DNA from: a virus
DNA length: 45,147 nt
Reading direction: 5' to 3' (one strand)
Virus record (IMG/VR): IMGVR_UViG_3300010311_000419
Shown: positions 1-45,147 of the stretch, piece by piece
How positions within the stretch are numbered: position 1 is the stretch's first letter
How the letters are laid out: every line of letters starts with the position of its first letter
Made by a program: the position numbers and the translations under genes
The notes under the pieces: generated by a model
What the model saw: only the letters and a program-made list of their open reading frames with translations
Told to the model about the DNA's origin: nothing
The model's database searches: none

Positions 1-81
1 CCGCCGAGAAAGTGCTTTTAGCGTTCGTTTCAAACTGTCCGAAGGTCTTCTCGTTCACTTGCCCAATCTCGGTGTTGATAA
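1..81. repeat. Terminal direct repeat; identical copy at 45067..45147 (circular-assembly overlap or terminal redundancy)
   Basis: Bases 1-81 read identically to the last 81 bases of the window; unique genome length is therefore about 45,066 bp. Confidence 0.9.
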
Positions 82-1546
82 CCTTTCCAAGTGATTGAAA
101 CGAAGCCGCGACTGATTCGCGCGCAGTTTCCGCTTTGCTTTTGAGAACCTCAAACTCCACGTTGTTTGCTTGATTGAGCGCTTCTTCCGCGCTCATCCCC
201 GCTGATTGGAATATAGCGATCAGATCGGCTTTTGTTTCGTTGGCTGTCGGTTTCAAGCCCGTCCAGTCTACTTTGTCGATTGCTTCGAGCGCTGTTTTAG
301 AGTCAACGCCCGCGTTAGACAGGGTTTGATATATATTTGCCGCCGCCGTTTCTACTTTGTTGTCGATGTTGGAAAACTCTAAATCATTCACCACGCCTAA
401 CGCAGCCGCGGCCTCTTTACCTGCTTGTGCGAACAACGCTTTCACTTCTTGCGCGGCCGCCTCCGCTTCTTGAGTTGTTGTGTCAAAGTTGAGGTTTTTC
501 ATCTGTTGCAGAGCTTCCGCTGAACTGTATCCGGCTTCCCGGAATGCGTTGTAAATTCTTTGAGAGTTGTTTTCGGCCGAAGATGATATTGGAGAGAAGT
601 CTATCTGATTGATTTTGTTAAGCGCTTCCGGGACGCTGTCACCCATATCTGAGAACACAGTCATCACGCTTTGCGCCAACGCTTGAACCTTGTTGTCTAC
701 TGTTGAAAAGTCCATTGCCCCAACGGCCACACCGAAGTCCGTGGCAATTTTTTCGCCAAGAGCGCCAATGGTTTCCTCTACGACTCCCGCCGCAATCTTT
801 GCGTTGTTCATCAGACCGTCGAACCCTAACTTGTTGAGTTCGTTCAACGCCTCGCCGGCCGAGTAGCCTGATTTCAGAAAAGCGTTATATATTCCAACTG
901 CCGCTTTATCTGCCGATGTAGCCAAAGGCGAGAAGTCAATTTGCGTTATCTTATCCAGCGCGTCCGGCACGCTTACGCCAAGGTCAGATAGCGTCGACAT
1001 GATGCTGTTCGCGAGCGATTTTACTTTGTCATCTACCGTCGCAAAATCAAGCGCATTCATGGCTATTCCAAAGTCTGATACCACTTTATCGCCCAAAGCC
1101 GCGATGGTTTCTTCTACCACCGCCGCGGCTATTTCAGCGTTTTCCATTAAGCCGCCGAACCCTATGTTGTTGAGTTCTTCGACCGCTTCAGCAGCCGAAT
1201 ACCCGGCATCTCTGAATGTGTCGTAAAGGTTCACGGCAACGTCTTCTGCGGATGTTTTAAGAGCCGAGAAGTCTATGTTTTGAACCGCACTTTGAATGTT
1301 CCCGGCACCAACGTTGATTTCCGCCAACGCTTCAGACACGGCGGTCTTAATGTCTTCTACAAGCTGCTGCGCGGCTGCATTAGTGTTAGCAATTTCGCTA
1401 TCCAATGTGTTGGACACGCCGGTCAGCGCCGATTCCATTTGGTTAATGCTGTTCGAGTCTACGTCTACGCTTAGCTTTTTACCGTTTATTTCGGCAACAA
1501 GACCCAATAAGTGATTAAGTTTTTCGAGAGCGCCTTTGTCCGCCAT
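1..1546 (-). CDS. Repeat-containing virion/tail-associated protein, 5' portion; frame runs off the window start and is completed by 44960..45066 across the circular junction (~550 aa total)
   Basis: ATG at 1544-1546 two bases after the stop of the 1548..1835 ORF; open minus-strand frame to base 1; about four ~110-aa internal repeats beginning DFSxL; not in the ORF track because it crosses the window edge. Confidence 0.5.
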   Translation of the reverse strand, partial: MADKGALEKLNHLLGLVAEINGKKLSVDVDSNSINQMESALTGVSNTLDSEIANTNAAAQQLVEDIKTAVSEALAEINVGAGNIQSAVQNIDFSALKTSAEDVAVNLYDTFRDAGYSAAEAVEELNNIGFGGLMENAEIAAAVVEETIAALGDKVVSDFGIAMNALDFATVDDKVKSLANSIMSTLSDLGVSVPDALDKITQIDFSPLATSADKAAVGIYNAFLKSGYSAGEALNELNKLGFDGLMNNAKIAAGVVEETIGALGEKIATDFGVAVGAMDFSTVDNKVQALAQSVMTVFSDMGDSVPEALNKINQIDFSPISSSAENNSQRIYNAFREAGYSSAEALQQMKNLNFDTTTQEAEAAAQEVKALFAQAGKEAAAALGVVNDLEFSNIDNKVETAAANIYQTLSNAGVDSKTALEAIDKVDWTGLKPTANETKADLIAIFQSAGMSAEEALNQANNVEFEVLKSKAETARESVAASFQSLGKVINTEIGQVNEKTFGQFETNAKSTFSA

Positions 1547-1547
1547 C

Positions 1548-1835
1548 TTATATGCCCTCCGTTTCAATTCGCACTTTAATCACACCGAGGTTTTCTATCT
1601 CTAACAGTTTGCTCAGCAGTTCTTCGGCTTTGGCCTTTGCGATTGTTACCTCGTCCGCGTTTACTTTTATAAGCGCTTCCGTTTCTATCAGCGCGTTCAG
1701 CTTGGTTTGTATCTCGTCGATTTTTGCAGCCGCCTCGCTTTCGAACGGGATCACGATCTTTTTGGTATTGATCGCGTCGATTGCGGCGCCAATCCCTTCT
1801 ATTTTCGCTTTCATATTTTCTAAACTCATACTCAC
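1548..1835 (-). CDS. Hypothetical tail-associated protein (95 aa)
   Basis: ORF track; start overlaps tape measure stop; shares a KxNAL...VNAD motif with the C-terminus of the junction-spanning protein and with 44620..44955. Confidence 0.45.
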   Translation of the reverse strand: MSMSLENMKAKIEGIGAAIDAINTKKIVIPFESEAAAKIDEIQTKLNALIETEALIKVNADEVTIAKAKAEELLSKLLEIENLGVIKVRIETEGI

Positions 1836-4366
1836 GCGCCCGCTTCCGCGAAGTCGAATGCCACGGCGATCTTCTTGCCGTTTAGTTTGTCCAATTTATC
1901 GCTCATGTCTTTAATGTTGAGGTTTGCTTCTTCTATCGCACCGGTGACCGCTTTGGAAAGATTGGACCGTAGCATATCGAACTTCTTGTTGTCAATCTCT
2001 TCGAGTTCTTGCAACGCTTTGTTCTTCGCGCTCGTGAAGGCGTCCGCAATGTCGTCTTTTGCGCCCGCTGCGTTCTTTTTAAGTGTGTCAAAATCGATCG
2101 CGTTGACAAACTTCTCCGCTTCCGTAGCCGAGTATCCGACTGCCAGCAGCGAGTCCGTGATTCGCTTCTTCGCGTCATCCACCGATACGGCCAACCCTTT
2201 GAAGTCGATTGTGTTGATGATATCGAGCGCCGATTTGGCGTCCACGCCCACATCCACGAACGCGCTGAGTACGTCTTTGGCCGCTTGCGCTGCTTTCCCT
2301 GGTATCGTCGAGAACTCGTAGCCGTCTATTACGCCGAGTTTGGCCGCGACCTCTTTCCCAAGCACGTCAAAGAACGTGTTAATCTTTTCTGATGCGTTTT
2401 TCGCCGACTCTTCGATCGTTTTGAAGTTGAGCTCGCCAAGCCGACTTTTGAATGAGCTGACAACGCTCTCAGGTAGTAAGTCAGGATGAACGTCTATGTT
2501 TTTGAACGCGTTCTCAATAGAACTGGCCGCGTCTTTTGCCTTGCCTTCTGCAATGTTTGCCGCCTCGCTCATTTGCTTGTCGATGCTGTCGCGTAATTCC
2601 GTCACGCCGTCGGCAGCGGATCCAAATGCCGGCTTGATTCCACCCGCGCTTTTTACGACATCTTCGATCTTCTTGTTGAGGTCAGCGTGTACGGCGGCGA
2701 ACTCCTCGAGCGTCAGTTTGCCTTTGTTATAATCCGCCCACGCGCGCGCGAGTTGTTCCATCAGGTCAAGATTGGTAGATACGGCGTTGTTGTAGTCCGT
2801 TACTTTGTTTGCGATGAACATTGTCTCGAGCGATTCCTTGACGCCCGGTATAAGGCCGCCGAGCGATGCGATGTTCGCCGTGAACTTCTCGAGGTCGGAC
2901 ATCTCGATGTTAACTCCGCTGATATCCGCAATGCCTTCTTTGAGCGCCTCGACTTCGACACGCGCTTTCTTAACCGCCTCAATAACCGGCCCGAGGGCGG
3001 CAGCCATCGCCGCAAACGCGCCGACTGCTATCCCGGCTTTGAGCGCGCCTTGGAATCCGGAGAACTCCTGCGCCGTTTTCTTGATCTCCGTCGTTACCGC
3101 AGCCGCGCCGGCCTTTAGCGCGCTGAATATGTTTTTCCCCGCGACTGACCCGAGTTCAAGTATCTTGGTTCCGACTTCCTTTATCCCCGTTGCAAGCCTT
3201 GGCAGGTCTGTCGTGTAGAGGTTCTTCATTATGTCGCCGAACTTCTTGAAGTTATCAATTGATTTGATGATCGTCCCGGCGATCGCGGATAACGCGCCCA
3301 CAAGCGTCGCGCCCATTCCGGCTATCGCGCCAAATTGCGTCACGACGCCTTTGATCGGGGCCGGCAGCTTATCGAACCACTGCACAAGTCCCTTCACTGC
3401 GTTGGCGATGCCGGTGAATAAAGGCGCAACAGACGCGCCGATCGAGTTCTTGAGCGAGGTAAACGAGTTCTTGAGGCTGGTTATCGCGCCTTTGAGCGAT
3501 CCTTCCATCCGGTTCGCCGCGTCTTTGGCCGCGCCGCCAGAGTTCTCGAGCTTCTCAATATAGCCGTCTATCGCGTCACCACCGTCTTCAAGGAGTAACG
3601 CCACCGACGCGCCCGCTTCAGCTCCGAATGCTTTTAACGCTTTCTCCGCATCGAGACCGGAATCCCTGAGCAGCTTTATCTTGTCTGTTAGAGTCAATGC
3701 CGGATTCGATAGATCTTCCAGCGAGACGCCAAGCCCTTCAAGAGTTGTCTTCAACGCCTCGGAAGGCGCGCTTAATTCGGTGAATAGTTTCCGCAAACCC
3801 TGAACGGCCTGTTCCGTATTCGCGCCCTTCTCTTTGAGCGAGAGCAACCCGGCAACCGTTTCGCTGATGGATACGCCCGCCGCGCTGGCTGCCGGTCCGA
3901 CTTTCTGGAGTTGATCCGCGAGTACGCTCATGTCGATGCTTTTGGATGCTTCTGCGAGTTGATCGGTTGTCGTCTCTAACTGTTCAAGGCTTACGCCGTA
4001 CGCTCGGACAGCTGTTTGCAAGATGCCGGATGCAGTCTCGGCAGATGCGCCGAACCCGCTCATCAACTGCGTGGCGCTCTCCATGATCACGTTCATCTCT
4101 TGGAGAGACGCGCCATTTGCCGCTAAGGCACTGAATCCCTGCGTAATCTGTTCGATCGACGTAGCGCCGTCGCCGAGTTGTGTGATCTTCTTTGACATCA
4201 TCTCGACTTCTTCGCTTGTCGCGCCAGTGCTCGTTTGTATGTCTTTGAGTTTCGCGTCGAAGTCTGCGAATGAATTAGCGGCGGAGGCGAGCCCGGCCGT
4301 TATCGCGCCGCCGATTCCCGCCATCGCCGCGCCCACGGTTTGGAGCGCCGTGCCCATCTCGTTCAA
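1832..4366 (-). CDS. Tail tape measure protein
   Basis: 844 aa, Ala/Gly-rich and coiled-coil-like, downstream of major tail protein and two small ORFs; frame stays open upstream to about 4558 behind a GGAGG at 4562-4566, so the true start may lie upstream of the TTG at 4366. Confidence 0.65.
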   Translation of the reverse strand: MNEMGTALQTVGAAMAGIGGAITAGLASAANSFADFDAKLKDIQTSTGATSEEVEMMSKKITQLGDGATSIEQITQGFSALAANGASLQEMNVIMESATQLMSGFGASAETASGILQTAVRAYGVSLEQLETTTDQLAEASKSIDMSVLADQLQKVGPAASAAGVSISETVAGLLSLKEKGANTEQAVQGLRKLFTELSAPSEALKTTLEGLGVSLEDLSNPALTLTDKIKLLRDSGLDAEKALKAFGAEAGASVALLLEDGGDAIDGYIEKLENSGGAAKDAANRMEGSLKGAITSLKNSFTSLKNSIGASVAPLFTGIANAVKGLVQWFDKLPAPIKGVVTQFGAIAGMGATLVGALSAIAGTIIKSIDNFKKFGDIMKNLYTTDLPRLATGIKEVGTKILELGSVAGKNIFSALKAGAAAVTTEIKKTAQEFSGFQGALKAGIAVGAFAAMAAALGPVIEAVKKARVEVEALKEGIADISGVNIEMSDLEKFTANIASLGGLIPGVKESLETMFIANKVTDYNNAVSTNLDLMEQLARAWADYNKGKLTLEEFAAVHADLNKKIEDVVKSAGGIKPAFGSAADGVTELRDSIDKQMSEAANIAEGKAKDAASSIENAFKNIDVHPDLLPESVVSSFKSRLGELNFKTIEESAKNASEKINTFFDVLGKEVAAKLGVIDGYEFSTIPGKAAQAAKDVLSAFVDVGVDAKSALDIINTIDFKGLAVSVDDAKKRITDSLLAVGYSATEAEKFVNAIDFDTLKKNAAGAKDDIADAFTSAKNKALQELEEIDNKKFDMLRSNLSKAVTGAIEEANLNIKDMSDKLDKLNGKKIAVAFDFAEAGA

Positions 4367-4666
4367 TTCTTTTTTATGTTCTTGGGCCGCTTTTTCCGCC
4401 GCTTTTTGTTGCGCCGCGAGTTCTTTTGTATTCTTTGCCGCCTCTTTAGCTTTATCGCTTGTGTCCTTTACCGCTCTCTCAAGGTCAGCTAAGGGCTTCG
4501 CCGCTTCGTTCGTTGCCTTTATCTTGATTTCTATCTCAGGATTGTTTGCGATTGCCGCTCACCTCCTTATTCCGCCTTCTCAAATTCAGATAACACCAAC
4601 ACGTTCTTGATCGGTTCATCCCAGCCGTTCGGATAACCGCCCATCCGTTTGATTAGCCAATACTCG

Positions 4667-5041
4667 TCAGGGATTTTGCCTAGCTTTTTCATCGCTCGCA
4701 CGAAAGGATCGCTCCTTGTCGTTGATGGATACAAGGCTAACCAGTACCGGGATCAGCGCGATCATAAATTCCGGTGTGAAGCTCTTGACAAACTCTTCGT
4801 TGATGGCGCCGTCGTACCCTTCGACCGACACAATCATCTTCGAAAACAGGTACACGATAGCCTTCATTATTTCCGGCTTAATGTTGTCCGCGTTTTGCAA
4901 TCCCTCGCCGAACGCTTTGATGTTCCCGAGGTTCTCCGCGTAATCGATGCTGGTGATCGGCCGAACCACTATTTTTTTGCCGAATATCATAATTTCCTTC
5001 TTTGTGTTTTTGGATACGTATAGCGTTATTTCTTCCGTCAT
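4667..5041 (-). CDS. Putative tail assembly chaperone (124 aa)
   Basis: Position between major tail protein and tape measure; GGAGA 8 nt upstream of ATG. Confidence 0.4.
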   Translation of the reverse strand: MTEEITLYVSKNTKKEIMIFGKKIVVRPITSIDYAENLGNIKAFGEGLQNADNIKPEIMKAIVYLFSKMIVSVEGYDGAINEEFVKSFTPEFMIALIPVLVSLVSINDKERSFRASDEKARQNP

Positions 5042-5212
5042 CTCTTTTCTCTCCCTTCAATCCGCGCTTGTCAGCGTTTTCTTACCGCTTTCAACTCGTT
5101 TATTTGCCTCTCGTACTCGCAGAGTGCGAACACCGTCCGCATAGGTGTTTTCCAACCCCACGGCAGGGATCCGATTCTTCGAAAGATGATGTACTCGATT
5201 GGTATGTTGTCT

Positions 5213-5557
5213 TTAATCACCTGCGTTTTGACGAAAGGATTTATCCTTGCCTTCTAACTGCGTGTGTTTCGCAATCTCCATCACGATTTCGATCATCGCC
5301 GATGGATTCATTGTTTTAACGACTTCTCTTGTTACTTCGCTCACACCCTCGATCTTAACAATTTGTTTTGTGAGTAGATCATACGTTCTGTCGATATCCT
5401 GCTTTTCGATCTTTTGCCCGGTTGTGAAAACTTGCGCGAGCGTTCGGAATAACGATACGCTTGTAAAGTAATCGTCCGCATATAGCGGCTTTAGAGTAAT
5501 ATCTGTATTTGCTACCTTCACGGTATACGTGTCTTGCGGTCCAATGAATAGATTCAT
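5213..5557 (-). CDS. Putative tail assembly chaperone (114 aa from ATG; track gives TTG at 5575)
   Basis: GGGAGAG then 6 nt then ATG at 5557; gene order. Confidence 0.4.
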   Translation of the reverse strand: MNLFIGPQDTYTVKVANTDITLKPLYADDYFTSVSLFRTLAQVFTTGQKIEKQDIDRTYDLLTKQIVKIEGVSEVTREVVKTMNPSAMIEIVMEIAKHTQLEGKDKSFRQNAGD

Positions 5558-5588
5558 TATTTTCTCTCCCTTCAAAAATAAAGTAGAA

Positions 5589-5606
5589 CGCGGGTTTTAC
5601 CCCGCG
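5589..5606 (-). terminator. Hairpin plus T-rich tract just downstream of the major tail protein gene
   Basis: CGCGGG-TTTTAC-CCCGCG stem-loop followed on the minus strand by a T-rich run. Confidence 0.35.
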
Positions 5607-5608
5607 CT

Positions 5609-6403
5609 CTAAGCGATGGTGAATGTTTCAAATGAGAAGGTCTGTGTCACTTCAAACTCGGAATCAGGGTCAACTCTTCCGGAGGCGCCGGTAATCTTCG
5701 CGCCAGTACCGGAGAATGTGATCTTGTGAGAAGCGCTCGATGCGTCCACATATTTAATTTCGAATGAGATCGCCGCTTTGGCCGGGTCCCACGCGCCCGA
5801 CGCAATTTTGCTTACGGTAGAGGATGCAATAACAAATTCTCCCTCGTAGGTAGCCGTTCCAATCTCCACGTCAGTCGGGGACAATGAAGTCCCGTAAATC
5901 CCGGTAACGTCTTGGTTTTTGTTGAGCGAGAAGCTACGAATCACATCCGTTTCGCTCGCCCACGTGATCGTTGCGTCCGAGAAAACGAAGTAAGTCTCTG
6001 GAGTGATCGCCGTGGGTGCTGTCGCACCAGTCGTGATGCTTAAGAACATTCCATCGAGCGAGTATTCGAGCGGCGCGTCCTCCCCACCACTGATAGTCAT
6101 GTTCCCGAAATAGCAACTCCCAAGCGTTGCATCGTGTACTCTCAACTCAACCGCGGGGGGGACTCCCTCACCGGTGTTTGTCCCGAACGCGAGAACGTCT
6201 TTGCTCGTAACCAATCCGCCAAGGCTGATCGCTTGATCGTATTTGGTCATTCTGGTCTTGGTATAACCGCCGATCCCTTTTTCTTCGGCGGCCTCGTTCG
6301 TTATCGAAGGCGATATGCTCTGGAGTAACCCGAGATGAACATTAGTCCCGGACGACTCAAGCCTGCCTACCACCTTCATTTGAGAACCTTGTAACGCTGC
6401 CAC
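5609..6403 (-). CDS. Major tail protein
   Basis: 264 aa, Thr/Ser/Gly-rich, between connector genes and chaperone/tape-measure genes; followed by terminator-like hairpin. Confidence 0.55.
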   Translation of the reverse strand: MAALQGSQMKVVGRLESSGTNVHLGLLQSISPSITNEAAEEKGIGGYTKTRMTKYDQAISLGGLVTSKDVLAFGTNTGEGVPPAVELRVHDATLGSCYFGNMTISGGEDAPLEYSLDGMFLSITTGATAPTAITPETYFVFSDATITWASETDVIRSFSLNKNQDVTGIYGTSLSPTDVEIGTATYEGEFVIASSTVSKIASGAWDPAKAAISFEIKYVDASSASHKITFSGTGAKITGASGRVDPDSEFEVTQTFSFETFTIA

Positions 6404-6407
6404 TTTA

Positions 6408-6839
6408 TCACCTCACTGTTTCGATTTGTATTTCGATTGCCGCGCCCACGACGTAATGGTTCGATGATTCAACCAGTATTCGCTCGAGCGCGTATCCGGG
6501 CACTTGATAAAACACTCGACGGTTTTCGATGCTGCTGTTCTTGTTTTTGAATATCGCCACGATCTTCTCTGCCGCTTCTGCGTTGCTCTTCTCCAGTTCC
6601 TCAGCTTGCGCGAAGGTGCCACGGTTCGCATAGATGATCGTGAAGTCGAGCTTTTCTTTTGCCGCGCCGGCGCTGCTCACATACATCGCACGATCGGCTC
6701 TTCCAGGCAATATCTCTATCAACGGATAGATCGCGTTCTTCGCCCAGTTCAGCGCGCCGATCTTGATCGTCTCCGCTTGGAACTCCGTATCCAACGTGTT
6801 CTTTATCTCGTCGAGCAACTCTTTGTACATATCAATCAC
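6408..6839 (-). CDS. Putative tail completion / tail terminator protein
   Basis: Gene order only. Confidence 0.35.
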   Translation of the reverse strand: MIDMYKELLDEIKNTLDTEFQAETIKIGALNWAKNAIYPLIEILPGRADRAMYVSSAGAAKEKLDFTIIYANRGTFAQAEELEKSNAEAAEKIVAIFKNKNSSIENRRVFYQVPGYALERILVESSNHYVVGAAIEIQIETVR

Positions 6840-7290
6840 ACACCCTTGTCAGATGCTCAAGAAGAATGTCTTTGATGTTCTCGATTCCCTTGGTATCGAA
6901 CGGCGGAATCCCGTCACTGTCAGAGTACGGCATAAAGGCCCGCTGCGGCATCTTTCGCGTGCCGGTTTGGTGATACACGCCGTAGAACACGCCGGAGAAT
7001 ACCGACGCTTCGCTCTTATCAGAACGCAGGTTGATCGATTGCTTGAGCTTGCCGTGGAACTCGAGGATTTGGCCGCTCACGCCTTTTGCCTTCTTCTTTT
7101 TCTCGATTGTGCTGTCAGCGAGCGCCGCCCATCCCTTCGGTCGCCCTTCTTGCTCAAAGTTCTCCATCACTTCTTCTTTCATATACACAGCTACGTCTCT
7201 GAGCGGTTTAGAGAGATCGGAAAGCTCCTTGTTCAACCGTTTGGTAAGCGTATCAATGCCTTTGTCGGTATAGGTAAACGTGATGGCCAT
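6832..7290 (-). CDS. Putative head-tail joining protein
   Basis: Gene order only. Confidence 0.35.
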   Translation of the reverse strand: MAITFTYTDKGIDTLTKRLNKELSDLSKPLRDVAVYMKEEVMENFEQEGRPKGWAALADSTIEKKKKAKGVSGQILEFHGKLKQSINLRSDKSEASVFSGVFYGVYHQTGTRKMPQRAFMPYSDSDGIPPFDTKGIENIKDILLEHLTRVCD

Positions 7291-7294
7291 AACA

Positions 7295-7639
7295 TCACCA
7301 CTTATCCATTACGGTTGTTGTGAATACCTGAGTGCCCGCCGTGATATAGTGTTGCGAAGAAGGGGCCGCCGCATCTGTTCCGGTTGTCTTCTTGAGCGCG
7401 CTCATCAATCGATCGTAATATGCCTGGGCCTGCTCCTGGAATCCGTGCCGCTCATATAACCGGTAAATCACGTAAGACGTTTCGTGTATCTCTTTGAGGG
7501 TTGTGTCTGTGATTGCAATAATCGAGTTGATAAACGTCTCCGCTTCCGAGAGCAGCACGGTAAGAATCGAGTCGTCAGATTCCGTCAAGCTGTTAATCAA
7601 GTCTTCCGGGAACTTAGCCTTTAGTTGCGCCACTGTCAT
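7295..7639 (-). CDS. Putative head-tail connector / adaptor
   Basis: Gene order only; first gene after capsid-gene terminator. Confidence 0.35.
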   Translation of the reverse strand: MTVAQLKAKFPEDLINSLTESDDSILTVLLSEAETFINSIIAITDTTLKEIHETSYVIYRLYERHGFQEQAQAYYDRLMSALKKTTGTDAAAPSSQHYITAGTQVFTTTVMDKW

Positions 7640-7653
7640 ATCCGGTCACCTCT

Positions 7654-7687
7654 AAAAAGGACCAGCCGGCATTATACCGGCGTGGCC
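7654..7687 (-). terminator. Imperfect hairpin plus T-tract downstream of the major capsid gene
   Basis: GGACCAGCCGG / CCGGCGTGGCC arms with TTTTT following on the minus strand. Confidence 0.3.
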
Positions 7688-7689
7688 TA

Positions 7690-8751
7690 TTAGGATATCG
7701 TGCTTGTAAATACTTTGCACGCGTTAGCGTTATACAAAATCGGGAGAGGATAGGAGAGTAGCGATATAGTCTTCGTGTGCCCTTCGGATGCTTCGGGAAT
7801 CTTCTCTTTGACGATGACATCGGTCATAATTGGGGATCCATCGGGTTTGAGTTCAAAGTCGACAACCGCGCCGTAGCCGAGAGCAAACTGGCTTGTATTG
7901 AGCAGAATCATCTTTCCGCTTGTGCTTGAGGATTCGGGGATATACTTCGTCGCAACGTTCGAATCGTTCGCGTAGGTCCCGGAATACACGTATATCTCTG
8001 GGATTCCAAACTCTTGGAACTCACCGATGAACCGAACGCTCGGCGAATTAAACCGAGGCTTAAGCAACCCAAAGTTGTAATTGTTTTTGCTGATATACTT
8101 TTCTGTTTTTGAGTGGTTCATGATCCCGCGCGCAAGATACGGGGTCATCAGGATAACGTTCGGCCACATCCCGAGTGTTTGCGCGAACGTCTCGCATTCC
8201 GCGCCGATAAGTTCGAGCGGGTCCGTTGAACTGCTCACCGCGAGTTTCCCGGTTGTGCTGATTCTGTAATCCTGCTCAAATGTTCTTTCAGTCGTTGTGA
8301 AGCTGATTTTCCCAGTCAGGAGGAGTTGTCCGAACATATACTCGATACGGCGTTTAAGCCGATCGCGAAGCCCCTGGAGTTTAACGCCGTAGGAATACGC
8401 GAAGGAACGCGTGATATCCGAAGCGTCATTCAGGTTTGCAAGTTCATTCAGATTAAACGAAGAAGTCAGAGCTTCCGTCGATTCGATGCTGTCGCGTTCG
8501 AAGATTTGGGGCGGCGTCACGGTGATGTCTTCGGCGGTGTTCTTGTAATCAATATTGCGCGCCGGATCGTCACGTAATCCGATCGAGCTCATCTTGCCGG
8601 AAGTGGTGATCATTCGCCATTTGATCGTGGTCGTCGGGCTGAATATTTTACTGGATCCAAGCATTTGCGTGAGAAAGAACGGCTCATCCCTCATCTGTTG
8701 CAATACTTTAGTCAATAACGTAGTCCAGGTAGCACTGTTGAACGTCGCCAT
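7690..8751 (-). CDS. Major capsid protein (lambda E-like position)
   Basis: 353 aa ORF after scaffold and a small decoration-sized ORF, followed by a terminator. Confidence 0.55.
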   Translation of the reverse strand: MATFNSATWTTLLTKVLQQMRDEPFFLTQMLGSSKIFSPTTTIKWRMITTSGKMSSIGLRDDPARNIDYKNTAEDITVTPPQIFERDSIESTEALTSSFNLNELANLNDASDITRSFAYSYGVKLQGLRDRLKRRIEYMFGQLLLTGKISFTTTERTFEQDYRISTTGKLAVSSSTDPLELIGAECETFAQTLGMWPNVILMTPYLARGIMNHSKTEKYISKNNYNFGLLKPRFNSPSVRFIGEFQEFGIPEIYVYSGTYANDSNVATKYIPESSSTSGKMILLNTSQFALGYGAVVDFELKPDGSPIMTDVIVKEKIPEASEGHTKTISLLSYPLPILYNANACKVFTSTIS

Positions 8752-9278
8752 TACGCCGTCACCCCTTCTCTTTCAAGTACAATGATTCCGTTCTTCGCCA
8801 GTCTCGCTTTTGTGTCCGCGCTCAGCGTGCCGTACAGATCAGAATCGGCCACTACACCGTTGAGCAGAGTCTTCGCGTATCCGATCGTTTGGTTTTTATC
8901 TACATCTTCGGAGAGCACCGCGCACGGTTCGTAGGTGTACATGTTGTAACCAACTTTGATAACTGCGTTTTTCGTATGGCTCGATATCGTGATGACCTTC
9001 GTCGAGTAGTTCGTCGTGATCTTGGTGGTAGACGTGCCAACTGATACGGATAGTATCGCGGGAGAACCATATTCGATCGCGTAAGTGGCTGCTGTTAAGG
9101 CTGTGGCTGTGCTCGTCGCCATCGTGGTCGTAACGGTCACCGCCGTAGGAGTGGCTTTGTACAACCCCGTGAGGTTATCCCATCCCATCACCTGTTTCGC
9201 GGACAGCGTCGCGTTTGTTGCAACGGATACCATCAGTTCGTATCCGCTTTCAAACCCTTCGGTTTTCAAACTCATCAT
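8751..9278 (-). CDS. Putative head decoration / capsid accessory protein
   Basis: 175 aa, Thr/Ala-rich, between scaffold and major capsid genes. Confidence 0.35.
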   Translation of the reverse strand: MMSLKTEGFESGYELMVSVATNATLSAKQVMGWDNLTGLYKATPTAVTVTTTMATSTATALTAATYAIEYGSPAILSVSVGTSTTKITTNYSTKVITISSHTKNAVIKVGYNMYTYEPCAVLSEDVDKNQTIGYAKTLLNGVVADSDLYGTLSADTKARLAKNGIIVLEREGVTA

Positions 9279-10195
9279 TTCACCTCCACGCCGGCGAACG
9301 TTTTAGCCAGCTTGTCAATGTCTACCCCTTTAGGCGCTTCTTCGGAATCGGATAATCCTACGTAGCGTTTCGTCGGGACGGTTGTCGATGTTTCGAGGAT
9401 TGATTCGAAGAACTTCTCTTGATTAGGATCCTCGACCAGTTTATCTGCCAGCATCTTCACAAGCGCGGGGGCCTTGCTCTTCGCGAGCCAGCCGTCGCGC
9501 CATTGCTGCACGTGCATCGTGTGTTTCTCTTTTTGCATTGTTTCCAGATCATCGATGAGCTTCTTGATCTGGCCGTCTTTCTCTTTGATCTGCTCTTCGA
9601 ATTGCTTGGTAAGCGTTTCCTCTAACTGTTTGTTTTGCGTTTTCAAGGCTGCGAGTTCTTCTTCGTAGCGCTTGACAACAGCAAAATCGTTCGCGTTTTC
9701 TGCCATTCTCTTAGCTCCTTTGTCGTTGTTTCCATAGGCCGTCTCTATGTCAATCTCTACATTCCAGGTTATCAAGTTGTGTTCTCCATCCGCGTCTGTT
9801 AGCGTGATACGTTGCATTCCGGGTTGTGCCGGGATAGGCGTCAGCGATATCTCCAAAAGTGTTGGCCCTTCCTCTTGCCCGGTCGTCTTGTTGATATAGT
9901 TGTCGTGATAGGCAGGGCTCAAGAAGTCATACCGGCCGCTTTTGATTAGCTTCTCACCTTCCGAAGTGAACTCGATATCCGCGGCGAGCCCCTCATCTTT
10001 TATCCGCAATGCCTTAATCTCCCCGTACTTGCCACCTTTGCTCTCGTGAGACAGAAGTACTGGTATCGGATACGGCACAATCTTCCGGTCGAGATTCTTC
10101 TTGAGTTGTTCCGCGATTCTCTTCGAGTGTTCAACCCTGCCGTATCGAGAATCGTAGAAGGTTTGGAAAGGCAGGATCAGAACTTCTTTTGTCAC
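9275..10195 (-). CDS. Putative capsid scaffold / maturation protein
   Basis: 306 aa with a long charged coiled-coil C-terminal half (EELAALKTQNKQLEETLTKQFEEQIKEKDGQIKKL), upstream of capsid genes. Confidence 0.45.
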   Translation of the reverse strand: MTKEVLILPFQTFYDSRYGRVEHSKRIAEQLKKNLDRKIVPYPIPVLLSHESKGGKYGEIKALRIKDEGLAADIEFTSEGEKLIKSGRYDFLSPAYHDNYINKTTGQEEGPTLLEISLTPIPAQPGMQRITLTDADGEHNLITWNVEIDIETAYGNNDKGAKRMAENANDFAVVKRYEEELAALKTQNKQLEETLTKQFEEQIKEKDGQIKKLIDDLETMQKEKHTMHVQQWRDGWLAKSKAPALVKMLADKLVEDPNQEKFFESILETSTTVPTKRYVGLSDSEEAPKGVDIDKLAKTFAGVEVK

Positions 10196-12360
10196 ACCGT
10201 TTTCACCTCCTGTGATTCGGTTAATAGGTTTGCAATTATGTCTTTGATCGCGTTCAATTGCGCTTCTTCCCCATGTTCCTCGGCGTGTTTACGGTATCCT
10301 TCGCTGTCGTACTGGTTGCTTAGGATCATCCGCACGGCCTCGTCTACGGTGTTGTACAGGTATTCCTCGGGATACACGTCGGTTGCTCCCCAGAAGTGAT
10401 GGATGATCGGTTTAATTCCTTTGCTCTCCGCTTCGAGGATTGCCATGCCGGTCCCTTCGGTGTAGGATGTCGAGAGGAAATAGTTCTTATCTTCGAGGAA
10501 GGCGTTCATGTCTTTTTGATGCCCTACGAAGTGGATGTTACGTTCCAGCCCAAGCTGTGTGATGATGTGTTTGAGGTATTGCCAGAGCCGGATGTCTTGG
10601 AGTTCGCCAGCCCAGAATAACTCGTATCCGGGATCCAACCGCGCGAGCTGGTTCATTATCTGCACCATCATCATCGGGTTCTTCAGCGCGTTGATATGCC
10701 CGGCGAATGCGATCTTGTATCCGGTCCCGTGGTTACCGTAGCTGAATCGTTTGGTATCCACGCCCATCGGCACGAGAGCGACTTTATCCGCAGGCACGAT
10801 CTCTTTCGCCAGCTCATAGATATGATCCGCTTCGAACATCACACAATCGGCGTTGTTGTAGTTGATTTGTTTCAGGAATCCGTTGTAAGCCTCGTAAGCG
10901 TGTACGCGGATGATGGTCTTCTTTGCCGGATACTTGTTTGTCCCGGCGATCGCGAGTTCGTTTCCGAATTCGTACCAAACGAGATCGGCCCAGTCGATGT
11001 ACTGCTTCGCGTGTTCGATGTCACTTACCACCGCCGTCTGCACGATATAATCCCGCGCGAGTTCGTGTCGCACGCCGTGGAGGAATGAAGCGAGGCCCGG
11101 CGCGACGATGATTGCGATCTTCTTGCGTTTGGTAGCCATCTCATGATTGGCTTCACCGTACAACCGAGAGTAGTAAGGCGAGAGATTGATCCGTTCGTGA
11201 TCGGCGAGCTTAAGAATAGCCGGTTCGAAGCGTTTTAAGACATTTGCGTGTTGCGTTTGCGCGAGTGTTCTTATCAATTCATCCGCCGCCCACGTCGTGA
11301 TCGTCGTGGCCTTCACATCCCGCAGAATCACGAGCGCCCTGTCGATCATCCCCGTCTCCGCTGCCGCCTTGGCGCCGATGATCAGCGCAACGTCGTGATA
11401 CTTCTCGTATTGAAGCGTGAACAGACACCCGCTCTTGTTGAACGCCGCTACCTTTGCCGTGTACGTCTCAAAGGCTTTTAAGGCGTTAAGCGGCTGCTTG
11501 AGCGCGTTAAACATCAACTCCTCAACGATGTAAGAGTCCGGGCAATCAGGAGCCATTGACCGCGCCGCCGAGATGCACGCTCTGATGATGTCTTGTTCGT
11601 TGTATTCGAGCGCTTGCAACCCGAGAAGCACGAAGATGTCGTGCATCATTACGGGGATGGCCTTCGTCATTCTTACTTCCGAAAGCAACGCCTTGCCGTA
11701 CGTATAGGCTTCTTCTTTCTGCTCACACACGAGAAGCGTTTTGTAGTATTGCGCCTTGTAGTAGAGCCGCTCCATCCCGCTGAGTGTGTCGCCTTGGAGT
11801 ATCTTTTCCATCATCGACAGGAGCCGCTTGCGCTTCTTCTCTCTGAGCTCCGGCGTCCACTGATAACCGTAATGGTTTGATATCAGGTTCGTGGTGATGG
11901 TCTCTTGTTCATATTGCGGATGGTTATGCACCGCATACTTGTAGGAGATTGTGCCGCGGCGGAATATTCGAGGGAGTGTGAGCGAGTCTTGGAGTGTGTC
12001 CGTGATGATGTTGCGCGTAATCATCATAACCGTCTTAACTTCCGGTGGCTGAGATTCAAGCAATGGCCGGAGTTCTTTTTGCGCCTCTTCCGTAAGTTCT
12101 TCATCGCCGTCGTAGATGAACACCCAGTCGCCCACACATAAAGCGATCGATGCGTTCCTGGCCTCACTGAAATCTTCTTTCCATTCGTGGTCATACAGTT
12201 TGATCTTTTGATCGTTGAACCCGATGATGATCTCTTTTGTCCGATCAGCAGAACCGGTATCAAGTATCACTATCTCATCCGCGATTGGTAGAACGCTTCG
12301 GAGCGCTCTTTCTATGTTCTTCTCCTCGTCCCGTACTATCATTGCAACGCTAACTAACAT
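10192..12360 (-). CDS. Two-domain glycosyltransferase (N-terminal GT-A/family-2-like, C-terminal GT-B/family-4-like)
   Basis: N-terminus MIVRDEEKNIERAL..ILDTGSAD and YDGDEEL (DxD-type); C-terminus FVGHQKD...EGTGMAILEA resembles the GT4 E-x7-E region; 722 aa. Confidence 0.65.
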   Translation of the reverse strand: MLVSVAMIVRDEEKNIERALRSVLPIADEIVILDTGSADRTKEIIIGFNDQKIKLYDHEWKEDFSEARNASIALCVGDWVFIYDGDEELTEEAQKELRPLLESQPPEVKTVMMITRNIITDTLQDSLTLPRIFRRGTISYKYAVHNHPQYEQETITTNLISNHYGYQWTPELREKKRKRLLSMMEKILQGDTLSGMERLYYKAQYYKTLLVCEQKEEAYTYGKALLSEVRMTKAIPVMMHDIFVLLGLQALEYNEQDIIRACISAARSMAPDCPDSYIVEELMFNALKQPLNALKAFETYTAKVAAFNKSGCLFTLQYEKYHDVALIIGAKAAAETGMIDRALVILRDVKATTITTWAADELIRTLAQTQHANVLKRFEPAILKLADHERINLSPYYSRLYGEANHEMATKRKKIAIIVAPGLASFLHGVRHELARDYIVQTAVVSDIEHAKQYIDWADLVWYEFGNELAIAGTNKYPAKKTIIRVHAYEAYNGFLKQINYNNADCVMFEADHIYELAKEIVPADKVALVPMGVDTKRFSYGNHGTGYKIAFAGHINALKNPMMMVQIMNQLARLDPGYELFWAGELQDIRLWQYLKHIITQLGLERNIHFVGHQKDMNAFLEDKNYFLSTSYTEGTGMAILEAESKGIKPIIHHFWGATDVYPEEYLYNTVDEAVRMILSNQYDSEGYRKHAEEHGEEAQLNAIKDIIANLLTESQEVKTV

Positions 12361-12365
12361 CTTTT

Positions 12366-13271
12366 TTATGCTCCTTTCGCATAGATTCTCGCGGATTCGA
12401 AGAGCGGCGCACAGTAGCGCAGCATCTCCTCGCGAGGGATAGATGGTACACGGATAAAACTCGGCAATTGGTTGTTTAGATAACTGGAGGCAACCGTCAT
12501 GAAGTAGTTACGCAGGTATTCCGCACGGTTAATCGTTGCATTTCGCGGCATATACACGCTGTCCTCAAAATGATCGACGATATATCGAAGGATCGCGTTG
12601 ATCGCTCGAATGCGCCGTTCAATCCCGTGCGTATGGCTTGATTTGTGTATGCGATAGTGGCGGAATGGTTTGTTGATCGCTTTGGTACGCAAGCCCATTC
12701 GAAGATAGTGCATGGTGTTGATCGTGTCCACGTCGCATCCGAGATACTTGATATAACCGCGGCGCTTTAAGAAGGACGCTCTCATCAATCCTTTCGAAGA
12801 GATCACACTCGACCCGTGCCGTTCGAAGGTTCGCCGTACCGCGTCTTTCGCTTCATAATCCTCAACCGGCCACATCTCCGTCGAGCGGCCGTCTTCGTAA
12901 TGCACGCAGCAACCTGAGTACACGTAATCTATCCGCGGATCAGATTCGATCAGCTTCACCGATTCCGCTATCGTGTCCGGTTCGAGCCAGTCGTCCGCGT
13001 CGTAGAAGTAAATGTACTTGCCTTTCGCCTCTTCTATCATTCGATTTGTGCCTTCCAACACGCGGCCCGAGTTCATATCCGATCGAATGATCTTAATGCG
13101 ATCGGCATAACGGTTCAGCACATCGCCGGATTCGTCGGTCGAGCAGTCGTCGTACACAATGATCTCGAGATTGCGGTGTGTCTGGTCAAGCATCGAATCG
13201 ATGCACCGTGCGAGATACCGCCCGTAGTTGTAGTTATTGATCCCGACCGTGACTAACGGCGCCGTTTCCAT
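12366..13271 (-). CDS. Family-2-like glycosyltransferase
   Basis: VGINNYNYGRYLARCIDSMLDQT...IIVYDDCSTDES and YFYDADD motifs typical of GT-A fold. Confidence 0.65.
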   Translation of the reverse strand: METAPLVTVGINNYNYGRYLARCIDSMLDQTHRNLEIIVYDDCSTDESGDVLNRYADRIKIIRSDMNSGRVLEGTNRMIEEAKGKYIYFYDADDWLEPDTIAESVKLIESDPRIDYVYSGCCVHYEDGRSTEMWPVEDYEAKDAVRRTFERHGSSVISSKGLMRASFLKRRGYIKYLGCDVDTINTMHYLRMGLRTKAINKPFRHYRIHKSSHTHGIERRIRAINAILRYIVDHFEDSVYMPRNATINRAEYLRNYFMTVASSYLNNQLPSFIRVPSIPREEMLRYCAPLFESARIYAKGA

Positions 13272-13435
13272 TTTCTCGCCTTCTCTTCTTTTGCCGTTTC
13301 TTTTGCGGTGATCCCCGCGTAGAATCCAAGGCCGAGGCCAAGACCCACGCCGATGATGAATAGTATGATGTGCATTCTCTTCACTCTCCCAAACAAAAAA
13401 GAGCCTTCCGGCTCTTCTTTGTGTTTATTATTCAC
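13253..13435 (-). CDS. Small membrane protein (60 aa)
   Basis: One hydrophobic helix (IILFIIGVGLGLGLGFYAGI) plus basic tail. Confidence 0.3.
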   Translation of the reverse strand: MNNKHKEEPEGSFLFGRVKRMHIILFIIGVGLGLGLGFYAGITAKETAKEEKARKWKRRR

Positions 13436-13446
13436 TTGGTGAATGT

Positions 13447-14379
13447 TTAGTATTGATTCAGCACCGAGAGTATCGTCGCAATATCCTCCGGCCGCTGTTT
13501 GCTTGCTGTCTTGAGGCGTGTATCGTTGATGTTCTTGTACTGATCCTTACGCTTGGAATACTTCGTGACCGGCTCGAGATTCGAACGGCAGTTGACGTGC
13601 AACGGCGGCGTGTTGGATGCGATCGCGCCCGTATCGTGCACCGGGATGAATATGTTATTGCGTTCGCGACATATATCCGTCGTGAGCATATCAAGCACCG
13701 CGTTGAAACGATATCCCTCGAGGATCGTGCTGCCTTGACACTCTTCAAGCGTCCCGACGTTATACGCCCGCGTCGCTTCGGTGATAGCGATTGCTTTCGC
13801 CCTTTGCCTTGCGAAGTCGGTGATCTTGTTACGGAGATAGGTCGTCGCCTGCTCCGCGCTCATCCCCTGCTCGATTGTGTTCTTGATAAGATCGGTAACG
13901 TGTTCGAGTGTGTCTTGCGCTTCAATCCCCGCGAGTTTGACCGTGTACTGGCTCATAAACGCCATCGCCTTCTCGCTCGGCCGGAAGTATTCGTCGAACG
14001 CTTCCGCTTCATTCTTAATGAGTTTCGTCCCGATGATCCCGAGCAATCCCTTAATGAGTTTGGCGTCGTTCTGCAAAATGATCTTGAGCACGGCCACTGT
14101 CTGGCTCCAATCAGGTGTCGCAAATCGCCGGTTAGGCGCGCGCGTGAACTTGCCCCGCGCCTGCTTGACAATATCGCCAAATCCGCTGATACGCCCGTAC
14201 AGGAACGCCGTCATCACGCCGCTCATAATCGCGTTTTGAAAATCAGGAATGATGTCGTAGGTTATGGATCGATTATCAGTTACCGCCTGCCGAAGCCGTT
14301 TCCACGGGCTCATCAGGTAGTGTGTTATTCGGTTTTCCGCGTAACTGAGCGCCGTCTTGGTCATTATCGCCGTCGGCAT
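13447..14379 (-). CDS. Head morphogenesis protein, Mu F / SPP1 gp7-like
   Basis: ITEATRAYNVGTLE and PPLHVNCRS motifs typical of this family; lies after portal. Confidence 0.65.
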   Translation of the reverse strand: MPTAIMTKTALSYAENRITHYLMSPWKRLRQAVTDNRSITYDIIPDFQNAIMSGVMTAFLYGRISGFGDIVKQARGKFTRAPNRRFATPDWSQTVAVLKIILQNDAKLIKGLLGIIGTKLIKNEAEAFDEYFRPSEKAMAFMSQYTVKLAGIEAQDTLEHVTDLIKNTIEQGMSAEQATTYLRNKITDFARQRAKAIAITEATRAYNVGTLEECQGSTILEGYRFNAVLDMLTTDICRERNNIFIPVHDTGAIASNTPPLHVNCRSNLEPVTKYSKRKDQYKNINDTRLKTASKQRPEDIATILSVLNQY

Positions 14380-15499
14380 CCGGTATCACCGCCCCTTCGT
14401 ATTCCGGGATAGATAACATGTCGCGAATCCACGGTTCCGTGGGATCCACCACGCCGCCGCTTATCAACGCGGTTATATATCCGGCCATCGCCGCCTTGTC
14501 GTCAACGCTCGGTTGCACGTTGATCGCAAACTCGCCGTAGTCTTCTTGCACGCCGAAGTTGTACTCGATGAGCCGTGTTACCAACTGGTCAAGGATTTGG
14601 TTCGCGTAGTTCGTCGCCTGCGAACGCATCGTGTCTTGGAAGAGTTGCATGTGCGTTTTGCTCATTGCATACGCGCCGGTATCCGAAGACGATGATATCA
14701 GTTGAGGTACCTGCAAGCCGCGGAAGATGAGCGTGTTAAGATACTCGATCGAATCTTGGAAACTCCGCGCCATATCGCTCCCTGGTTGAAGCGTGGATAT
14801 CTTGTCACCGATCGGCACCGATACGCCAGCCTTCGAGAACCACGACGCGAATATTGCGCGCGCTGCGTTCGGATCGGACGATTCCGCCACGACCGTCGGG
14901 ATCGCGAACTTCTCCATCGCAACCGCCCACCACTTCTTTAGGGCCGTCTTGAACTGCCAGCTTGAAAACACGGGCCTGAGAACGCTCTCCCCGTAGATGC
15001 CACCGCCGTTGCGGAGGACCAGACACTTCTCCGGCGGCAGGATAATCTTGCCGTACTTAATCGTCGTGAACTCAATCGCGAGCGATTCGTCATCTTGAAC
15101 CTTGAACGCGCATTGATACGGCGCGAGCCGTGTGATGTCGGCCACCTTAACAACGCCATCGTCGATCGTGTAGATGATCTCCCCAACCGCGTAACCGTAG
15201 CCTTGCGCCTCGTAGATCATTCGCTGGAGCACGTTGCCGATAGAGGTGTTCGAGAAGTCTATCGCTTGGTTGATTGTCTCGTCTATCCGCTCATCCGGAT
15301 GCGTGTATCTCCCGATCGATGAGTAGATCATATTCGTCGTGTACTTGAGCCCTGCTTTAATCGTCTCGTCACGCGTGAGCATCTTTTCTTTGTCTTCGTT
15401 CTCGAGGTCATCTTCGTTCAGTATCACGCCGAGAATCTCCCAGAAGCGATCCTGGAGGCTGATATATTGCGTTGTGTCTATTTTCTGCTGTTCTGCCAT
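14276..15499 (-). CDS. Portal protein
   Basis: ~407 aa immediately downstream of TerL; ATG at 15499 is preferred over the track start at 15547. Confidence 0.6.
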   Translation of the reverse strand: MAEQQKIDTTQYISLQDRFWEILGVILNEDDLENEDKEKMLTRDETIKAGLKYTTNMIYSSIGRYTHPDERIDETINQAIDFSNTSIGNVLQRMIYEAQGYGYAVGEIIYTIDDGVVKVADITRLAPYQCAFKVQDDESLAIEFTTIKYGKIILPPEKCLVLRNGGGIYGESVLRPVFSSWQFKTALKKWWAVAMEKFAIPTVVAESSDPNAARAIFASWFSKAGVSVPIGDKISTLQPGSDMARSFQDSIEYLNTLIFRGLQVPQLISSSSDTGAYAMSKTHMQLFQDTMRSQATNYANQILDQLVTRLIEYNFGVQEDYGEFAINVQPSVDDKAAMAGYITALISGGVVDPTEPWIRDMLSIPEYEGAVIPDADGDNDQDGAQLRGKPNNTLPDEPVETASAGGN

Positions 15500-15503
15500 T
15501 TCA

Positions 15504-16715
15504 TCACCACGCCGTGTATTCGGATTTTGTGCCCGTGTAGAGGCCATAACGCATCGCGTCCATCAAGTGATCCTGAAACTTGACCGGTTCATCGAGCACG
15601 CGCCCGTCTTTGTCTTCCCGCCATTTGTACGATAGCAATTCTTTGATCAGGTTCGAGCTCTCCGAGTAGACGCGGAGCTTTCGGCTCTTTGCAAAGTCAA
15701 TCCCTTTGAGCACGTCTTTCTTGGCCGGCATCGCGGTTAAACCCGCCGCCCTCAGCTCTTGGATACGGTTCGGTTCGGCGCTGTCACAATAGATTCGGCC
15801 CGATACGTTGAGTTGCTTTATCTTGTCGATCAGTTCCGCGTTCGTGAGGTGCGTCTGATAGATTAGTTCCCGCAGGTATATCTCGCCGTCGTACTCGCGT
15901 ATCTCTACGAGCGCCGTCGGGTTGTTGAACCCGAAGTCAAGCCCGTACGTAACCGTTCCGGCTTTCGGCATCTCGTTTGTGAGCCGCCAGTTATTGTAGA
16001 TAAGCCCTTTTGGGGATCCCCATTCTCCCAGCGCGTATATCTGGTAATACGTCGGGTCTTGGTCTTTAAGCCCTTCAATCACTTGCTTATAGTCGTCTCC
16101 GAGGAATCGGTTGTCTTTGTACGTTGTCTTGAGGATTGAGGCGTTCTCGACGCGTTGATCGAAGAACCTCTTCTTGAGCCAGCTATACTCGGATACGGGG
16201 TTAAACGATAAGATGATTTGGTTCGGATAGTTTGATCTGGTTCGGAGCCGAAGGTCAAGCTGCATAAAGTCTTCCGGCGTTATCTCGCTCGCCTCTTCGA
16301 TCCAGATGTCCGTTATGCCGGTGATGGATTTGAGCTTCTCCACGTCATCAAGGCCAGTGAAGAGTATCTGATTCTCGGAGATGCCGCGCACTTGTAGCGT
16401 GATGTCAAGCTCCGTCTTGTCGATCTTGAATAGCGGGTTAAGCTTCCATCCGCTTATAACGCTTCGCAAGAGGTCATACGTGCTGTGCCGATTGGTTCGC
16501 GCAACCTTCCGCACGACGAGGTATCGGTGTCCGCGTTCTTTGAGTGTTCGGTAGATGATCTTTTGCGCGACAAAGTGGCTCTTACCCGATCCGGCTCCGC
16601 CGTAGTAGATTTCGTAGCGCGTTTGATTTTTGAGATATGGAATGTATGCGTCGTTGAATTCTTGTGCTTTGCTCTTGAATCGAATATCTATAACAGTGTC
16701 ATTCGCCATCATCAT
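15504..16715 (-). CDS. terL: Terminase large subunit
   Basis: Walker A YYGGAGSGKSHF near N-terminus; 403 aa; follows terS. Confidence 0.85.
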   Translation of the reverse strand: MMMANDTVIDIRFKSKAQEFNDAYIPYLKNQTRYEIYYGGAGSGKSHFVAQKIIYRTLKERGHRYLVVRKVARTNRHSTYDLLRSVISGWKLNPLFKIDKTELDITLQVRGISENQILFTGLDDVEKLKSITGITDIWIEEASEITPEDFMQLDLRLRTRSNYPNQIILSFNPVSEYSWLKKRFFDQRVENASILKTTYKDNRFLGDDYKQVIEGLKDQDPTYYQIYALGEWGSPKGLIYNNWRLTNEMPKAGTVTYGLDFGFNNPTALVEIREYDGEIYLRELIYQTHLTNAELIDKIKQLNVSGRIYCDSAEPNRIQELRAAGLTAMPAKKDVLKGIDFAKSRKLRVYSESSNLIKELLSYKWREDKDGRVLDEPVKFQDHLMDAMRYGLYTGTKSEYTAW

Positions 16716-17031
16716 CGAACCCGATCTTGATGAGTATATTGCCCCCGTGATCGATGTCGAGGTTATCGCGTTGCCCGAGATATTGTTTGCCTAACCATAT
16801 GAGTATCGTCCGGTCACCGCTTTCCGCTGCTTTCCATTGAAGCCTGCGGAGGCTTGCACGACCACGTTGTCGCTCTTGGTTATAGAGTTCATTAAACTTT
16901 GCGTCGCGTTGGAGCGTGTCAACGGAGAGTTCGAGAACCGCAGCGATCTCTTCTTGCGTACAATGTATCACCGATAGTTTCTTCACGAGTTCGTAGTCTA
17001 TTTTTTTTCTCGGTCTTGCCATCTGTATCAC
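16699..17031 (-). CDS. terS: Terminase small subunit
   Basis: 110 aa, basic N-terminus with HTH-like segment, directly upstream of terL. Confidence 0.55.
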   Translation of the reverse strand: MIQMARPRKKIDYELVKKLSVIHCTQEEIAAVLELSVDTLQRDAKFNELYNQERQRGRASLRRLQWKAAESGDRTILIWLGKQYLGQRDNLDIDHGGNILIKIGFDDDGE

Positions 17032-17058
17032 CTTTTTTTGAGTACCGCAAAACTCGGC

Positions 17059-18216
17059 TTACTCTCTGGTTGCTTTCCTCCCTGCGAAATCTTCCCACCG
17101 CTTTACGATCACGTCGCAATACCCTGCATCAAGTTCCATCATGTAGCACTTGCGATTGAGCTGCTCGCAAGCGATGAGTGTTGAGCCGGAGCCGCCGAAG
17201 GGGTCAAGCACCAGCGTGTTGCTCATGGAGCTGTTCATAATGGGGTACGCCAAAAGCGGGATGGGCTTCATGGTTGGGTGATCGCCGTTTTTCTTAGGCT
17301 TGTCGAACTCCCAGATGGTGGTTTCCTTGCGTCCGCTGTACCACTGGTGCTTGCCGCTTTTCTTCCAGCCGTATAGCACAGGCTCATGCTGCCACTGATA
17401 CGGGGAGCGCCCCAGCACCAGCGACTGCTTTTTCCAGATACAGCAGCCGGACAAATAAAAACCGGCATCCGAAAAGGCTCTCCTGAAATTCAGCCCTTCG
17501 ATGTCGGAATGAAAAACATATATGCTGGCGTCGTCTGCCATGACTGCTTCGGTATTCTGGAACGCTGCCAACAGGAAGCTGTAAAAAGCATCGTTTGCCA
17601 TGTTGTCGTTCTTGATTTTCCCGGCACTGCCTTCATAGTTCACATTGTAGGGCGGGTCGGTCACGACCAGATTCGCCTTCTTGCCATCCATCAACCGCTC
17701 CACATCTTCACGCTTCGTACTATTTCCACAAAGCAAGCGGTGATCGCCAAGTATCCACAAGTCGCCGGCCTTGGTAATTGGTTCTTCCGGTGTCTCGGGC
17801 ACATCGTCCTCGTCCGTCAAACCGGTGTTCATATCCAAATCCATGCCAAAATCCGCTAAGTCAAATCCCAAAGCTTTGAGCTCCGACAACTCCCACTCGT
17901 TCGCCAACATGTCAAAATCCCAATCGCCCGCCATGCCACGTGGAGCATTATCCACAAGGATGAATCGCTTGCGTTGCTCCGCCGTTAGATTAGATGCCTT
18001 GACGATCCAACCGTCCGGGACATCTTTCATACCCAGCTCTTTGATTGCGCGATACCTCATATTGCCGCCGAGTATAATACCTTCATCATCAACAACTATT
18101 GGGCGGAGCGTCATAAACTCCGGATCACGTTTGATTGATTCGCACAATTTTTTGAACGCTTCATCCTTAATTATTCTTGGGTTCTTCGAATTAGCTTTGA
18201 TGTCGGATAAATTCAT
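17059..18216 (-). CDS. ParB-like nuclease domain fused to DNA methyltransferase (N6-A / N4-C class)
   Basis: N-terminal ParB-like segment; VTDPPYN (motif IV) and DPFGGSGST (motif I); GGAGG RBS. Confidence 0.8.
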   Translation of the reverse strand: MNLSDIKANSKNPRIIKDEAFKKLCESIKRDPEFMTLRPIVVDDEGIILGGNMRYRAIKELGMKDVPDGWIVKASNLTAEQRKRFILVDNAPRGMAGDWDFDMLANEWELSELKALGFDLADFGMDLDMNTGLTDEDDVPETPEEPITKAGDLWILGDHRLLCGNSTKREDVERLMDGKKANLVVTDPPYNVNYEGSAGKIKNDNMANDAFYSFLLAAFQNTEAVMADDASIYVFHSDIEGLNFRRAFSDAGFYLSGCCIWKKQSLVLGRSPYQWQHEPVLYGWKKSGKHQWYSGRKETTIWEFDKPKKNGDHPTMKPIPLLAYPIMNSSMSNTLVLDPFGGSGSTLIACEQLNRKCYMMELDAGYCDVIVKRWEDFAGRKATRE

Positions 18217-18240
18217 AGTTCCTCCCCTAAATTTTCCAAC

Positions 18241-18260
18241 AAAAAAGGGCCCGGAGGCCC
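18241..18260 (-). terminator. Intrinsic terminator between the late promoter and the first late gene
   Basis: GGGCC-CGGA-GGCCC hairpin followed on the minus strand by TTTTTT. Confidence 0.5.
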
Positions 18261-18309
18261 TTATTCATATTTCATCCGCGGTATTCTCATACCTGCGGCT
18301 ATTATATCG

Positions 18310-18338
18310 ATAATACCACAATTATGTTTTTTTGTCAA
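18310..18338 (-). promoter_or_regulatory. Near-consensus sigma-70-type promoter (candidate late promoter)
   Basis: Minus-strand TTGACA (18338-18333), 17-bp spacer, TATTAT (18315-18310); abuts the stop of the upstream ORF. Confidence 0.45.
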
Positions 18339-18820
18339 GTGGTATCGTTTTTATCTGTCATCGCTTCCTCATTTATTATCCCCGTTAGCCTCTCCAAACA
18401 GAACCGCTTCATCTTGTACAGCTTACTCGTCGAGCAGTCGAACAACACTGCCAGACGCCGCACCGGCAGCGTCCTAAACTTCATCCGGCCCCACTCGTAC
18501 TCCAGCCACGCGCTCATGGTATTCGCGGGCTCGAAGTCGTGGTTGATATAGCAGTGGAACAGGATCGTGCGGCACTCTCGCGGGAGCTGATTGTACCAGC
18601 GATCGAAGAACTTGATAAACAAACCCGCGCGCACCTGATCGTTCAGGCACGCGAGCTCGTTTGGATGCCCGCTCAGGTACCAGTCGATTTCGCCGGAAGG
18701 CAGAATCACGAGATGCACGCGGCAGCCGAGATAACGTTGCACGTTTGCCTTGTAACTCTGCAGCATCCGCACAACGTCCGCATTGGATACGCGGCTATTT
18801 TTGAGAGTGATATCGCGCAT
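18335..18820 (-). CDS. Putative late-gene regulator (candidate Q-like antiterminator); function not established
   Basis: 161 aa, several Cys/His; last early-arm gene, immediately upstream of promoter-terminator pair. Confidence 0.3.
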   Translation of the reverse strand: MRDITLKNSRVSNADVVRMLQSYKANVQRYLGCRVHLVILPSGEIDWYLSGHPNELACLNDQVRAGLFIKFFDRWYNQLPRECRTILFHCYINHDFEPANTMSAWLEYEWGRMKFRTLPVRRLAVLFDCSTSKLYKMKRFCLERLTGIINEEAMTDKNDTT

Positions 18821-19101
18821 TGGACTCTGCGATTGCGATAAGATCGGCCTTCCGTTTGCCGATCATCGCTTCAAGTTCGGATATGCGTGTAACAATTGCC
18901 TCGAGTTCGGATATTTTTGCGACATCGCCTTGTATCGCTTCCACTTTGCAGAGCCTGAGCCGGGACGTCATACGCGATATTGTTTCGATGTTTCTTTTTG
19001 TGTTGTACAGCTCTAACTCTATCGTTTGGTATGCCGTGAATATGTTTCGGAATTCTTGCTCGCCCAAGTTTCTAAGCTCCATCATGTTTCGTTCGCTCAT
19101 T
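18795..19101 (-). CDS. Coiled-coil protein (102 aa from internal ATG)
   Basis: GGAGGG RBS before ATG at 19101; heptad-like ELEA repeats; track N-terminal extension is Arg-rich and non-protein-like. Confidence 0.4.
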
Positions 19102-19650
19102 TTATACCCTCCCCAGCATCGTATCCAATATGTACCGCGACCACGATTCGAGCGGCATCTTATCGAGCTCCTCGATCGTGTGCCAACGCCACTCCGGTAT
19201 CTCGTCCGATGGTTTGAGTTCGCCTGCCCACTTCGTGCAAAACGACGCCACACCGAGATGAACGCGATCAACAGCGGTTTTGTGCAGCATAATGCTGATT
19301 CGGTATTGGAGATGTACCGGTGTTACGCCAATCTCTTCGAACATCTCGCGCCGTCTCGCGTTGTCTACCGCAGGCCAGCCGTATCCGTCGTTCTCGTCCA
19401 CGTGCCCGCCGATCCCGATGGTGAGTTGATCGTGCAACCGGCTTTCACCGCTCGTCTTTTGCCGTTTGTAAGCAAGTATCTTGCCGTTGTCGCCTCTCGT
19501 GCGGTCGAACAGCACCGTATATGGTATCAGTTGCCGGTACGCGTAGTTCGTCTCGACAATGCTCCGTTCGAGGTAGACACCGCGGGCGTTTACGTATTCC
19601 ACCACGTCATCGATGTCGCTGATCGCTGGAACGCATAGTATCTTCGCCAT
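19102..19650 (-). CDS. Nudix hydrolase
   Basis: Nudix box GGHVDENDGYGWPAVDNARRREMFEEIGV. Confidence 0.75.
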   Translation of the reverse strand: MAKILCVPAISDIDDVVEYVNARGVYLERSIVETNYAYRQLIPYTVLFDRTRGDNGKILAYKRQKTSGESRLHDQLTIGIGGHVDENDGYGWPAVDNARRREMFEEIGVTPVHLQYRISIMLHKTAVDRVHLGVASFCTKWAGELKPSDEIPEWRWHTIEELDKMPLESWSRYILDTMLGRV

Positions 19651-19651
19651 C

Positions 19652-20743
19652 TCACACCTCCGTGGATCGAATCGGCATTATGTAATGCGAGGCGTTGCCA
19701 TCTTCCAACCGCATAATCTCCGCTGGCGTGCCAAGCCGTATTGTCAGATCGCTGCTTTTAACGTGTTGCGCGGATTCCAGGAAGTAGTCTGGGTTATATG
19801 CGATTTTCAACGCCGGCCCTTCAAACGCGCACGGGACAGATACGTTCATTGCGCCTTTGCCGGTAGAACGCGCGGTGAACACGAGTTCTTTGTTTGCTAC
19901 ACTCATCAACACGCTTTCCTTTGCCTCAGCGGTAACCACGCGGGCGAACTTGACAGTCTTTATCAGCGCGTCACGGTCTACGGTTACGGTTGTTTTGTGC
20001 ATTGCGCCAATCACGCGCCGATAATCTGGATATTGGAGATCGAGCTTGCGGATGATAACCTTGGTGTCCGGAGATTCTATCCCGAACGAGGTGATATTAT
20101 TGTATAACCTCACGAGCGCCGGATAGCGCTTCAGGAATGAGAGGAATATTTTCGCCCCGCCAAGTGGTATCGTGAACGCCTCGATGTCCGGGATTGGTTG
20201 CGCGGTGTCGATTGTCGCAAGCCTGAACCCGTCCGCCGTGACGAACCGGAGATGGCCGCCAACGCTTTCGAAGTGTAGCCCGTTCAACGCGCGCATCATT
20301 GGATCGGCGGCTATCGCATAGATAACGCGGTCAATCTCGCTTGAGAGTGTCGGGATGAGTTCGATCGGTTCAGCCGTTGAATCGAATATCAGCGCCGGAA
20401 AGTCTTCTGGGTCGAGCATTGGGATGTTTGCGACTCCGCCGTTGCTGTACACGTCAAGCGTCGCTTCGTTTTCTTGCTTGATGTTCAGCTGAGCGCTCGG
20501 CGCGTTTTTGGCGATCTCAAAGAGCGTCTTGGCGTCCACGGCGGTCTTGCCCGGCGATTGCGCGCTCGCCCCTTCGAGTTTGATCCGTATCGATGTTTCC
20601 ATATCCGTTGCGTACAGGTATACGGCATCACTGCATTCGATCAGCACGCTTGATAGGATCGGCTTAATCGCCTTTGCCGGCGCAACGGATACAATGTTCG
20701 TCATCGCATTTTCGAGAGTTTTCTTGTCAACTGTAAATTCCAT
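19652..20743 (-). CDS. dnaN: DNA polymerase III beta sliding clamp
   Basis: ~363 aa; NGLHFE...FVTADGFRLA-type clamp motifs; GGAGGGG RBS before ATG at 20743. Confidence 0.75.
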   Translation of the reverse strand: MEFTVDKKTLENAMTNIVSVAPAKAIKPILSSVLIECSDAVYLYATDMETSIRIKLEGASAQSPGKTAVDAKTLFEIAKNAPSAQLNIKQENEATLDVYSNGGVANIPMLDPEDFPALIFDSTAEPIELIPTLSSEIDRVIYAIAADPMMRALNGLHFESVGGHLRFVTADGFRLATIDTAQPIPDIEAFTIPLGGAKIFLSFLKRYPALVRLYNNITSFGIESPDTKVIIRKLDLQYPDYRRVIGAMHKTTVTVDRDALIKTVKFARVVTAEAKESVLMSVANKELVFTARSTGKGAMNVSVPCAFEGPALKIAYNPDYFLESAQHVKSSDLTIRLGTPAEIMRLEDGNASHYIMPIRSTEV

Positions 20744-20964
20744 AGTCCCCTCCAATGTAGTTTTCGATTTTAAGGCTGTTTTTAGCCCCTACGGGCGACG
20801 TTCGGGTTGAGTTGCGAGTGTTTTGTCACGGCGGATTTTATCGCGCGTTTTGGGGCCGTTTAACGCGTTTTGCTCTTCGTCATCCCCGGATGCCCGAAGC
20901 AACGCCGCGATAATCATGCCGATCGGCGCGCCGATGAATATGCCGATGAGGATGCCGGCGAGCA

Positions 20965-21372
20965 TTAGAACGGAACCTCGTCTTCGTTGGATAGTATTGG
21001 CGGGACAAGCGGCTCTTCGTCGAACGTCTCGGACTTGGTTTGCTCACGGTCTCGCGTGGATCGGGGCAAGAACTCGAACCGATCCATGATCACGTCGGTC
21101 GAGTTGCGTTTTGTCCCGTCTTGCGCCTCGTAGGTGTTGGTGCGGATGTGACCTTCGACGATGAGGCCGGTTCCTTTGGCGAAGTAGTTGCTGATCGTGT
21201 CGCATACCTTCCCGAACGCGACCACACGGAGCCAATCGGTTCCGGGGTTATCATTGTTCTTGGTTTTTGGCCGGCTTACACCGAGCGAGAAGTTCGCGAC
21301 GGGATCCCCACTCGGTAGATATTTAATTTCCGGATCGCGGCCGATGTAGCCGCTGACGATGATTTTATTCAT
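20965..21372 (-). CDS. ssb: Single-stranded DNA-binding protein
   Basis: OB-fold-like N-terminus and acidic C-terminal tail ending DEVPF. Confidence 0.8.
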   Translation of the reverse strand: MNKIIVSGYIGRDPEIKYLPSGDPVANFSLGVSRPKTKNNDNPGTDWLRVVAFGKVCDTISNYFAKGTGLIVEGHIRTNTYEAQDGTKRNSTDVIMDRFEFLPRSTRDREQTKSETFDEEPLVPPILSNEDEVPF

Positions 21373-21748
21373 TGATTTTCCTCCCTCCGAATTCCGTTAT
21401 AACATTGAGCTTTGTATGCTTTCTGCCCGTGATGGCCGCGCTCACGACCATCGGGCAGCACCATTTGTCGTTTTCAAACACGATGCCTTCCAGGGCGTCG
21501 ATTAAAATCTTCAGCATATTATTTGGATCCGCAAAACGTTTGTTTTTGAATTCGAACCCAATTACGAGATAGAAGAAGTTCCCGGCCGGCAGTATCTTCC
21601 AACGCGCCCGCTTCGCCGCTTGTTTGGCGCATATTTTAGCGAGCTCGACAAACGCGCGCGCTTCGGCATCGAGGTAGAGCCGCCCGTTTTGCGAGCGCTT
21701 GAAGTAATGGTTCACGCTCGGTGGGAGATCGGGGATTTCGATGATCAT
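21365..21748 (-). CDS. rusA: RusA-family Holliday junction resolvase
   Basis: MIIEIPDLPPSVNHYF start; ATG overlaps upstream stop as ATGA; track N-terminal extension rejected. Confidence 0.75.
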   Translation of the reverse strand: MIIEIPDLPPSVNHYFKRSQNGRLYLDAEARAFVELAKICAKQAAKRARWKILPAGNFFYLVIGFEFKNKRFADPNNMLKILIDALEGIVFENDKWCCPMVVSAAITGRKHTKLNVITEFGGRKINE

Positions 21749-22302
21749 CCCTTTCCCAGCTCCTTTATCGGCGCTGTGGCCTTCCCGGCGATCTCTCGCG
21801 CGAGATTGTTCACGAACGCTATCGCCATCGGGTTGTTGGTTTGAGTTGCCGCCTTCTCCCGTTGCGCGAAGCTGCCGTATATCCGCATAAAGTGCGCGCG
21901 GGTCGGCATCAGCGTGTTCTCCGTGAGGTCGCATAGCGTTCCCCAGCCGATGGAGTTCTTCGCCGCTTCCAGCTTCCAATCATCGTATGTTGGCTCGGAG
22001 TAGTAACCATATCGCGAGATATCGCGGTACACGATACCCCACGCTTCCTCTGCGCTGAGCTCCGGGTGTTGCTGTTCGCGCATCGCGTTCACGCGTTCCC
22101 ACAGGTCGGCGGGTACGGGGGCGTATTTGCTCGTTCTTACATAATCATCCACCGCGGCTTTGAGTTCATCATCCGTCATATCGTTCAGCACGGAGTACCA
22201 CGCTTTGAGCACTTCTTTGTTGCTCGTAATGCCGCGGAGCTTTTCGTAAACGGTTCCGAGCAGCATCATTGCCTCGGTGAACACTTGCTTACTTAACGCC
22301 AT
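21745..22302 (-). CDS. Hypothetical protein of the replication module
   Basis: 185 aa ORF translationally coupled to rusA; no motif recognised. Confidence 0.4.
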   Translation of the reverse strand: MALSKQVFTEAMMLLGTVYEKLRGITSNKEVLKAWYSVLNDMTDDELKAAVDDYVRTSKYAPVPADLWERVNAMREQQHPELSAEEAWGIVYRDISRYGYYSEPTYDDWKLEAAKNSIGWGTLCDLTENTLMPTRAHFMRIYGSFAQREKAATQTNNPMAIAFVNNLAREIAGKATAPIKELGKG

Positions 22303-23218
22303 TCTTTATCGCCTCCTCCGCCTGCGCTTCCTCCCAGAATGCCTTTAGCCCCGCGAACTTCTGCGCGTTAGTATCCCGGTTGTCATAGTTTCCTTCGAGT
22401 ATCTTTTGAAGGTTCGCGGGTTTGAATATCCAATCGAATCCAGCCTTGAACGATTTTGCGCGACCAGATAAAAAATCAGAATTATTCACGCGATGGAATA
22501 GATCGTAAAAAAAACCGATATCCGGATGTTCACGCCAGCGGGCGCCCACACAATCGCGTCGCGATTTGGCCCATTCGTTCGGTTCTTGGATTTGAGGAAG
22601 GGTTGAGCAGATAGAGATGAACATCTCGTAGATATCCTGATAAGGCGTCGGGTTTGATTTCGGTTTTGGAGAAGAGCGTTTTTTCGGCTCGATGCACGTT
22701 ATATTTTCTTCTAATTCTTTAGAATCTTTCTCATCTAAAGAATTAGAAGAAAAAGTCTGTTCTGTTCTTATCTCTTCTGTTCTATTCTTATATAAGCTAA
22801 CGTTTATACTATCGTTTATACTATCGTTTATACTATCGTTTATACTATCGTTTATACTATCGTTTGTACCCCTCTTTTTATAGTATAACGGTTCCTCGTT
22901 GTTGTTTGTACTATCCTTTATACCCTCTTTTTGATAGTATAAGAGCATATATTTTCCAGCTTTTCTTTGAGTCCCTTTAGAATAAGCGAGCAGCCCGCTA
23001 TCAACTAACCTTTGCCGCGCACGAATTACGGAAGGCTCTGTGGCCCCTAACTCGGCGACGAACCGGCTGTTTGGGACGGATAGAACCTTTCTCCAGCCCG
23101 AACGGTTAAACAAATCGAGTATCTTGAAGTACATATGCACCTCAAGATGGGAGAAATGGAATTCCAAATCCATCTGCCAGAACCGATTAACAAGGTCGAT
23201 GTAGGTCATGCTCATCAC
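22289..23218 (-). CDS. Putative replication initiator (origin-binding) protein
   Basis: N-terminal winged-helix-like region; gene contains the iteron/inverted-repeat cluster, as in lambda O-type initiators. Confidence 0.5.
   Translation of the reverse strand: MMSMTYIDLVNRFWQMDLEFHFSHLEVHMYFKILDLFNRSGWRKVLSVPNSRFVAELGATEPSVIRARQRLVDSGLLAYSKGTQRKAGKYMLLYYQKEGIKDSTNNNEEPLYYKKRGTNDSINDSINDSINDSINDSINVSLYKNRTEEIRTEQTFSSNSLDEKDSKELEENITCIEPKKRSSPKPKSNPTPYQDIYEMFISICSTLPQIQEPNEWAKSRRDCVGARWREHPDIGFFYDLFHRVNNSDFLSGRAKSFKAGFDWIFKPANLQKILEGNYDNRDTNAQKFAGLKAFWEEAQAEEAIKNGVK
22704..22753. repeat. 20-bp perfect inverted repeat with 10-bp spacer in an AT-rich tract next to the iterons
   Basis: TTTTCTTCTAATTCTTTAGA ... 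TCTAAAGAATTAGAAGAAAA. Confidence 0.8.
22801..22872. repeat. Iteron-like tandem repeats: 5 perfect + 1 degenerate copy of 12 bp CGTTTATACTAT
   Basis: Read directly; encodes DSIN x5 in the initiator. Confidence 0.85.
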
Positions 23219-23309
23219 CTAATTCTTGTATTTAGTTTTTATCCGCATATATTTCACCATCTCCGTATAATAGATAGCGCCCCTCATAGGCGAGAGGCGC
23301 GTTGTTTGT

Positions 23310-24191
23310 CTATTCGGTTACCGCCGGTTCCGGTTCGGCTGGTGTAGTCGTGATATCAACCCAATCGGTTTCGTCAGCGGCCGCGAACACATCTTCGTAT
23401 TCTTTTTTGGTTGTTTCATCTTGAGTCATCGAGCGTTGGATTTCCGTGGAGAGTGGGAGATACTTCGCAAGTTGCTTAATCACGGTCTTCTTTGCCATCG
23501 CGTCGTAATCGGTCGCCCAGGGGCCGTAGTCGGGGCTCTTGGAACGTTTGCGGTACTTGTCGATATCTTGCACGCTCATCACGAGGAATGAGAAACCACC
23601 GTCTTTGAACTTCGCGATCGCGTAGTAACAATAAGCCGCGCCGCGGTTCTCCAGCGCCGGGCGGTGCATCAGCTTCGGCGTAAGTCCATATTCGTACTCG
23701 AAGGCATCGCCTCGACACACCTCGTGGACGTCGAGGGTTTGGAGCTCGCCGGAACGCCGTACTAAATCAATATATCCCTTATACCCAATTTGGAACTGCA
23801 CTTCCGTCGATTTGGTTTTGTTGTTGTAGTACGGGATGAGATACGCGTGCCCGAGGATGCCGGGTTCGAGGCCGAGCTGCGCGGATAGCATCAACGCGCC
23901 AAGAAGCGATTGCGAGGAACATTCCAAAAGTTTGGGATTCTTCCTAATTTCGGTCATCGCCACCCGTAATAGGTGGTCGCTCTTGATGTGTCGTGGGAGA
24001 ACCTTCTCAATCTCAGGCGCCATCCGCTTGAATAAATCTTGGATATTCTGATAAGGGCTTACCGCTCTGCTTTGCGCCGGCTTGATAGCTGCGGGCGCCG
24101 CGCTTCCGGTTCCCGCTGTTACCACCTGCGGGCCGAGCTTCGGAGCTTGAATAATCCTCTCTTTAATCCCGTTCATCTTTGCATCCGTCAT
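23310..24191 (-). CDS. recT: RecT-family single-strand annealing protein
   Basis: AYLIPY...VQFQIGYKGYIDL motifs; partner exonuclease upstream. Confidence 0.75.
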   Translation of the reverse strand: MTDAKMNGIKERIIQAPKLGPQVVTAGTGSAAPAAIKPAQSRAVSPYQNIQDLFKRMAPEIEKVLPRHIKSDHLLRVAMTEIRKNPKLLECSSQSLLGALMLSAQLGLEPGILGHAYLIPYYNNKTKSTEVQFQIGYKGYIDLVRRSGELQTLDVHEVCRGDAFEYEYGLTPKLMHRPALENRGAAYCYYAIAKFKDGGFSFLVMSVQDIDKYRKRSKSPDYGPWATDYDAMAKKTVIKQLAKYLPLSTEIQRSMTQDETTKKEYEDVFAAADETDWVDITTTPAEPEPAVTE

Positions 24192-25135
24192 ACCGTTTCC
24201 TCCTTCACGGTGAATCGCCGTGATTGCGATTCTGTTATGTACTGGCTATATAAATCCGGGTTGGTTTTTTCGAATAGTTTCGTATCGAAGCGTTTTGAGG
24301 CTACGTTCGCCCACTTGATAGTAAACCGCCCGACGCGGGCTCGTTCGGCGTCTTTCATCGCGTCTTTGATCTGGTTCTCGAGGTAATCTTGGGATACCTC
24401 AAGCTCCTTGATGCGCGCTTTCACGTCGATAAGTTGTTCGATGATATCCGAGTATTGCGGTGGAAGCTCCACGCTTTGGCCCGCGTTCGCGTTAGGGTAG
24501 AGGCGATTCATAATATCGCCGTGGAGCTCGGCTTTGCTCTCCGATATCGGCGGCGGGGTTTGGGTTTCTACGCAGCGCCAGAACTCCGATTCCTTCGCGA
24601 TCATCATCTCGATCAGCTCTTCGTCGCGTTCGATCTCTTTCCACTCGAACCGGTTCCCGCCGATCAGTACCGCAACATAGGCCTTCTCGGCGCCCGTGAC
24701 GGCGAGGTAGTGCGTAACTTGGATGATATATTCCTCCGGTATCTCCCCGTCCCACCACTCTTTGCTGTTCCACGCACTGGTGGTTTTGCACTCAAGGATT
24801 GCGTTCTCACCCACCACTCGGCGGTCGATGTTAGCGATCATGAATTGATGTTCCGGGTGAATCAGGATGCGGTTCACGCGTTGAACCTTCTTCCCGGTTC
24901 GCTTGGTGAACTCATCCGCAACAACCGATTCAAGCACGTTTCCCCAGTACGCGGCCTCGCCCGCTTCAGGTTGCTCGATCTCACCGCTCTTCTCGAGGTA
25001 CAGTTGCAACGGCGACTTCCACCTCGACACGCCGATCGCCGCTGCCGCGTCCGAGCCGCCTATCCCCTTCATTCTGGCGGCCTTCCATTCTTCATATGTC
25101 ATTTCTAATGTTTTAATACCAACCGCTACTTTCAT
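24188..25135 (-). CDS. YqaJ-like (lambda Exo family) recombination exonuclease
   Basis: GIGGSDAAAAIG...SPLQLY N-terminal motifs, PD-(D/E)xK-type; adjacent to recT. Confidence 0.7.
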   Translation of the reverse strand: MKVAVGIKTLEMTYEEWKAARMKGIGGSDAAAAIGVSRWKSPLQLYLEKSGEIEQPEAGEAAYWGNVLESVVADEFTKRTGKKVQRVNRILIHPEHQFMIANIDRRVVGENAILECKTTSAWNSKEWWDGEIPEEYIIQVTHYLAVTGAEKAYVAVLIGGNRFEWKEIERDEELIEMMIAKESEFWRCVETQTPPPISESKAELHGDIMNRLYPNANAGQSVELPPQYSDIIEQLIDVKARIKELEVSQDYLENQIKDAMKDAERARVGRFTIKWANVASKRFDTKLFEKTNPDLYSQYITESQSRRFTVKEETV

Positions 25136-25323
25136 AATTCATCCTCCTCTTCGTCATCCGGCGCGATAACCGAAATATCTTCGACGCGTTTTTTATTCAA
25201 ATACGAATGCAGCATCTGAACTCTCACATGGAGCGGATACGCCGGCCAACCCGCATCTTTTTCCAATTCGGTGATAGCTTTCAAACGGTCTTCCCGTGGA
25301 TACGCGCACAAATCTTTTAGCAT
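25132..25323 (-). CDS. Hypothetical early protein (63 aa)
   Basis: ORF track; GAGGAGAAGG RBS. Confidence 0.4.
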   Translation of the reverse strand: MLKDLCAYPREDRLKAITELEKDAGWPAYPLHVRVQMLHSYLNKKRVEDISVIAPDDEEEDEL

Positions 25324-25339
25324 CCTTCTCCTCTGTCTT

Positions 25340-25465
25340 TCAACACGTCGTTAGCCCCTTAATCGCTTCGCTTTTCACGAACGCGATATCACCGATCTTG
25401 TGTCTCGGTTCGGAAAGCGCGTCCAGCAGGTCAAGGTCATCATATTTCGTGCGGTATCTTTCCAT
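25340..25465 (-). CDS. Hypothetical small early protein (41 aa)
   Basis: Hand-called; GGAGGG RBS 6 nt before ATG; below track length cutoff. Confidence 0.35.
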   Translation of the reverse strand: MERYRTKYDDLDLLDALSEPRHKIGDIAFVKSEAIKGLTTC

Positions 25466-25476
25466 CGTTATCCCTC

Positions 25477-25650
25477 CTACGCCGTCAAGTACAGCTCGAG
25501 TTCGTCGAGCCCATACTTACGGCATATTTTTGTCACGCGTTCACCGCGCGCTTTCGCTGCACGCGCTTGGTAGTTGTTCTTGATTGTCCGGGTCTCCATA
25601 TCGCGGATGTAAGCTCGTAGCAAGTCTTTGATTACCTCGTTCCATTCCAT
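25477..25650 (-). CDS. Hypothetical small early protein (57 aa)
   Basis: Hand-called; AGGAGG RBS 6 nt before ATG; overlapping track ORF 25541..25759 is in another frame and lacks an RBS. Confidence 0.4.
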   Translation of the reverse strand: MEWNEVIKDLLRAYIRDMETRTIKNNYQARAAKARGERVTKICRKYGLDELELYLTA

Positions 25651-25807
25651 GTTCTTCCTCCTTTTGTTTTTGCTCCCAGCAGAAAAGCCGGTGAGCGAGT
25701 GTTTTTGATAGTTGCTCTTTTGTCACTCTCATCATCTCCTTCGTGGTACCCATATTCACTTTTCAATGACCCGACAAATCAAAGTGCCGCGGCGTGGTTA
25801 TAACGTG

Positions 25808-26026
25808 TTATTGTATTTGTGATTCGTTGCTTGAAAACGAGCGCATAAACGAGTAGAAGTCGCGCTCGGATACACCAAGGGCTTCAGCAAGTTTGATCAT
25901 TGTGTCGTGAGATGGTTTTCTAACGCCTCGTTCTAAGTGGAAGATATAGCTTTCACTAACACCGACTTTTGCGGCCAGTTCAGTTCTGGTAAGGCTTTTT
26001 TGTTTCCGTAAATCACTAAGAGTCAT
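25808..26026 (-). CDS. Cro-like HTH (XRE family) regulator
   Basis: LTRTELAAKVGVSESYIFHLERG; AAGGTGA RBS; divergent from cI-like gene. Confidence 0.7.
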   Translation of the reverse strand: MTLSDLRKQKSLTRTELAAKVGVSESYIFHLERGVRKPSHDTMIKLAEALGVSERDFYSFMRSFSSNESQIQ

Positions 26027-26131
26027 TAAATCACCTTCTTTCTTACAGAGAGTAGTATATCACGTATTTTACTCTTTGTCAATACTAAGCACAAAACCTT
26101 ACTTAAAGTCTTTTGACTAAGAGCGAAGAGG
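26027..26131. promoter_or_regulatory. Divergent switch region between cro-like and cI-like genes
   Basis: Minus: TTGACA (26082-26077), 17 bp, TATACT (26059-26054). Plus: TTGACT (26113-26118), 17 bp, TAAAAT (26136-26141). Repeated ACTAAG half-site-like motifs at 26085 and 26116. Confidence 0.45.
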
Positions 26132-26485
26132 GTGCTAAAATTGATTGCAATGGGCTTTGAAGCTAAAACAACAGGAAAAAGAATCGCGGATATTCGAGGT
26201 AAGAATAATATTAGTCAAGAGAAGTTGGCTGAAACGCTAAGCAAGAGCGTATCCCTGATTTCTCTTTACGAGGGCGGGCATCGTGTACCACCGCCAGATG
26301 TTTTGTACCAGCTTTCAGAATTGTTTGGGGTATCTGTGGATTATTTGCTTGGCCTTACCGACAACCCAAAGCCGATCGGAGGTTTACCTCCCGACTACGC
26401 TCGTCTAAAAGCGATCGAGGTGGAATTGGAGAAGATCGACCTCGCGCGGATCATCGAGATCGAGCGGCTGATGCGGAAGTTATAG
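26132..26485 (+). CDS. CI-like HTH (XRE family) repressor
   Basis: ISQEKLAETLSKSVSLISLYEGG HTH; only plus-strand gene in the early region; may start at ATG 26150 as a leaderless mRNA. Confidence 0.65.
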   Translation: MLKLIAMGFEAKTTGKRIADIRGKNNISQEKLAETLSKSVSLISLYEGGHRVPPPDVLYQLSELFGVSVDYLLGLTDNPKPIGGLPPDYARLKAIEVELEKIDLARIIEIERLMRKL

Positions 26486-26602
26486 AACGCCAATTGAACG
26501 TGTATAGAACGTGTTTGCTACACCAAGACGCGGTTCTTTCCATTTTGGAAATAACCACCCATTTTCGTGACGCCACGAAAAAGGCCAACTATCGAGTAAT
26601 CC

Positions 26603-27340
26603 TTAAAAAAGCCTCTGCTGTCTATCTTCTCTGTCAAACCTTTGCTCAAGTTCGAATATCGTCTTGTCGCGCGTGAAAGTGTTACACCTATCATTAAAAT
26701 CGCTTCCCCACTTCAGCAGAAGTTGCCATAAATAATTATAGTTTTTCTTGAGAAGGCGCAAAGAACCAAGCCTTTGCTTGTTGCAAAACCAGCACCCACC
26801 GCGAGCCAAATCGGTATATATAGGCGACACAAGATCAAGCGATTCGCATATCGCCATCGCTTCCCGCTCGGTTATTTTATAATCAACTAATGGCGCTTTT
26901 ATGTTTCCAACAATCTTACCGTGCCTTTTTGGCTCATCGTAGGCATAGCCTATATACTGAATGCCTTTGTTGGTTTGATGTTTTTTTAAGACCTTCTGTT
27001 TTAATTCGCTTACACACCAGCTTCCTATTATGTTTGGAAACCCATACATTTTGCCTGGGTATTTACCTCTTTTTCTTATCCTGTGGTAAATTTCCTCGAA
27101 CGTATAATCAGAACTAACACGCTCGACCTCTATTCCATATCGATCCAGAATAATTTTATCCGCTTTGTTTTTGAAGTCAACCATAGGCGGTAAATCCGCT
27201 GGTATATCCTTTGTAGCCCAGATTTCCGCGTGTATGATTCTTGTTAATGGCAGTTTATTCTGATGTATAACTTCTAACATTGCAAGACTGTCTTTTCCGT
27301 AACTTATTGATGCTACATACTCCAGTAACTCGTCGACCAT
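26603..27340 (-). CDS. PAPS-reductase-like (PP-loop ATP pyrophosphatase family, DndC-like) protein
   Basis: PP-loop-like SYGKDS near N-terminus and C-terminal GGCWFC; AGGAG RBS before second ATG at 27340. Confidence 0.6.
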   Translation of the reverse strand: MVDELLEYVASISYGKDSLAMLEVIHQNKLPLTRIIHAEIWATKDIPADLPPMVDFKNKADKIILDRYGIEVERVSSDYTFEEIYHRIRKRGKYPGKMYGFPNIIGSWCVSELKQKVLKKHQTNKGIQYIGYAYDEPKRHGKIVGNIKAPLVDYKITEREAMAICESLDLVSPIYTDLARGGCWFCNKQRLGSLRLLKKNYNYLWQLLLKWGSDFNDRCNTFTRDKTIFELEQRFDREDRQQRLF

Positions 27341-27649
27341 GGTAGGGTTGCTCCTCGTCAAAAATTATCCCCGCCCGCGGGGGTGGTGCGAGCGGGGAAC
27401 CAATGTGGTGTTTTTATTTCAAGAAAAAGGGGTCGAAAAATACCCCCTGCCGGTGTCCCGCCAGCAGAGGGCAAACGGAGGTATCACGTGTAGAAAGGAG
27501 GAGTTTTATCGGGGCGTTCGTTAGTCGCAATTAGTCGCAATTGGTGGTTTCGTCATTTTTTCTAGAACCTTAACCCGCCTCGGCCAGCGTTTCAGGTTTT
27601 CTATCGCTTCCGGAGAATACTCCTCTTCGAGGGGTTTAGAATATAATAT

Positions 27650-29005
27650 TCAAATTTGTTTTTCTTCTGTTTGTATTTTTTCTGATTTTCTGTTAAAGTT
27701 TATTTTCAAAATAGAACGCTGCCAACCATCGCCGTGTTGAAGCATTAGTGCCTTTTTAGTGCTACAACTTATTTCCTTCCCATTTTTATCCCTGATATGA
27801 ACTGTTCCGGCGCTTTTCACCGCGATTGCGCGTCCGGTTATGCCTTTGACTTTTACAAAATCGCCAGTCATGAATCCTTCTTTGGTCTTGTTGCGACTGC
27901 GATGACCTCTTGCAAAGCCATGTTTGTCCGGTATAATCGTTTGTCTGTTTCCACGGCCCATTATCTTGTTTATTGTTGCGTATTGTGTTTTAACATCAAT
28001 GTGCTTATCGCACAAACCAACACAAGCAGCATCAAAATAATGTTCTTTTGGCAACCCTTGATTGTGCCTGTTGAATTTCGTTCTCCCGCCAGAAGCGAGC
28101 TCAACGTCTCCAAATTCCTCTTTGAGCTTGTTGCATAAAACCCATCGGGTTGTGTTTACGCTTGCAGCATCTTTAAGGGTCTGTTTTGCGTCCTTTATCG
28201 CCTTTTCGAAATTTGCGATCATGGTTTTGGCTTTATCGCCTTTTTGTTTTGATAAGTATTCTATATATTCTTTCGGCATCATATTGGACTTCTCTTGATT
28301 GCATTTAACGCAAGCGATTGCGAGATTATCAATGCGGTCCGTGCCGCCTTTGCTTTTCGGAATCATGTGTTCAATTTCAAGAGGAACTTTTTCAGCACCA
28401 CAATAAGCGCATTTCCTACCGTATTTTTCGAGCAAGTATTCTTTCACTTCATACCCGAATAACTTTCCATGTTGATATTCAACGCCAGACACTTCGGGGT
28501 TTGCTAACTTTTGCATATCGAACTTCACGTGTTCAACTGATACAATTTGAATAGGCGCTAATGACTTCATTTTTCTAACTAAGTTAAGAGTTGAGTATAC
28601 TCTTGAAAGCATAGAGGGTGCGAAACGCCCTTTCTTTGTGCTGTTTTTTCTATTGGCCCAACGAGCTGGTCGATACCGTGTGTTTCTGTTTCTGCGGCCA
28701 CGGCGCATTTGCGACCTGTGTTTAAGGTTATCCGCGACCGTTATTTTATGCTTCACTATTCCGGCATAACGTAAAAGTAATTTGTCTTCTTTCTCTTGAA
28801 TAACAGCGATTCCTGTTTCTTTACTTCCGGGATCAATCTTTATTTGTAATGGCTCAACCTTACAATCCTCAACTTCGTTTTTTAGGCGAATCGTAAACGG
28901 AGTGTATTTGTGTATAACTGCTTTTTTGTTTTCGAGTAACTTTCTTGCTCTCTTCTCGGAGCAAGGCATCAAAGGTTCTTTGTGTTTGTTAAGTACGAAT
29001 ACCAT
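27650..29005 (-). CDS. iscB: IscB-type RNA-guided nuclease (PLMP, RuvC-I, bridge helix, HNH, RuvC-III)
   Basis: MVFVLNKHKEPLMP start; IKIDPGSKETGIAV; RSQMRRGRRNRNTRYRPARW; CAYCGAEKVPLEIEHMIPKSKGGTDRIDNLAIACVKCNQEK; KEHYFDAACVG; ~451 aa; AAGGAG RBS. Track start at 29071 rejected. Confidence 0.8.
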   Translation of the reverse strand: MVFVLNKHKEPLMPCSEKRARKLLENKKAVIHKYTPFTIRLKNEVEDCKVEPLQIKIDPGSKETGIAVIQEKEDKLLLRYAGIVKHKITVADNLKHRSQMRRGRRNRNTRYRPARWANRKNSTKKGRFAPSMLSRVYSTLNLVRKMKSLAPIQIVSVEHVKFDMQKLANPEVSGVEYQHGKLFGYEVKEYLLEKYGRKCAYCGAEKVPLEIEHMIPKSKGGTDRIDNLAIACVKCNQEKSNMMPKEYIEYLSKQKGDKAKTMIANFEKAIKDAKQTLKDAASVNTTRWVLCNKLKEEFGDVELASGGRTKFNRHNQGLPKEHYFDAACVGLCDKHIDVKTQYATINKIMGRGNRQTIIPDKHGFARGHRSRNKTKEGFMTGDFVKVKGITGRAIAVKSAGTVHIRDKNGKEISCSTKKALMLQHGDGWQRSILKINFNRKSEKIQTEEKQI

Positions 29006-29351
29006 ACAGGTATCACTCCTTTTATTTACAGCCCGAAGGCTTGCGCTTACGCGCCTTGTAACGCGAGGCATATGCCTCGTCTCTCCTCGACAATGTTATA
29101 ATGCCTTTTTACGAGCCAATCACTTGCGTACCTTCCGTGTTTACAATCGCATGTTTAGACTGGTTCGACAGAGCAGCCGGCTGGAGAAGCACCTGCTGGT
29201 GTCATGAGCAAAATAACGTAGGTCTCTAAGACCTTAGTCTGGACCCGCTTTGTAAATAGATAAGTTACAAACCGCTACACATAAGGTAAAATTAATCCGT
29301 GATTTATGTTACAGCCAAAAAGCAGCGGGCTTGAATGGCTTAACTCAACGG
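29006..29351 (-). ncRNA. Candidate omega-RNA / tracr-like scaffold for IscB
   Basis: Non-coding ~350 nt between array and iscB; consecutive hairpins including CGAGGC-AUAU-GCCUCG, GCGC-GUAA-GCGC (GNRA) and AGCC-UUCG-GGCU (UNCG); 29256-29264 is the exact reverse complement of 9 nt of the array repeat. Boundaries approximate. Confidence 0.5.
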
Positions 29352-29516
29352 GTTGCACCTTATCTATGGTTGGGGCGGGACGTATGTTACGGCGAAGATC
29401 TTTGTATCGACGACGTGCGTTGCACCTTATCTATGGTTGGGGCGGGACAATGGTTAGGCCGTTCCTGGAGTCGATCAGGGATTTTAGTTGCACCTTATCT
29501 ATGGTTGTGGCGGGAC
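29352..29516 (-). CRISPR. Mini CRISPR-like array: three 30-bp repeats, two spacers (37 and 38 bp)
   Basis: Repeats at 29352-29381, 29419-29448, 29487-29516 (third has one mismatch); plus-strand repeat GTTGCACCTTATCTATGGTTGGGGCGGGAC; spacers GTATGTTACGGCGAAGATCTTTGTATCGACGACGTGC and AATGGTTAGGCCGTTCCTGGAGTCGATCAGGGATTTTAG. Strand inferred from iscB. Confidence 0.7.
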
Positions 29517-29866
29517 GACAAGTTATTGTATGATCCCGGCTCGAGGTTATGGCGCTCGGTGCTTGTCAGTGAGCTGGCTGAATCTAAAGAGTAAGAGTAA
29601 GTTATCGTTTGGACGTATCGATTATACCTCAAAAGCATAAAAAAGCAAGCGGCGATTATACAAGAAAAAGCGAGATATACTTAATATGTATATCCCGCCT
29701 GTGTGTAGCGTAATCAGAAGATTCGATGCGGTTATTGTTGGTTTCAATCGTAATGAGAAATCGGCTTTATTTCGCGTTAAAGGCTGAATTCAAGGGGTTT
29801 GGAAGAATTTGCCCATTAACGATACACCACGTGCCGTTTTCAGGCTTCAGGGGTTTGAAATCTTAG

Positions 29867-30454
29867 TTATTCTTTTGATCGGGCTGTAACAAAAGCAGGC
29901 GTTGAAACTTCGCACGAAACAGAACAATTATTCGCGTACCGGTAAGATGGATTTCTGCTCGAGAGATCGCGCAATGCCTTTTGTTGCTCAGATGTGAGGT
30001 GAAATAAAGTAATCATGTTTGAAATCGGGAAGTATATGATCTTGGCACCGCTAAATTCGATGGATGGATAATCTTTTTCTTGGTCTCTCACCCTTATGGA
30101 TACAGGTATTTCCAAGTTTCGCAAATAGTTGCCGTATGCCTCGCCCTTGCCTTCATCTACAAACACAAGAAATACTGGGATGTTGTACTTTTCTGATATA
30201 GTCTTGTACTGGATGTAATGTTTAAAGTCGATACCTTGATCTGGATACATTTGCCGTCTTGCCTTACTCTTCACGTCCAGAATCAGCAAATCTTTCTTGT
30301 CTGGAGATGCCAGAATCCGGTCAAACGGATGAGCACCCGGCCATACTGGTTCGTATGGGATCATTTTCTTTCTGCTTTTGATATACTCATCCACCAATAG
30401 CTCTCCAAAATCACCTTTCTTGGTTTGAATTTTCTCGCGAAAAAGTTTAATCAT
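29867..30454 (-). CDS. PD-(D/E)xK-family nuclease (restriction-endonuclease-like), putative
   Basis: GDFGELLV ... PFDRIL ... LILDVKSK matches E / D / (D/E)xK spacing; ATG at 30454 is 5 nt after the upstream stop. Confidence 0.45.
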   Translation of the reverse strand: MIKLFREKIQTKKGDFGELLVDEYIKSRKKMIPYEPVWPGAHPFDRILASPDKKDLLILDVKSKARRQMYPDQGIDFKHYIQYKTISEKYNIPVFLVFVDEGKGEAYGNYLRNLEIPVSIRVRDQEKDYPSIEFSGAKIIYFPISNMITLFHLTSEQQKALRDLSSRNPSYRYANNCSVSCEVSTPAFVTARSKE

Positions 30455-31937
30455 GACACACATCACCAAGCTTTCGCAAGAAATCGGAGCTGTACTTATC
30501 CTCCTTCTCAAATCCAATAAAATAGCGTTTACATTTTGCGGCCGCCAGTAACGTGGAACCTGAACCGGCAAACGGGTCGAGAACCACTTCACCAGAACTG
30601 CTGGAGTTTTTGATTAGATATTCCAATAAAGGCTCCGGCTTCTGGCAATCGTGAACCTTATCTTGCGGGATAGCAAACTCAAGCACGTCGGGAGAAACGG
30701 GGTTGTTCAATTTTCGTTCTTTCCCGTTTGGCATCGTGCAGAACCAGATAATCTCATACTTGGAGGCATACCGTGCTTTGAAATCACACGGCGTGTGGTT
30801 ATTCTTCACCCAAGTGAGCCAGTTATCATGTACTTCAAAGTGTTTGGAGAGGATTCTTTTGAACTCGAAAGCATTTACGCAGCCGCAAAAAACGTAGATA
30901 TGAGCGTTTTCCTTGCATACCCGTTTCAACTCAACGCACAGATCATCGAAATACTCCAAGATACCCAACGAATCATCAAACTCAGGGTTGCCAGTTCTCC
31001 GGGAGGATTTGAAATCCACCCCATAAGGCGGGTCGGTGATCACAACATCAACTTCGTTATCAGATAATGATTTGATACCTTCCAAAGCATCCACACCAAA
31101 CTTGGCCTTGTTTTTCACTCCTTCGTTGAGCTGCTTGATAACGGATTCCAACCTTTTATCGCTGTACTCACCTTTGTGAATTGCCTCGAACAACTCAGCT
31201 TTCTTCTCATCCGAGATCTCCGGAGAAAGTTGCTCTTCCATCATTTTGAGCTGGCTGCGGATGCCTTTGTAGTATTCAACCTTTTCGTCCAGTTTTTTCT
31301 TGGCAGCTTTGCATCTCTCTTCTACGCAAAACCATACCATCACTTTCATCTGGTCATCCGCTTCTAATTCATACAATCCTGACGTCCGAAACCACCCCTC
31401 GGTGAAATCGCACGTTGTAATACCGCGTTCATTTTTTGGTGCAAATGTACCAAAGTTTGGTACACGGCCCTCCTGAAAAGTTTTGGCCAAAATCAGAATC
31501 TCTGCACCAATTTTTGAACGCAATGTTACGTGATTTTTTACTTTTTCCCGGCTCCACCCAATCCGCTCGCCGATCTTCTCTTGCGTGGTCCCATCATCTT
31601 GGAGCTTTGCGATCAAATCGAGCCAATCAAACAAATCCATCGGCGAGTAGGTGTCCTCGTCTTGGTTCCCGTTTATGGCGAGGGCATAGGGATCGTGGCC
31701 TTCCTCATACACAACGCACGGGACCTTATCGATGTTTAGTTCTTTAATCACGGCAAACCGATGATTGCCGTCCGCGATCAAGAATGAACCGTTGCTCTTG
31801 ACGACCGAAAGCGGGCGAGCCGGATTATAGCCGGATTCCGTGATCCGTTTCTTTATCTTCTCCAACGTGCTCGGCCGGATATCTCGAACCGGAAATGGTT
31901 TTAATCTTGTTACTTCGATCAATTCAGTAGCGTACAT
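30447..31937 (-). CDS. ParB-like (DGQHR-like) domain fused to DNA methyltransferase; paralog of 17059..18216
   Basis: N-terminal LIADGNHRFAV; VITDPPYGV (motif IV) and LDPFAGSGST (motif I); 496 aa. Confidence 0.8.
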   Translation of the reverse strand: MYATELIEVTRLKPFPVRDIRPSTLEKIKKRITESGYNPARPLSVVKSNGSFLIADGNHRFAVIKELNIDKVPCVVYEEGHDPYALAINGNQDEDTYSPMDLFDWLDLIAKLQDDGTTQEKIGERIGWSREKVKNHVTLRSKIGAEILILAKTFQEGRVPNFGTFAPKNERGITTCDFTEGWFRTSGLYELEADDQMKVMVWFCVEERCKAAKKKLDEKVEYYKGIRSQLKMMEEQLSPEISDEKKAELFEAIHKGEYSDKRLESVIKQLNEGVKNKAKFGVDALEGIKSLSDNEVDVVITDPPYGVDFKSSRRTGNPEFDDSLGILEYFDDLCVELKRVCKENAHIYVFCGCVNAFEFKRILSKHFEVHDNWLTWVKNNHTPCDFKARYASKYEIIWFCTMPNGKERKLNNPVSPDVLEFAIPQDKVHDCQKPEPLLEYLIKNSSSSGEVVLDPFAGSGSTLLAAAKCKRYFIGFEKEDKYSSDFLRKLGDVCHD

Positions 31938-32020
31938 TAAAACACCTCACATTCAAGCGGACAAGCCGCAAAGCATATTCAAAAAGCCACATCTACAATT
32001 CAACGCCCGTCGCTCCGCGG

Positions 32021-32236
32021 TCACCTCGACAATTGTCGCCATGCCTCGTACTCCTTCCGTAGATTTTCGGAATCCCCACCGAGCTTCTCCAATGCTGCAA
32101 GCACGCGTTCTGACAGCTTGAGCTGATAACCGACCATCAGATTGTGAGCCGTTATCCCGTGAACACCGGCAATACGCGCGAACTCGATCGTGCTGATTCC
32201 TTTCTGCACGAGAAACGTTTTGATTGGATTTTCCAT
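32021..32236 (-). CDS. Small HTH DNA-binding protein
   Basis: ISTIEFARIAGVHGITAHNLMVG HTH-like; first gene of the minus-strand accessory operon. Confidence 0.5.
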   Translation of the reverse strand: MENPIKTFLVQKGISTIEFARIAGVHGITAHNLMVGYQLKLSERVLAALEKLGGDSENLRKEYEAWRQLSR

Positions 32237-32257
32237 CTTTTTGCCCCCTCACTATAA

Positions 32258-33124
32258 TTTGTAAGTATATTATATCACATAGCATCACTCAACGCAAAAG
32301 GCTACAAAACACGAACCGGCAAACCGTGGGCGCAAACATCTATCTATGAGATGCTCCATAACAAGCGCTATGCCGGAATCTATACCTACCGCGGGAAGAA
32401 GCTCGGAAACAACAGCCACGCCAAACGCACGGATACGATAGAGGTTCCCGGCGTGATCCCGCCTATCGTATCGCCCGAGACATTCGAGCGCGTCAAGGCC
32501 CGATGGCGAACCAACATCACGCGCGCGCAAACCAAACACGCGCACATCTTAACCGGGATCATCTTCTGCGGCGTATGCGGCGCGCCGATGACCCTCACGG
32601 GCGGGCGTTATCCCAAGTATCAATGCTCGCGATGGAAGAATAACCGTGATACCCAATACGTGAGCGCAGGCGCGAAGACGGCAGATAAACGCGTGATCGG
32701 ATACGTTAAGAATATCATTCTCAACGAGCCCGACTTCGAAAAGATCGCCGAGAACTATAACAAGGAACACGCGCTATCAGATATGGCGCTCAAAAGCAAG
32801 GTCGAGGCCATCACCGCGGAACTCGCCGAAGTGAACTCCGGAATCGATAACGCCGTGAGCGCGATACTCAAAGGGATACTATCTGCCAAACTTGAAGAAG
32901 AAGTGAAGCGGTTGGAACTCAGAAAGAAGAAGCTGAACGAAGACCTCTTGAACCTCTCGCAAAGCACCGGGCGGCGCATCACGACCGAAGAGGTAAGAGG
33001 CATATACACGCGCTACGAAGAGATGCTGAACAGCGACGTAACCGAGCAACGTGCTCTTGTGCTTGATCTGATCGAGCGTGTAGAGGTATTCCCGGAAGGA
33101 TTTATGAACATCGCGCCGAAATAG
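32258..33124 (+). pseudogene. Large serine recombinase (integrase), N-terminally truncated: catalytic domain absent
   Basis: Frame open from stop at 32255-32257; ..KGYKTRTGKPWAQTSIYEMLHNKRYAGIYTY.. recombinase domain, zinc ribbon IFCGVCGAPMT...KYQCS, C-terminal coiled coil; no room upstream for the ~140-aa catalytic domain. Confidence 0.55.
32269..32297 (-). promoter_or_regulatory. Candidate promoter for the accessory operon
   Basis: Minus-strand TTGCGT (32297-32292), 17 bp, TATAAT (32274-32269); GAGGGGG RBS before ATG at 32236. Confidence 0.4.
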
Positions 33125-33285
33125 CCTAATTAGGCGCTGAGATGGTGCGGAGCCCTCGGCACCAGCCAAAAGAGCATAGTTAGGCGGTTCGGTATGGTGT
33201 TCGAGGCCGAGCCGTATATCATCGTCGCGGTCCGCCGCGTGGATTGAAACCCATAATAATTTTAGTAGCGAGTTGATAACAAAAA

Positions 33286-33328
33286 AGAACCCTCCATAAC
33301 GGCCACACAAGCCATCATGGAGGGTTCT
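33286..33328. terminator. Bidirectional hairpin terminator between convergent integrase remnant and late arm
   Basis: AGAACCCTCCAT ... ATGGAGGGTTCT 12-bp stem, A-run before and T-run after. Confidence 0.55.
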
Positions 33329-33342
33329 TCTTAGATAACGGA

Positions 33343-33603
33343 TCACCTCCTTTCGGAGTTTATCTCCTTCATCCACTTATCAGCGATCTCAGGTGGGATC
33401 CCACGCTCGATCATCAAATCATACTCATTCTTATTCGTGAGCTCAGCCCACCCGGTCATCAGCTCATCAGCCGCCTTCTTGCCCGCCTCGCGAGCTTCCG
33501 GCGTGATTGTGAATCGCTCAAGAATTCTTAGCCACTGCTCGTCTTTTTGAGGCGGCAGATTGCTTATTAACAGCGTTAGAAATATCAGTAACGCCTTCTC
33601 CAA
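33343..33603 (-). CDS. Hypothetical protein; last gene of the late arm
   Basis: ORF track; overlaps upstream ORF so true start may be internal. Confidence 0.3.
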   Translation of the reverse strand: MEKALLIFLTLLISNLPPQKDEQWLRILERFTITPEAREAGKKAADELMTGWAELTNKNEYDLMIERGIPPEIADKWMKEINSERR

Positions 33604-33886
33604 CGTTTCCGGTGTTAGGCTTAGGCTCCGGCTGAAACGAAGTTTGATTCTTCATCTTATCGGCTTTATCGGTAATCTCTTTCCCAAACTCGCCTATCAC
33701 CCCCCACATCTCGTTACTGTTTGATACGCCCATCCACTTTTCGGTATGATAATCAATCTTTCCGAAAACATTTTCGAGCTTATCGCCAAACTGCTTGATC
33801 AGGTTGCGAACCCAGAGCCACAACGCCGCCCCAAAGGCTACAAACAACCCGCTGATTATAATCGGTATCCAACTCTGCCAATCCAT
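33518..33886 (-). CDS. Membrane protein with N-terminal transmembrane helix (holin or lysis-accessory candidate)
   Basis: WIPIIISGLFVAFGAALWLWV helix then hydrophilic tail. Confidence 0.4.
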   Translation of the reverse strand: MDWQSWIPIIISGLFVAFGAALWLWVRNLIKQFGDKLENVFGKIDYHTEKWMGVSNSNEMWGVIGEFGKEITDKADKMKNQTSFQPEPKPNTGNVGEGVTDISNAVNKQSAASKRRAVAKNS

Positions 33887-33972
33887 AACGCATCATCTCC
33901 TTGTTATTGTTTGCTCATTATCCAGTTTGTCATTATCCAATACAGCCCGGCTCCGATTGCCGCGCCCACTCA

Positions 33973-34524
33973 TCACCTACTCGTCGCTTGCATAGCCAGT
34001 TGGATTATCATGTAGATCAACCCGCCCGCAGCCGTTATCTGTATCAAGACCTGCCAGAACTTCCTTGCGTTCGTCACTTGCACTTCTGTCCGTCCAATAA
34101 CCACGTGCCGAAGCATCTCCATCATCTGATCCATCAGTTCCTTGTTGCTCTGCGTCGTAATTTTTTTTTGCGTCTCTTCTATCGCGTCGCGAAGCTTCTT
34201 CTGATACCCGTTGTCGAGATGTTCTCTAAGCTCTTTTATCTCTCGCTTGTTATCCTCAGAACACATCTTAAGCATTCTGATTGACTCATGTATTCCGGCA
34301 AGCTTTTCATCATTTGCCACGTCCTTCGAGTTCGCTGAAACGATATGCTCCTGTATCTCCGTAATAGTGAGTTTCACGCTTTCACTGAGTTCAGCTATCG
34401 CCTCGTTCGTCTTTGTAATAATCTCGTGGAAACCTTTATTTTGTTTTCTCTGTTCGCTAACAATCACGTCGTAGCCCGCTTTTGCCTTCAAAAACTCGCA
34501 ATTTTCCAACGTTTTTTTATCCAA
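33973..34524 (-). CDS. XhlA-like coiled-coil protein with C-terminal transmembrane helix
   Basis: Coiled-coil body, C-terminal helix VLIQITAAGGLIYMIIQLAM; GGAGG RBS; position after xkdX-like gene. Confidence 0.4.
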   Translation of the reverse strand: MDKKTLENCEFLKAKAGYDVIVSEQRKQNKGFHEIITKTNEAIAELSESVKLTITEIQEHIVSANSKDVANDEKLAGIHESIRMLKMCSEDNKREIKELREHLDNGYQKKLRDAIEETQKKITTQSNKELMDQMMEMLRHVVIGRTEVQVTNARKFWQVLIQITAAGGLIYMIIQLAMQATSR

Positions 34525-34572
34525 ATTTTCGCCTCCATTCGGCTAAACGAGCCGCTATGTGCCGTCGTTACC

Positions 34573-34719
34573 TTAATCGGGTTCCGCCTCTTGCCCCTTA
34601 GGTTGCCTTGCTGCCTGTTCCTGTTCGCCTGCCTGTTCTTGTATTTCGGTAATAATAGATTCTAAAGCGTTTATCACAGCAGCTACCTGTGCACGCTTGA
34701 GTTTAAGCATATATGTCAT
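34573..34719 (-). CDS. Hypothetical small protein (48 aa)
   Basis: Hand-called; no clear RBS. Confidence 0.2.
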   Translation of the reverse strand: MTYMLKLKRAQVAAVINALESIITEIQEQAGEQEQAARQPKGQEAEPD

Positions 34720-34743
34720 ACGCTTGATTGATAGATTCTCATT

Positions 34744-34875
34744 TTAGACCTGTGGATTTGGGTTTGTAATAAGCAATTTCTGTTCCGCAGTTATCCAACC
34801 CTTTGACACAGCAATATCCAGTTTTGCAGCATCGATTTTTCCTGCCAAATACAATCGCTTCAAACTTTCAAACAT
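34744..34875 (-). CDS. xkdX: XkdX-family small phage protein (43 aa)
   Basis: MFESLKRLYLAGKIDAAKLDIAVSKGWITAEQKLLITNPNPQV; KGWIT..EQ core resembles XkdX family; GGAGGG 6 nt before ATG. Confidence 0.5.
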   Translation of the reverse strand: MFESLKRLYLAGKIDAAKLDIAVSKGWITAEQKLLITNPNPQV

Positions 34876-34877
34876 GT

Positions 34878-35207
34878 TCATCCCTCCAGTTGAGCTAATA
34901 CTAAGGTATCTACAACTTCTGTCATAATGAGATTATCGAGTATGAGTGCATCAACGGTTTCCGTTTGGCGAACAGTATGCTCGTATAAACTATCTAATTC
35001 ATCAGCACAAGAATCAAACCCATCTATACACCCCGTATCGGGGTTGACGGTATAAATTTTCCCGTGCTCATGAATATCATCTGGCACATTGAGTAACACA
35101 CCCATCTCGTTCAACCTGCTTACCGGCATCAGAGCCATTTCACCAGTTAGCGGGTAATCGTAAGCTGTAACTATTACATTGTTTTGTATTATACAAAATT
35201 TTTTCAC
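34878..35207 (-). CDS. Hypothetical protein (109 aa)
   Basis: ORF track only. Confidence 0.35.
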   Translation of the reverse strand: MKKFCIIQNNVIVTAYDYPLTGEMALMPVSRLNEMGVLLNVPDDIHEHGKIYTVNPDTGCIDGFDSCADELDSLYEHTVRQTETVDALILDNLIMTEVVDTLVLAQLEG

Positions 35208-35220
35208 ATGACCACCTCCG

Positions 35221-36306
35221 TCAAAGTTTGTTTAGAAAAGCAGATAAAGGTGCAGTTGGATTTTTGCAAGTATAACCAGTGTTATATATCCCTATGTATC
35301 GATAATGAAGAGGTATCATCACAACTTTGCCGGATGGTGTGAGTACTCCTCCATACCATTTGCCTCCTGCCGTTGAAGTATCTGGCCCTTGTGTGTATGT
35401 GTTAGCAACTGGATCATATATCCCTATGTATTGATAGCTATAAGGTATCATCACAACCTTGCCAGATGGCGTGAGTACTCCTCCAATCCATTTGCCTCCT
35501 GCCGTTGTAGTATCTGCCCCTTGTGTGTATGTGTCCGCTACTGGATCGTATATCCCTATGTATCGATAATGAAGAGGTATCATCACAACTTTGCCGGATG
35601 GTGTGAGTACTCCTCCATACCATTTGGCTGTTGCCGTTGAAGTATCTGGCCCTTGCGTGTATGTGTTCTCAACCGGGTCATATATCCCTATGTATTGATA
35701 GCTACCAGGTACCATCACAACCTTGCCGGATGGTGTGAGTACTCCTCCAATCCATTTGCCTCCTGCCGTTGAAGTATCTGGCCCTTGTGTGTATGTGTTA
35801 GCAACTGGATCGTATATCCCTATGTATCGATAATTATGAGGTACCATCACAACCTTGCCGGATGGTGTGAGTACTCCTCCATACCATTTGGCTGTTGCCG
35901 TTGAAGTATCTGGCCCTTGCGTGTATGTGTTCTCAACTGGATCGTATATCCCTATGTATTGATAGCTACCAGGTACCATCACAACCTTGCCGGATGGTGT
36001 GAGTACTCCTCCAATCCATTTGCCTCCTGCCGTTGAAGTATCTGGCCCTTGTGTGTATGTGTTAGCAACTGGATCATATATCCCTATGTATTGATAGCTA
36101 TAAGGTATCATCACAACCTTGCCGGATGGTGTGAGTACTCCTCCATACCATTTGGATGTTGCCGTTGAAGTATCTGGCCCTTGTGTGTATCCTTGTGCGG
36201 TTGATGATAAAGCTATATTGTGTGCTATTTCATCAACAGCTTGAGCATCATAGATGCTTAGATTGTCATACCTTTCATTCAGCGAGTATTTATTCAGCTT
36301 GTACAT
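35221..36306 (-). CDS. Tandem-repeat protein, putative receptor-binding / tail fibre component
   Basis: About eight ~44-aa repeats (YTQGPDTSTAxxKWxGGVLTPSGKVVMxP..YxYIGIYDPVxNT); ATG at 36306 overlaps upstream stop as TAATG. Confidence 0.5.
   Translation of the reverse strand: MYKLNKYSLNERYDNLSIYDAQAVDEIAHNIALSSTAQGYTQGPDTSTATSKWYGGVLTPSGKVVMIPYSYQYIGIYDPVANTYTQGPDTSTAGGKWIGGVLTPSGKVVMVPGSYQYIGIYDPVENTYTQGPDTSTATAKWYGGVLTPSGKVVMVPHNYRYIGIYDPVANTYTQGPDTSTAGGKWIGGVLTPSGKVVMVPGSYQYIGIYDPVENTYTQGPDTSTATAKWYGGVLTPSGKVVMIPLHYRYIGIYDPVADTYTQGADTTTAGGKWIGGVLTPSGKVVMIPYSYQYIGIYDPVANTYTQGPDTSTAGGKWYGGVLTPSGKVVMIPLHYRYIGIYNTGYTCKNPTAPLSAFLNKL
35270..36190. repeat. Near-identical 132-bp tandem DNA repeats (alternating variants, ~264-bp higher-order unit)
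   Basis: Stretches such as 35280-35350 and 35550-35620 are identical; limits approximate. Confidence 0.7.
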
Positions 36307-36644
36307 TATATAGTGACCTCTTTCCCGCTTATCATCACATATACTTTGCTGGCAGTCTCGCAATACCCTTTAATCCTATCTCCGGCAATTAAAACTTGAT
36401 CCATAAACGGAATCGTTATAGTGTTTTCTCCGCCTACTGCAGGTAGCGGATAATCCTTCACCAGATAATAGTCTGTACTCCCACTGTAAATAACAAGAGA
36501 TACTTTTTTAGCTGCTGTGTCTATGTTGCAGAACGTGACCGCCTTTATGAACCTCAACTTGCCAGAAGGCACTGCGTCTGCATCGATATATCCCAATGTG
36601 TCTGGTAAAAAACCTATCGCGAATCGTTTTGCATCCGTTGCCAC
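36306..36644 (-). CDS. Hypothetical tail-fibre-region protein (112 aa)
   Basis: ORF track; coupled to downstream repeat protein. Confidence 0.4.
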   Translation of the reverse strand: MATDAKRFAIGFLPDTLGYIDADAVPSGKLRFIKAVTFCNIDTAAKKVSLVIYSGSTDYYLVKDYPLPAVGGENTITIPFMDQVLIAGDRIKGYCETASKVYVMISGKEVTI

Positions 36645-36653
36645 ACTATCACC

Positions 36654-37544
36654 TCACAATGCTCCAAAGTCTGAACTTGCTGTACCGCCGGAGGCATTTA
36701 TAGTAATGCTGCCTGCTCCAGCATCGGTAGTTATTGTTATATTTGTCCCAGCTACAAAAGTAAGCGTGTCAGTCTTAGAATCAGCCACAACATTACTCTG
36801 ACCAGATACAGCAACTGTAGAGAAAGCGTTCTGGTTTACTTCTGCCCCATCTGCTACATTGATTATTGTCCTAACCTGAGTTGCTGTTAAATCCTCTGGG
36901 TCGCCTGTAGAAGCTGTGATTCTGCCTTTAATTGTATTAACGGCCATGTTTGCAAGTTTGGCGTTGGTTACAGCGTCATTGGCGATTGTCGTCGCCCCGT
37001 CACCAACACTTGTTACATCGCCGGAATGGTTCGGGTGTGTATAGTTATTAGCACTCTCGGCAATACCGTCCAACTTTGTCTTATCCACGGCGCTCATAAA
37101 CCCCGCTACAGCAGTTGTAGCCGCCGAATGCGCGTGTCCCGATGTCGCAAAGTCTGATGCTTTGCTGGTGCTGTCAATAAGGTTACCGCTTGCATCAAGC
37201 CCAGCAAAGTTGCCAGCAGTCGGCGAGGCCACCTTGTCAGCCTTAGAGTTCACGTCATCCGCCGAGTTTTTATCTCCCTTCGTGAGATAGGTGCAATATA
37301 CCGTCTCGCCGTTGTGTGTGACGAACGTGATCGAGTTGTAAGTCTTGTAGAAGCTGTCATAATCCCCGAGCGTGTAATCCGTGCTTGCCGCTAACTGCGA
37401 GCCCGTCTTGCCCTCGCCGGTCCACACTTCGATCGACATAATGTGATCGTGTACGAGCTGTTGAGACCCCACCGTGTTAATAACCAACGCCTCATCGGTT
37501 ATCTCCGTGCCGTTTGCGTTGTAGTTGAGATAGGTCACGCTCAT
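36654..37544 (-). CDS. Putative tail fibre protein
   Basis: 296 aa, Ser/Thr/Ala/Gly/Asn-rich beta-rich composition. Confidence 0.4.
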   Translation of the reverse strand: MSVTYLNYNANGTEITDEALVINTVGSQQLVHDHIMSIEVWTGEGKTGSQLAASTDYTLGDYDSFYKTYNSITFVTHNGETVYCTYLTKGDKNSADDVNSKADKVASPTAGNFAGLDASGNLIDSTSKASDFATSGHAHSAATTAVAGFMSAVDKTKLDGIAESANNYTHPNHSGDVTSVGDGATTIANDAVTNAKLANMAVNTIKGRITASTGDPEDLTATQVRTIINVADGAEVNQNAFSTVAVSGQSNVVADSKTDTLTFVAGTNITITTDAGAGSITINASGGTASSDFGAL

Positions 37545-37972
37545 TTCACGCCCACCTCGATCCTCACCGGCACGCGTTTGATTTGCGTCTTACTGCTGTA
37601 CACCCACGTGAACGAGAGATAATAATTTGCAAGCGGGTCATACAGTGTTTTATCCGCGTAGAACCACATCACATAAGTCCCCGTGTCGATCTTCGTGCAT
37701 GAGAGATCGGCCACCTTCTCCGGTTCTGTGTCATACGTTTCCAATTGCGCGGAATAGCTGTCCGCGTCAACGTTCGTGTATACGCCATCGACGCGTATCT
37801 GAGTTTCGACGATCTCGCCCCATGTCGATCCCCATTCCACGCGCCTGATTTCGTCATTGCTTGGCATTCCAATCACCTCATTCCGTGTAAGGTCTGTTCG
37901 TTGTTCGATAGTAGGCTTCGCAGGTTGATGTGAGGATGTTCGCGGCGTATAAATAATTGATCCGTTCAGCAA
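37541..37972 (-). CDS. Hypothetical tail/baseplate protein (143 aa)
   Basis: ORF track; coupled to neighbours. Confidence 0.35.
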   Translation of the reverse strand: MLNGSIIYTPRTSSHQPAKPTIEQRTDLTRNEVIGMPSNDEIRRVEWGSTWGEIVETQIRVDGVYTNVDADSYSAQLETYDTEPEKVADLSCTKIDTGTYVMWFYADKTLYDPLANYYLSFTWVYSSKTQIKRVPVRIEVGVK

Positions 37973-38534
37973 GAGAACGTAGCCCTTCGATCAGGCTCTC
38001 CAGCACCGTCTCGCTCAACGGCGCACATACGGGCGCAATAAGTTCGCTCACAACCGAATAGATCGCCTCTCGAGACGCGCCTCTCACGCTCAAAACATCC
38101 TCGACAACCTCGCGGATAACGCCAGATAACTCATCATCGGAATAAACGCGCTCGCGAATCGGATTTGCCGCTGTGAGAGCTGAATATACAATCTCCCGCG
38201 CGATCTCCCGCGCCTCGCCGATCTCATATATCTCCGAGCGTATGACCGCGTTCATCGCATCCAGCGCCGTGACCCTTTGGCGGGTTGTCGCGTTGAGCGT
38301 TTCGAGTTCAAGCGCGATCGCCCGGAGATTCCCGGATATGCTCGCCATCTCGTTCACCCGTTCGCGTATTGCGCCCGCTGCCGGTGTCGTATCTGTTACC
38401 GGTTCGCGAATGATCGACAGAATCTCCTCATCCGTGCGCGCAATTCGCTCCTTCGAGATAACCGCCACGCTTGCCGTCTCCCCACGATCCTTTTCGTAGA
38501 TATCTTGATTGTAGATGCGGTTCCCGTAGATCAT
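37878..38534 (-). CDS. Hypothetical tail/baseplate protein (218 aa)
   Basis: ORF track; repeated IREV/IRER elements; start may be internal. Confidence 0.35.
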   Translation of the reverse strand: MIYGNRIYNQDIYEKDRGETASVAVISKERIARTDEEILSIIREPVTDTTPAAGAIRERVNEMASISGNLRAIALELETLNATTRQRVTALDAMNAVIRSEIYEIGEAREIAREIVYSALTAANPIRERVYSDDELSGVIREVVEDVLSVRGASREAIYSVVSELIAPVCAPLSETVLESLIEGLRSLAERINYLYAANILTSTCEAYYRTTNRPYTE

Positions 38535-38539
38535 AGCGG

Positions 38540-39148
38540 TTACGGTTCGGTGCTGTAATTCTTCGAGTAGCCAGCGATATAGATGTCGTTATAGTTCATC
38601 ATCGCCGTGCCTTCCGGGATGATCGATTTGCACCAGAACGGGATAACGGAACCGGAGGAGATCGTACCGAGTGATAACGCCGAGCCGCCTGATAAATATC
38701 CCTGAGCAACGCCGCCAGAATCAAGCGAGAGATAGTGATGCGACACGGAGAGCCCGCCGCCGGTATAGTAGTCGTTTATCGAGATTGTCACGTTGATCGC
38801 GTCCGCGTCTGCCGATTCAATATATAGCATCTGCTCCAGCGTTCGGTTCGCTTCGAGCGAGTCGTTACCCGCTGCATCAAGGTTCTCGAAGAGGTACTCG
38901 CCGGAACTGAAAGCAACAACGCTTTCACCCGTGACCGGTGTCGTCACCATCGTCAGCACGCCATCCGCGAATGTGTATTGCGTTGTCTCCGTTAAGAGCT
39001 TGCCGAAGTATTCCGCCGTGCTGTATCGCCGAACGTGATCCGGTGTCGAACACGATACGGTCGCCAGCGATCCGTTACCGATTATCTTGCCAAGTTCCGA
39101 TCGGATCGCTGTTGTCTTTGCTTCATCTTTCCAAAATTTCAATGCCAT
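38540..39148 (-). CDS. Hypothetical tail/baseplate protein (202 aa)
   Basis: ORF track. Confidence 0.35.
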   Translation of the reverse strand: MALKFWKDEAKTTAIRSELGKIIGNGSLATVSCSTPDHVRRYSTAEYFGKLLTETTQYTFADGVLTMVTTPVTGESVVAFSSGEYLFENLDAAGNDSLEANRTLEQMLYIESADADAINVTISINDYYTGGGLSVSHHYLSLDSGGVAQGYLSGGSALSLGTISSGSVIPFWCKSIIPEGTAMMNYNDIYIAGYSKNYSTEP

Positions 39149-39164
39149 CGCTTATCACCGCTCC

Positions 39165-39458
39165 TCATACGAAGGAGAGCCGCATCGGCTCTCGTTTGAG
39201 TTGTTTGTATCCACCGTAGTAACCGGATAATTCCGCGAAGTAGGACCCGCTTGTCAAGTCTACGGTCTCCAGTATCACCTCGTACGTGCCAGTGCTTGAT
39301 TCGGTTATCTCCGCGTCTACGCCGAGCGTGAGGGTATACAGTACTGAAGCCGCGGAGTTGTAGAGCTTGAACACGACCGTCGAGAGCGATGTCAATGCGT
39401 CGTTGCAGGTGAACGTGAACTCCAGCGTGCCGGTGTCGCCTTGCAATATCTTAATCAC
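39165..39458 (-). CDS. Hypothetical tail protein (97 aa)
   Basis: ORF track. Confidence 0.35.
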   Translation of the reverse strand: MIKILQGDTGTLEFTFTCNDALTSLSTVVFKLYNSAASVLYTLTLGVDAEITESSTGTYEVILETVDLTSGSYFAELSGYYGGYKQLKREPMRLSFV

Positions 39459-39720
39459 TTCGTATCACTCTCCTCAAAACGCAATCGGTATTCCGTTTCA
39501 CATCCCATACCGCCGGCTCCTTCTGCTCGCACGTGAAGGAGGTGATGAAGGCTTGATCATAGAGTTCGGAAGCGGTATCGAGAAGTGTAGGCCGTGCTTT
39601 CTCAATGAATGTAACCGGCCCGGGGATCCACTTGCGTTCGTGTTCGCTTTTCAAGATCGTGAGTGTCGTGTTCTCTTTGCTTCGCTCAACGGCCAACGAA
39701 ATCAAAGCCGCGTCCATCAT
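39451..39720 (-). CDS. Hypothetical tail protein (89 aa)
   Basis: ORF track. Confidence 0.35.
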   Translation of the reverse strand: MMDAALISLAVERSKENTTLTILKSEHERKWIPGPVTFIEKARPTLLDTASELYDQAFITSFTCEQKEPAVWDVKRNTDCVLRRVIRSD

Positions 39721-39721
39721 T

Positions 39722-40102
39722 TTAGATCGTCGCTTTCACGTGTTTAAGCGTCAACGTGATGGCCGATGAGTCGTTGTTCGTTACCTGCACTTTCGCGTAC
39801 TTCATCCCTTGCAGGTTGAATCCAAACGATCGGCGCACCAGGAAAGCGTCATCCATATCCGATGGATTCACCGAGAAGGTGTAGCCGGATTCCGGTTTGC
39901 TGTCAAAGTTCACGTTATCCGCGCTCGTCAACACGTCAATCACTACCGTCCCAGATGCCACGGATGTTGCGAACGTCACGGATGCTTGCAGTATTCCGTA
40001 TATCGCCTTGTCTTCGTTTTGTACCGCCGATGTGAAAACACTCCCAGCGGATATCGATTCCGCGGTGAAAAGGGTGATTGCAGAGCTTTCTAAATAGGCC
40101 AT
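39722..40102 (-). CDS. Hypothetical tail protein (126 aa)
   Basis: ORF track. Confidence 0.35.
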   Translation of the reverse strand: MAYLESSAITLFTAESISAGSVFTSAVQNEDKAIYGILQASVTFATSVASGTVVIDVLTSADNVNFDSKPESGYTFSVNPSDMDDAFLVRRSFGFNLQGMKYAKVQVTNNDSSAITLTLKHVKATI

Positions 40103-40129
40103 GTTATTCCTCCTTATAATTGTTCTTAA

Positions 40130-42688
40130 TTATTGTATGAGCGGCGCTTCGAATAATGCACTGCTCCCAAGCATATCGTCAACCGCATACCATTTGATCC
40201 ACGCCTTGCCTGCATATCCGTCGAACGAAGGAATATAGAAATCTCCCGGTTCGTCGTCCTCGTCGAAATCAGTAAGCATCAACTTTCCGATGTTGCCGTC
40301 ATAAATGTAGTATCCTTCGGATAAGCTTGCGTATATCTTGTTGTTTGCGAAAATTGGCATATTGCCGTATGTTCTCCAGTCTATTGCGTATATTTTAGAG
40401 AAAGCCGGAGAATAATCAATGATTGCTGGGGGGATGGATGAGCTTGAAAGATAAGTACACATCAACGTTTTTTTGCGTTCGATCGTATCGATGTTTATTA
40501 ACCTTATGAAGTTTGTGTTTGAAAAATCGCCGCTTGTAAATAGCATTATTCGGTCGAAGGGTACGGAAGTATCCGGCGCCAATAAAGCATAAGAGTTATC
40601 GGGAGCAACATATATATGGGGCGTAGAATCATAACTTGTTCTGCCGGTTGAGATAAACGCGCGCGTATCAATATTGAGGAATCCAAGCGTGTGTGTCTCT
40701 TCACCTTCGCCGTTTCGCCCGTTTTTAGCTACGAGTAAATAAGTCTGCCCGCCTACGCTGATAAATGGAAGCGGATCATGCCAATCGGAATAAAAACACT
40801 GATAAGGGCTTACACTAGTTGCTCCCCATCCATATTTGTATAATCCGATTCGTTTTACTTCCATCAATGTATAATCGATGTCTTGATAATAGGTTGTTTC
40901 GCCATCGATGGTTTTGTATCCAGTTGCACTAATTATGTTAGATTTGTCAAATGTGTTTAAGTAATATGCTGTTTCTTCAATTATAATATCTAATTCATCC
41001 CTTGTAAACTCGAATCTTCTTACTTCTCTAAACATTCTATTTAATGATTCTTTGGCAGGCGCATTATAGAAAAGTTCTGTTTTCAAAGAGGCTGTAAATG
41101 TAAGTTGTTCGGGTGGTTCGGGTGATTCGTCCCCGTGTGAACACGTTCGTATGTTTGCGCCGCCCATACCCCCAACACCCAATTGTCCATCTTCGGCGTA
41201 TATATAACCACAAACGCGAGGCGGCAAAGCGCCTTTTGTACCGCCAGCGCTTTGCGTTCCGCCAGAACCGCCATAGCCGCTGTGGAAATTGTTTAAGGCT
41301 TGATCGTTTTCGCCATGACTCCCGGTATAACCGCCATCGCCTCCATGTGGTGGGTGTGTTGATTTATACAACGGCCGTACGTCTCCTTTAGGTGCTAAAC
41401 CCGTTGTGCTTCTTGATTGTGGCGCGCCGGCACCGCCGCCGCCACCGGCGACTAACATTCTGTTTTCTAATTCTGTACCACCTATTCTTATGTCTGATGC
41501 TCCGCCGCCGGTCCCACCGGATGAGTATTTTGAGAACCCTGTAATACCCGCACCACCAATATAAATATAAACCGTAGTTGTTTCTGATAAAGATAAAGTT
41601 GCGCTGACATAAGCGCCTTTCCCGCCGGAGCCTTTTAATCCTAAATAATGCCCCGGCGTGTTTTCGTCATAACTGCTATCACCGCCAGAAGCCCCCCACG
41701 CCTCAACAGAGTAATTCCCTGCCGGCAACTCAACGCTTGAATCGTTTATATAAGTAACGCCATTTAATACAACTTTGCCGTTTCCGGTGTTGATTCCAGT
41801 TTCATAATGTGCATTCGATAAGGATGCGTGTACATAAGACGAACCACCACCACCACCGCCACCACCGCCGCCACAACAAGCCCCGGAACCGCCAGCACCG
41901 CCGCCACCGCCGTAGTAACCGCCACCACCACCACCGCCACCGCTGCATCCAACATAAAAACCATATGTAGTATTAACTAATCCACCGCCGTTAGCCGAAA
42001 AAGCAGGTGGAAGTTCTGGAAGTTCTTCTGTAAGCCCATCATAATATAAAGGATTATATAATATTTCTCTGGCTTCCGTTTCATCGTTTGTGTCAACATC
42101 CTCCGGCCAGCCATCATAATGCTCGGAATCATATATCTCTTCATTTATAAGTGTCTGCGTACCGCTTGATAACGCAACTTTTACCCACTTATGCGTATTG
42201 TCTGATAGTTTAAGCAAAATATACATATATTTTCTGTTTGTTGAATAGTAAAACGCGCGTGTAGATGCTGTCTCGGTTGCGAGATTAGTGGCATACACAA
42301 AAGCGCCACCAACATCATCAAACTCTGTTAATCCGATCGGCGTGTGTATTGCTACACCTTCATCGTCAACAGAAGAATTGATGATGTACCATTTTTGATC
42401 AGCATCTTGCACTATTGAATAGCAACGTTGAATTTTTCTATCATAGATAAACGGTAGATAATCATAAATGTTAAGCCCAGAACCGGCTATAATATTTGTA
42501 TCAAAAACTTTCGCCAACGCCGCAGTCTGCGTTTCTTCGTTTAGTTCTACGGATACGATGTTATAATCGCTACCGTAGTTAGCAGCACACACAATCCCTT
42601 TCAACTCTTCGAACGTGATCCGCTCTTCGAACGTGATCCGCCCGTTCATCACGGGAAGAAACCCGAACATCTTCGCGCTTATGCTCAT
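40130..42688 (-). CDS. Glycine-rich tail-associated protein (852 aa)
   Basis: Central poly-Gly tracts (CSGGGGGGGGYYGGGGGAGGSG..GGGGGGGGGG) within beta-rich flanks. Confidence 0.5.
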   Translation of the reverse strand: MSISAKMFGFLPVMNGRITFEERITFEELKGIVCAANYGSDYNIVSVELNEETQTAALAKVFDTNIIAGSGLNIYDYLPFIYDRKIQRCYSIVQDADQKWYIINSSVDDEGVAIHTPIGLTEFDDVGGAFVYATNLATETASTRAFYYSTNRKYMYILLKLSDNTHKWVKVALSSGTQTLINEEIYDSEHYDGWPEDVDTNDETEAREILYNPLYYDGLTEELPELPPAFSANGGGLVNTTYGFYVGCSGGGGGGGGYYGGGGGAGGSGACCGGGGGGGGGGSSYVHASLSNAHYETGINTGNGKVVLNGVTYINDSSVELPAGNYSVEAWGASGGDSSYDENTPGHYLGLKGSGGKGAYVSATLSLSETTTVYIYIGGAGITGFSKYSSGGTGGGASDIRIGGTELENRMLVAGGGGGAGAPQSRSTTGLAPKGDVRPLYKSTHPPHGGDGGYTGSHGENDQALNNFHSGYGGSGGTQSAGGTKGALPPRVCGYIYAEDGQLGVGGMGGANIRTCSHGDESPEPPEQLTFTASLKTELFYNAPAKESLNRMFREVRRFEFTRDELDIIIEETAYYLNTFDKSNIISATGYKTIDGETTYYQDIDYTLMEVKRIGLYKYGWGATSVSPYQCFYSDWHDPLPFISVGGQTYLLVAKNGRNGEGEETHTLGFLNIDTRAFISTGRTSYDSTPHIYVAPDNSYALLAPDTSVPFDRIMLFTSGDFSNTNFIRLINIDTIERKKTLMCTYLSSSSIPPAIIDYSPAFSKIYAIDWRTYGNMPIFANNKIYASLSEGYYIYDGNIGKLMLTDFDEDDEPGDFYIPSFDGYAGKAWIKWYAVDDMLGSSALFEAPLIQ
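41830..41960. repeat. Low-complexity GGN/GCC codon tract encoding poly-Gly
   Basis: Runs of ACCACCACCGCCACCGCC on the plus strand. Confidence 0.7.
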
Positions 42689-44343
42689 AAGTAGTTGAAC
42701 TTCTCCTTTTTAGTTAGCGGCGCCTTCCAAAGCAACACGCCGTTCTCCCCGATCTCGATCTCGTTCTGCGAGTATTCCGATATCGTGTCGTCCTTCCATC
42801 GTATCTTTGTCTTGCCGGTCACGCGATCAATCCAGCAGTATTCGATGTTGGTTATAATGCTTGGGGCGTTTGCGTAGGATTCGGCGATCTTGCGGTACAA
42901 AATATTTCCAGGGAACACCTTCATCGTCCCGGAGGTGTTCGCTTTCTCCTTGAACGTGAGCGTCACGACCACCCCGGATGAGAGGTCGTAGTTTATTTCC
43001 GTCCGCTCAAGAACGCAATTCGCGCCCTGATATGTGTGCGCGGATTCCGATGTCGGAAAATGCACAGCGAGCGGGATCGAGCCTAACATTCCGTGTTCAT
43101 ATGTGCAAGTCGTTTCGGTGTTGTAGAGGCGCTCTTTGTATTCGTGGTTTGCAACCGCGTTCAACGCGTCAAGATCAAGTATCTGCGGCATATCGATCAC
43201 GTCCGCTTCGGCTTCGTCACCGATGATGACTTCGTGTATCTGTTCTGCCGATTGTGATAGGATGTGAAGGGTGATGTAGTTGGGGAGAGTGTATTTGAAC
43301 GCCGTAAGCAAAAGGCTTGCCATCGCTTCTTCAGGTTGAATGTTGATCGCGTCCGGGTTTGTGTCTATTTCTATTTCTGCTAAACTTTCAGCTCTCCAAG
43401 GAATAACCAATGTCAAAAATATATCGTCGTCTTCTGGGATTATAAAAAAGGGTTTGAGTGTTGCGCTAAACGTTAACCCAAGAGCGGATAAGTCGTTTGC
43501 AAGCATTTTTTCTTCGTAGAATGATTGCGCAAACACGTCGAACGCGGTATTCGTATCGTCAAAATATAATTGGTTGATACTTCCCTCTTCCACATAAACC
43601 TGCGCGTGCTTAACATAAGTCATAAATAGCACAAATATCTTTGTGTTATCGTCGTTCTTCGCGGCGAACGGAATCCACCACTGCTGGGACGCCGTGCTAT
43701 ACGTCACAGATACCTCTTCCGCCGCCCCGCTTGGATCGGTAAACGGCGCGCGTACCTTTACGGCATAAGAACCCGGGAGACTATCGCCGCCAGATACGAC
43801 GCGAATATATCCGCTCGACCGGTCAAACGCCGATCCGACCTCGTCACCGTCACCGCCATACGGGCAGTATCCACGATACGCGTCATACTCCCTCAACCCT
43901 TGCAGCCCATTCCCCTGGAACGAGAAGCTCTCGATTGTCGCGCCGAAGTAAGCCGCGGGCAGCGTGGTTTTGTAGAAGTCTTGCAAGGCGTCCGTGCCTT
44001 CGCCAGTCGGTTTTATATCGACGTCGTAGGATTCAATCTCGCCGAGCGCATCAATGAAGCTCACGTACCATCGTTTGTGCGTGCTGTCGGCTGTCTCTTC
44101 CCATCGTATTTGATAAGGATAACCGCTGAAGGCTTCGGATTGCGAACCTTCACCCGGCTCCGATTCTGATTTCGCGTAGAATATGTACTCTGTTCCAAGC
44201 GCGAACGGACACGGTTCGGTCTTCTTTGTGACGATCGTTAGCTCTGCCGTGTTCGGGGTATATCCGCGGTTGTGTGTTGCGCTGAATGATTCGATCTTGA
44301 GATCGGCAATGCTTGTGATGATTCTCGATACGTAGGCCGCCAT
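42685..44343 (-). CDS. Putative distal tail / baseplate hub protein (552 aa)
   Basis: Large ORF in the distal-tail position; no motif recognised. Confidence 0.4.
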   Translation of the reverse strand: MAAYVSRIITSIADLKIESFSATHNRGYTPNTAELTIVTKKTEPCPFALGTEYIFYAKSESEPGEGSQSEAFSGYPYQIRWEETADSTHKRWYVSFIDALGEIESYDVDIKPTGEGTDALQDFYKTTLPAAYFGATIESFSFQGNGLQGLREYDAYRGYCPYGGDGDEVGSAFDRSSGYIRVVSGGDSLPGSYAVKVRAPFTDPSGAAEEVSVTYSTASQQWWIPFAAKNDDNTKIFVLFMTYVKHAQVYVEEGSINQLYFDDTNTAFDVFAQSFYEEKMLANDLSALGLTFSATLKPFFIIPEDDDIFLTLVIPWRAESLAEIEIDTNPDAINIQPEEAMASLLLTAFKYTLPNYITLHILSQSAEQIHEVIIGDEAEADVIDMPQILDLDALNAVANHEYKERLYNTETTCTYEHGMLGSIPLAVHFPTSESAHTYQGANCVLERTEINYDLSSGVVVTLTFKEKANTSGTMKVFPGNILYRKIAESYANAPSIITNIEYCWIDRVTGKTKIRWKDDTISEYSQNEIEIGENGVLLWKAPLTKKEKFNYL

Positions 44344-44344
44344 C

Positions 44345-44614
44345 TTATTGTCTCCTCAAGAAGCGTTTCGGCAATTCTTTTATGTCGCGTTCGGTTTGTG
44401 TAGTCTTGCGCTCGTTCACGGACATTCTGGCGTATATATCGTTCACACGGGGGGTAATGACACCGTTCACCTGCTGATCCAATTCGCGCCGTAACGAGTC
44501 GAGTTTTTTGTCAACAATTTTATCGATCTGCTTGTCGATATTGATGTCTATGTTCTGTATGTTCTCGAGTTCTTTTCTAATCGCTATAAGCTCTTCAAGT
44601 ATCACGGCGTTCAC
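44345..44614 (-). CDS. Hypothetical protein (89 aa)
   Basis: ORF track; charged, coiled-coil-like. Confidence 0.35.
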   Translation of the reverse strand: MNAVILEELIAIRKELENIQNIDINIDKQIDKIVDKKLDSLRRELDQQVNGVITPRVNDIYARMSVNERKTTQTERDIKELPKRFLRRQ

Positions 44615-44619
44615 CGCCT

Positions 44620-44955
44620 TTATTGTTTGGTTTCGTTGTATACAACGTTGATCGTCCAGGTTTTTGAGGTAAGAGCTTCAAGGTTTTCTTTTAACTTGCC
44701 TGTGTGTTCGGACATCTTCTTGAGCTTCTCAACTAAATCAGCCATATCGCCGGATTGGAAGTCGCCTAAGTTATCATTTACATCTTTTAGAGCGACATTG
44801 ATCCCGACAACTACATTTGCGACTGATTCTAATGTCGACGCAAGCCGTTCTATCTTTGACTGGGCATCTGAAACGTCCGCGTTGACTGTAACGGCTTTTG
44901 TTGTCTCTAACTGATCGACCTTTTTAGTCAAAGAATCTAATACGCTTTCGGCCAT
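44620..44955 (-). CDS. Hypothetical protein (111 aa)
   Basis: ORF track; ATG 5 nt after stop of the junction-spanning gene; shares the VNAD motif. Confidence 0.4.
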   Translation of the reverse strand: MAESVLDSLTKKVDQLETTKAVTVNADVSDAQSKIERLASTLESVANVVVGINVALKDVNDNLGDFQSGDMADLVEKLKKMSEHTGKLKENLEALTSKTWTINVVYNETKQ

Positions 44956-44959
44956 CTCA

Positions 44960-45147
44960 TCACCCCTTCTTCTCCGTAACGAGGACAGTCACATTCACAA
45001 CGCGGCCGTCCAGAGCGTTAAGTTTCGCGTTAATTGCGTCGATCTGTTCTTTAGCTGATGAGCTGACCGCCGAGAAAGTGCTTTTAGCGTTCGTTTCAAA
45101 CTGTCCGAAGGTCTTCTCGTTCACTTGCCCAATCTCGGTGTTGATAA
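44960..45147 (-). CDS. 3' end of the junction-spanning repeat protein (same gene as 1..1546)
   Basis: Hand translation continues in frame from base 1 through 45066 to a TGA at 44960-44962, five bases upstream of the next ATG at 44955. Confidence 0.45.
   Translation of the reverse strand, partial: INTEIGQVNEKTFGQFETNAKSTFSAVSSSAKEQIDAINAKLNALDGRVVNVTVLVTEKKG
45067..45147. repeat. Second copy of the 81-bp terminal direct repeat
   Basis: Exact match to 1..81. Confidence 0.9.

Follow-up and report, generated by a model that had tools for sequence, protein, structure and literature searches.

A glycosyltransferase cassette in the head-morphogenesis operon of a digester phage suggests glycosylation of its own virion

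To our knowledge, the coating of a phage's own particle with sugars has so far been shown only for mycobacteriophages. Virion glycosylation genes have been described there in Corndog (gp35-38), Che8 (gp107-110) and Myrna (Freeman et al. 2023, Cell Host Microbe 31:1216, as relayed in PMC11600133, PMC11256854 and PMC12363180), and those of Corndog are reported, in the account relayed in PMC11600133 and PMC12363180, to modify capsid and tail tube proteins. Corndog gp35-38, an O-methyltransferase and glycosyltransferases (GTs), lie between the portal (gp34) and protease (gp39) genes, the major capsid protein (MCP) being gp41. In bacteria, flagellin receives GlcNAc from the GT domain of GmaR, whose TPR part is the proposed substrate binder (PMC9638930); FlmG, a TPR plus GT-B flagellin O-glycosyltransferase, binds flagellin through the former and transfers the sugar with the latter (PMC7591256); and SgtA glycosylates BclA3 (PMC7157674).

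The window analysed here, the whole stretch of 45,147 nt, is a complete phage genome (45 kb) from metagenomes of anaerobic digesters; its integrase-like gene and XRE-type regulator make the phage look temperate. Two GT genes lie on the minus strand between the MuF-like and scaffold genes, exactly where a sequence-only reading had put them. In the direction of transcription, the MuF-like gene is followed by a small membrane ORF, a 301-aa GT2, a 722-aa enzyme (10192-12360) and the protease/scaffold (Table 1). Pfam scores of the GT, MuF, portal (PF06074, 3.4e-40), terL (PF04466, 6.3e-57) and MCP genes are far beyond chance; the protease/scaffold also matches NF045541 of NCBIfam (7e-5, far under the family cut-off).

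Table 1. Features of the cassette and the surrounding head module (positions in the window)
Feature	Position	Strand	Basis or remark
Hairpin terminator just past MCP stop	7665..7681	-	7 pairs, 5 GC, then T-rich tail
Major capsid protein, lambda gpE type	7690..8751	-	PF03864 4.5e-17; phrog_29 6.1e-27; candidate acceptor
175-aa head protein, lambda gpD position	8751..9278	-	composition; candidate acceptor
Prohead protease/scaffold, Mu gpI-like	9275..10195	-	PF10123 8.5e-9; GTG start overlaps stop of 722-aa gene
GT4-like GT-B domain, aa 414-714 of 722-aa protein	10219..11121	-	PF00534 1.3e-13, PF13692 1.1e-9
All-helical TPR-like domain, aa 170-404 of 722-aa protein	11149..11853	-	AF2 helices H170-H404
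GmaR/SunS-type GT-A domain, aa 1-165 of 722-aa protein	11866..12360	-	PDB sequence search
301-aa GT-A/GT2 glycosyltransferase (GT2b), dispensable module	12366..13271	-	PF00535 7.6e-28
Small single-pass membrane ORF, ~40 aa from M21	13253..13375	-	stop overlaps 301-aa GT2 start
Terminator-like hairpin between MuF stop and cassette	13391..13416	-	AAGAGCC-GGAA-GGCTCTT, then TTTTGTTT
MuF-like minor head protein, cassette's upstream flank	13447..14379	-	PF04233 4.6e-13
Best sigma-70-like promoter match	18310..18338	-	TTGACA-17-TATTAT, 11/12, TG extension; consensus match only

The cassette stands at the same position in relatives of 82% and 52% identity. A second phage lineage, whose portal, MuF, scaffold and MCP are not homologous to these, also carries it in the packaging/head region, the small ORF and GT2 forming a pair between the MuF-like gene and the scaffold, while a 711-aa GT adjoins terS/terL, leaving the small ORF ~4 kb from the SunS-like enzyme. 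Since two related head modules (L176 and L178) have no cassette, gene-order comparison shows it to be an insertion in the head module; it likewise shows placement in head operons to be recurrent and the cassette to be mosaic among near-identical phages. In otherwise near-identical phages, GT2 alleles share 100, 85, 74, 64 and 41% identity, and three distinct N-terminal deletions of this gene remove the catalytic half. The C-terminal part of the 722-aa GT, from residue ~475 in the GT-B domain to the end of the protein, has been exchanged between phage lineages; the L104 chimera is an example.

Pfam, PDB sequence search, AF2 and Foldseek agree on GT folds of the types proposed earlier for both genes. 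For the 722-aa protein, the earlier two-domain description holds for the N-terminal GT-A and C-terminal GT-B parts and is to be amended by a third, central TPR-like domain. PF00535 covers aa 4-108 (7.9e-19) and PF00534 aa 535-661 (1.3e-13); the AF2 model (pLDDT 86) has GT-A, helical and GT-B parts, the helical blocks being mostly at pLDDT 85-97. The best PDB sequence matches of the N-terminal domain are GmaR (3.2e-23, aa 3-190), SunS (1.3e-13) and ThuS (4.3e-9), followed by a generic GT at 7e-4, and its top NCBIfam match is the SunS family (57.6 bits, below the 350-bit cut-off). Foldseek aligns the modelled GT-A plus helical domain with SunS and ThuS (E 1.9e-15, target TM 0.70-0.71, ~295 columns), and the TPR plus GT-B part with SPY and OGT. 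The helical domain, on which Pfam TPR models gave no score, is presumed to be an acceptor-binding module; no other part differs as much between lineages (26-51% identity in 50-column blocks). Taken by sequence and predicted structure, the specific affinity of the enzyme is with protein/peptide glycosyltransferases. Across 12 homologues, D34-T-G-S37, D84-x-D86-E-E, H163-Y-G-Y and the GT-B motif E635-x7-E643 are invariant, the DxD and EX7E motifs being unchanged down to 37% identity, and the gene is under purifying selection like essential head genes (dN/dS of 0.053 vs 0.046 for portal and 0.060 for MuF). No membrane segment was found in either GT, consistent with both being soluble cytoplasmic enzymes.

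The best promoter match lies upstream of a methylase-terS-terL-portal-MuF-GT-scaffold-MCP gene string, and the hairpin past the MCP is likely to end the head transcription unit. A consensus scan found no promoter-like site 5' of the cassette and, within it on the minus strand, a single weak 9/12 match, in the GT2 gene (12730-12702); no minus-strand terminator was called from the GT genes to the MCP. The two GT genes are separated by 5 nt carrying AAGGAG, and the stop of the second shares bases with the start of the scaffold gene (GTGA), downstream of an AGGAGG Shine-Dalgarno; the translational coupling to structural genes claimed earlier is tight on this 3' side, but on the other a hairpin intervenes between MuF and cassette. 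This arrangement supports a position of the cassette GTs inside a predicted head-morphogenesis operon, and their expression would be late. The earlier proposal of assembly-time modification of a virion or cell-surface glycan, not lysogenic conversion, gains from this placement and from GT genes unlike those of the Gtr type (membrane segments absent, integrase-like gene distant); its acceptor part does not.

The hairpin between MuF and cassette (RNA fold -25.8 kcal/mol, z = -6.0) is kept, with sequence changes, in L088, L101 and L001, and the second lineage has unrelated GC hairpins followed by a T-run at the same place. In variant L098 it is deleted, yet the scaffold and MCP genes remain downstream, so it must be read through. 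A terminator-like hairpin before the cassette is in itself a point against virion glycosylation.

The small membrane ORF was listed as 60 aa from GTG 13435 (span 13253-13435), but its first 20 codons span the hairpin, so the genuine ORF probably has 40 aa and starts at ATG 13375. It had been placed after the GT genes; in the direction of transcription it precedes them. The 40-aa peptide is hydrophobic (Kyte-Doolittle 19-residue maximum 2.16 at aa 24-42 of the listed ORF), cysteine-free and basic at its tail, and has zero matches in Pfam, PHROG and NCBIfam. It is kept at 55-68% identity, always directly 5' of and overlapping GT2, in both phage lineages. Such tight coupling hints at a membrane-associated step and is a further observation that does not favour the virion as target.

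Homologues of all three cassette modules cluster together in bacteria. Among 80 bacterial genome loci (fetched flank ≤10 kb), flagellin occurs in 20, a collagen-like (BclA-type) ORF in 14 and a GmaR-like GT-A in 39; a 301-aa-type GT2, whose bacterial homologues are 32-34% identical over the full length, lies ≤500 bp from the GT-B homologue in 19 and is fused in L036 and L072. By Pfam, flagellin is followed by a TPR-GT1 protein in L016 and by GT2-TPR and TPR-GT1 genes in L024, L036 has a GT1-GT2 fusion and L072 a BclA_C/collagen protein. The GT-B domain is 40-51% identical to Thermotogota and Clostridia genes, its closest homologues (42-51%) being in Thermotogota loci adjoining flagellin, and several near-identical phage proteins carry a Thermotogota label in public MAGs. 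The bacterial clusters are cytoplasmic systems that O-glycosylate the proteins of surface filaments, and neighbourhood comparison shows their protein-glycosylation context. The targets of these relatives are host proteins (flagellin, BclA), which the phage enzyme might still share.

Given such relatives beside flagellin and spore-coat collagen-like genes, we suggest that the phage probably sugar-coats its own particle. We would put at about even the chances that a phage-borne, three-module cytoplasmic system, expressed late with the head genes, glycosylates virion proteins ahead of particle assembly or while it proceeds. The TPR-like domain of the 722-aa enzyme would bind a phage structural protein (candidates being the 175-aa gpD-position protein, the gpE-type capsid protein and a 264-aa putative tail tube protein), the GmaR/SunS-type GT-A would put a first sugar, from a host UDP-sugar, on Ser/Thr (or Cys), the fused GT4-like GT-B would lengthen the glycan, and the separate 301-aa GT2 would contribute a further, optional sugar. 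The acceptor, which step follows which, the sugars used and any gain for the phage are inferences on our part. If true, domain swaps and GT2 loss in near-identical phages would alter the glycan displayed by the particle.

The sequence-only reading had named Thr/Ser-rich decoration, major tail and fibre proteins as candidate substrates. The Ser/Thr enrichment of the 175-aa protein is modest and its AF2 model unreliable (pLDDT 44). This protein is the most Ser/Thr-rich of the virion module (25%), and its family has an S+T fraction of 0.22-0.25 in GT-bearing members vs 0.17 in two relatives with no GT seen at the locus. It always sits between protease/scaffold and gpE-type MCP, even where the locus shows no GT (L176, L178 and the short contig L179), and has no family match in Pfam, PHROG or NCBIfam. 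As a sign of an acceptor, the high Ser/Thr content of the 175-aa, tail and fibre proteins is no more than suggestive, and in the 175-aa protein it may simply reflect a beta-rich fold.

Alternatively, the cassette could act on a host surface protein (flagellin, pilin, S-layer or toga protein), changing the surface during infection, for example by masking a receptor, so that progeny or competitors avoid infected cells and debris. The flagellin and BclA loci of all its close bacterial relatives, the Thermotogota flagellin genes next to the nearest GT-B homologues, the Thermotogota labels and an apparently temperate lifestyle would all fit. We nevertheless consider this unlikely, as the genes are in a late head operon with no promoter-like site ahead of the cassette and just the weak one within GT2, flagellin modified minutes before lysis would hardly get into the filament, and divergence is greatest in the helical domain that presumably binds the substrate; moreover, flagellin-like sequence is absent from the window and the cassette recurs specifically in head/packaging modules of two lineages.

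It is similarly doubtful that the enzymes make or modify a non-protein glycan (lipid-linked sugar, cell-wall polymer or exopolysaccharide), with the small membrane protein tethering GT2 and the cassette being a moron-type envelope-modification unit in the late operon by happenstance. The 301-aa GT2 does match generic enzymes best (K4CP, GalT1, TarS and SpsA in the PDB; TuaG, EpsE and PglI among the polysaccharide GT2s, with K4CP and TarS), PHROGs puts such genes among morons, a weak GtrB-like match (5.8e-8) exists, the small ORF and the start of GT2 overlap in both lineages, and the insertion has a hairpin at its upstream edge. However, both GTs are free of membrane segments, the window yielded no flippase, polymerase or GtrA/GtrC-like partner, the NCBIfam matches are all far under cut-offs, and the 722-aa enzyme groups specifically with GmaR and SunS rather than polysaccharide synthases; even the bacterial 301-aa-type GT2 accompanies, or is fused to, the GT-B of flagellin/BclA loci.

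SunS acts on sublancin, a glycocin bacteriocin, in prophage SPbeta, and the adjacent 40-aa ORF could in principle be a glycocin-like peptide glycosylated by the SunS-like enzyme. The structural matches are led by SunS and ThuS, the NCBIfam matches by SunS, the cassette contains a small ORF, and among the few matches in isolated phages is SPbeta yolJ, the gene for SunS (its database record reads beta-1,4-glycosyltransferase). This is very improbable, as the ORF encodes a cysteine-free membrane peptide unlike glycocin precursors and is coupled to the 301-aa GT2 instead of the SunS-like enzyme, from which it is distant in the second lineage; no ABC exporter/protease or thiol-disulfide genes were found, and the SunS model score is far from its cut-off. 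Least credible of all is glycosylation of phage DNA against restriction, like that by T4 glucosyltransferases: hydroxymethylated bases can be substrates of phage GT-B and GT-A enzymes, and the genome encodes a NUDIX protein, two DNA methylases and a PAPS-reductase-like gene, but the ORFs scanned included no hydroxymethylase or other hypermodification gene, the close relatives all belong to protein-glycosylation loci, the TPR-like domain suggests a protein substrate, and the genes sit in the head rather than the replication module.

Set against known systems, the cassette resembles Corndog in having several tandem GTs in the portal-to-protease/MCP slot, a likeness of position only: its GTs have no sequence similarity to mycobacteriophage GTs, no mycobacteriophage is among the tblastn matches of the 722-aa protein, and BLASTP of the 301-aa GT2 against Corndog gp36 gives E = 3.4. 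Corndog has GT25, a weak GT2_2 match and a TylF methyltransferase by Pfam, as against PF00535 and PF00534 here, and is without the TPR-like domain, GT-A/GT-B fusion and small membrane ORF, all of which the cassette has. The phages belong to different lineages, with presumably different host phyla, and virion glycans have been measured in the mycobacteriophages.

GmaR, the flagellin O-GlcNAc transferase of Listeria monocytogenes (GT2, TPR and antirepressor), shares a GT-A domain of ~180 residues and, C-terminal to it, a TPR domain with a proposed role in protein-substrate recognition (PMC9638930); it continues with a C-terminal linker and the antirepressor where the 722-aa enzyme has GT-B, and its flagellin/MogR context is absent from the window. 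The glycocin S-glycosyltransferases SunS and ThuS (SPbeta prophage and Bacillus) share the GT-A plus helical architecture, and SunS is also phage-borne, but the cassette has no glycocin precursor or exporter, has an added GT-B and sits in a structural operon. TPR-GTs of flagellin/BclA loci in Thermotogota, Bacilli and Clostridia, likened by architecture and context to FlmG (TPR plus GT-B) and SgtA/BclA3, have GT-B domains 40-51% identical to the phage's and the same modules (GT-A/TPR, TPR/GT-B, 301-type GT2) adjacent or fused; the phage cassette differs in having no nearby flagellin, BclA or sugar-nucleotide genes and in joining GT-A, one helical domain and GT-B in one 722-aa chain. Kinship with protein glycosyltransferases (GmaR, SunS and the flagellin/BclA-locus genes), together with the same slot in Corndog, strengthens the reading of the cassette as a candidate virion-glycosylation system.

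The two ends of the window overlap exactly over 81 bp (1–81 and 45067–45147) and the sequence is free of N, which makes it a complete phage genome of 45,066 bp, closed into a circle, and not a prophage lodged in host DNA. The head genes are listed in the table, and the tail genes come after the major capsid protein (MCP) gene, continuing round the circle. ORF calls and Pfam searches (PF00535, PF00534) agreed in full with the coordinates, lengths and fold types that the sequence-only reading had given for two glycosyltransferase (GT) genes. Its placement of both within the head operon, coupled to a structural gene, is borne out as well: the stop codon of the 722-aa gene overlaps the GTG start of the scaffold gene (GTGA), 11–12 nt after an AGGAGG. 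A gap of 5 nt separates the 301-aa GT2 gene from the 722-aa gene, with AAGGAG upstream of the start of the latter. Together with a small membrane ORF, these two genes are referred to hereafter as the cassette.

Coordinates of the head genes, putative regulatory signals and other features of the window
Feature	Coordinates	Strand	Match or remark
terS	16699-17031	-	
terL	15504-16715	-	PF04466, 6.3e-57
Mu-type portal	14276-15547	-	PF06074, 3.4e-40
MuF	13447-14379	-	PF04233, 4.6e-13
Small membrane ORF	13253-13435	-	between MuF and 301-aa GT2
301-aa GT2	12366-13271	-	PF00535, 7.6e-28
722-aa protein	10192-12360	-	PF00535 aa 4-108, 7.9e-19; PF00534 aa 535-661, 1.3e-13
Mu-gpI-like protease/scaffold	9275-10195	-	
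175-aa protein	8751-9278	-	
Lambda-gpE-type MCP	7690-8751	-	
Sigma-70-like site	18338-18310		best site in consensus scan
Hairpin terminator	18262-18245	-	consensus scan
Hairpin with T-run	13391-13416	-	between MuF stop and membrane ORF
Weak promoter-like site	12730-12702	-	9/12, within GT2 gene
Hairpin terminator	7681-7665	-	consensus scan; just after MCP stop
XRE-type regulator	26132-26485	+	
PAPS-reductase-like gene	26603-27361	-	phrog_424, 4.8e-28
IscB/OMEGA-type element	27650-29330	-	473-aa ORF with RRXRR (PF14239, 4.4e-60) and HNH domains
HEARO RNA	29076-29330		Rfam RF02033, 96.5 bits (gathering score 83), E 1.1e-18
Integrase-like ORF, 257 aa	32351-33124	+	phrog_95, positions 307-560 of 651

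No promoter-like site precedes the cassette, and the only minus-strand match inside it is the weak site within the GT2 gene. The hairpin between MuF and the membrane ORF (−25.8 kcal/mol, z = −6.0) was found by reading the sequence and folding; the consensus scan missed it, probably since stem extension consumed the T-run. It is kept with sequence changes in relatives, and unrelated GC hairpins occupy the same place in a second phage lineage that also carries the cassette (lineage 2; L002, L003, L113 and L122). Transcription must read through this hairpin, as variant L098 lacks it and still has scaffold and MCP genes after MuF; we read it as an attenuator or an element that stabilises the RNA. 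It spans the first 20 codons of the membrane ORF as called (60 aa), and the membrane product probably starts at M21 (13375), with the part that is kept in lineage 2. This single-pass ORF of ~40 aa is the only membrane ORF in the cassette.

The phage probably is, or descends from, a temperate one: an XRE-type regulator is present, as is the integrase-like ORF, which covers only part of its profile and may be truncated or mis-started. No tRNAs were found in the window, so that host assignment by tRNA gave nothing, and the MAG labels of related contigs (Thermotogota, Verrucomicrobia) belong to short binned contigs and are unreliable as host indicators. A low-GC stretch at 26–31 kb contains the IscB/OMEGA-type element, with the HEARO RNA directly upstream of its ORF. 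The PAPS-reductase-like gene has counterparts in relatives that adjoin genes labelled Csf1/Csf3 (PF27781/PF27782; L001 1105-3277, L005 58-3353), and the window also encodes two N6/N4 DNA methylases, one fused to ParB_N; these genes may form a DNA-modification or anti-defence module.

An alignment of the 722-aa protein with 11 full-length homologues (96–37% identity) shows D34-T-G-S37, D84-x-D86-E-E and H163-Y-G-Y to be invariant in the N-terminal domain and E635-x7-E643 in the C-terminal one. The AlphaFold2 model is confident (pLDDT 86.1, pTM 0.75) and consists of three parts, namely a GT-A domain (aa 1–165), an all-helical TPR-like domain (aa 170–404) and a GT-B domain (aa 414–714). In PDB sequence searches the GT-A domain matched GmaR (3.2e-23) and SunS (1.3e-13), with the next generic GT at only 7e-4. 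The best PDB structure matches (Foldseek) were SunS and ThuS on the GT-A and helical domains, the TPR plus GT-B protein O-glycosyltransferases SPY and OGT, and BshA-type GT4 enzymes. The protein therefore has the arrangement of GmaR/SunS-type enzymes, an N-terminal GT-A (GT2) domain with an invariant DxD motif followed directly by a helical domain, the latter drawing no score from Pfam TPR models. No NCBIfam equivalog cut-off was reached, the best match being the SunS family (TIGR04195, 57.6 bits vs 350), and so we regard the 722-aa protein as a relative of the GmaR/SunS-type families and a member of no named one. The GT domain of GmaR places GlcNAc on flagellin, and its TPR has been proposed to bind that substrate (PMC9638930). 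GmaR proper, however, ends in a MogR-binding antirepressor domain, where the 722-aa protein has a GT-B domain instead (last 300 residues, PF00534). The 301-aa enzyme was a generic GT2 in every search (Pfam, PDB, NCBIfam), and membrane segments are absent from both GTs (maximum KD19 scores 1.43 and 0.47).

About 35 IMG/VR contigs, obtained from anaerobic digesters, carry the 722-aa gene. The order MuF, GT2, 722-aa gene, scaffold, 175-aa protein and MCP is unchanged in relatives at 82% (L001) and 52% identity (L005 and L006). Lineage 2 has replication genes and terS in common with the window (DnaN 96%, NUDIX 94–97%, terS up to 94%), while BLAST detects no similarity to the window's counterparts in its SPP1-type portal, MuF-like gene, DUF4355 scaffold or MCP. 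There, a 711-aa GT (46% identity) adjoins terS/terL, and the small membrane ORF and a 43%-identical GT2 overlap each other between the MuF-like gene and the scaffold. Among 1.84 billion representatives, 13 members of the 175-aa family were found by profile search; this gave no function and was used to find head modules without GTs nearby. In the distant window-type head modules L176, L178 and L179 this family is kept between protease/scaffold and MCP, and no GT genes are present in the head modules of L176 and L178. Therefore, the cassette is an insertion in the window-type head module. None of 50,697 GenBank phages matched 9000-15000 in megablast, tblastn of both GTs against GenBank phages found only partial matches (<45% identity), none in a comparable context, and by these comparisons no isolated GenBank phage carries a close relative. 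Short GmaR-like GT-A genes (286–344 aa) also occur in unrelated viral contigs, directly after terL (L146 9974-11008, L150 7835-8803) or where the block of head genes ends (L136 9992-10852), so that the subfamily may be widespread across the head and packaging modules of phages.

Variation was followed among phages with 88–100% identity to the window in MuF, scaffold, 175-aa protein and MCP. The C-terminal GT-B part exists as two alleles, 97–100% or 53–55% identical to the window; the latter (L104, L109, L121 and L123/L166) corresponds to the sequence of lineage 2, and in a clean chimera the junction falls at about residue 475. For the 301-aa GT2 there are alleles at 100, 85, 74, 64 and 41% identity, and its catalytic N-terminal half has been removed by three different deletions, leaving aa 196–301 (L098), aa 258–301 (L092) or the membrane ORF fused to aa 177–301 (L101 and L102, from two samples). 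Such replacement or deletion is seen among phages with capsid genes 93–100% identical. The 722-aa gene is intact wherever a contig covers it, and its dN/dS against L001, 0.053, is on a par with those of portal (0.046) and MuF (0.060). The deletions show that the accessory GT2 is dispensable, and the capacity to build glycans differs between otherwise near-isogenic phages. We interpret this mosaicism as diversification of a surface-exposed product. No correlation of GT allele type with variants of the 175-aa protein is evident in the variant table. An apparent loss of the GT2 in L003 was discarded, as a scaffold gap (run of N, ~6062-6742) replaces most of the gene in the JGI contig.

In bacteria, the GT-B domain is 40–51% identical to genes of Thermotogota (Pseudothermotoga, Fervidobacterium) and 29–43% identical to genes of many Clostridia and Bacilli. 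Taking one genome per species and flanks of up to 10 kb on each side, we obtained 80 loci, 39 of which also contain a GmaR-like GT-A; in 19, the GT-B homologue has a full-length counterpart of the 301-aa GT2 no more than 500 bp away; a flagellin gene is present in the flanks of 20, and a collagen-like ORF (at least 10 GXX repeats) in 14. Pfam searches confirmed individual cases: in Pseudothermotoga (L016) flagellin is followed directly by a TPR-GT1-methyltransferase protein; Brevibacillus (L024) has flgK, flgL, flagellin, a GT2-TPR gene, a TPR-GT1 gene, sugar-nucleotide genes and fliD; a Clostridium locus (L036) encodes one GT1-GT2 fusion protein and a GT2-TPR protein; and in L072 a BclA_C/collagen exosporium-type protein lies within the GT cluster. 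This census, with the Pfam-confirmed examples, indicates that all three catalytic modules of the phage cassette travel together in bacteria. These loci probably glycosylate proteins bound for extracellular filaments; published examples of this kind are FlmG, which glycosylates flagellin (PMC7591256), and SgtA, which glycosylates BclA3 (PMC7157674). In the Clostridium loci (L036 8738-9913; L072 8661-9823 and 16091-16912) the fused GT-B+GT2 gene is preceded by a conserved protein of 97 aa and a CBM96-like protein of 264 aa and, in L072, accompanied by GT2-TPR genes and the BclA_C/collagen protein, an arrangement suggestive of a spore-surface glycoprotein locus not yet characterised.

We suggest, as the best-supported reading and with middling confidence, that the cassette is a late-expressed, cytoplasmic, three-module system that glycosylates virion proteins. 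In this scheme the helical domain would hold the acceptor while the GmaR/SunS-type domain attaches the first sugar, and extension of the glycan would fall to the fused GT-B and the separate GT2. The view from sequence alone, that placement argues for virion or cell-surface glycan modification at the time of assembly, is largely reasonable, if unproven, and its distinction from lysogenic-conversion genes agrees with the features of the cassette: neither GT carries a membrane segment, the integrase-like gene lies 19 kb away and there is a single membrane ORF of ~40 aa. The features of Gtr-type seroconversion (membrane-anchored bactoprenol GT, flippase, serotype-specific GT, int/att adjacency) are absent from the cassette, and a GtrB-like PHROG match spans only the generic N-terminus of the GT2.

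The most Ser/Thr-rich virion protein (25%) is the 175-aa protein at the lambda gpD position, and lineage 2 encodes, between scaffold and MCP, a 237-aa protein rich in Ser, Thr and Ala (22% S+T). Candidate acceptors in the window include the 175-aa protein, the MCP, a putative tail tube protein of 264 aa (5609-6403) and the fibre proteins. Members of the 175-aa family in two loci showing no GT have a lower S+T fraction of 0.17, a modest contrast. Structure prediction from a 7-sequence alignment was unusable (pLDDT 44), a PDB profile search gave only a chance-level match, and Pfam, PHROGs and NCBIfam gave none, so that we name this protein a candidate decoration protein from its gene position only.

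Among the alternatives, modification of a surface protein of the host, flagellin for instance, would fit the setting of the bacterial homologues, and we consider it unlikely. The GTs of flagellin glycosylation islands adjoin flagellin or flagellar genes, whereas those of the phage cassette do not, only its bacterial homologues doing so, in 20 of the 80 loci; no flagellin-like sequence was found in the window or in phage loci L001, L002, L003, L005 and L087–L091. Equally improbable, in our judgement, is synthesis of a non-protein glycan of the envelope, in which the membrane peptide coupled to the GT2 would serve as the anchor; against it stand the lack of membrane segments in both GTs and the likeness of the 722-aa enzyme to GmaR and SunS. 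A glycocin-like peptide substrate, which the SunS likeness brings to mind, and DNA glycosylation, for which a scan of the replication-module ORFs showed no gene for base hydroxymethylation or hypermodification, were both considered and rated low, the former very improbable and the latter slighter still.

Beyond virion glycosylation as such, we propose more tentatively that tailed phages other than the Actinobacteria-infecting groups put a glycan coat on their particles by means of a portable cassette captured from flagellin/exosporium O-glycosylation systems. It would behave as a serotype locus, with GT-B C-terminal exchange between lineages and replacement or deletion of the GT2, making the virion glycan a rapidly diversifying trait. 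To our knowledge, virion glycosylation by phage-encoded enzymes has been shown so far only for mycobacteriophages, where it changes antibody recognition. Phage GTs that glycosylate the virion from within a structural operon are a known kind since 2023, according to papers citing that work (Freeman et al. 2023, via PMC11600133 and PMC12363180), and the cassette likewise lies in the structural operon, between MuF and protease/scaffold. The novelty lies in enzyme families that come from flagellin/BclA-type systems and in the joining of GT-A, TPR-like and GT-B domains in a single chain. The membrane peptide coupled to the GT2, the serotype-like mosaicism and the occurrence in uncultivated anaerobic-digester phages of two lineages, outside actinophages, are new as well. 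If our proposal is true, the compact single-chain enzyme could serve cytoplasmic protein glyco-engineering, and the natural domain swaps and GT2 deletions would provide an allelic series on the role of the capsid glycan in adsorption, stability and evasion.

The closest parallel is mycobacteriophage Corndog, in which a TylF-type O-methyltransferase (gp35) and gp36–38 (weak GT2 and GT25 matches) occupy the same slot as the cassette, between portal gp34 and prohead protease gp39; capsid and tail tube proteins are reported to be their targets (PMC11600133 and PMC12363180, with reference to Freeman et al. 2023). The GTs of Che8, Corndog and Myrna show no detectable sequence similarity to those of the window: the 722-aa protein has no mycobacteriophage match among 50,697 phage records, and Corndog gp36 matches the 301-aa GT2 at E = 3.4. 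A second, non-homologous solution in an unrelated phage group would suggest that sugar-coating of particles is a recurrent strategy and not an actinophage peculiarity; here it would rest on enzymes that derive from flagellin- and BclA-type glycosylation and stand in the same head-operon slot as the mycobacteriophage type.

Follow-up and report, generated by a model that had tools for sequence, protein, structure and literature searches.

The window analysed here is a 45,147-nt stretch of viral DNA (IMG/VR virus record IMGVR_UViG_3300010311_000419), in which the genes around a 161-aa ORF and the late module all lie on the minus strand. The TGA stop of this ORF (18337–18335) sits within the −35 hexamer of a near-consensus promoter, with a 17-nt spacer and a TATTAT −10, and the coordinates of this junction, given in an earlier note made from the sequence alone, were confirmed. 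That note had also described a clean intrinsic terminator downstream, then the ribosome-binding site (RBS) of a first late gene encoding a ParB-methyltransferase. Both descriptions hold: the terminator begins 47 nt past the −10, and the gene product matches N6_N4_Mtase (2e-28), ParB_N (1e-5, narrowly below the Pfam cut-off) and phrog_498 (7e-159). A second −10-like hexamer, TATAAT, and a leader hairpin had been missed. The features are collected in Table 1.

Table 1. Features of the late-control region and the late operon behind it, in window positions; folding energies are those of the predicted structures.
Feature	Position	Strand	Basis
161-aa ORF, candidate Q-like antiterminator, phrog_35069	18335..18820	−	sigma-region-4-like C-terminal domain plus small N-terminal domain
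−35 hexamer TTGACA	18333..18338	−	sequence
17-nt spacer aaaaaacataattgTGg, ending in extended −10 TGn (TGg)	18316..18332	−	sequence
−10 hexamer TATTAT	18310..18315	−	sequence
Second −10-like hexamer, perfect TATAAT, candidate sigma-dependent pause element	18301..18306	−	sequence
Leader hairpin CCGC(A)GGTAT-gaga-ATACCGCGG	18276..18298	−	folds, −11.5 kcal/mol
Intrinsic terminator, 7-bp GC-rich stem, tetraloop and T-tract; stem-loop AAGGGCC-tccg-GGCCCTT (18262–18245), then TTTTGTTGG	18236..18262	−	folds, −13.6 kcal/mol
RBS GGGGAGG (18227–18221) and ATG (18216) of first late gene	18214..18227	−	sequence
ParB-N / N6_N4 DNA methyltransferase, first gene past terminator	17059..18216	−	HMM matches
Strong intrinsic terminator in late operon, 3′ of Mu-F-like head gene	13390..13416	−	−13.3 kcal/mol
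Terminator-like hairpin 3′ of major head protein gene	7655..7681	−	
Strong terminator, 11-bp stem, in tail gene region	5574..5611	−	−20.8 kcal/mol

The late promoter matches the σ70/σA-type consensus at 11 of 12 positions and is TG-extended, the sole 11/12+TG site in 12–25 kb. The second hexamer lies 3 nt past the −10 and spans approximately −3 to +3 of the predicted transcript, which, by the predicted start site, places it 1–3 nt more upstream than documented pause elements. Its position corresponds to that at which Q and AlpA cassettes carry their sigma-dependent pause elements, making it a candidate for the same role, though a second TGn-extended −10 could also be an overlapping promoter rather than a pause site. 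The early promoter of the window has no second hexamer. The spacer carries an A-rich ACAnAAT block, and 13 of the 17 spacer positions are conserved in the relative L020, in which the region upstream of the −35 has diverged. The Marinitoga group carries a similar block, ACAAAAT(A/G)TGG; the motif is conserved within sub-lineages and weakly across lineages. This block is a putative binding element for the 161-aa protein.

The leader hairpin is lineage-specific and missing from other lineages. In L020, the A that is bulged in the window is paired, an A-to-G change yields a G–U pair, and the predicted fold reaches −15.0 kcal/mol. A known riboswitch or leader RNA was rejected, since an Rfam scan of 18000–18600 gave no family and only sub-threshold sRNA noise. 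A classical attenuator is likewise unsupported, as the MFE and centroid folds both retain the leader and terminator hairpins. In many lineages only 12–25 nt precede the terminator, which leaves little space for an RNA-based element of the put/nut type. The terminator itself forms an island of 96% identity amid otherwise diverged cassettes. Only ~9 nt separate the end of its T-tract from the RBS, so that no separate promoter fits between the two, and the locus offers the late genes no alternative promoter.

Beyond the cassette, the methyltransferase gene is followed by a terS-like gene, TerL, portal and structural genes. The methyltransferase is variable cargo; relatives have a 43%-identical allele, other genes or a 22-aa remnant in its place. 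Three further terminators lie on the coding strand within the late operon (Table 1), and a processive mechanism fits these better than a single attenuator would.

The recurrence of this arrangement was examined among relatives of the 161-aa protein, found at 33 viral and 4 genomic loci and in MPV1 and MCV2. Wherever a lineage offers enough downstream DNA, a composite element is present; there are 16 such lineages, and their proteins span 22–99% identity. The composite element consists of a TTGACx −35 (TTGACA, TTGACT or TTGACG in most), a 17–18-nt spacer, a TGn-extended −10, a TAnnnT hexamer, which each of the 16 lineage cassettes has 3–5 nt past the −10, and, beginning 28–76 nt past the −10, a canonical terminator with an energy of −10 to −17 kcal/mol. 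The element lies on the gene's own strand, downstream of the regulator gene and upstream of terS/terL or cargo genes. The search demanded A at position 2 and T at position 6, so the hexamer conservation is in part built in; position 1, which was outside the search filter, is T in 16/16. The second hexamer has its own TGn in 7 of the 12 cases inspected, and several lineages carry a third hexamer at ~10-nt spacing, that is, one helical turn. The distant relatives (22–35% identity), among them prophages of Pseudothermotoga, Marinitoga and other Thermotogota and the isolated viruses MPV1 and MCV2, differ in sequence and retain the same architecture, with hexamers such as TATGAT, TAAGAT, TACAGT, TATAGT, TAGAAT and TACGAT. 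The idea that the hexamer reflects a leaderless mini-ORF, with the ATG of TATGAT as its start codon, was rejected because nine of the 16 second hexamers contain no ATG.

Both strands of the non-redundant loci (224 kb) were scanned for the composite element, and its frequency was compared with Markov-2 simulations. Seventeen matches were found against 0.23 expected (maximum 1), and all 17 are on the strand of the gene and downstream of it. A chance juxtaposition of promoter-like and terminator-like sequences draws some credit from scans with a single consensus, which yield many matches (8 promoter-like sites versus 11.8 expected), but the excess of composite matches, their occurrence at the same genomic position in 16 lineages, and the 93–98% identity of cassettes in relatives with different flanks effectively refute it, and we consider it extremely improbable. 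As a control, the collection was scanned for TTGAC..TGnTATAAT-N4-TATGAT, giving at least 120 stretches, of which 80 were examined. A terminator lies within 90 nt of only five of these 80 viral promoters, one of which is a locus of the present family. The two-hexamer pattern is thus not diagnostic alone; the diagnostic combination is this pattern and a terminator beside a phrog_35069-family gene. The control promoters are mostly unrelated ones, and many apparently drive leaderless ATG starts.

The regulator gene and the cassette are not obligatorily adjacent, being separated by inserts of 0.9–5 kb in some relatives. In L001, a 96%-identical relative, the homologous gene is followed by a 5-kb insert and then by a promoter-hairpin-terminator block 93–98% identical to that of the window, which directly precedes the 22-aa methyltransferase remnant and terS. 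Elsewhere among the close relatives, 20 nt to 1 kb separate the gene from the block, which always stands before the packaging genes. This separability would make sense if the promoter-terminator unit were a small-RNA gene and/or an insulator to which the 161-aa protein is unrelated, with the late genes expressed by read-through from the early operon or through another antiterminator, for example a different early protein. The leader hairpin, kept with compensating changes in L020, could also be taken to favour this explanation, and the unit would yield a discrete RNA of ~45–65 nt, as PR′ units do (PMC7547250). Several observations argue against this explanation. The leader between hexamer and terminator is short (12–25 nt in many lineages), is unconserved across lineages and has no Rfam match. 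Under early read-through, a strong promoter placed before a terminator would serve no purpose, and L019 and L021 have an extra terminator between the ORF and the cassette, ending early transcription ahead of it. The existence of this separate terminator also means that the cassette terminator is not merely the terminator of the early operon.

A further argument against an unrelated protein comes from the distribution of alleles. Late genes of the window and of L026 are 92–97% identical at the aa level, whereas the two regulators are only 35% identical and the promoters and leaders differ. In L025 and L034, the L026-type regulator and cassette stand before a TerL that is only 48–50% identical, and the terminator is kept throughout the window, L026, L025 and L034. 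The regulator allele and the promoter/leader allele therefore travel together between late modules, a behaviour also seen for Q and the matching PR′ region of lambdoid phages. With protein and promoter/leader alleles co-varying in this way, we regard the small-RNA or insulator explanation as improbable. The earlier suggestion that the ORF occupies the Q position gains weight from the same data: the position is conserved, and the proposed pR′–tR′ logic has strong comparative support, with the unit, including the additional −10-like element, found before packaging genes wherever the ORF family occurs.

The 161-aa protein belongs to phrog_35069, a PHROGs family of unknown function, which is matched by the window protein at 1e-7 and by 20 of 20 relatives (best 1.6e-86). 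Its relatives are labelled hypothetical in the source records, with MPV1_16 annotated as 'RNA polymerase sigma factor'. The family is small: just six close homologues were found among 5.8 billion clusters, and a profile search of 1.8 billion representatives returned 19 proteins. The window protein has no Pfam match at E ≤ 1, including to Q21 (PF06530), Q-lambda (PF03589), Q82 (PF06323) and the Pfam equivalents of RinA/ArpU, and an NCBIfam scan at the same threshold gave only a sub-threshold match to MG284/MPN403_C, with none to RinA/ArpU (TIGR01636/TIGR01637 and related). No Q family appears at E ≤ 0.1 among the best 25 of 36 families listed for the 20 relatives, nor does Sigma70_r2 occur among the family matches listed for them. 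The C-terminal half passes as Sigma70_r4 in 14 of the 20. Profile searches of PDB sequences gave weak matches to sigma region 4 and LuxR-type helix-turn-helix (HTH) proteins only, and PHROG cross-matches are to families annotated as 'RNA polymerase sigma factor' or as 'transcriptional activator'. Upstream, a 104-aa coiled-coil ORF (19109..18795) overlaps the 161-aa ORF and is kept only in closer relatives; the two share weak complementary matches to phrog_36.

An AlphaFold model built from the 20-sequence alignment is confident (pLDDT 86, pTM 0.80) and supersedes an earlier AF2 model from seven close sequences (pLDDT 73). In this model the N-terminal 58 residues form one helix (13–31) and a beta hairpin (35–49), and residues 59–160 form a sigma-R4-like helical domain. 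The latter is interrupted, before the HTH, by a 26-residue insertion bearing the invariant H94, D95 and E97. No cysteine is conserved in the 20-member alignment, which excludes a zinc ribbon as in Q-lambda; the earlier description of the ORF as Cys/His-containing carries no signal, and the zinc-binding, Q-lambda-like reading of it was rejected. Lacking sigma region 2, the protein is not a complete sigma factor, and lacking a conserved cysteine, it is not a zinc protein like Q-lambda. Foldseek against the PDB retrieved sigma factors only, weakly (E > 0.3), and the structural likeness to 21Q is modest, no better than that to sigma R4 itself. The predicted fold, sigma region 4, is also that of the 21Q core. 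It would suit a Q-like role and is no proof of one, being equally the fold of sigma factors and activators. The description of the ORF as Q-like consequently stands at the level of fold and of the mechanism proposed below, and falls at the level of family membership. As judged by these sequence comparisons, the protein should not be filed under any known Q family or under RinA/ArpU.

Given this fold, the 161-aa protein might instead be a sigma-region-4-type late activator or sigma-like factor on the model of RinA/ArpU/LtrC, boosting or redirecting initiation, with the terminator acting only as a leaky attenuator or being overcome by another factor. The Pfam and fold matches to sigma R4, the annotation of MPV1_16 and the PHROG cross-matches all point in this direction, as does the site just upstream of terS, the classical position of RinA-type regulators (PMC3753634, PMC3152322). 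The RinA/ArpU/LtrC proteins of Gram-positive phages are likewise small and encoded by the last early gene, and their proposed control of packaging and lysis genes is similar to that suggested for the 161-aa protein. Activation and antitermination can also occur side by side, as in GafY (PMC11150451). However, RinA/ArpU/LtrC are described as promoter activators, whereas the promoter targeted in the present cassettes already approaches the housekeeping-sigma consensus in most lineages, so that an activator should be unneeded, and is followed by a terminator. The absence of sigma R2 rules the protein out as a sigma factor, neither NCBIfam nor Pfam gives it a match to the RinA/ArpU families, and the conserved terminator right after the promoter and the second −10-like hexamer are left unexplained by activation. 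We consider this alternative unlikely, less so than the small-RNA or insulator unit.

Q-dependent antitermination is a textbook mechanism, but to our knowledge nearly all known examples come from phages of Proteobacteria or from domesticated derivatives of these phages. A Q cassette comprises the Q gene, a constitutive PR′ promoter with a binding element in its spacer, a −10-like sigma-dependent pause element (SDPE) close to the promoter, a terminator and the late genes (bioRxiv 10.1101/651190; PMC9388147; PMC6606751). The cassette described here appears to match this definition element by element, the binding element being a candidate only. The most direct comparison is with phage 21, where Q and PR′21 show the same order of regulator, constitutive consensus promoter, −10-like element, terminator and late genes, and where regulator and promoter region likewise vary together, forming a specificity unit. 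The core of 21Q has been characterised as sigma-R4-like (PMC6606751) with an interrupted HTH, to which the sigma-R4-like domain of the 161-aa protein and the insertion before its HTH may be comparable. The two proteins differ in that the 161-aa protein has no sequence similarity to Q21 (nor to Q-lambda or Q82), has a different N-terminal domain and contains no identified ring/nozzle segment. Relative to lambdoid Q systems in general, the hosts are Thermotogota-type bacteria rather than enterobacteria, the terminator is far nearer the promoter, and the −10-like element is only 3–5 nt past the −10.

The geometry resembles that of AlpA/PalpB of Pseudomonas aeruginosa, where the −10-like element is located at −1 to +5 (PMC9371919), within 1–2 nt of that predicted here. 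AlpA is also a small HTH protein, with sigma-dependent pause loading, as proposed here, and a close downstream intrinsic terminator. Its binding element lies between the −35 and −10, where the present spacer block is a candidate only. AlpA differs in being ~70 aa long, in belonging to another family and in having a lysis cluster, not a phage structural operon, under its control. By analogy, the closest precedent for the 161-aa protein is provided by the regulators of gene transfer agents. BrrG of the Bartonella gene transfer agent acts at TTGACA-N17-TATCAT followed by a −10-like element and a terminator before capsid genes (bioRxiv 10.1101/2024.11.20.624540). GafA, with a sigma-R4-like C-terminal domain, was originally interpreted as a sigma factor or transcription factor; BrrG and GafZ have been shown to be processive antiterminators, and GafA is proposed to be one (bioRxiv 10.1101/2024.11.20.624540; PMC11150451). 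The BrrG preprint relates BrrG, GafA and GafZ structurally to 21Q (bioRxiv 10.1101/2024.11.20.624540). These regulators differ in being domesticated in Alphaproteobacteria and are likened to the 161-aa protein without a detected sequence relationship, and GafZ further requires its partner GafY, IHF and Nus factors.

Taken with these precedents, the locus is best read as a Q-type late-gene antitermination cassette with the 161-aa protein as the loaded factor, to which we assign a probability of about 0.58. That the cassette is an antitermination-controlled late switch of some kind is considerably more secure and seems likely on the arrangement of its elements; that the 161-aa protein is the antiterminator is somewhat better than an even proposition. 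In the proposed mechanism, host σA RNA polymerase would initiate constitutively at the near-consensus promoter (18338–18310), and sigma region 2 would re-bind the second hexamer, one helical turn downstream, producing a promoter-proximal pause. Without a phage factor, transcription would stop at the cassette terminator with release of an RNA of ~65 nt, leaving the genes for the methyltransferase, terminase, head and tail silent. The 161-aa protein, predicted to be the last product of the early/replication operon, would bind promoter DNA through its sigma-region-4-type HTH, probably in the A-rich spacer, and move onto the paused polymerase, rendering it resistant to the cassette terminator and to at least three more in the late operon.

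On this antitermination reading, the Thermotogota-type siphoviruses probably use a Q-type cassette whose protein belongs to an unrelated and unannotated family, with no prior description in our literature searches; these searches returned no antitermination system in Marinitoga/Thermotogota viruses and none involving RinA-type regulators. Whether phrog_35069 as a whole is an unrecognised family of Q-type processive antiterminators with a sigma-region-4 fold and σA-dependent pause loading, at work in siphoviruses of Thermotogota and their relatives, the cultured Marinitoga viruses MPV1 and MCV2 included, we place at even odds. If so, the lambda PR′–tR′ strategy would operate far outside the Proteobacteria, missed through the labels 'hypothetical' and 'sigma factor', and the mechanism would extend to a deep-branching, partly thermophilic phylum. 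Annotations such as that of MPV1_16 would need correction, and a new small sigma-R4-based protein would become available for structural work on terminator-resistant polymerase. Late switches in metagenomic phages would also become recognisable by a simple sequence signature: a consensus promoter followed, one helical turn on, by another −10-like hexamer and then by a terminator. In the MPV1 cassette, a toxin-antitoxin module lies between the second hexamer and the terminator, which counts against the antitermination reading. The prediction is directly testable because MPV1 is inducible in culture.

In the window, the late-gene cassette has a leader hairpin downstream of its second -10-like hexamer and ahead of its terminator, and this hairpin is retained in L020, another locus carrying a homologue of the 161-aa candidate antiterminator, where the bulged A of the window hairpin is now paired and one substitution yields a G-U pair. 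The L020 leader also contains an additional A-rich stretch of ~30 nt ahead of the terminator. Other lineages lack this hairpin of the window and L020. Coordinates are collected in the table.

Coordinates of features in the window and in loci compared with it
Feature	Locus	Coordinates	Strand	Remark
Glycosyltransferase block	window	10192-13380	minus	
Strong terminator	window	13416-13390		
Promoter-like site, 10/12	window	16733-16760	minus	TCGACA-16-TATACT; within terS, just before TerL start
Leader hairpin	window	18276-18298		
Leader hairpin	L020	8178-8205		
104-aa coiled-coil ORF	window	18795-19109	minus	26-nt overlap with start of 161-aa ORF
Divergent promoter pair	window	26040-26145	both	near-consensus, TG-extended; minus 26082-26054, plus 26113-26141
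Very strong terminator	window	33330-33284		20-bp stem
Inserted module	L001	3739-7586		
22-aa ORF	L001	8917-8982		
MPV1 leader with insertion	L043	4450-5965		
Tandem cassette units	L030	8460-8740		
Direct-repeat array	L029	8536-8600		
Direct-repeat arrays	L043	5965-6040, 6150-6230		
Direct-repeat array	L038	~10275-10320		

The 161-aa ORF is overlapped at its start by a 104-aa coiled-coil ORF, whose conservation is limited to closer relatives. The two ORFs give weak, complementary matches to consecutive parts (positions 40-128 and 129-189) of phrog_36, a 'transcriptional regulator', and the 104-aa ORF could be a partner of the 161-aa protein or the product of a split of a larger regulator.

A module of ~5 kb separates the 161-aa homologue from the cassette in close relatives (L001, and also L002-L005, L022 and L023) and ends in its own terminator; the window is without it. 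Because genes of the L001-type module match the Pfam families Csf1, Csf3 and PAPS_reduct, several others being unknown, it looks like a DNA-modification module. L001 also carries a 22-aa ORF, MKLFDVIVKRWEDFTGGKANRE, which is a ParB-methyltransferase remnant left by an in-frame deletion; of the gene it keeps just the opening codons plus those for ~18 C-terminal residues. Since L001 retains only this remnant, the methyltransferase behind the cassette terminator is dispensable cargo.

The leader itself is interrupted in the Marinitoga phage MPV1 by a toxin-antitoxin module with its own promoter (MPV1_17-19), inserted with the second -10-like hexamer upstream and the ancestral terminator, identified by comparison with L029 and MCV2, downstream. 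MPV1_16 is annotated as 'RNA polymerase sigma factor'. Short direct-repeat arrays are found 3' of the terminator in the Marinitoga viruses, shortly before terS and around a tRNA-Pro gene; their units include TCGACA at ~11 nt intervals and CCGGCA repeats, and they could serve as pac or terS-binding sites or have a further regulatory role. At L030, two complete promoter/second-hexamer/terminator units lie in tandem 3' of the family gene, together with a third extended -10 promoter.

The promoter TTGACA-N-TGTTATAAT-atat-TATGATTATCGTTGATATAAACC is common to many unrelated, mostly environmental viral contigs (L044, L051, L052, L064, L066, L068, L071 and others), and the ATG within it appears to be the start of a conserved leaderless gene.

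Within the late operon of the window, the promoter-like site in terS could be due to chance or be an internal promoter. Glycosyltransferase cargo, comprising a small hydrophobic ORF and two glycosyltransferases (301 aa, GT2; 722 aa, GT2+GT1), lies directly 3' of a strong terminator, flanked by a Mu-F-like head gene and by protease and capsid genes, an unusual position for such cargo. The divergent promoters have a Cro-like HTH ORF on one side and a 117-aa HTH_19/HTH_3 repressor-like ORF on the other, and are likely the lysis-lysogeny switch. The stretch 27650-33330 encodes an RRXRR-HNH protein, together with a second N6_N4 methyltransferase and a truncated serine-recombinase ORF, and also includes the very strong terminator. 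From 33.5 to 45 kb the genes are again on the minus strand, and one of them codes for a protein of 852 aa that has a glycine-rich domain. The window may represent a complete phage genome in permuted form, with the late operon wrapping round its ends.

Follow-up and report, generated by a model that had tools for sequence, protein, structure and literature searches.

A candidate theta-type replication origin within the initiator gene of an uncultivated phage

In a 45,147-nt stretch of viral DNA (IMG/VR record IMGVR_UViG_3300010311_000419; hereafter the window), we found an ordered repeat system at 22704-22944 that is likely the theta-type replication origin of the phage, lying within the linker-coding stretch of its initiator gene. 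We put the probability of this reading, which is drawn from the sequence, at about 0.8. In the coding direction, the element consists of two units (each an inverted iteron, an A-tract, and a direct iteron), a five-unit iteron array, a TATATA box, a purine-rich AT tract, and a palindrome. It is larger than first described. The first-pass annotation had noted the array and the inverted repeat; both stand, and the repeat system additionally runs on upstream in the gene to 22944, with inverted iteron copies at 22879-22890 and 22933-22944 and a direct copy at 22904-22915.

The core of the element is a perfect period-12 run of 65 nt (22801-22865), corresponding to 5.4 units, that is, five full GATAGTATAAAC copies and 5 nt on the coding strand, in agreement with the five and a half 12-bp copies reported initially. 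The five perfect tandem iterons (22802-22861, minus strand) recur once per 12 nt, roughly one helical turn, and encode DSIN five times, as had also been read. They are directly preceded by a half-conserved unit read from the sequence, AGGGGTACAAAC, of which only GTACAAAC is kept (22862-22873, minus strand). Tandem Repeats Finder returned a period of 12, 6.1 copies, 96% matches, and a score of 132 at 22797-22869, and no other comparable short-period array is present in the whole 45-kb window.

Further iteron copies lie upstream of the array and form the two composite units, TTATACTATC-AAAAAGAGG...GATAGTACAAAC and GTTATACTAT-AAAAAGAGGG...GATAGTATAAAC. The left arm of the first unit is an inverted iteron (22933-22944, plus strand; GATAGTATAAGA on the plus strand, TCTTATACTATC on the coding strand), which faces the A-tract CAAAAAGAGG and, being in a different frame, encodes LLYY rather than DSIN on the coding strand. 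It is followed by a degenerate direct iteron with three mismatches, GAGGGTATAAAG (22916-22927, minus strand), and a near-perfect one with one mismatch, GATAGTACAAAC (22904-22915, minus strand). These direct iterons belong to a 39-nt direct repeat family (D1; 22850-22888 and 22904-22942) with 82% identity and a spacing of 54 nt. The left arm of the second unit is another inverted copy (CGTTATACTATA on the coding strand; 22879-22890, plus strand), followed by AAAAAGAGGG, and an inverted repeat pair (22799-22812 and 22880-22893) links it with the end of the array. Altogether, 22802-22944 contains five perfect units and about as many that are degenerate or inverted. In a window-wide motif scan, all iteron matches with at most one mismatch fell within 22802-22915. 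Matches with at most two mismatches numbered 11 against 2.75 expected, a count reached in 0 of 100 shuffles, and no second iteron cluster was found in the 45-kb window.

The array is separated from the palindrome by about 47 nt (22754-22800), so the initial description of the two as immediately adjacent does not hold. The spacer, taken as 43 nt, is about 70% AT and 72% purine on the coding strand. It contains a TATATA box (22789-22794), 3 nt downstream of the array, and a purine-rich AT tract of AGAACAG-type short repeats, AGAATAGAACAGAAGAGATAAGAACAGAACAGAC (22754-22788, minus strand), which may serve as a DNA-unwinding element and includes a period-5 array at 22756-22788. The GC content is about 0.5-0.58 in the flanks but 0.28 at 22700-22899, and no other 200 nt of the region are as AT-rich, which bears out the AT-rich setting given in the first-pass annotation. 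We noticed no other AT-rich region of comparable structure in the window. The GC-skew analysis suggested earlier was carried out and gave no switch at the site; it is uninformative because nearly all phage genes lie on one strand.

The iterons, the AT tract, and the palindrome all lie in one minus-strand gene (22289-23209), listed as an ORF of 309 aa from GTG 23218 (22289-23218). The true start is probably ATG 23209 (306 aa), which is preceded by AGGTGA and at which the homologues begin. By PHROG profiles, the gene product is a phage replication initiator, as first proposed. It matches phrog_19658, a replication initiation protein of uncultivated phage initiators, with an E-value of 1.4e-33 over nearly its full length (aa 4-286 on profile positions 1-257 of 283), and the O-like phrog_345 with 5e-16. 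The operon in which the gene sits serves replication and recombination and also includes YqaJ, RecT, a helicase-loader-like gene, RusA, SSB, and DnaN. The loader-like gene (185 aa; 21745-22302, minus strand) is next downstream and overlaps the initiator stop by 14 nt. We regard it as a candidate helicase loader; its match to the phrog_2289 'helicase loader' (6e-8) is single and weak, and its best PHROG matches are of unknown function. Its place beside the initiator is kept in relatives, and a distant relative (L009) has an IstB/DnaC-like ATPase at this position. Among the ORFs scanned in the window, we saw no phage helicase. Rfam and tRNA scans returned nothing in the initiator/origin region, and a promoter and terminator scan returned nothing inside the element. 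A terminator-like hairpin was found upstream of the initiator gene, outside the element.

The predicted initiator protein has a winged-helix N-domain (aa 1-95), a disordered linker (aa 97-181) with pLDDT below 50, and a helical C-domain (aa 190-308; 309-aa numbering), and the repeats coincide exactly with the linker. Since a linker tolerates almost any peptide, the DNA of this stretch would be free to evolve as a cis-element. The protein matched no Pfam family even at E-values up to 10, including the RepA_N (PF06970) model, the phage replisome organizer N-terminal model (PF09681), and the Lin1244-like N domain (PF14297). Some homologues that match 21-45% of the query, possibly at either end, do carry PF09681 or PF14297, which suggests domain shuffling. 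In the PDB searches, no specific solved relative was found. RepA_N-type structures (5kbj, 4pt7, and 4pql) appeared in the N-domain profile search only at E-values of 0.016-0.022, and the similarity of the N-domain fold to RepA_N is no better than that to generic CRP/CodY winged helices. No structure match to the C-domain was present among the top matches, because the N-domain dominated both searches. The sole matches returned by phmmer against PDB sequences were to the enolase superfamily and were judged spurious. A megablast of the 20-26 kb region gave zero matches to 50,697 phage records, and the phage therefore has no annotated close relative among them. Its closest relatives are found in Thermotogota genomes that were assembled from metagenomes of anaerobic digesters.

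The palindrome (TTTTCTTCTAATTCTTTAGA / TGAGAAAGAT / TCTAAAGAATTAGAAGAAAA on the coding strand; 22704-22753) is, as first reported, a perfect inverted repeat of two 20-nt arms (22704-22723 and 22734-22753, 100% complementary) around a 10-nt loop. It is the sole perfect inverted repeat of at least 14 nt with a loop of at most 60 nt in the whole window, and arms as long occurred in 0 of 500 mononucleotide shuffles. Its predicted fold as single-stranded DNA has an energy of -17.4 kcal/mol (z = -7.3). Six distinct arm variants are found in 42 loci, all perfect over at least 16 nt. Both sides have changed at 6 of the 20 pairs, and no pair has changed on one side only. Some of these changes are synonymous, for example TCT/TTA to TCC/TTG in one relative (L002). 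To judge from these variants, the pairing is kept by compensatory evolution. The palindrome is not universal, because one type of relative (L007/L012) has no significant palindrome after its array.

The inverted repeat, taken by itself, could instead be an RNA hairpin in the initiator mRNA, for instance one that is cut by RNase III, pauses translation, or stabilizes the message. The RNA fold is strong (-23.9 kcal/mol, z = -6.3), and pairing-preserving compensatory changes are the classic signature of RNA structure; these changes are equally compatible with a hairpin in the mRNA. However, each of the 11 changed cells is a complete Watson-Crick swap and G-T (G-U) intermediates are absent, a weak argument with only five variants, and no terminator-like T tract accompanies the palindrome. 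Its position is also fixed: most of the distant relatives have shorter palindromes 36-55 nt after the array, which, with the similar placement in lambda, ties the palindrome to the origin layout. We therefore consider an RNA role unlikely.

Relatives keep the layout of the element with other repeat sequences. Loci from Thermotogota, Bacteroides heparinolyticus, Bacteroidales, and Muribaculaceae carry arrays of 5-6 units of 11-12 nt, which begin about 270-480 nt (most 270-350 nt) past the point, near the start codon, where the protein match begins. We distinguished four iteron types (GATAGTATAAAC, GGTAAGTAATCA, GTCCAACTAAAC, and ACTAATCATGAT), each paired with its own N-domain type and each with an inverted copy at matching positions upstream of the array. 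Recombination assorts the C-domain types separately from the paired N-domains and iterons. The linkage between N-domain and iteron type could reflect mere physical adjacency, as the two are less than 100 nt apart. Among 10 examined relatives, 8 carry the TATATA box followed by AAGA(C)-type short repeats, and all three reading frames are represented. In the Muribaculaceae and Bacteroidales arrays, the period is 11, which is not a multiple of 3. These 11-nt periods, together with motifs in all three reading frames, point to selection on the DNA rather than on the peptide. The comparison shows that the repeats are conserved as DNA and change together with the N-domain.

This conservation bears on the possibility that the array is a slippage-prone, low-complexity repeat encoding a flexible DSIN linker with no cis function, the palindrome being incidental. 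Such a reading would fit the disorder of the encoded region, the in-frame units with their clean tetrapeptide repeat, and the varying unit number between assemblies. However, inverted, out-of-frame copies of the 10-12-nt motif encode LYY and not DSIN, and the 11-nt periods of relatives cannot encode a peptide repeat. The TATATA/AAGAC tract is conserved irrespective of frame, elements with unrelated repeat sequences show the same ordered arrangement, and the palindrome is upheld by compensatory, partly synonymous changes. A pure coding explanation is thus very improbable.

The repeats could also be operator sites at which the initiator represses or roadblocks its own operon (autoregulation or handcuffing), with the true origin elsewhere. 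Plasmid iteron-binding initiators commonly autoregulate, and the gene that contains the sites is transcribed and precedes those for the loader, RusA, SSB, and DnaN. However, autoregulatory sites usually overlap promoters, and the region has no promoter-like site. The 45-kb window has no other iteron cluster, we noticed no other AT-rich region of comparable structure in it, and the AT-rich tract and palindrome fit an origin layout as in lambda. We give the operator explanation little credence as a replacement for the origin, although the two roles are not exclusive. It is hardly credible that the array is a packaging (pac) or centromere-like partition site to which a winged-helix protein binds, on the model of TubR/tubC or the pac sites of small terminases. 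Winged-helix-bound arrays of 12-bp direct repeats are centromeres in some plasmids and prophages, and TubR is among the weak profile matches to the N-domain. However, the gene is by its profiles a replication initiator with a DnaD/O-like C-domain, and its neighbours include SSB, DnaN, and a loader-like gene. The distance to the terminase and portal genes is about 6 kb, and there is no adjacent partition NTPase.

The origin reading is well supported, and the element would be an ordinary example of a familiar kind, the lambda/SPP1/RepA_N-style origin inside an initiator gene. The lambda ori lies within gene O (PMC3349717, PMC7466680). Analyzed with the same tools, lambda (NC_001416) showed, within O, four iterons, an A-rich tract, and an inverted repeat whose arms are 12 nt long, with P as the next gene. 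The phage shares with lambda the coding-direction order of iterons, A-rich or AT-rich tract, and palindrome, and its putative origin is likewise in the middle of the initiator gene, between the putative DNA-binding N-domain and the putative loader-binding C-domain. The lambda-type architecture calls for at least four repeated initiator-binding sites between the two domains, an AT-rich tract following them, and a palindrome beyond, and the element has putative counterparts of all three. In both phages, the next gene overlaps the initiator stop, and the 185-aa gene is the positional counterpart of lambda P. The differences lie in the details. Lambda has four iterons of 18-19 bp, each with an internal palindrome and spaced 20-24 bp, whereas this element combines five head-to-tail 12-nt units with two detached inverted/direct dyads. 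Its palindrome is perfect and exceeds that of lambda in length, having 20-nt arms around a 10-nt loop where lambda has 12-nt arms and a 4-nt loop. Homology was not supported: hhalign of the 51-sequence initiator profile against lambda O gave a probability of 0.3%, and no Pfam Phage_rep_O match was obtained. The 'lambda O-type' label of the first-pass annotation is thus, on these profiles, a statement about architecture and not about family membership.

RepA_N origins reportedly (Weaver et al. in 2009) lie inside repA. The initiators of this group (pSK41/pTZ2162 RepA and Vibrio PLE RepA) also resemble ours in having a winged-helix, iteron-binding N-domain, to which our N-domain gives weak profile and fold matches, and a host-specific C-domain; they differ in their plasmid, rather than phage, context. 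RepA_N iterons consist of inverted repeats that point towards a poly-A tract (PMC7145576), and the composite units here, TTATACTAT-AAAAAG...-GATAGTA, show the same arrangement. In the Bacillus phage SPP1 (G38P replisome organizer, G39P loader, and G40P helicase), oriL lies within gene 38 (PMC6316719). There, the origin-binding protein likewise binds direct repeats inside its own gene, with an adjoining AT-rich unwinding element and the loader gene next (PMC6316719). SPP1 differs in having its own DnaB-type helicase and a second origin, oriR, whereas neither a helicase nor a second iteron cluster was seen in the window, and tblastn gave no match to SPP1 or a Bacillus phage. In the Stx lambdoid phages 933W and P27, there are six iterons instead of four, and the extra copies matter for replication (PMC7466680). 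Iteron number also differs among the relatives examined here (5 against 6 units, compared with 4 against 6); the protein family and iteron type are different, and assembly artefacts may account for part of the variation among these relatives.

From this anatomy, we infer initiator binding, melting, loader recruitment, and a role of the palindrome, which could proceed as follows. N-terminal winged-helix dimers would bind the two dyad units, in which an inverted and a direct iteron converge on the A-tract, and more initiator copies would occupy the array of five 12-nt iterons, one for roughly every helical turn. The resulting nucleoprotein complex might bend and strain the DNA, so that the adjoining TATATA box and the AT-rich, purine-rich tract melt. 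Through its C-terminal domain, the initiator would then bring in the host replicative helicase and the candidate helicase loader encoded by the next gene. The palindrome, which borders the unwinding element on the far side, may act as DNA, either by extruding a hairpin or cruciform or by offering a symmetric binding site, and could bound the bubble or aid helicase or primase loading. It would correspond to the palindrome that the lambda ori has to the right of its AT-rich tract.

A broader proposal, which we offer tentatively and consider rather doubtful, is that the palindrome is a general, structure-selected part of initiator-gene origins, extruded as a hairpin or cruciform to guide the loading of helicase or primase or to confine the bubble, and that the family shares an undescribed origin grammar of dyad units, 5-6 units of 11-12 nt, TATATA, AAGAC repeats, and a palindrome. 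The strictly Watson-Crick upkeep and the same offset after the array in Thermotogota/Bacteroidota phages and lambda would be in line with this proposal. If true, the grammar could predict origins and initiator specificity in uncultivated phages, and the conserved layout may be used for annotating origins in metagenomic phages. The finding leaves the current understanding of phage replication unchanged. It provides a concrete candidate origin for an uncultivated phage lineage, and we know of no mapped phage origin for Thermotogota hosts. The four iteron types with four N-domain types and the six palindrome variants are natural specificity swaps, which would be useful for studying initiator/iteron co-evolution and the role of the poorly understood palindrome beside lambda-type unwinding elements.

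The earlier suggestion that copy number varies by slippage received weak support. Relatives carry 2, 5, or 6 array units, as slippage would allow, but the same lengths could come from assembler collapse. Only ENA MEGAHIT contigs have two-unit versions (L001, L003, and L010), every IMG/VR contig has a five-unit version, and this split was seen for two different iteron types. The run lengths of 29-30, 65-66, and 42 nt equal the minimal-traversal lengths for the common k-mer sizes of 21/29, 55/59, and 33, respectively, and de Bruijn assemblers that collapse a perfect tandem repeat give such run lengths. This k-mer argument has little power either way, since nearly any length fits some k, and copy-number variation in these short-read assemblies cannot be separated from their artefacts. 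The perfect array does explain why assemblies break or collapse at the initiator locus.

We consider the repeat-rich element within the initiator gene (minus strand, 22289-23209) to be the phage's origin of replication, at a probability of about 0.8, of the lambda/SPP1/RepA_N kind in which the origin lies inside the initiator gene. This design is already known and the present element is a further instance of it; the gain is modest and consists of a larger, ordered grammar of the element, its preservation across phyla despite sequence change, the compensatory evolution of its palindrome, and a practical caution on assemblies. In the coding direction, the element opens with an inverted iteron (the 12-nt candidate initiator-binding unit; 22933-22944) followed by the A-tract CAAAAAGAGG, a degenerate direct unit (22916-22927) and a direct unit GATAGTACAAAC (22904-22915). 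A second inverted iteron (22879-22890), followed by AAAAAGAGGG, leads through a half unit (22862-22873) into five perfect units (22802-22861), and then come TATATA (22789-22794), a 35-nt AT-rich, purine-rich tract of AGAACAG-type repeats (22754-22788) and a 50-nt palindrome (22704-22753). The second composite unit repeats the first at a spacing of 54 nt (direct repeat family D1). Both fit the description of RepA_N iterons, in which inverted repeats converge on a poly-A tract (PMC7145576).

The first-pass annotation had claimed an origin-like iteron array and inverted repeat in an AT-rich tract at 22704-22872, and each of these elements was recovered. Tandem Repeats Finder reported a period of 12 at 22797-22869 (6.1 copies, 96% matches, score 132), with a perfectly periodic 65-nt stretch (22801-22865) that reads on the minus strand as five complete GATAGTATAAAC units plus 5 nt. 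The arms of the inverted repeat (22704-22723 and 22734-22753) are fully complementary over 20 nt around a 10-nt loop, and GC content is 0.28 at 22700-22899 against about 0.5-0.58 in the flanks. The array is not immediately beside the inverted repeat as had been stated, since a 47-nt tract lies in between, and the repeat system reaches beyond the annotated span, up to 22944. Iteron matches with no more than one mismatch occur exclusively at 22802-22915; at two or fewer mismatches there were 11 against 2.75 expected, a number reached by none of 100 shuffles. Apart from the palindrome, no perfect inverted repeat in the 45-kb window reaches 14 nt with a short loop; none of 500 shuffles matched the palindrome, and its single-stranded DNA folds at -17.4 kcal/mol (z = -7.3).

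The initiator most likely starts at ATG 23209, preceded by AGGTGA, where its homologues also begin. The ORF (22289..23218, minus) had no Pfam match. Against PHROG, it matched the replication-initiator family phrog_19658 over its full length (1.4e-33) and phrog_345 'O-like' (5e-16), and its C-terminal part matched phrog_10469 'DnaD-like helicase loader' (5.6e-23). AlphaFold2, run with a 51-sequence alignment, predicted a confident N-domain (residues 1-95, pLDDT >90, helix-helix-strand-helix-helix-strand-strand), a disordered segment (97-181, pLDDT <50) and a confident helical C-domain (190-308). The origin-like DNA (gene nt 275-515) overlaps almost fully with the stretch encoding the disordered linker (nt 289-543); only the outermost inverted iteron (nt 275-286) lies just upstream.

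The protein search returned 59 homologues, all uncultivated, and DNA was compared for 7 of them, together with 29 IMG/VR, 15 genome and 12 metagenome loci. The closest genomes are anaerobic-digester assemblies of Thermotogae/Thermotogota; those of Bacteroides heparinolyticus, Bacteroidales and Muribaculaceae are more distant. Four iteron types occur among relatives (GATAGTATAAAC, GGTAAGTAATCA, GTCCAACTAAAC and ACTAATCATGAT), each with an N-domain type of its own. The C-domain recombines freely relative to this pair, as in the mosaic loci L023, L024 and L065 and in the homologue P0005, whose overall protein identity is 37% yet whose C-terminus is near-identical. Inverted and direct copies stand at matching gene positions in the window's own A type (275/304/329/358) and in the second, B type (297/324/351/378). 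An autoregulatory operator only is a disfavoured explanation of such an element, and so is a pac or partition site.

In distant relatives the arrays consist of 5-6 units of 11-12 nt and begin about 270-480 nt (mostly 270-350) past the protein-match start, near the start codon. Their units are mutually unrelated (ACCTAAACTAGA, GAGGTAAGTAAA, ACAGTAGAAACG, AACACAAAGGT and CAAGGTAACTCT). A mere peptide repeat is also disfavoured: the array lies in coding sequence, but the Muribaculaceae-type array has a period of 11 and therefore cannot encode one. In 8 of 10 types a TATATA box comes after the array, with short repeats of the AAGA(C) type behind it; all three reading frames are used, and the encoded peptides differ. 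The TATATA plus AAGAC/TAAGAC tract was seen in the relative loci L034, L035, L037, L038 and L049 (in the 100 nt after each array) and at 22754-22794 in the window. Its retention at the DNA level across Thermotogota and Bacteroidota phages may reflect a signal for unwinding or loading that they have in common whatever their iteron specificity.

Most types have a palindrome 36-55 nt past the array, for example GTAGATAC-TAAC-GTATCTAC and GGATGTTGC-TGTC-GCAACATCC (6 and 1 of 500 shuffles, respectively); the L007 type had none after its array. The 42 loci of the close clade contain six distinct arm variants of the long palindrome, all of which pair perfectly for 16 nt or more. When five variants were aligned, both partners had changed in 6 of 20 pairs and a single partner in none, and 92% of cells were paired, against 52-60% with the partner slid; no shuffle of 500 reached the observed covariation score. 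Both compensating changes in the L002 palindrome are synonymous (TCT to TCC and TTA to TTG). Taken together, the iteron/N-domain pairing, varied arrays, tract, palindrome and covariation show that selection acts on the DNA or its transcript and not on the encoded peptide. An RNA hairpin, which would concern the palindrome only, is disfavoured.

Among known systems, the lambda ori occupies the middle of O (PMC3349717, PMC7466680), the iterons of Stx phages number six versus four (PMC7466680), and SPP1 oriL lies inside gene 38, adjoining an AT-rich unwinding element (PMC6316719). With the same tools, the lambda O gene (NC_001416) showed its four annotated iterons, the tract ACAAAAGACACTATTACAAAAGAAAAAAGAAAAGATTATTC and the inverted repeat GTCAGAGAATTC-TGGC-GAATCCTCTGAC, with gene P following O. 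The lambda O-type arrangement proposed earlier thus holds for element order and place within the gene, which are identical, but not for family membership: no sequence homology to lambda O was detectable, so the likeness is one of architecture. It probably extends to mechanism.

Copy number had been suspected to vary by slippage. The window's own type has five perfect units in all IMG/VR contigs and most metagenome contigs, and two in L001, one MEGAHIT contig; the B type splits likewise by assembly source (MEGAHIT 2, IMG/VR 5). A subtype with diverged end units has five or six (L002 and L065 versus L061, L064 and L068). Two MAG contigs, L042 and L043 (MWEM01000154/155, Thermotogae bacterium ADurb.Bin062), end exactly at the array at position 1, their protein match beginning at residue 122. 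Given these contig ends and the MEGAHIT/IMG/VR split in two iteron types, the perfect array makes short-read assemblies break or collapse. The run lengths equal the shortest de Bruijn graph traversals for common k values, so the differences may reflect real slippage or assembly collapse, both being compatible with them, and the window's five units may be a minimum. Several distant arrays are imperfect (73-90% matches) and thus assembled unambiguously; they suggest a family number of about 5-6.

The initiator lies among same-strand genes for YqaJ exonuclease (24188-25135), RecT (23310-24191), a 185-aa protein with a weak helicase-loader match (21745-22302, overlapping the initiator stop), RusA (within 21365-21979), SSB (20965-21372) and a DnaN-like clamp (19652-20755). 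The mechanically called ORF 21365-21979 (minus; 204 aa, TTG start) shares about 235 nt with the 185-aa gene that precedes it; since RusA is called at 124-127 aa in relatives, its true start is probably near 21745. A GC-rich terminator-like hairpin (23277-23300, minus; 10 pairs, then TATCTATTAT) lies in the 100-nt recT-initiator gap, and the initiator may start a separate transcription unit.

Elsewhere, a large terminase, a Mu-type portal and DNA methylases mark the window as phage or prophage. An IscB-type gene (27650-29071, minus; Pfam RRXRR 4.4e-60, plus HNH) directly adjoins a HEARO/omega-RNA match (29076-29330, minus; Rfam RF02033, 96.5 bits, gathering score 83), forming an OMEGA/IscB element within the phage (27650-29330, minus), where GC is lower (0.39-0.45 over 25.8-31 kb). 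A long tandem array at 35284-36190 (period 132/264 nt, 6.9 or 3.4 copies, 87-94% identity) falls inside ORF 35221-36363 (minus). This ORF has only faint Pfam matches (Kelch-like and phage-lipoprotein), and its product is probably a structural or receptor-binding protein with repeated domains. The sole sizeable plus-strand ORF (32351-33124) has matches to two domains of large serine recombinases, Recombinase and zinc-ribbon; as the match begins inside the Recombinase domain (profile position 48), the ORF may be truncated or its start miscalled. An imperfect 27-nt inverted repeat (33277-33337) lies just downstream. Two DNA methyltransferase genes (N6_N4_Mtase) were found at 17059-18216 and 30447-31937 (both minus), the former fused to a ParB_N-like N-terminal domain.

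Follow-up and report, generated by a model that had tools for sequence, protein, structure and literature searches.

To judge from its predicted genes, the window, that is, the whole stretch of 45,147 nucleotides analysed here, looks like the entire 45-kb genome of a temperate gut phage of the siphovirus type. It comprises terminase, portal, Mu-F and tail genes, together with a replication module containing SSB, RusA and a β-clamp. The gene under study, hereafter called T (the label is used for gene and protein alike), encodes a stand-alone protein of 245 aa that is classed below as a putative SspD-like PP-loop ATP pyrophosphatase. T and the features of the window that surround it or bear on it are as follows.

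17059..18216, minus strand: second ParB_N + N6_N4 DNA methyltransferase (Pfam), 385 aa, adjoining the terminase; context only
25808..26026, minus strand: Cro-like HTH gene, divergent from the CI-like gene and followed by YqaJ exonuclease and RecT
26132..26485, plus strand: CI-like HTH repressor gene, convergent with T
26486..26602, no strand: gap of 117 nt between the stop codons of T and of the CI-like gene
26603..27340, minus strand: T gene, 245 aa from the ATG at 27340
27540-27625: remnant 3' end of a TnpB gene, upstream of T
27650..29071: IscB gene, upstream of T
29076..29330: HEARO/ωRNA of IscB
29867-30592: 241-aa ORF, between the IscB element and the next gene of this list
30447..31937, minus strand: DNA methyltransferase of 496 aa with a ParB-like N-terminus (PHROG ParB-like, 1.9e-12, residues 18-140) and an N6_N4 domain (Pfam N6_N4_Mtase, 6.8e-34)

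An earlier note on this DNA had described T as convergent on the repressor gene, and this arrangement was recovered here; a scan of the 117-nt gap between the two genes revealed no terminator-like site. The same convergent T/HTH order recurs in close relatives (L012-L015 and L001-L002), even where the repressor has a different DNA-binding domain. On the other side of T, the window carries the TnpB remnant and IscB, and two relatives (L012 and L014) have a TnpB C-terminus at the place of the remnant. This site therefore appears to be an insertion hotspot of the IS200/605 type, and minus the insertions T would lie much nearer to a DNA methyltransferase. The two ParB-like methyltransferases reported in the earlier note were both confirmed. 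Among DNA-modification genes upstream of T, the one at 30447..31937 lies closest, with the 241-aa ORF and the IscB element in between; it constitutes context and a possible functional neighbour. In other phages, members of the same cluster as the other methyltransferase, at 17059..18216, adjoin T on its upstream side. Moreover, the scan of ∼40 ORFs of the window revealed no sulfate-assimilation gene (cysDN, cysC and cysIJ included) and no queuosine gene, as had been stated before, and neither a cysteine desulfurase gene nor MetK. The sole Walker-A protein of the window is the large terminase (TerL).

The IscB locus displays a feature of its own. Three direct repeats of 30 nt, GTCCCGCC[C/A]CAACCATAGATAAGGTGCAAC, are located on the minus strand directly 5' of the ωRNA and are separated by unique spacers of 37 and 38 nt. 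Part of the ωRNA is complementary to the repeat, and the predicted fold shows the two base-paired. The arrangement resembles a small CRISPR-like array that accompanies an IscB carried by a phage; IscB loci associated with CRISPR are known as rare intermediates on the way to Cas9. Neither the array repeat nor either of the two spacers had an exact match in IMG/VR, and blastn-short of the array against all the fetched relative loci gave no match.

T is a real gene under purifying selection. Its ATG at 27340 is preceded, 10 nt upstream, by GAGGAG, and an alternative TTG start is located at 27361, the longest frame being 26603..27361 on the minus strand. An independently called protein of 245 aa (P0001) is 99% identical to T, and the dN/dS ratio is 0.13-0.14 when calculated against four relatives whose proteins are 96% identical. 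The family is large: a search of 5.8 billion proteins yielded >2,260 homologous 90% clusters, and the 120 homologues listed are all without a precomputed Pfam domain. When 1.84 billion representatives were searched exhaustively with a profile, 2,655 matches had E<=1e-3; of these, 1,611 50% clusters reached E<=1e-10, and E<=1e-30 was reached by 437.

To describe the conserved residues, we used an alignment of 44 homologues, mostly 48-58% identical to T and including one close relative at 85%. The PP-loop-like motif SYGKDS and the cysteine pair GGCWFC, on which the earlier note had based its classification, are confirmed by this alignment (residues 13-18 and 180-186). The invariant stretches map to the following codons.

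27287..27304, minus strand: S13-Y-G-K-D-S18, the PP-loop (ATP pyrophosphate-binding motif), invariant in the 44 homologues
27014..27019, minus strand: W108-C109, invariant; first of the four invariant cysteines and start of the modelled helix 108-121
26846..26848, minus strand: C165, invariant in the same alignment
26783..26803, minus strand: R180-G-G-C183-W-F-C186, the CxxC pair, invariant in the 44 homologues

The invariant cysteines are thus C109, C165, C183 and C186, and H37, E39, D49, K114, E136 and R139 are also invariant. No conserved cysteine follows C186 in the alignment. A distant member of the family (P0214) has the canonical SGGKDS. In the AF2 model of T (pLDDT 90), a predicted strand at 8-11 is followed by a helix at 16-27, an SGGxDS-type loop follows the first β-strand, and the modelled protein has the Rossmann-like α/β/α fold of solved PP-loop members.

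Assignment of T to the PAPS reductase/ATP pyrophosphatase superfamily, as proposed in the earlier note, is held by these motifs and by PHROG 424 ('PAPS reductase'), which matches T with E=6.8e-28 (residues 8-232 against profile positions 163-388 of 460). The more specific label 'DndC-like' proved imprecise. Indeed, the PADLOC DndC model matches only 1 of the 44 family members (E=0.005) and the BrxP model 2 of them, whereas the SspD model matches all 44, with a best E of 3.7e-18. SspD is also the best match of T itself in the defence library, nearly full length (E=1.5e-11, residues 8-233 against model positions 2-221 of 277); PADLOC has no curated cut-off, so this match denotes relatedness and not orthology. 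The E-values obtained with the SspD model, from 1e-11 to 1e-18, indicate that the T family is a separate subfamily.

The HMM classification that the earlier note had recommended left the NCBIfam models for CysH, APS reductase, DndC and QueC unmatched by T; the only NCBIfam hit was PRK13795, a 'hypothetical protein', far under its cut-off. The Pfam model PF01507 (PAPS_reduct) does not match T even at E<=1, and its matches in 20 of the 44 homologues are sub-threshold (best E=8e-4). The ATP_bind_3, TtcA and QueC models gave only noise with the family (2 of 44 members, at E=0.13), and T has neither a QueC match nor the associated queD, queE and folE context. In IbrA/IbrB pairs, a PAPS reductase with a DUF3440 C-terminal domain is encoded next to a ParB-like gene; Pfam searches of T and of the 44 homologues found no DUF3440, and no ParB-like gene is adjacent to it. 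Searches of Pfam and of the PDB with the single sequence of T gave no usable match. With a profile, the best solved structure was 21fy chain C, 'PptA', at a borderline E of 0.08 (profile positions 99-210). In this borderline match, the W/A-C...LK, E..R and C..C motifs are in register with those of T; the literature gave no account of what PptA is. Fold comparison was unable to tell DNA-acting from tRNA-acting PP-loop enzymes. In BFVD, there were only fragments and distant phage PAPS reductases, the fragments of the T family being labelled QueC. Finally, megablast of the T region against GenBank phages gave no match. These profiles and motifs make T a PP-loop enzyme of the ATP type in which four cysteines are invariant, and its closest named family is SspD.

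The genetic surroundings of T were then compared among relatives. The viral set consisted of 80 IMG/VR loci, which fall into 40 non-redundant groups at 90% identity. A DNA methyltransferase (C5, Dam or ParB-N6_N4) is encoded within three genes of T in 15 of these groups. This adjacency is weak evidence, because methyltransferases are common in such genome regions anyway. In nine of the 40 groups, a SAM synthetase is fused to T or encoded immediately downstream. The fused T-MetK proteins have 625 aa, and their three S-AdoMet_synt domains were confirmed; these fusions may represent a single lineage with shared synteny. A recurrent gene order is TerS(P27), C5-methyltransferase, (N6_N4 methyltransferase), T or T-MetK, sigma-like protein, amidoligase, GGCT and TerL. 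Other fusions link T to an N6_N4 methyltransferase (L113) and to ParB_N/HTH_ParB (L142, the sole ParB fusion among the loci), and in L084 the C-terminus of a C5-methyltransferase reads through into T. A T homologue is even carried by a 5.5-kb microvirus (OM869548), between the capsid and replication genes.

The bacterial set, 80 genome loci, belongs almost entirely to gut Clostridia (Christensenellaceae, Ruminococcus, Oscillospiraceae and Anaerotignum), with a few Bacteroidota; prophages of gut Clostridia are among the carriers, and the gene order given above recurs in the bacterial set. ICE-like loci combine T with a C5-methyltransferase and a DUF3991/Toprim protein. A conjugative element (ICE) of Vescimonas combines a relative of T with Topo III, a methyltransferase and ArdA, and conjugative plasmids of Clostridium also carry relatives. 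In the 155 related loci, we found neither a cysteine desulfurase (IscS-like) gene beside T, nor a conserved ATPase neighbour, nor sspA, sspB or sspC adjoining it. A Walker-A protein is encoded within two genes of T in 18 of the 155 loci, mostly MetK or replication proteins. Likewise, a Dnd/Ssp-type ATPase, dndD/dndE and dndA/dndB are absent from the window and from the related loci.

Several characterized systems resemble T in part. SspD, the sulfur-transfer subunit of the SspABCD system of single-strand DNA phosphorothioation, resembles T in size, PP-loop and PAPS-reductase-type core. However, SspD is normally accompanied by sspB (DUF4007 DNA-binding), sspC (ATPase) and usually sspA (cysteine desulfurase), which T lacks, and it resides in defence islands, whereas T sits in phages, ICEs and plasmids. 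DndC and BrxP share with T the superfamily and a presumed chemistry, in which an ATP pyrophosphatase would transfer sulfur to DNA. A [4Fe-4S] cluster on conserved cysteines is characteristic of DndC, and T has four invariant cysteines. DndC is approximately twice the size of T. It pairs with the ParB-like DndB, a parallel to the T-ParB fusion of L142. BrxP has a DUF4007 fusion and extra domains that are absent from T (PMC12839542). The earlier note had also linked the ParB-like methyltransferases of the window to the recurrent pairing of DndB-like with DndC-like domains. The fusions of T to ParB_N and to an N6_N4-methyltransferase, seen in one relative each, make the ParB link real but indirect; for the ParB-methyltransferases of the window itself, no partner role was seen.

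A genetic precedent comes from Vibrio phages. Piel et al. reported that a related phage can escape DndFGH, and plate on a host that has it, once it has received two phage-specific genes as a pair, one of which codes for a fusion of a PAPS domain with Dam (bioRxiv 10.1101/2021.05.05.442762). This fusion, p0018 of Vibrio phage 44E38.1, is the only protein of its kind with a genetic phenotype, and a second gene accompanied it in the transfer (bioRxiv 10.1101/2021.05.05.442762). The T family is likewise phage-borne and fused or adjacent to methyltransferases; unlike the fused p0018, T of the window is a separate gene with no adjacent methyltransferase. By tblastn, T found no Vibrio phage at E<=1e-5, and the Vibrio-phage PAPS reductases of BFVD reach a TM of ∼0.54 with it, at 13-14% identity. 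On this comparison, the PAPS domain of p0018 is a different domain, distantly related to T. Feussner et al. found PAPS reductases in operons under Aca control and suggested that they serve anti-defence (PMC13551039). In addition, all characterized phosphorothioation systems depend on two further components, a P-loop NTPase, which is DndD, SspC or BrxC, and a subunit that binds or nicks DNA (PMC12914056). In gut isolates, phosphorothioate requires a PAPS-reductase-domain protein plus an NTPase, and a lone PAPS-reductase gene yields no phosphorothioate (PMC12914056).

We propose that T is a mobile-element DNA-modification or anti-restriction enzyme of the DndC/SspD type and not an enzyme of sulfate assimilation, a reading to which we give a probability of about 45%, and less to any single chemistry. 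This proposal is based on the fusions to methyltransferases and ParB, the presence of ArdA and orphan methyltransferases nearby, the occurrence of the family on four kinds of mobile DNA and the Vibrio precedent. The modelled fold, the invariant motifs, the SspD matches, the methyltransferase and SAM synthetase genes of the viral groups and the Aca-regulated PAPS reductases also speak for it. The SYGKDS loop would bind ATP and T would adenylate a substrate oxygen with release of PPi, as the conserved motif and the fold suggest. By analogy with DndC, SspD, TtuA and APS reductase, C109, C165, C183 and C186 could hold an Fe-S cluster or a persulfide and deliver sulfur, and a host cysteine desulfurase would presumably charge this cluster or persulfide. 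Context, fusions and the single genetic precedent suggest the DNA of the element itself as the probable substrate, with T acting alone or joining the Dnd, Ssp or BREX-4 subunits of the host. The element's DNA, on entry or during replication, may then escape modification-sensing restriction, most plausibly of the phosphorothioate-sensing kind. The earlier note had already put forward a role in DNA or nucleotide modification. The genomic context strengthens its DNA branch, but the NTPase and DNA-binding subunits of phosphorothioation systems (PMC12914056) are missing. As the window holds neither an ATPase partner nor a DNA-binding one, T must hijack host subunits, be a decoy or run another reaction, for example the formation of a thio-base. 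A stronger version of the proposal, in which T is an autonomous DNA-thiolating enzyme that depends on host sulfur donors only and marks the DNA of mobile elements with sulfur, is speculative and rather unlikely. Such an enzyme might produce a phosphorothioate without an ATPase of the DndD/SspC type, or else a thio-base, perhaps where the neighbouring methyltransferase has already methylated the base.

The usual interpretation of phage 'cysH' genes would make T a genuine PAPS/APS reductase, an auxiliary metabolic gene (AMG) boosting sulfate assimilation towards cysteine, methionine and SAM while the phage infects or persists as a lysogen. The names in PHROG 424, PGAP and JGI say so, the sub-threshold PF01507 matches agree with it, and the T-MetK fusion can be read as a sulfur-to-SAM theme. 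Virome studies regard phage cysH as an organosulfur AMG, the most abundant of this class, and find it enriched in the human gut (bioRxiv 10.1101/2021.01.05.425418). In Bifidobacterium prophages, the presence of cysH has been called 'puzzling' in a 2026 preprint, because the hosts are devoid of the rest of the pathway. Direct comparison with the E. coli enzyme speaks against a reductase. Aligned by hhalign with the real E. coli CysH, the T family shares only 21 columns, in the PP-loop region, with a probability of 0.8%. There, T has SISYGKDS where CysH has the degenerate SSSFGIQA; the K-D-S of the ATP PP-loop is thus kept in T and lost in CysH. Moreover, E. coli CysH ends with KRECGLHEG, which contains the catalytic ECGLH, whereas T is devoid of any ECGLH motif, since no conserved cysteine lies beyond the CxxC pair. 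The grouping with housekeeping CysH-type reductases that the earlier note had named among the outcomes refuting its view was therefore not observed, neither by hhalign, nor by NCBIfam, nor by motif. The tabulated neighbourhoods of the relatives, like the window, contain no cysDN, cysC or cysIJ, and the carriers of T include a microvirus as well as ICEs where ArdA is a neighbour. T is not a CysH-type reductase as far as its sequence can tell; we rejected this identity on motif and profile evidence and consider a role in sulfate assimilation highly improbable.

Other substrates and other modes of action were also weighed. T could modify RNA or free nucleotides, as a tRNA thiolase similar to TtuA, TtcA or NcsA or as an amidating enzyme similar to QueC, and thereby adjust translation in the host or the pool of nucleotides. 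Like tRNA thiolases, T is a stand-alone protein, and the QueC label of the BFVD fragments points in the same direction. We nevertheless hold this to be unlikely, given the noise-level matches to ATP_bind_3, TtcA and QueC, the lack of any such match in NCBIfam, the lack of TtuA-type zinc fingers or tRNA-binding domains in a protein of 245 aa, the missing queD, queE and folE, and fusion partners that are DNA methyltransferases and a ParB DNA-binding domain. The fusions T-MetK and methyltransferase-T, which are translational, and the recurrent order from TerS through the methyltransferases to T-MetK would fit another scheme, in which T, a neighbouring methyltransferase and a SAM synthetase further modify a methylated base or build a modified SAM-type cofactor, leading to a hypermodified base and not to a backbone phosphorothioate. 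Phage methyltransferase homologues that use SAM analogues provide a precedent (PMC12783734). However, MetK is missing from the phage of the window and from most members of the family, the methyltransferases belong to unrelated classes (C5, Dam and N6_N4), which argues against a specific enzyme pair, and the invariant cysteine set suggests sulfur chemistry; we regard this scheme as quite unlikely. Finally, T might mainly act as a decoy: bound to the cysteine desulfurase of the host, or to subunits of its Dnd, Ssp or BREX-4 system, it would disable or misdirect a phosphorothioation defence while leaving the phage DNA unmodified. Its homology to the SspD subunit in the absence of all partners would be expected of a decoy, and a phage PAPS domain with an anti-Dnd phenotype exists in Vibrio phage 44E38.1. 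Yet the PP-loop, E136/R139 and the four cysteines are strictly invariant in 44 homologues that, one closer relative apart, are only 48-58% identical to T, and dN/dS is 0.13. Both observations make a decoy less fitting than a working enzyme, and we judge it very doubtful.

Phage and ICE genes for 'PAPS reductase-like' proteins are widely annotated, and one of them is already known to have a genetic anti-Dnd phenotype. What is new here, from the comparison of sequences, is that the T family is SspD-like and neither CysH-like nor DndC-like, and that it has no reductase catalytic motif. New as well are the fusions to MetK, methyltransferase and ParB found among relatives, and the reach of the family into microviruses and ICEs. 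The likeness to SspD, the missing catalytic motif, the fusions and the carriage by microviruses and ICEs all argue against the usual AMG annotation of this family. Phage 'PAPS reductase/cysH' is among the AMGs most reported in gut and environmental viromes and is routinely taken as a manipulation of sulfur metabolism; the T family bears the hallmarks of SspD/DndC-type, ATP-dependent sulfur transfer, and on mobile DNA of four kinds it is accompanied by anti-restriction genes. Should T indeed serve DNA modification or anti-defence, many AMG inventories would be mis-assigned, and gut mobile elements would hold a widespread counter-measure to phosphorothioate-based immunity, which is common in the gut microbiome (PMC12914056). 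T, being small, would then also be a candidate enzyme for site-directed sulfur chemistry on DNA. If, in addition, T thiolates DNA autonomously, the abundant gut 'cysH' AMG would largely be an epigenetic counter-defence gene, common to tailed phages, microviruses, ICEs and plasmids.

The gene of T, a 245-aa stand-alone SspD-like PP-loop ATP pyrophosphatase, is separated from that of the ParB-like N6_N4 DNA methyltransferase (ParB-methyltransferase) by an IscB locus with a short repeat array, a TnpB remnant and an ORF of 241 aa.

Features of the window between T and the ParB-methyltransferase
27369-27473: GC-rich stem-loops, downstream of the TnpB remnant, between IscB and T
27540-27625: TnpB gene remnant comprising its 3' end (…EEYSPEAIENLKRWPRRVKV…), between IscB and T
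27650-29530, minus strand: whole IscB locus with its array
27650..29071, minus strand: IscB-type gene with RRXRR and HNH domains
29076..29330, minus strand: full HEARO/ωRNA (96.5 bits)
29352-29381, 29419-29448 and 29487-29516, minus strand: three 30-nt direct repeats preceding the ωRNA and IscB
29867-30592, minus strand: 241-aa ORF without family assignment, flanked by the ParB-methyltransferase gene and the IscB locus

The three repeats enclose two unique spacers of 37 and 38 nt. Segment 29245-29274, located inside the ωRNA, is complementary to the 30-nt repeat, which therefore resembles an anti-repeat, and the association of IscB and repeats on phage DNA looks like a CRISPR-like mini-array attached to a phage-borne IscB. 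Exact matches to the spacers or the repeat were found neither in IMG/VR nor in the compared loci carrying T homologues. The region upstream of T appears to be an insertion hotspot of the IS200/605 type: in the close relatives L012 and L014, a TnpB C-terminus occupies the equivalent position, and a third one, L015, carries a different IscB.

As listed, the 241-aa ORF overlaps the 3' end of the methyltransferase gene, so that translation probably begins at an ATG further inside it. L014 conserves the C-terminal portion, and a D...DVK stretch in the ORF recalls PD-(D/E)xK nucleases; the sole family match is a faint one to HamA/DUF1837 (E=0.016). This ORF could encode a nuclease partner of the ParB-methyltransferase.

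Three further regions of the window deserve mention.

Other genes of the window
12366-13271, minus strand: family-2 glycosyltransferase gene (Pfam E=7.6e-28)
19102-20755, minus strand: DNA polymerase III β sliding clamp, then a NUDIX hydrolase
32351-33124, plus strand: serine-recombinase ORF with a Recombinase domain

The glycosyltransferase gene lies within the head-morphogenesis module, adjoining the Mu-F-like gene, and the phage-encoded clamp (367 aa) has all three of its domains. The N-terminal catalytic resolvase domain is missing from the serine-recombinase ORF, which begins within the Recombinase domain at profile position 48; the integrase gene may have been interrupted or wrongly assembled at this point.

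Among the relatives, the T domain is found in several translational fusions, and one representative protein of the family, P0131, is a T-T tandem duplication.

Translational fusions of the T domain
L039 6010-7887: with SAM synthetase (MetK)
L084 58-1566: with a C5 methyltransferase C-terminus
L113 7305-8750: with an N6_N4 DNA methyltransferase
L142 7977-9938: with a ParB_N+HTH_ParB module

T homologues are also present in conjugative elements. Five of these (L110, L118, L135, L150 and L160, around 8000) share the gene order C5-methyltransferase, T and a DUF3991/Toprim protein of ~1000 aa. On Vescimonas fastidiosa pMM35_01 (L174, 6989-7747), the T homologue is flanked by Topo III and DUF3849, with ArdA and a methyltransferase nearby. 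A 5.5-kb circular microvirus (L009, OM869548.1) encodes at 1845-2606, between its major capsid gene and its replication initiator gene, a 253-aa homologue that is 33% identical to T and annotated as hypothetical. For an ssDNA phage, such an enzyme is unusual cargo.

Finally, in phages carrying the T-MetK fusion, the small-to-large terminase block also encodes a sigma-70-like protein, an Amidoligase_2 enzyme and a γ-glutamyl cyclotransferase-like protein. Examples are at L046 (8714-9715), L053 (10092-10541) and many T-MetK loci, and this set is a conserved accessory cassette of the T-MetK phages.

Follow-up and report, generated by a model that had tools for sequence, protein, structure and literature searches.

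The window analysed here, a 45,147-nucleotide stretch of viral DNA, is a 45-kb phage, and several samples yield contigs of about that length. Its structural genes encode a terminase, a Mu-type portal, Mu F-like and Mu protein I-like proteins, capsid E, a tail tube protein and a protein of the minor-tail or tape-measure type, and its other phage genes include RecT/YqaJ, RusA, SSB, a DnaN-like clamp, a cI/Cro-type HTH pair and a serine recombinase fragment. Two glycosyltransferases within the structural module, a second ParB-methylase and the DnaN-like sliding clamp lie at 10192-13271, 17059-18216 and 19652-20755. The subject of this report is iscB and the DNA just upstream of it, whose neighbours encode a ParB-methylase, cI/Cro-type HTH proteins and YqaJ/RecT. 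Cas1, Cas2 and Cas4 had no Pfam match in the 44 window ORFs, and neither did TnpA, the Y1 transposase, nor does any of them suggest an IS200/IS605 setting; the 44 ORFs scanned make up nearly all of the window's ORFs of at least 100 aa, and a lone Cas2-sized ORF of less than 100 aa would fall outside the scan.

Read along the minus strand, the locus consists of a leader, three repeats with two spacers, a stretch of 81 nt, the segment TTGTAACTTATCTAT (29270-29256), a structured region, a set of hairpins, the Shine-Dalgarno sequence AAGGAG and the iscB start codon at ATG 29005. The original prediction had read the hairpins, the ribosome-binding region, the iscB start, the array and a complementarity between repeat and scaffold from the DNA, and all of them lie at the positions claimed. 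The features are as follows.

29517..29700, minus strand: leader of the array, from the sequence and a terminator scan.
29700-29668, minus strand, inside the leader: terminator-like hairpin serving the upstream gene, from the terminator scan.
29660-29655 and 29626-29621, minus strand, inside the leader: two perfect -10 boxes (TATAAT), spotted by eye.
29487..29516, minus strand: repeat 1, GTCCCGCCACAACCATAGATAAGGTGCAAC, a C9A variant whose change falls in the unpaired internal loop, from the repeat finder.
29449..29486, minus strand: spacer 1, 38 nt, a variant of the "anchor" spacer ...AACGGCCTAACCATT.
29419..29448, minus strand: repeat 2, from the repeat finder.
29382..29418, minus strand: spacer 2, 37 nt, from reading of the array.
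29352..29381, minus strand: repeat 3, the last, 28/30 nt identical to L047 7525-7554, which the HEARO model matches from its position 1 on.
29271..29351, minus strand: linker of 81 nt from the last repeat to the anti-repeat, an insertion relative to single-guide relatives.
29243..29270, minus strand: anti-repeat, with helix 2 at 29270-29256, a 7-nt internal loop at 29255-29249 and the P1 3' strand GCGGGU at 29248-29243.
29076..29330, minus strand: match to HEARO (RF02033), the core of the omega RNA scaffold, covariance model positions 1-211.
29030..29079, minus strand: three 3' hairpins, with compensatory changes in the alignment.
27650..29005, minus strand: iscB, 451 aa, from HMM matches, with the Shine-Dalgarno sequence AAGGAG at 29021-29016.

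The array comprises three 30-nt repeats of the pattern GTCCCGCC[A/C]CAACCATAGATAAGGTGCAAC (repeat finder), is co-oriented with the omega RNA and iscB, and ends 22 nt upstream of the HEARO match. The 3' end of spacer 2 abuts the last repeat and lies where a canonical omega RNA has its guide. The anchor spacer, of which spacer 1 is a variant, adjoins the omega RNA in most B-lineage arrays. We infer that the leader holds the promoter of the array; a consensus promoter scan called zero minus-strand promoters and did not pick out this one, because its -35 box is weak.

The product of iscB scores 390.7 bits against the NCBIfam equivalog guided_IscB (NF040563; cutoff 175), and it also matches the Pfam families RRXRR and HNH. 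The RuvC domain is split by an inserted HNH, the PLMP motif occupies residues 11-14, and an alignment to OgeuIscB places the catalytic residues D58, E158, H213, H322 and D325 within its RuvC and HNH motifs. With both the RuvC and the HNH site complete, the enzyme is predicted to be catalytically intact. Models of Cas9 and Cas9d stay far under their cutoffs (TIGR01865, 30.4 against 100; NF049971, 52.2 against 375). Where does the protein begin? The frame is open in the window for a further 22 codons, up to 29071, and the original prediction held that this extension, which reads through the hairpins, is better explained as RNA. The RRXRR (Pfam) and NCBIfam IscB models begin at the internal methionine, and the start is therefore ATG 29005 and not 29071; moreover, a stop codon closes the frame of the extension in an 81%-identical relative. 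The explanation has thus held up, and the 22 N-terminal codons are best annotated as RNA, not protein.

The structured region had been proposed to be an omega RNA, a claim that the covariance-model search bears out. HEARO, the established IscB guide (omega) RNA (PMC9755519), matches the minus strand from 29330 to 29076 over the full length of the Rfam model (RF02033, positions 1-211), with 96.5 bits against a gathering score of 83 (E = 1e-18). The match ends at 29076, and iscB starts directly downstream on the same strand, at 29005. RNA folding, which the original prediction had also proposed as a check, was applied at two scales. A fold of the native stretch from spacer to anti-repeat produces the pairing between repeat and anti-repeat described below; all 353 nt together fold with an energy no better than that of shuffles (z = -0.91). 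It is therefore the covariance model and the covariation, and not thermodynamics, that support a structure.

Three hairpins close the region on the minus strand: H1 (CGAGGCATATGCCTCG, 29079..29064), H2 (GCGC-GTAA-GCGC, with a GNRA loop, 29054..29043) and H3 (AGCC-TTCG-GGCT, with a UUCG loop, 29041..29030). They are kept across lineages, and in the 3'-hairpin alignment 7 of 11 consensus pairs are backed by compensatory changes. The clear ones are in H1 and H2, the foot pair of H1, for example, being C-G in lineage A and U-A in lineage B; H3 gives just two pairs with one double change each, because of a one-column misalignment. The three hairpins that had been noticed from the letters alone are accordingly real; they lie mostly beyond the Rfam model, and in relatives the last of them is terminator-like. 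Indeed, a U-run follows H3 in relatives, including omega RNAs with no iscB downstream, and the RNA probably has its 3' end at H3. The U-run behind H3 is broken in the window, which would allow read-through into iscB. Near-identical stand-alone omega RNAs at four other loci (L038, L042, L047 and L053) end in H3 and U6 with no iscB ORF behind them, and those of L047 and L053 start with one repeat-like 5' arm.

How is the array connected to the scaffold? The plus-strand segment 29256-29270 (ATAGATAAGTTACAA) is complementary to 3/3 repeats, with 13/15 Watson-Crick pairs and one G-U, just as had been claimed, and the repeat finder extends the anti-repeat match against the last repeat to 19 nt at 84%. 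The 15-nt segment is only a part of the pairing, which is longer than originally described and also joins GUCCCGC, at the 5' end of the repeat, to GCGGGU (29248-29243) across a 7x7 internal loop. The computed energy of the repeat:scaffold duplex, -23.3 kcal/mol, was reached by 0/500 shuffled repeats. When 20 nt of spacer, the last repeat, the linker and the anti-repeat are folded together, the minimum-energy structure contains the long-range pairing in lineages A, B and C.

The meaning of this duplex becomes apparent from the single-guide relatives, in which the HEARO model begins exactly at GUCCCGCC, the sequence of the repeat. The array-less loci L047, L053, L041 and L038 carry an ordinary omega RNA whose first 30 nt are 28/30 identical to the window repeat. 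In the last repeat itself the P1 5' strand GUCCCGC comes first, followed by a 7-nt loop and then by the first hairpin's 5' arm, which reaches to the palindromic apex of that hairpin, GTTGCAAC. Judged by these alignments, the 30-nt repeat is the first 30 nt (the 5' end) of a canonical omega RNA, and 29270-29243 is its 3' arm. As the repeat is the 5' end, 29351-29271 is an inserted linker and not core scaffold. The original prediction of a scaffold spanning 29006-29351 was right in identifying an omega RNA; its span takes in this linker.

In the array-bearing lineages, then, a linker of about 80 nt parts the two halves of the stem. Rfam sees no P1 5' strand downstream of the last repeat in lineage B, so the repeat must supply P1. 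For the window lineage it assigns that strand to GCCCGCUG (29330-29323, in the linker), at a low posterior probability. The stretch 29381-29375 of the last repeat is homologous to the P1 5' strand of the single-guide relatives and is also the partner in the minimum-energy fold; GCCCGCUG is a second candidate in the linker of this lineage and could compete with the repeat. Part of the anti-repeat is an insertion relative to the HEARO consensus.

A duplex with a P1 of 5-7 bp, a 7x7 loop and a helix 2 is common to lineages A, A2, A3 and B. Helix 2 measures 13-16 bp in A, A2 and B and is weaker in A3, where the anti-repeat and its own repeat form 11/15 pairs in helix 2 (by hand) and 11/16 over repeat positions 15-30. 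Across the lineages tested, between 0 and 4 of 500 shuffled repeats reached the observed duplex energy. Between A and B, four pairs have changed on both sides and are still paired (A-U to G-C, U-A, G-C, C-G). Lineage C has an unrelated repeat sequence that is again complementary to the anti-repeat, along with a scaffold that contains an extra hairpin. In B and C no other combination is as stable as the cognate duplex, whose lead is about 8 kcal/mol or more; the closely related A-type lineages have overlapping duplex energies, and the A3 repeat forms stronger duplexes with the A and B scaffolds than with its own. On these comparisons, the repeat and anti-repeat have co-varied between lineages. 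The covariation and the complementarity on which the original prediction had been staked are thus both present in the relatives.

The linker is 69% identical between lineages A and B. We infer that it is made up of a fossil spacer (29351-29331), a degenerate terminal repeat, GCCCGCTGCTTTTTGGCTGTAAC (29330-29308), and a loop. The layout of its start (29308-29351, with CCGTTGAGTTAAGCCATTCAA and then GCCCGCTGCTTTTTGGCTGTAAC) is kept in lineages A, A2, A3 and B. The idea that the pseudo-guide at 29349-29331 is aimed at the phage's own genome was rejected, as the window holds no second site at three or fewer mismatches. A likeness of spacer 3' ends to the linker was taken as chance, since it is not shared by other spacers.

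The junction between array-bearing and single-guide forms can be located precisely. Locus L047 consists of an A3-lineage repeat fused to an A3-type anti-repeat (as in L069) exactly at the 7-nt direct repeat TTGCAAC. A recent derivation of the array from a single-guide ancestor is only one of two possible directions, because distant arrays in Poribacteria already have repeats ending in GTTGCAAC. Short arrays also occur in other IscB lineages (L049, L050, L055, L063, L065 and L057), where the repeat equals the P1 5' strand plus the first hairpin. At these six loci the repeat either has another palindrome, GTATATAC, at its end or is complementary to itself; the differing repeat ends imply that the point at which the omega RNA is split varies by lineage.

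Related loci were collected from contigs encoding close homologues, from a metagenome scan with the conserved scaffold motif, and from GTDB genomes; in IMG/VR, no relatives were found by protein, repeat or conserved scaffold motif, and no similar DNA was found in cultured phages. The order array, linker, scaffold and iscB recurs, with the same orientation, in phage lineages A, B and C and on Poribacteria chromosomes. The chromosomal Poribacteria loci (L003 and L005) encode IscBs of 557-602 aa with the array about 1000 to 430 nt upstream. Their arrays have at least 8-11 repeats of 30 nt, ending in GTTGCAAC, with spacers of 36-38 nt; the linker and anti-repeat are present, the neighbours are housekeeping genes, and no other cas genes, cas1 and cas2 included, lie within 3 kb. 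The arrays of these distant IscBs mean that the association is old and not confined to phages.

Within the phages, the module behaves differently from its surroundings. When window 27650-29700 is compared with L016/L017, the array-scaffold-iscB module is about 75% identical between A and B (iscB itself 74%), compared with about 95% for the flanks and 97.9% for the leader, which suggests cassette exchange or fast evolution at the module. The same or a related IscB module lies beside Mom, an RNA ligase and DUF932 in L008 (JBJSVZ010008651.1), and beside NUDIX and an SNF2 helicase in L026; in view of these different neighbours, the module must move between phage backbones.

The spacers change much faster than the scaffold beside them. 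Ten contigs encode a 100% identical IscB and show 0-1 differences in the 346-nt omega RNA region, and the six of the ten that reach past the last repeat have four different spacer sets; several other contigs end exactly at the last repeat. In all, lineages A to C contain 36 unique spacers, mostly of 35-40 nt, with two shorter ones (20 and 22 nt). Arrays of lineage B have up to 12 repeats, and in 10/11 of them the scaffold-proximal spacer is the anchor (two as a truncated 20-nt form), with distal spacers that vary. In lineage A the spacer order differs between contigs, which suggests recombination rather than ordered addition. The truncated anchor, ACAAATCCCTGATCGACTCC, is followed directly by a repeat in the arrays of L018 and L024, and the nine-repeat arrays contain two copies of a spacer block, CATCGG...; these features point to deletions and duplications inside the arrays.

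What do the spacers match? Two spacers from the arrays of sibling phages, sp07 and sp08, match overlapping sites at window 31508-31453 (32/38 and 28/37), inside the ParB-N6/N4 methylase gene (30447-31937). The matches contain 6 and 9 mismatches and are thus imperfect, so that the real targets would be diverged relatives. This methylase gene seems to be a preferred target in conflict between related phages. No exact protospacer was found when 34/36 spacers, concatenated, were searched against INPHARED, and the two window spacers and a degenerate anchor-spacer pattern found no target in IMG/VR.

Taken together, the evidence leaves us fairly confident that the stretch serves a phage-borne, CRISPR-associated IscB nuclease as its guide-RNA locus. 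A minus-strand transcript would run from the conserved leader through the repeats and spacers, the linker and the omega scaffold, and would either stop at H3 or read through into iscB. The single anti-repeat (29270-29243) is predicted, from sequence, covariation and folding, to join a repeat and so form P1, the 7x7 loop and a 13-16-bp helix. A repeat paired in this manner would put the 3' end of the adjoining spacer exactly at the guide position of a canonical omega RNA. The last repeat can pair in cis, within the same molecule. The upstream spacer-repeat units would need free scaffold molecules as partners, or an alternative fold, in the manner of crRNA and tracrRNA. The scaffold would thus act like a tracrRNA, certainly within the molecule for the last unit and probably between molecules for the upstream ones. 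By analogy with the function of the family, IscB would then cleave double-stranded DNA at sites matched by the guide and flanked by a target-adjacent motif. Spacer content and the two spacer matches point to a role in attack on related, competing phages.

Is the whole array put to use? Considering that the cis fold of the scaffold-adjacent unit is the most stable predicted structure, and that the published DelIscB work used one fused guide RNA (PMC12660989), one could argue that this unit alone works, as one single-guide omega RNA. The upstream units would then be silent cassettes, activated by recombination between repeats, and the spacer order in lineage A does suggest recombination and not ordered addition. 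Against this argument, the repeats are uniform at all array positions (31/31 identical in B and 14/16 in A, where the sole variant falls in the unpaired loop), and the conservation of the proximal anchor beside variable distal spacers in lineage B would be odd if only the proximal spacer acts. We regard it as unlikely, on balance, that a single unit is all that functions. Evidence bearing on the possible use of several spacers by the CRISPR-associated IscB proposed here comes from those uniform repeats, from the co-evolution of repeat and anti-repeat, from spacer turnover beside an invariant scaffold, from the spacers that point at related phages, and from the sister loci whose repeat and anti-repeat are joined into an ordinary single-guide hairpin at the 7-nt junction.

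Repeats of 30 nt with spacers of 36-38 nt are typical of arrays built by Cas1-Cas2, and the array seen here fits that description. It might accordingly be a mini-array for a host CRISPR-Cas system, borrowing the host Cas proteins and lying beside an ordinary IscB omega RNA by chance; no adaptation gene was found among the 44 ORFs scanned, so outside machinery would in any case be needed for spacer uptake. This reading is highly improbable given that the repeat makes up the omega RNA's own 5' end, that it co-varies with the adjacent anti-repeat, and that phage lineages A, B and C share the locus order and orientation with Poribacteria that have no other cas genes within 3 kb. Finally, it is scarcely credible that the stretch is a structured mRNA leader that regulates only the translation or stability of iscB, with the repeats as inert duplications: the hairpins do lie immediately upstream of the ribosome-binding site, and the Shine-Dalgarno sequence is inside the third hairpin in the array-less L029 and L030, but HEARO is established as the IscB guide RNA (PMC9755519), and spacer turnover beside an invariant scaffold is unexpected for inert duplications.

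The reading as a phage-borne CRISPR-associated IscB locus invites a further and more doubtful proposal, namely that phage IscB arrays are truly adaptive and, jointly, that the family switches back and forth between a single-guide form and a split, crRNA/tracrRNA-like form. We consider this combination possible, with the odds against it. The arrays may acquire 35-40-nt spacers from competing phages, in a phage with no cas1-cas2 match among the ORFs scanned; if they do, either host adaptation enzymes are borrowed for a repeat derived from an omega RNA, or a mechanism not yet known is at work. Switching between the forms may proceed via recombination at the palindromic hairpin apex (TTGCAAC), and the family would then be a living intermediate between the omega RNA and the pair of crRNA and tracrRNA.

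CRISPR-associated IscBs are rare and are viewed as a bridge from the transposon OMEGA nucleases to Cas9; the published members are not known to have adaptation genes nearby. The locus described here resembles this family in its co-oriented array directly upstream, in its lack of nearby adaptation genes (among the ORFs scanned), in about 60 nt of extra 3' stem-loops, and in one noncoding RNA that would combine spacer, repeat, long hairpin top, anti-repeat and omega scaffold. The existence of CRISPR-associated IscB was already known (Altae-Tran 2021, as summarised in PMC11610941). A later description is that of DelIscB in 2025, with a guide RNA formed by repeat and anti-repeat and a 102-nt hairpin top that could be replaced by GAAA (PMC12660989); by this published description, DelIscB has 457 aa, compared with 451 aa here, and its dispensable top of 102 nt compares with an equivalent of 103 nt. 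The splitting of array RNA into crRNA-like and tracrRNA-like parts for the use of several spacers was left untested in that work, and the system described here differs from DelIscB and KraIscB-1, to which it is likened by description and not by sequence, in being carried by a 45-kb phage.

The locus has its core scaffold and pseudoknot region in common with the canonical omega RNA or HEARO systems (OgeuIscB, MG35-1), and its RNA, like theirs, lies upstream of iscB on the same strand. Here, however, an 81-nt linker splits the first stem, the 5' half of which occurs in three copies with different spacers. Unlike the OMEGA systems of IS200/IS605 elements, the locus has no TnpA match in the 44 ORFs, and its neighbours are phage genes. 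As in type II systems with Cas9, a repeat:anti-repeat duplex would set the spacer 5' of the scaffold, and the effector combines RuvC and HNH. However, the effector is of IscB size and lacks the REC lobe, the anti-repeat lies on the transcription unit of the array, and no scanned ORF matches cas1, cas2 or csn2. Judged by these tests, the locus is neither a type II system nor an IS200/IS605 element.

Virus-borne mini-CRISPR arrays and phage-encoded CRISPR systems serve in conflicts between viruses. The mini-arrays are similar to the present case in that a short array sits in a viral genome and contains spacers that match relatives of the carrier; here, however, the phage brings its own effector and scaffold, and the repeat is derived from that scaffold instead of copying a host repeat. 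The phage-borne IscB system is likely to be a weapon against other phages. Beyond the published family, its added interest lies in its carriage by a phage, in natural spacer turnover without adaptation genes among the ORFs scanned, in apparent targets in related phages, and in an exact junction to single-guide relatives. It also offers a compact nuclease of 451 aa, probably multiplexable, for testing.

Follow-up and report, generated by a model that had tools for sequence, protein, structure and literature searches.

A putative CRISPR-associated IscB system in a 45-kb tailed phage, with spacers that match small integrase-carrying elements

IscB proteins became CRISPR-associated several times, independently of Cas9, according to the account in PMC10734277, which cites Altae-Tran 2021. 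CRISPR-associated IscBs are known already, as a rare kind of system; they are seen as intermediates on the way from the OMEGA nucleases of transposons to Cas9 and have so far been studied as editing tools. One of them, DelIscB, has a non-coding RNA with repeats, spacers and an anti-repeat, recognises the target-adjacent motif (TAM) NAC and works with a guide of 16 nt; whether its RNA is processed, and in what way, is a question that its authors did not settle (PMC12660989). In the literature on CRISPR-associated IscB we found no natural targets, ecology, spacer turnover or repeat/anti-repeat co-evolution. According to a 2024 review of CRISPR in mobile elements, phages under 200 kb seldom carry CRISPR systems; this review makes no mention of IscB (PMC11656645).

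The DNA analysed here, referred to as the window, is the whole 45,147-nt stretch of the IMG/VR virus record IMGVR_UViG_3300010311_000419. It comes from a tailed phage with genes for a large terminase, a Mu-like portal, a major capsid protein, tail proteins, RecT/YqaJ, SSB and RusA, and it is probably the whole genome, since four independent assemblies of the phage measure 44.9-45.1 kb. The phage also has a solitary I-C-like repeat unit at 33224-33250. A preliminary description of the window reported an array of three repeats and two spacers, giving the repeat on what is the non-transcribed strand; the minus strand is the functional one. It also overlooked the effector, iscB, which with an omega-RNA/tracrRNA is directly adjacent to the array on this strand. 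Read on the minus strand the order is leader, repeat-spacer-repeat-spacer-repeat, a 21-nt linker, omega-RNA and iscB, with the following features:

29668-29700, minus strand: terminator-like hairpin at the end of the upstream gene, a 13-bp stem followed by a T-rich tail
29517-29668, minus strand: leader-like region, with two perfect TATAAT boxes within a 16-nt direct repeat
29487-29516, minus strand: repeat R1*, promoter-side copy, 30 nt, with G->T at 29508
29449-29486, minus strand: spacer 1, 38 nt, guide sense TAAAATCCCTGATCGACTCCAGGAACGGCCTAACCATT
29419-29448, minus strand: repeat R2, 30 nt
29382-29418, minus strand: spacer 2, 37 nt, guide sense GCACGTCGTCGATACAAAGATCTTCGCCGTAACATAC
29352-29381, minus strand: repeat R3, omega-RNA-proximal copy, 30 nt; many metagenome contigs break exactly here
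29331-29351, minus strand: linker CCGTTGAGTTAAGCCATTCAA, 21 nt, from the last repeat to the omega-RNA, near-identical in lineages A, B and C
29330->29076, minus strand: omega-RNA (HEARO) scaffold, tracrRNA-like partner, Rfam RF02033, full model 1-211
29271->29241, minus strand: anti-repeat in the omega-RNA, made up of about 24 nt that are inserted with respect to the HEARO model and of the 3' strand of stem P1
27650-29005, minus strand: iscB, encoding a 451-aa RNA-guided nuclease, Pfam RRXRR 4e-60 and HNH 2e-13

Judged by its sequence, the locus has the features that define a CRISPR-associated IscB, namely the architecture, an adjacent HEARO and an array whose repeat is complementary to an anti-repeat. 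We believe, with a probability of roughly 80%, that the phage carries such a system and that the array guides it against a satellite-like element. Like DelIscB, the window has an IscB of about 450 aa, a HEARO-type RNA upstream, a 3' TAM and, among the matches listed, no cas1/cas2, and both are apparent intermediates between OMEGA and type II CRISPR. The TAM is NAC in DelIscB (compared here by its description) and about N-V-G in the window, whose system resides in a 45-kb tailed phage.

The canonical IscB-omegaRNA of IS200/IS605 elements (OgeuIscB, 7xht) has the same protein architecture, Rfam RNA, position of the guide 5' of the scaffold and gene strand. It takes a single guide from the flanking DNA, whereas the window has an exchangeable spacer array, an anti-repeat insertion and no TnpA among the matches listed. 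Array-less relatives of the window IscB (47-49% identity, in phage-like contexts too) have a HEARO of 216-236 nt, as against 255 nt in the window, with neither repeats nor insertion. An IS200/IS605 IscB transposon was rejected as the identity of the locus, as there is no Y1_Tnp among the Pfam matches listed (E < 2e-9) and there are multiple exchangeable spacers.

Type II Cas9, especially the compact II-D Cas9d (PMC9755519), shares with the window a bulged crRNA:tracr-like duplex, RuvC and HNH domains and a 3' motif; it differs in that the window protein has 451 aa and no REC lobe, and in that the window has a full omega-RNA scaffold with the proximal spacer fused to it. We rejected a type II CRISPR-Cas9 identity because the 451 aa align to IscBs and no Cas1 or Cas2 was found among the matches listed.

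In ecological logic the closest analogue is the type I-F system of phage ICP1, directed against PLE (Seed et al. 2013, as presented in PMC11656645). Both phages are of ordinary size and carry their own effector and array, with spacers directed mainly at one small element that is integrative and replication-competent and with a spacer content that differs from isolate to isolate; ICP1 has a class 1, multi-subunit system with Cas1-Cas2, whereas the window has a single IscB and its satellite target is a probable one. Virus-borne mini-arrays (Medvedeva et al. 2019, PMC6858448) resemble the window in having one or two spacers against other mobile elements, but they use host repeats and host Cas, whereas the window array has a co-evolving effector and RNA partner. 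A host-dependent viral mini-array was rejected, as the cognate effector and anti-repeat are adjacent and co-varying.

The iscB reading frame is open from 29071. We place the start at the Met codon at 29005, because a database protein (P0001) is 100% identical to the window IscB over 451 aa and an AAGGAG ribosome-binding site precedes this codon. The PLMP, RuvC-I IDPGS, HNH CxxC..H..N..CxxC and RuvC-III HxxD motifs are intact. The nearest solved structures are TbaIscB (9k30), HfmIscB (9k2z) and OgeuIscB (7xht); Cas9 structures align over the HNH domain only. HEARO is the sole Rfam family that reaches its gathering score within the window (96.5 bits against a gathering score of 83, E=3e-20), and more hairpins are found 3' of the omega-RNA, towards about 29020. 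Scans of IMG/VR for IscB relatives and for the repeat gave zero matches. Megablast of the locus and half of the genome against deposited phages gave no match at the locus, the sole match being 519 nt at 80-81% identity away from it.

The anatomy of the array agrees exactly with what had been reported, that is three repeats with a G->T change in the third copy and unique spacers of 37 and 38 nt. The repeat reads GTTGCACCTTATCTATGGTTGGGGCGGGAC on the plus strand and GTCCCGCCCCAACCATAGATAAGGTGCAAC on the minus strand, with a start-to-start spacing of 67 and 68 nt. Its reading as a CRISPR-type array and not a simple tandem repeat is borne out, since the repeats are constant while the spacers vary between close relatives and match foreign DNA. 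Neither spacer has a second copy in the window at up to 3 mismatches (0 expected in shuffles), as had been said of them, and no fourth repeat follows: beyond 29516 there is the leader-like flank, conserved in relatives (partly so in lineage B). The two alternatives put forward with the array, a conserved structural RNA and a protein-coding frame, do not fit the related loci, in which the intervening sequences differ and the spacers are unrelated, 35-40 nt long and not multiples of 3.

The leader TATAAT boxes appear on the plus strand as ATTATA at 29621-29626 and 29655-29660, which makes this region a candidate promoter for a transcript of the array, omega-RNA and iscB. A consensus scan called no minus-strand promoter there, the -35 being weak. 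The hairpin at 29668-29700 would mark the 5' boundary of this transcription unit.

The repeat and the omega-RNA appear to be coupled. An inverted match to the repeat lies at 29256-29274, inside the insertion revealed by the cmscan alignment. In the predicted duplex, positions 15-29 of the repeat are joined to the inserted part of the anti-repeat, and positions 1-7 to GCGGGUC, the 3' strand of P1, which immediately precedes the conserved CCAGACUAAG core. Cofolding gives two helices with a 7x7 internal loop between them, and both cofold and duplexfold put the best duplex at the anti-repeat. In the window lineage this duplex is only modestly better than those of shuffled repeats (-24.0 vs -16 to -19), and in lineage B the cognate duplex has -35.4 kcal/mol vs about -21 for non-cognate ones.

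Related loci were retrieved via the IscB protein, which has 81% identity to the window in lineage B, 87% in lineage C and 52% in L048. Each has its own repeat and a matching anti-repeat at the same place of the omega-RNA; in L048 the repeat is unrelated to that of the window, and the anti-repeat matches at the same positions. RNAalifold on lineages A, B and C recovered the two helices unaided, and the long one shows compensatory double changes at 4 base pairs. The case for coupling rests on covariation, in only three to four lineages. The register of the array is fixed as well, the last repeat lying about 346-376 nt from the iscB ATG in all lineage-A loci. When the last repeat and the omega-RNA are folded in cis the repeat closes onto the anti-repeat, so that the proximal spacer would physically be a natural single-guide RNA according to the model. 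The R1* variant at 29508 is common to every lineage-A array that retains the leader (L001, L002, L005, L006, L036), and the variant base belongs to the unpaired internal loop of the repeat:anti-repeat duplex.

The absence of cas1-cas2 had led to the suggestion that the array is probably static. These genes are indeed absent from the Pfam and PADLOC matches listed for the 60 ORFs of the window (stronger than about E = 2e-9), which a very weak Cas2-like match could have escaped, and precomputed annotations of flanking genes include no Cas1, Cas2 or Y1 transposase (TnpA), but the conclusion drawn from this absence is refuted. At least 21 contigs encode a 100% identical IscB with differing spacer sets and arrays of 1 to at least 4 repeats, and several of them end exactly at a repeat, as is expected of a polymorphic array. 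In lineage B the arrays have up to 12 repeats. Across lineages we counted 31 distinct spacers of 35-40 nt plus one 20-nt truncation, all loci compared being metagenome contigs, which can be chimeric. Some spacers are common to different neighbourhoods, one is duplicated within an array, and spacer 2 of the window is also present in L007 at another array position; these shared and duplicated spacers point to recombination between repeats besides acquisition. The polarity of spacer order is not clean, since several comparisons favour additions proximal to the omega-RNA and others conflict.

The three checks proposed with the preliminary description, a spacer search, turnover in relatives and a target-adjacent motif, all gave positive results. 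Blastn of the spacers against deposited phages found matches at chance level only (E >= 2). Spacer 1 reads A ATG GTT AGG ... on the plus strand, coding for MVRPFLESIRDF, and its three versions (that of the window and the lineage B homologues) differ only at positions 3 nt apart. On the strand opposite to the guide all three read MVRPFLESIRD, the differences being purely synonymous, from which it follows that the protospacer is the start of a conserved gene. The target search used a fully degenerate, back-translated spacer 1 pattern. It had no match in IMG/VR; JGI metagenomes gave 24 matching stretches and a MAG gave 1. Of these, 3 are arrays, and the remaining 22 are genuine protospacers that coincide with the start codon (ATG) of a small ORF.

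This ORF, whose start overlaps the stop of the upstream gene, has 54, 56 or 69 aa where complete. Spacer 1 matches 38/38 in six contigs (L024, L031, L038, L043, L044 and L045), with a 54- or 56-aa ORF where complete, the 69-aa form being an allele of other contigs. A lineage-B version matches a different target allele 35/35; the two versions are independent captures from one site. Comparison of the contigs demonstrates, at the sequence level, that arrays turn over in nature, including by independent acquisitions from diverged alleles of one hotspot. Spacer 2 matches the gene upstream of the MVRPF ORF, with 2 mismatches to L042 and 3 to L045 and L046 and with AGG or GGG as the 3' flank. Although the target contigs were retrieved via spacer 1 alone, 20 of the 31 spacers, both window ones included, match them, with protospacers on either DNA strand. 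Phages and targets were sampled together, in Ga0255343, Ga0255340, Ga0209096 and Ga0116147 among others. The earlier idea that the spacers are guides with external targets is thereby supported, both of them matching small integrase-carrying elements.

When all best matches per site are counted, without tie-breaking, G is found at +3 on the 3' side in every best match at 16 of 17 independent protospacer sites, the remaining site being mixed. One best match per spacer instead gives 17/17 with G at +3; given the base composition observed, 17 successive G's would arise by chance with a probability of about 7e-11. In both lineages the 3' flank has no T at +2 and +4, and the TAM that we infer is about N-V-G. 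The protospacer 5' flank has no signal, and a type I-C PAM (TTC on the 5' side, or GAA on the 3' side) was sought in the flanks and not seen. As a 3'-side motif is read by IscB and Cas9, it independently fixes the transcribed strand. The mismatch-position profile was set aside as a measure of guide length, being confounded by many pairs from one hotspot.

The intact catalytic motifs and the TAM are consistent with guided, TAM-dependent dsDNA cleavage by the window IscB and support it indirectly. The mixed site is the spacer 1 hotspot: of its perfect protospacers, those of 2 contigs have CGG as the 3' flank and those of 4 have CGC, the CGC forms being candidate TAM-escape alleles. The best matches of spacer 2 have 2-3 mismatches in every target found. 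Given these mismatches, together with CGC at 4 of the 6 perfect spacer 1 matches, the sampled targets may be largely escapers.

The target elements are mosaic and measure 6-8 kb. In L026 and L027 they occur as tandem copies with periods of 6.4 and 7.7 kb; simple concatemers were rejected, as the copies are non-identical. A check of the targets for circularity found no terminal overlaps. Their genes encode a tyrosine integrase, an HTH_17 excisionase-like protein, a replication protein (an AAA_25/DnaB-like helicase or a Prim-Pol-D5_N primase-helicase) and a set of unannotated small ORFs; virion genes are absent. Gene content, size and tandem insertion fit P4/PICI-type satellites and small integrative islands, and from their gene content we suggest that the elements are satellite-like. 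No match to the element was found in deposited phages or plasmids. A distant subfamily with a 64% identical helicase is not matched by the known spacers.

It is also conceivable, though unlikely, that the system is the same and the targets are related temperate phages or their modules, the array then serving competition between phages or superinfection exclusion. Viral mini-arrays do usually target related viruses (PMC11656645, PMC6858448), and the GC contents of phage and target are alike (49.3% and 49.9%). Moreover, 253 nt of L044 match the phage at 100% identity (window 18350-18602) and are followed by target-type genes, a junction which could mean that the target module is also present in related phages. 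A segment of 110-216 nt in the targets has 83-91% identity to the ParB-methylase gene of the phage, and an exact 26-mer is shared too. Nevertheless, beyond such short shared segments neither blastn nor tblastx found similarity between target and window. The repeat unit, of only 6.4-7.7 kb, carries integrase, excisionase-like and replication genes and no capsid, portal, terminase or tail gene, and close homologues of its helicase were found only on contigs of up to 5 kb, two of them binned in Thermotogota MAGs.

With the satellite-like element retained as the preferred target, the purpose of cleavage has to be considered. An IscB that is still a selfish OMEGA nuclease, cleaving for homing or recombination (cassette copying, module exchange) and not for destruction, is improbable. 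Canonical IscB and TnpB do aid transposon retention and homing via guided cleavage (PMC10734277), and there are signs of cassette movement: L003 has an identical cassette with a different downstream backbone, and lineages A and B have 95% identity in their phage flanks but just 75% in the cassette of omega-RNA and iscB, a pattern suggestive of cassette exchange. In L023 a truncated IscB-like N-terminus adjoins the target ORF, and the phage-derived segments in the targets could be read in the same way. On the other hand, the Pfam matches listed include no TnpA, ends of a transposon were not identified, and none of the target contigs was seen to hold an intact IscB cassette. The distribution of the spacers over both strands and many genes of the element fits destruction better.

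That the array borrows a host CRISPR-Cas effector, with the adjacent IscB a coincidence, is very improbable. The repeat termini, GTC... and ...GCAAC, bear what we take to be a loose resemblance to class 1 repeats, and the solitary I-C-like unit would also speak for this reading, as would the fact that small cas-less arrays are the common form of viral CRISPR (PMC11656645, PMC6858448 for the latter). Against it, four lineages show covariation of the repeat with the anti-repeat of the omega-RNA, the array is held in a fixed register to the omega-RNA, and array and cassette have diverged together between flanks that are still 95% identical. The conserved motif lies on the 3' side, where IscB and Cas9 read theirs, and is not a type I PAM, which would be 5', and the repeat has no match among the Rfam CRISPR-DR families even at E<=1. 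A decaying, non-functional relic, made for instance of duplications of the omega-RNA 5' end, would suit so short an array with no adaptation genes and a substitution in its first repeat, but is scarcely credible given perfectly conserved repeats, diverse spacers that are often exact to co-occurring elements with a consistent TAM, intact IscB catalytic motifs and a lone substitution that is in an unpaired loop and fixed in all leader-retaining lineage-A arrays.

For the phage-borne system directed against a satellite-like element we propose the following mechanism. A minus-strand transcript would run from the leader (about 29660-29620) through the array and the omega-RNA into iscB. In this RNA the 5' GUCCCGC of the repeat could replace the 5' strand of omega-RNA stem P1 while its 3' 15-16 nt could pair with the inserted anti-repeat, both pairings being possible from the sequences. 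The omega-RNA-proximal spacer would be usable in cis as a natural single-guide RNA, and the upstream spacers would be used in trans after processing by a host RNase, like type II crRNA:tracrRNA. As in homologous IscBs that have been characterised, the 3' portion of the spacer, next to the repeat, is expected to guide IscB to DNA with a 3' TAM of about N-V-G, which would then be cleaved. The natural targets are, by their spacer matches, the 6-8 kb elements that co-occur with the phage in the same metagenomes, and as satellite-like parasites or competitors these would be destroyed by the phage during infection.

New spacers are probably inserted by host machinery in trans, since no Cas1 or Cas2 of the phage is among the matches listed, or else by another route, and would then be reshuffled by recombination between repeats. 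The CRISPR of type IV-A plasmids is likewise borne by a mobile element without Cas1-Cas2 and gains spacers via host I-E adaptation (PMC11656645); its effector class is different, and the borrowing of host adaptation, which by analogy is the most economical hypothesis for spacer acquisition here, is only a hypothesis for the window system. The fuller claim, of a self-contained phage IscB-CRISPR that has no adaptation genes and is actively gaining spacers against its own satellite-like parasite, is made tentatively, and we would sooner expect it to fail than to hold.

What is new in this locus is the phage context, the natural targets with their TAM, the turnover in the absence of adaptation genes and the series of repeat/anti-repeat co-evolution. 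A 45-kb phage here seems to turn an RNA-guided nuclease of its own on a small integrative element. If true, this would be to our knowledge the second instance of a phage with adaptive immunity to a parasite, by a mechanism that is unrelated to ICP1/PLE. The repeat/anti-repeat pairs of four lineages show how an omega-RNA was split into crRNA and tracrRNA; if the proposal is right, the locus would be a living snapshot of this transition, with the newest or proximal spacer still fused to the scaffold. Turnover of an array without cas1/cas2 makes spacer acquisition before Cas9 a testable question, and if true would imply either host Cas1-Cas2 acting in trans on an IscB array or Cas1-independent acquisition. 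Genome-editing groups may also take an interest in a nuclease of 451 aa whose TAM is short and contains G and whose guides are multiplexed by nature.

The 21-nt linker was rejected as a spacer or fossil guide, as it has no match elsewhere in any locus compared; it is possibly the loop of a cis single-guide RNA and/or a leader-like anchor. Finally, the window omega-RNA retains its own cis 5' strand, GCCCGCUG, which could compete with the repeats for stem P1.

The omega-RNA and iscB cassette beside the CRISPR array of the phage is less conserved between lineages than the phage backbone on either side of it. In contig L011, another locus with IscB and an array, the backbone flanks are 95% identical to the window (31707-29529 and 27518-26532), whereas the cassette between them (29381-27720) is just 75% identical. 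Contig L003 carries an identical cassette with a different backbone downstream, where Mom, RNA ligase and DUF932 are encoded. These comparisons suggest that the cassette has been exchanged or that the locus evolves very fast. A family of phage-like contigs, with an IscB 52% identical to that of the window and SNF2 helicase, MT-A70 and NUDIX genes as neighbours, has its own array, and the CRISPR association therefore covers a wider clade of phage-borne IscBs.

L048:1975-2131 and L050:19-119, array of this family, with its own repeat GTTCAACACCCTCTATAAGCGTTTATAAC

The satellite-like elements whose protospacers match the array spacers share sequence with the phage. Several carry a 110-216-nt segment of the phage ParB-methyltransferase gene at 83-91% identity, as tandem copies of about 108 nt within small ORFs.

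Window 30447-31937, minus strand, ParB-methylase gene containing the segment (31362-31582)
L026:4851-5207, L027:1536-1701, L038:2723-2938 and L046:1332-1760, copies of the segment in target elements

In the target elements this segment is targeted by two spacers, both from arrays other than that of the window. Self-targeting appears to be avoided, because the ParB-methylase copy of the phage itself differs from these spacers at 6 and 9 positions.

A junction between phage and element sequence was found in target contig L044. Its positions 1-253 are 100% identical to window 18350-18602, covering the 3' end of a phage 161-aa gene to the stop codon, beyond which lie genes of the target type (a 220-aa ORF and the MVRPFLESIRDF ORF). 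Either phage and element have recombined here, or the contig is chimeric through misassembly. One target contig also holds an IscB-like fragment, which could be the remnant of an IscB of the element's own.

L023:992-1261, minus strand, truncated IscB-like N-terminus MKAYVLNKNKEPLMP..., with the targeted ORF about 0.6 kb away

Two further features were identified in the window.

Window 32351-33124, plus strand, serine recombinase ORF with Recombinase and Zn-ribbon domains only
Window 33224-33250, plus strand, solitary repeat-like unit GTCGCGGTCCGCCGCGTGGATTGAAAC, intergenic, one copy in the window
L029:2949-2974 and L045:869-894, the same unit in target elements (26 nt identical)

Since the recombinase ORF lacks the catalytic Resolvase domain, it is probably a truncated integrase. 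We take GTCGCGGTCCGCCGCGTGGATTGAAAC to resemble a type I-C CRISPR repeat; Rfam CRISPR-DR9 matches 33224-33250 exactly in coordinates, but weakly (15.6 bits, E=0.59). The unit may be an RNA anti-CRISPR of the solitary repeat kind, and may hint at a class 1 system in the host.

When the array locus and half of the genome were compared with deposited phages by megablast, the sole nucleotide similarity was at 17161-17680 (80-81% over about 519 nt). The match is to Oscillospiraceae phages from the human gut (PV036423, PV036438, PV036416), in a gene for a ParB-like/DNA methyltransferase. The hints on the host thus disagree, phage similarity suggesting Oscillospiraceae and the bins of the target elements Thermotogota.

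In the L013 and L019 arrays, the omega-RNA-proximal position is occupied by ACAAATCCCTGATCGACTCC, a 20-nt shortened form of the hotspot spacer (window spacer 1 and its homologues) without the repeat-proximal 18 nt. It looks like the product of an internal deletion, which is predicted to inactivate the guide.
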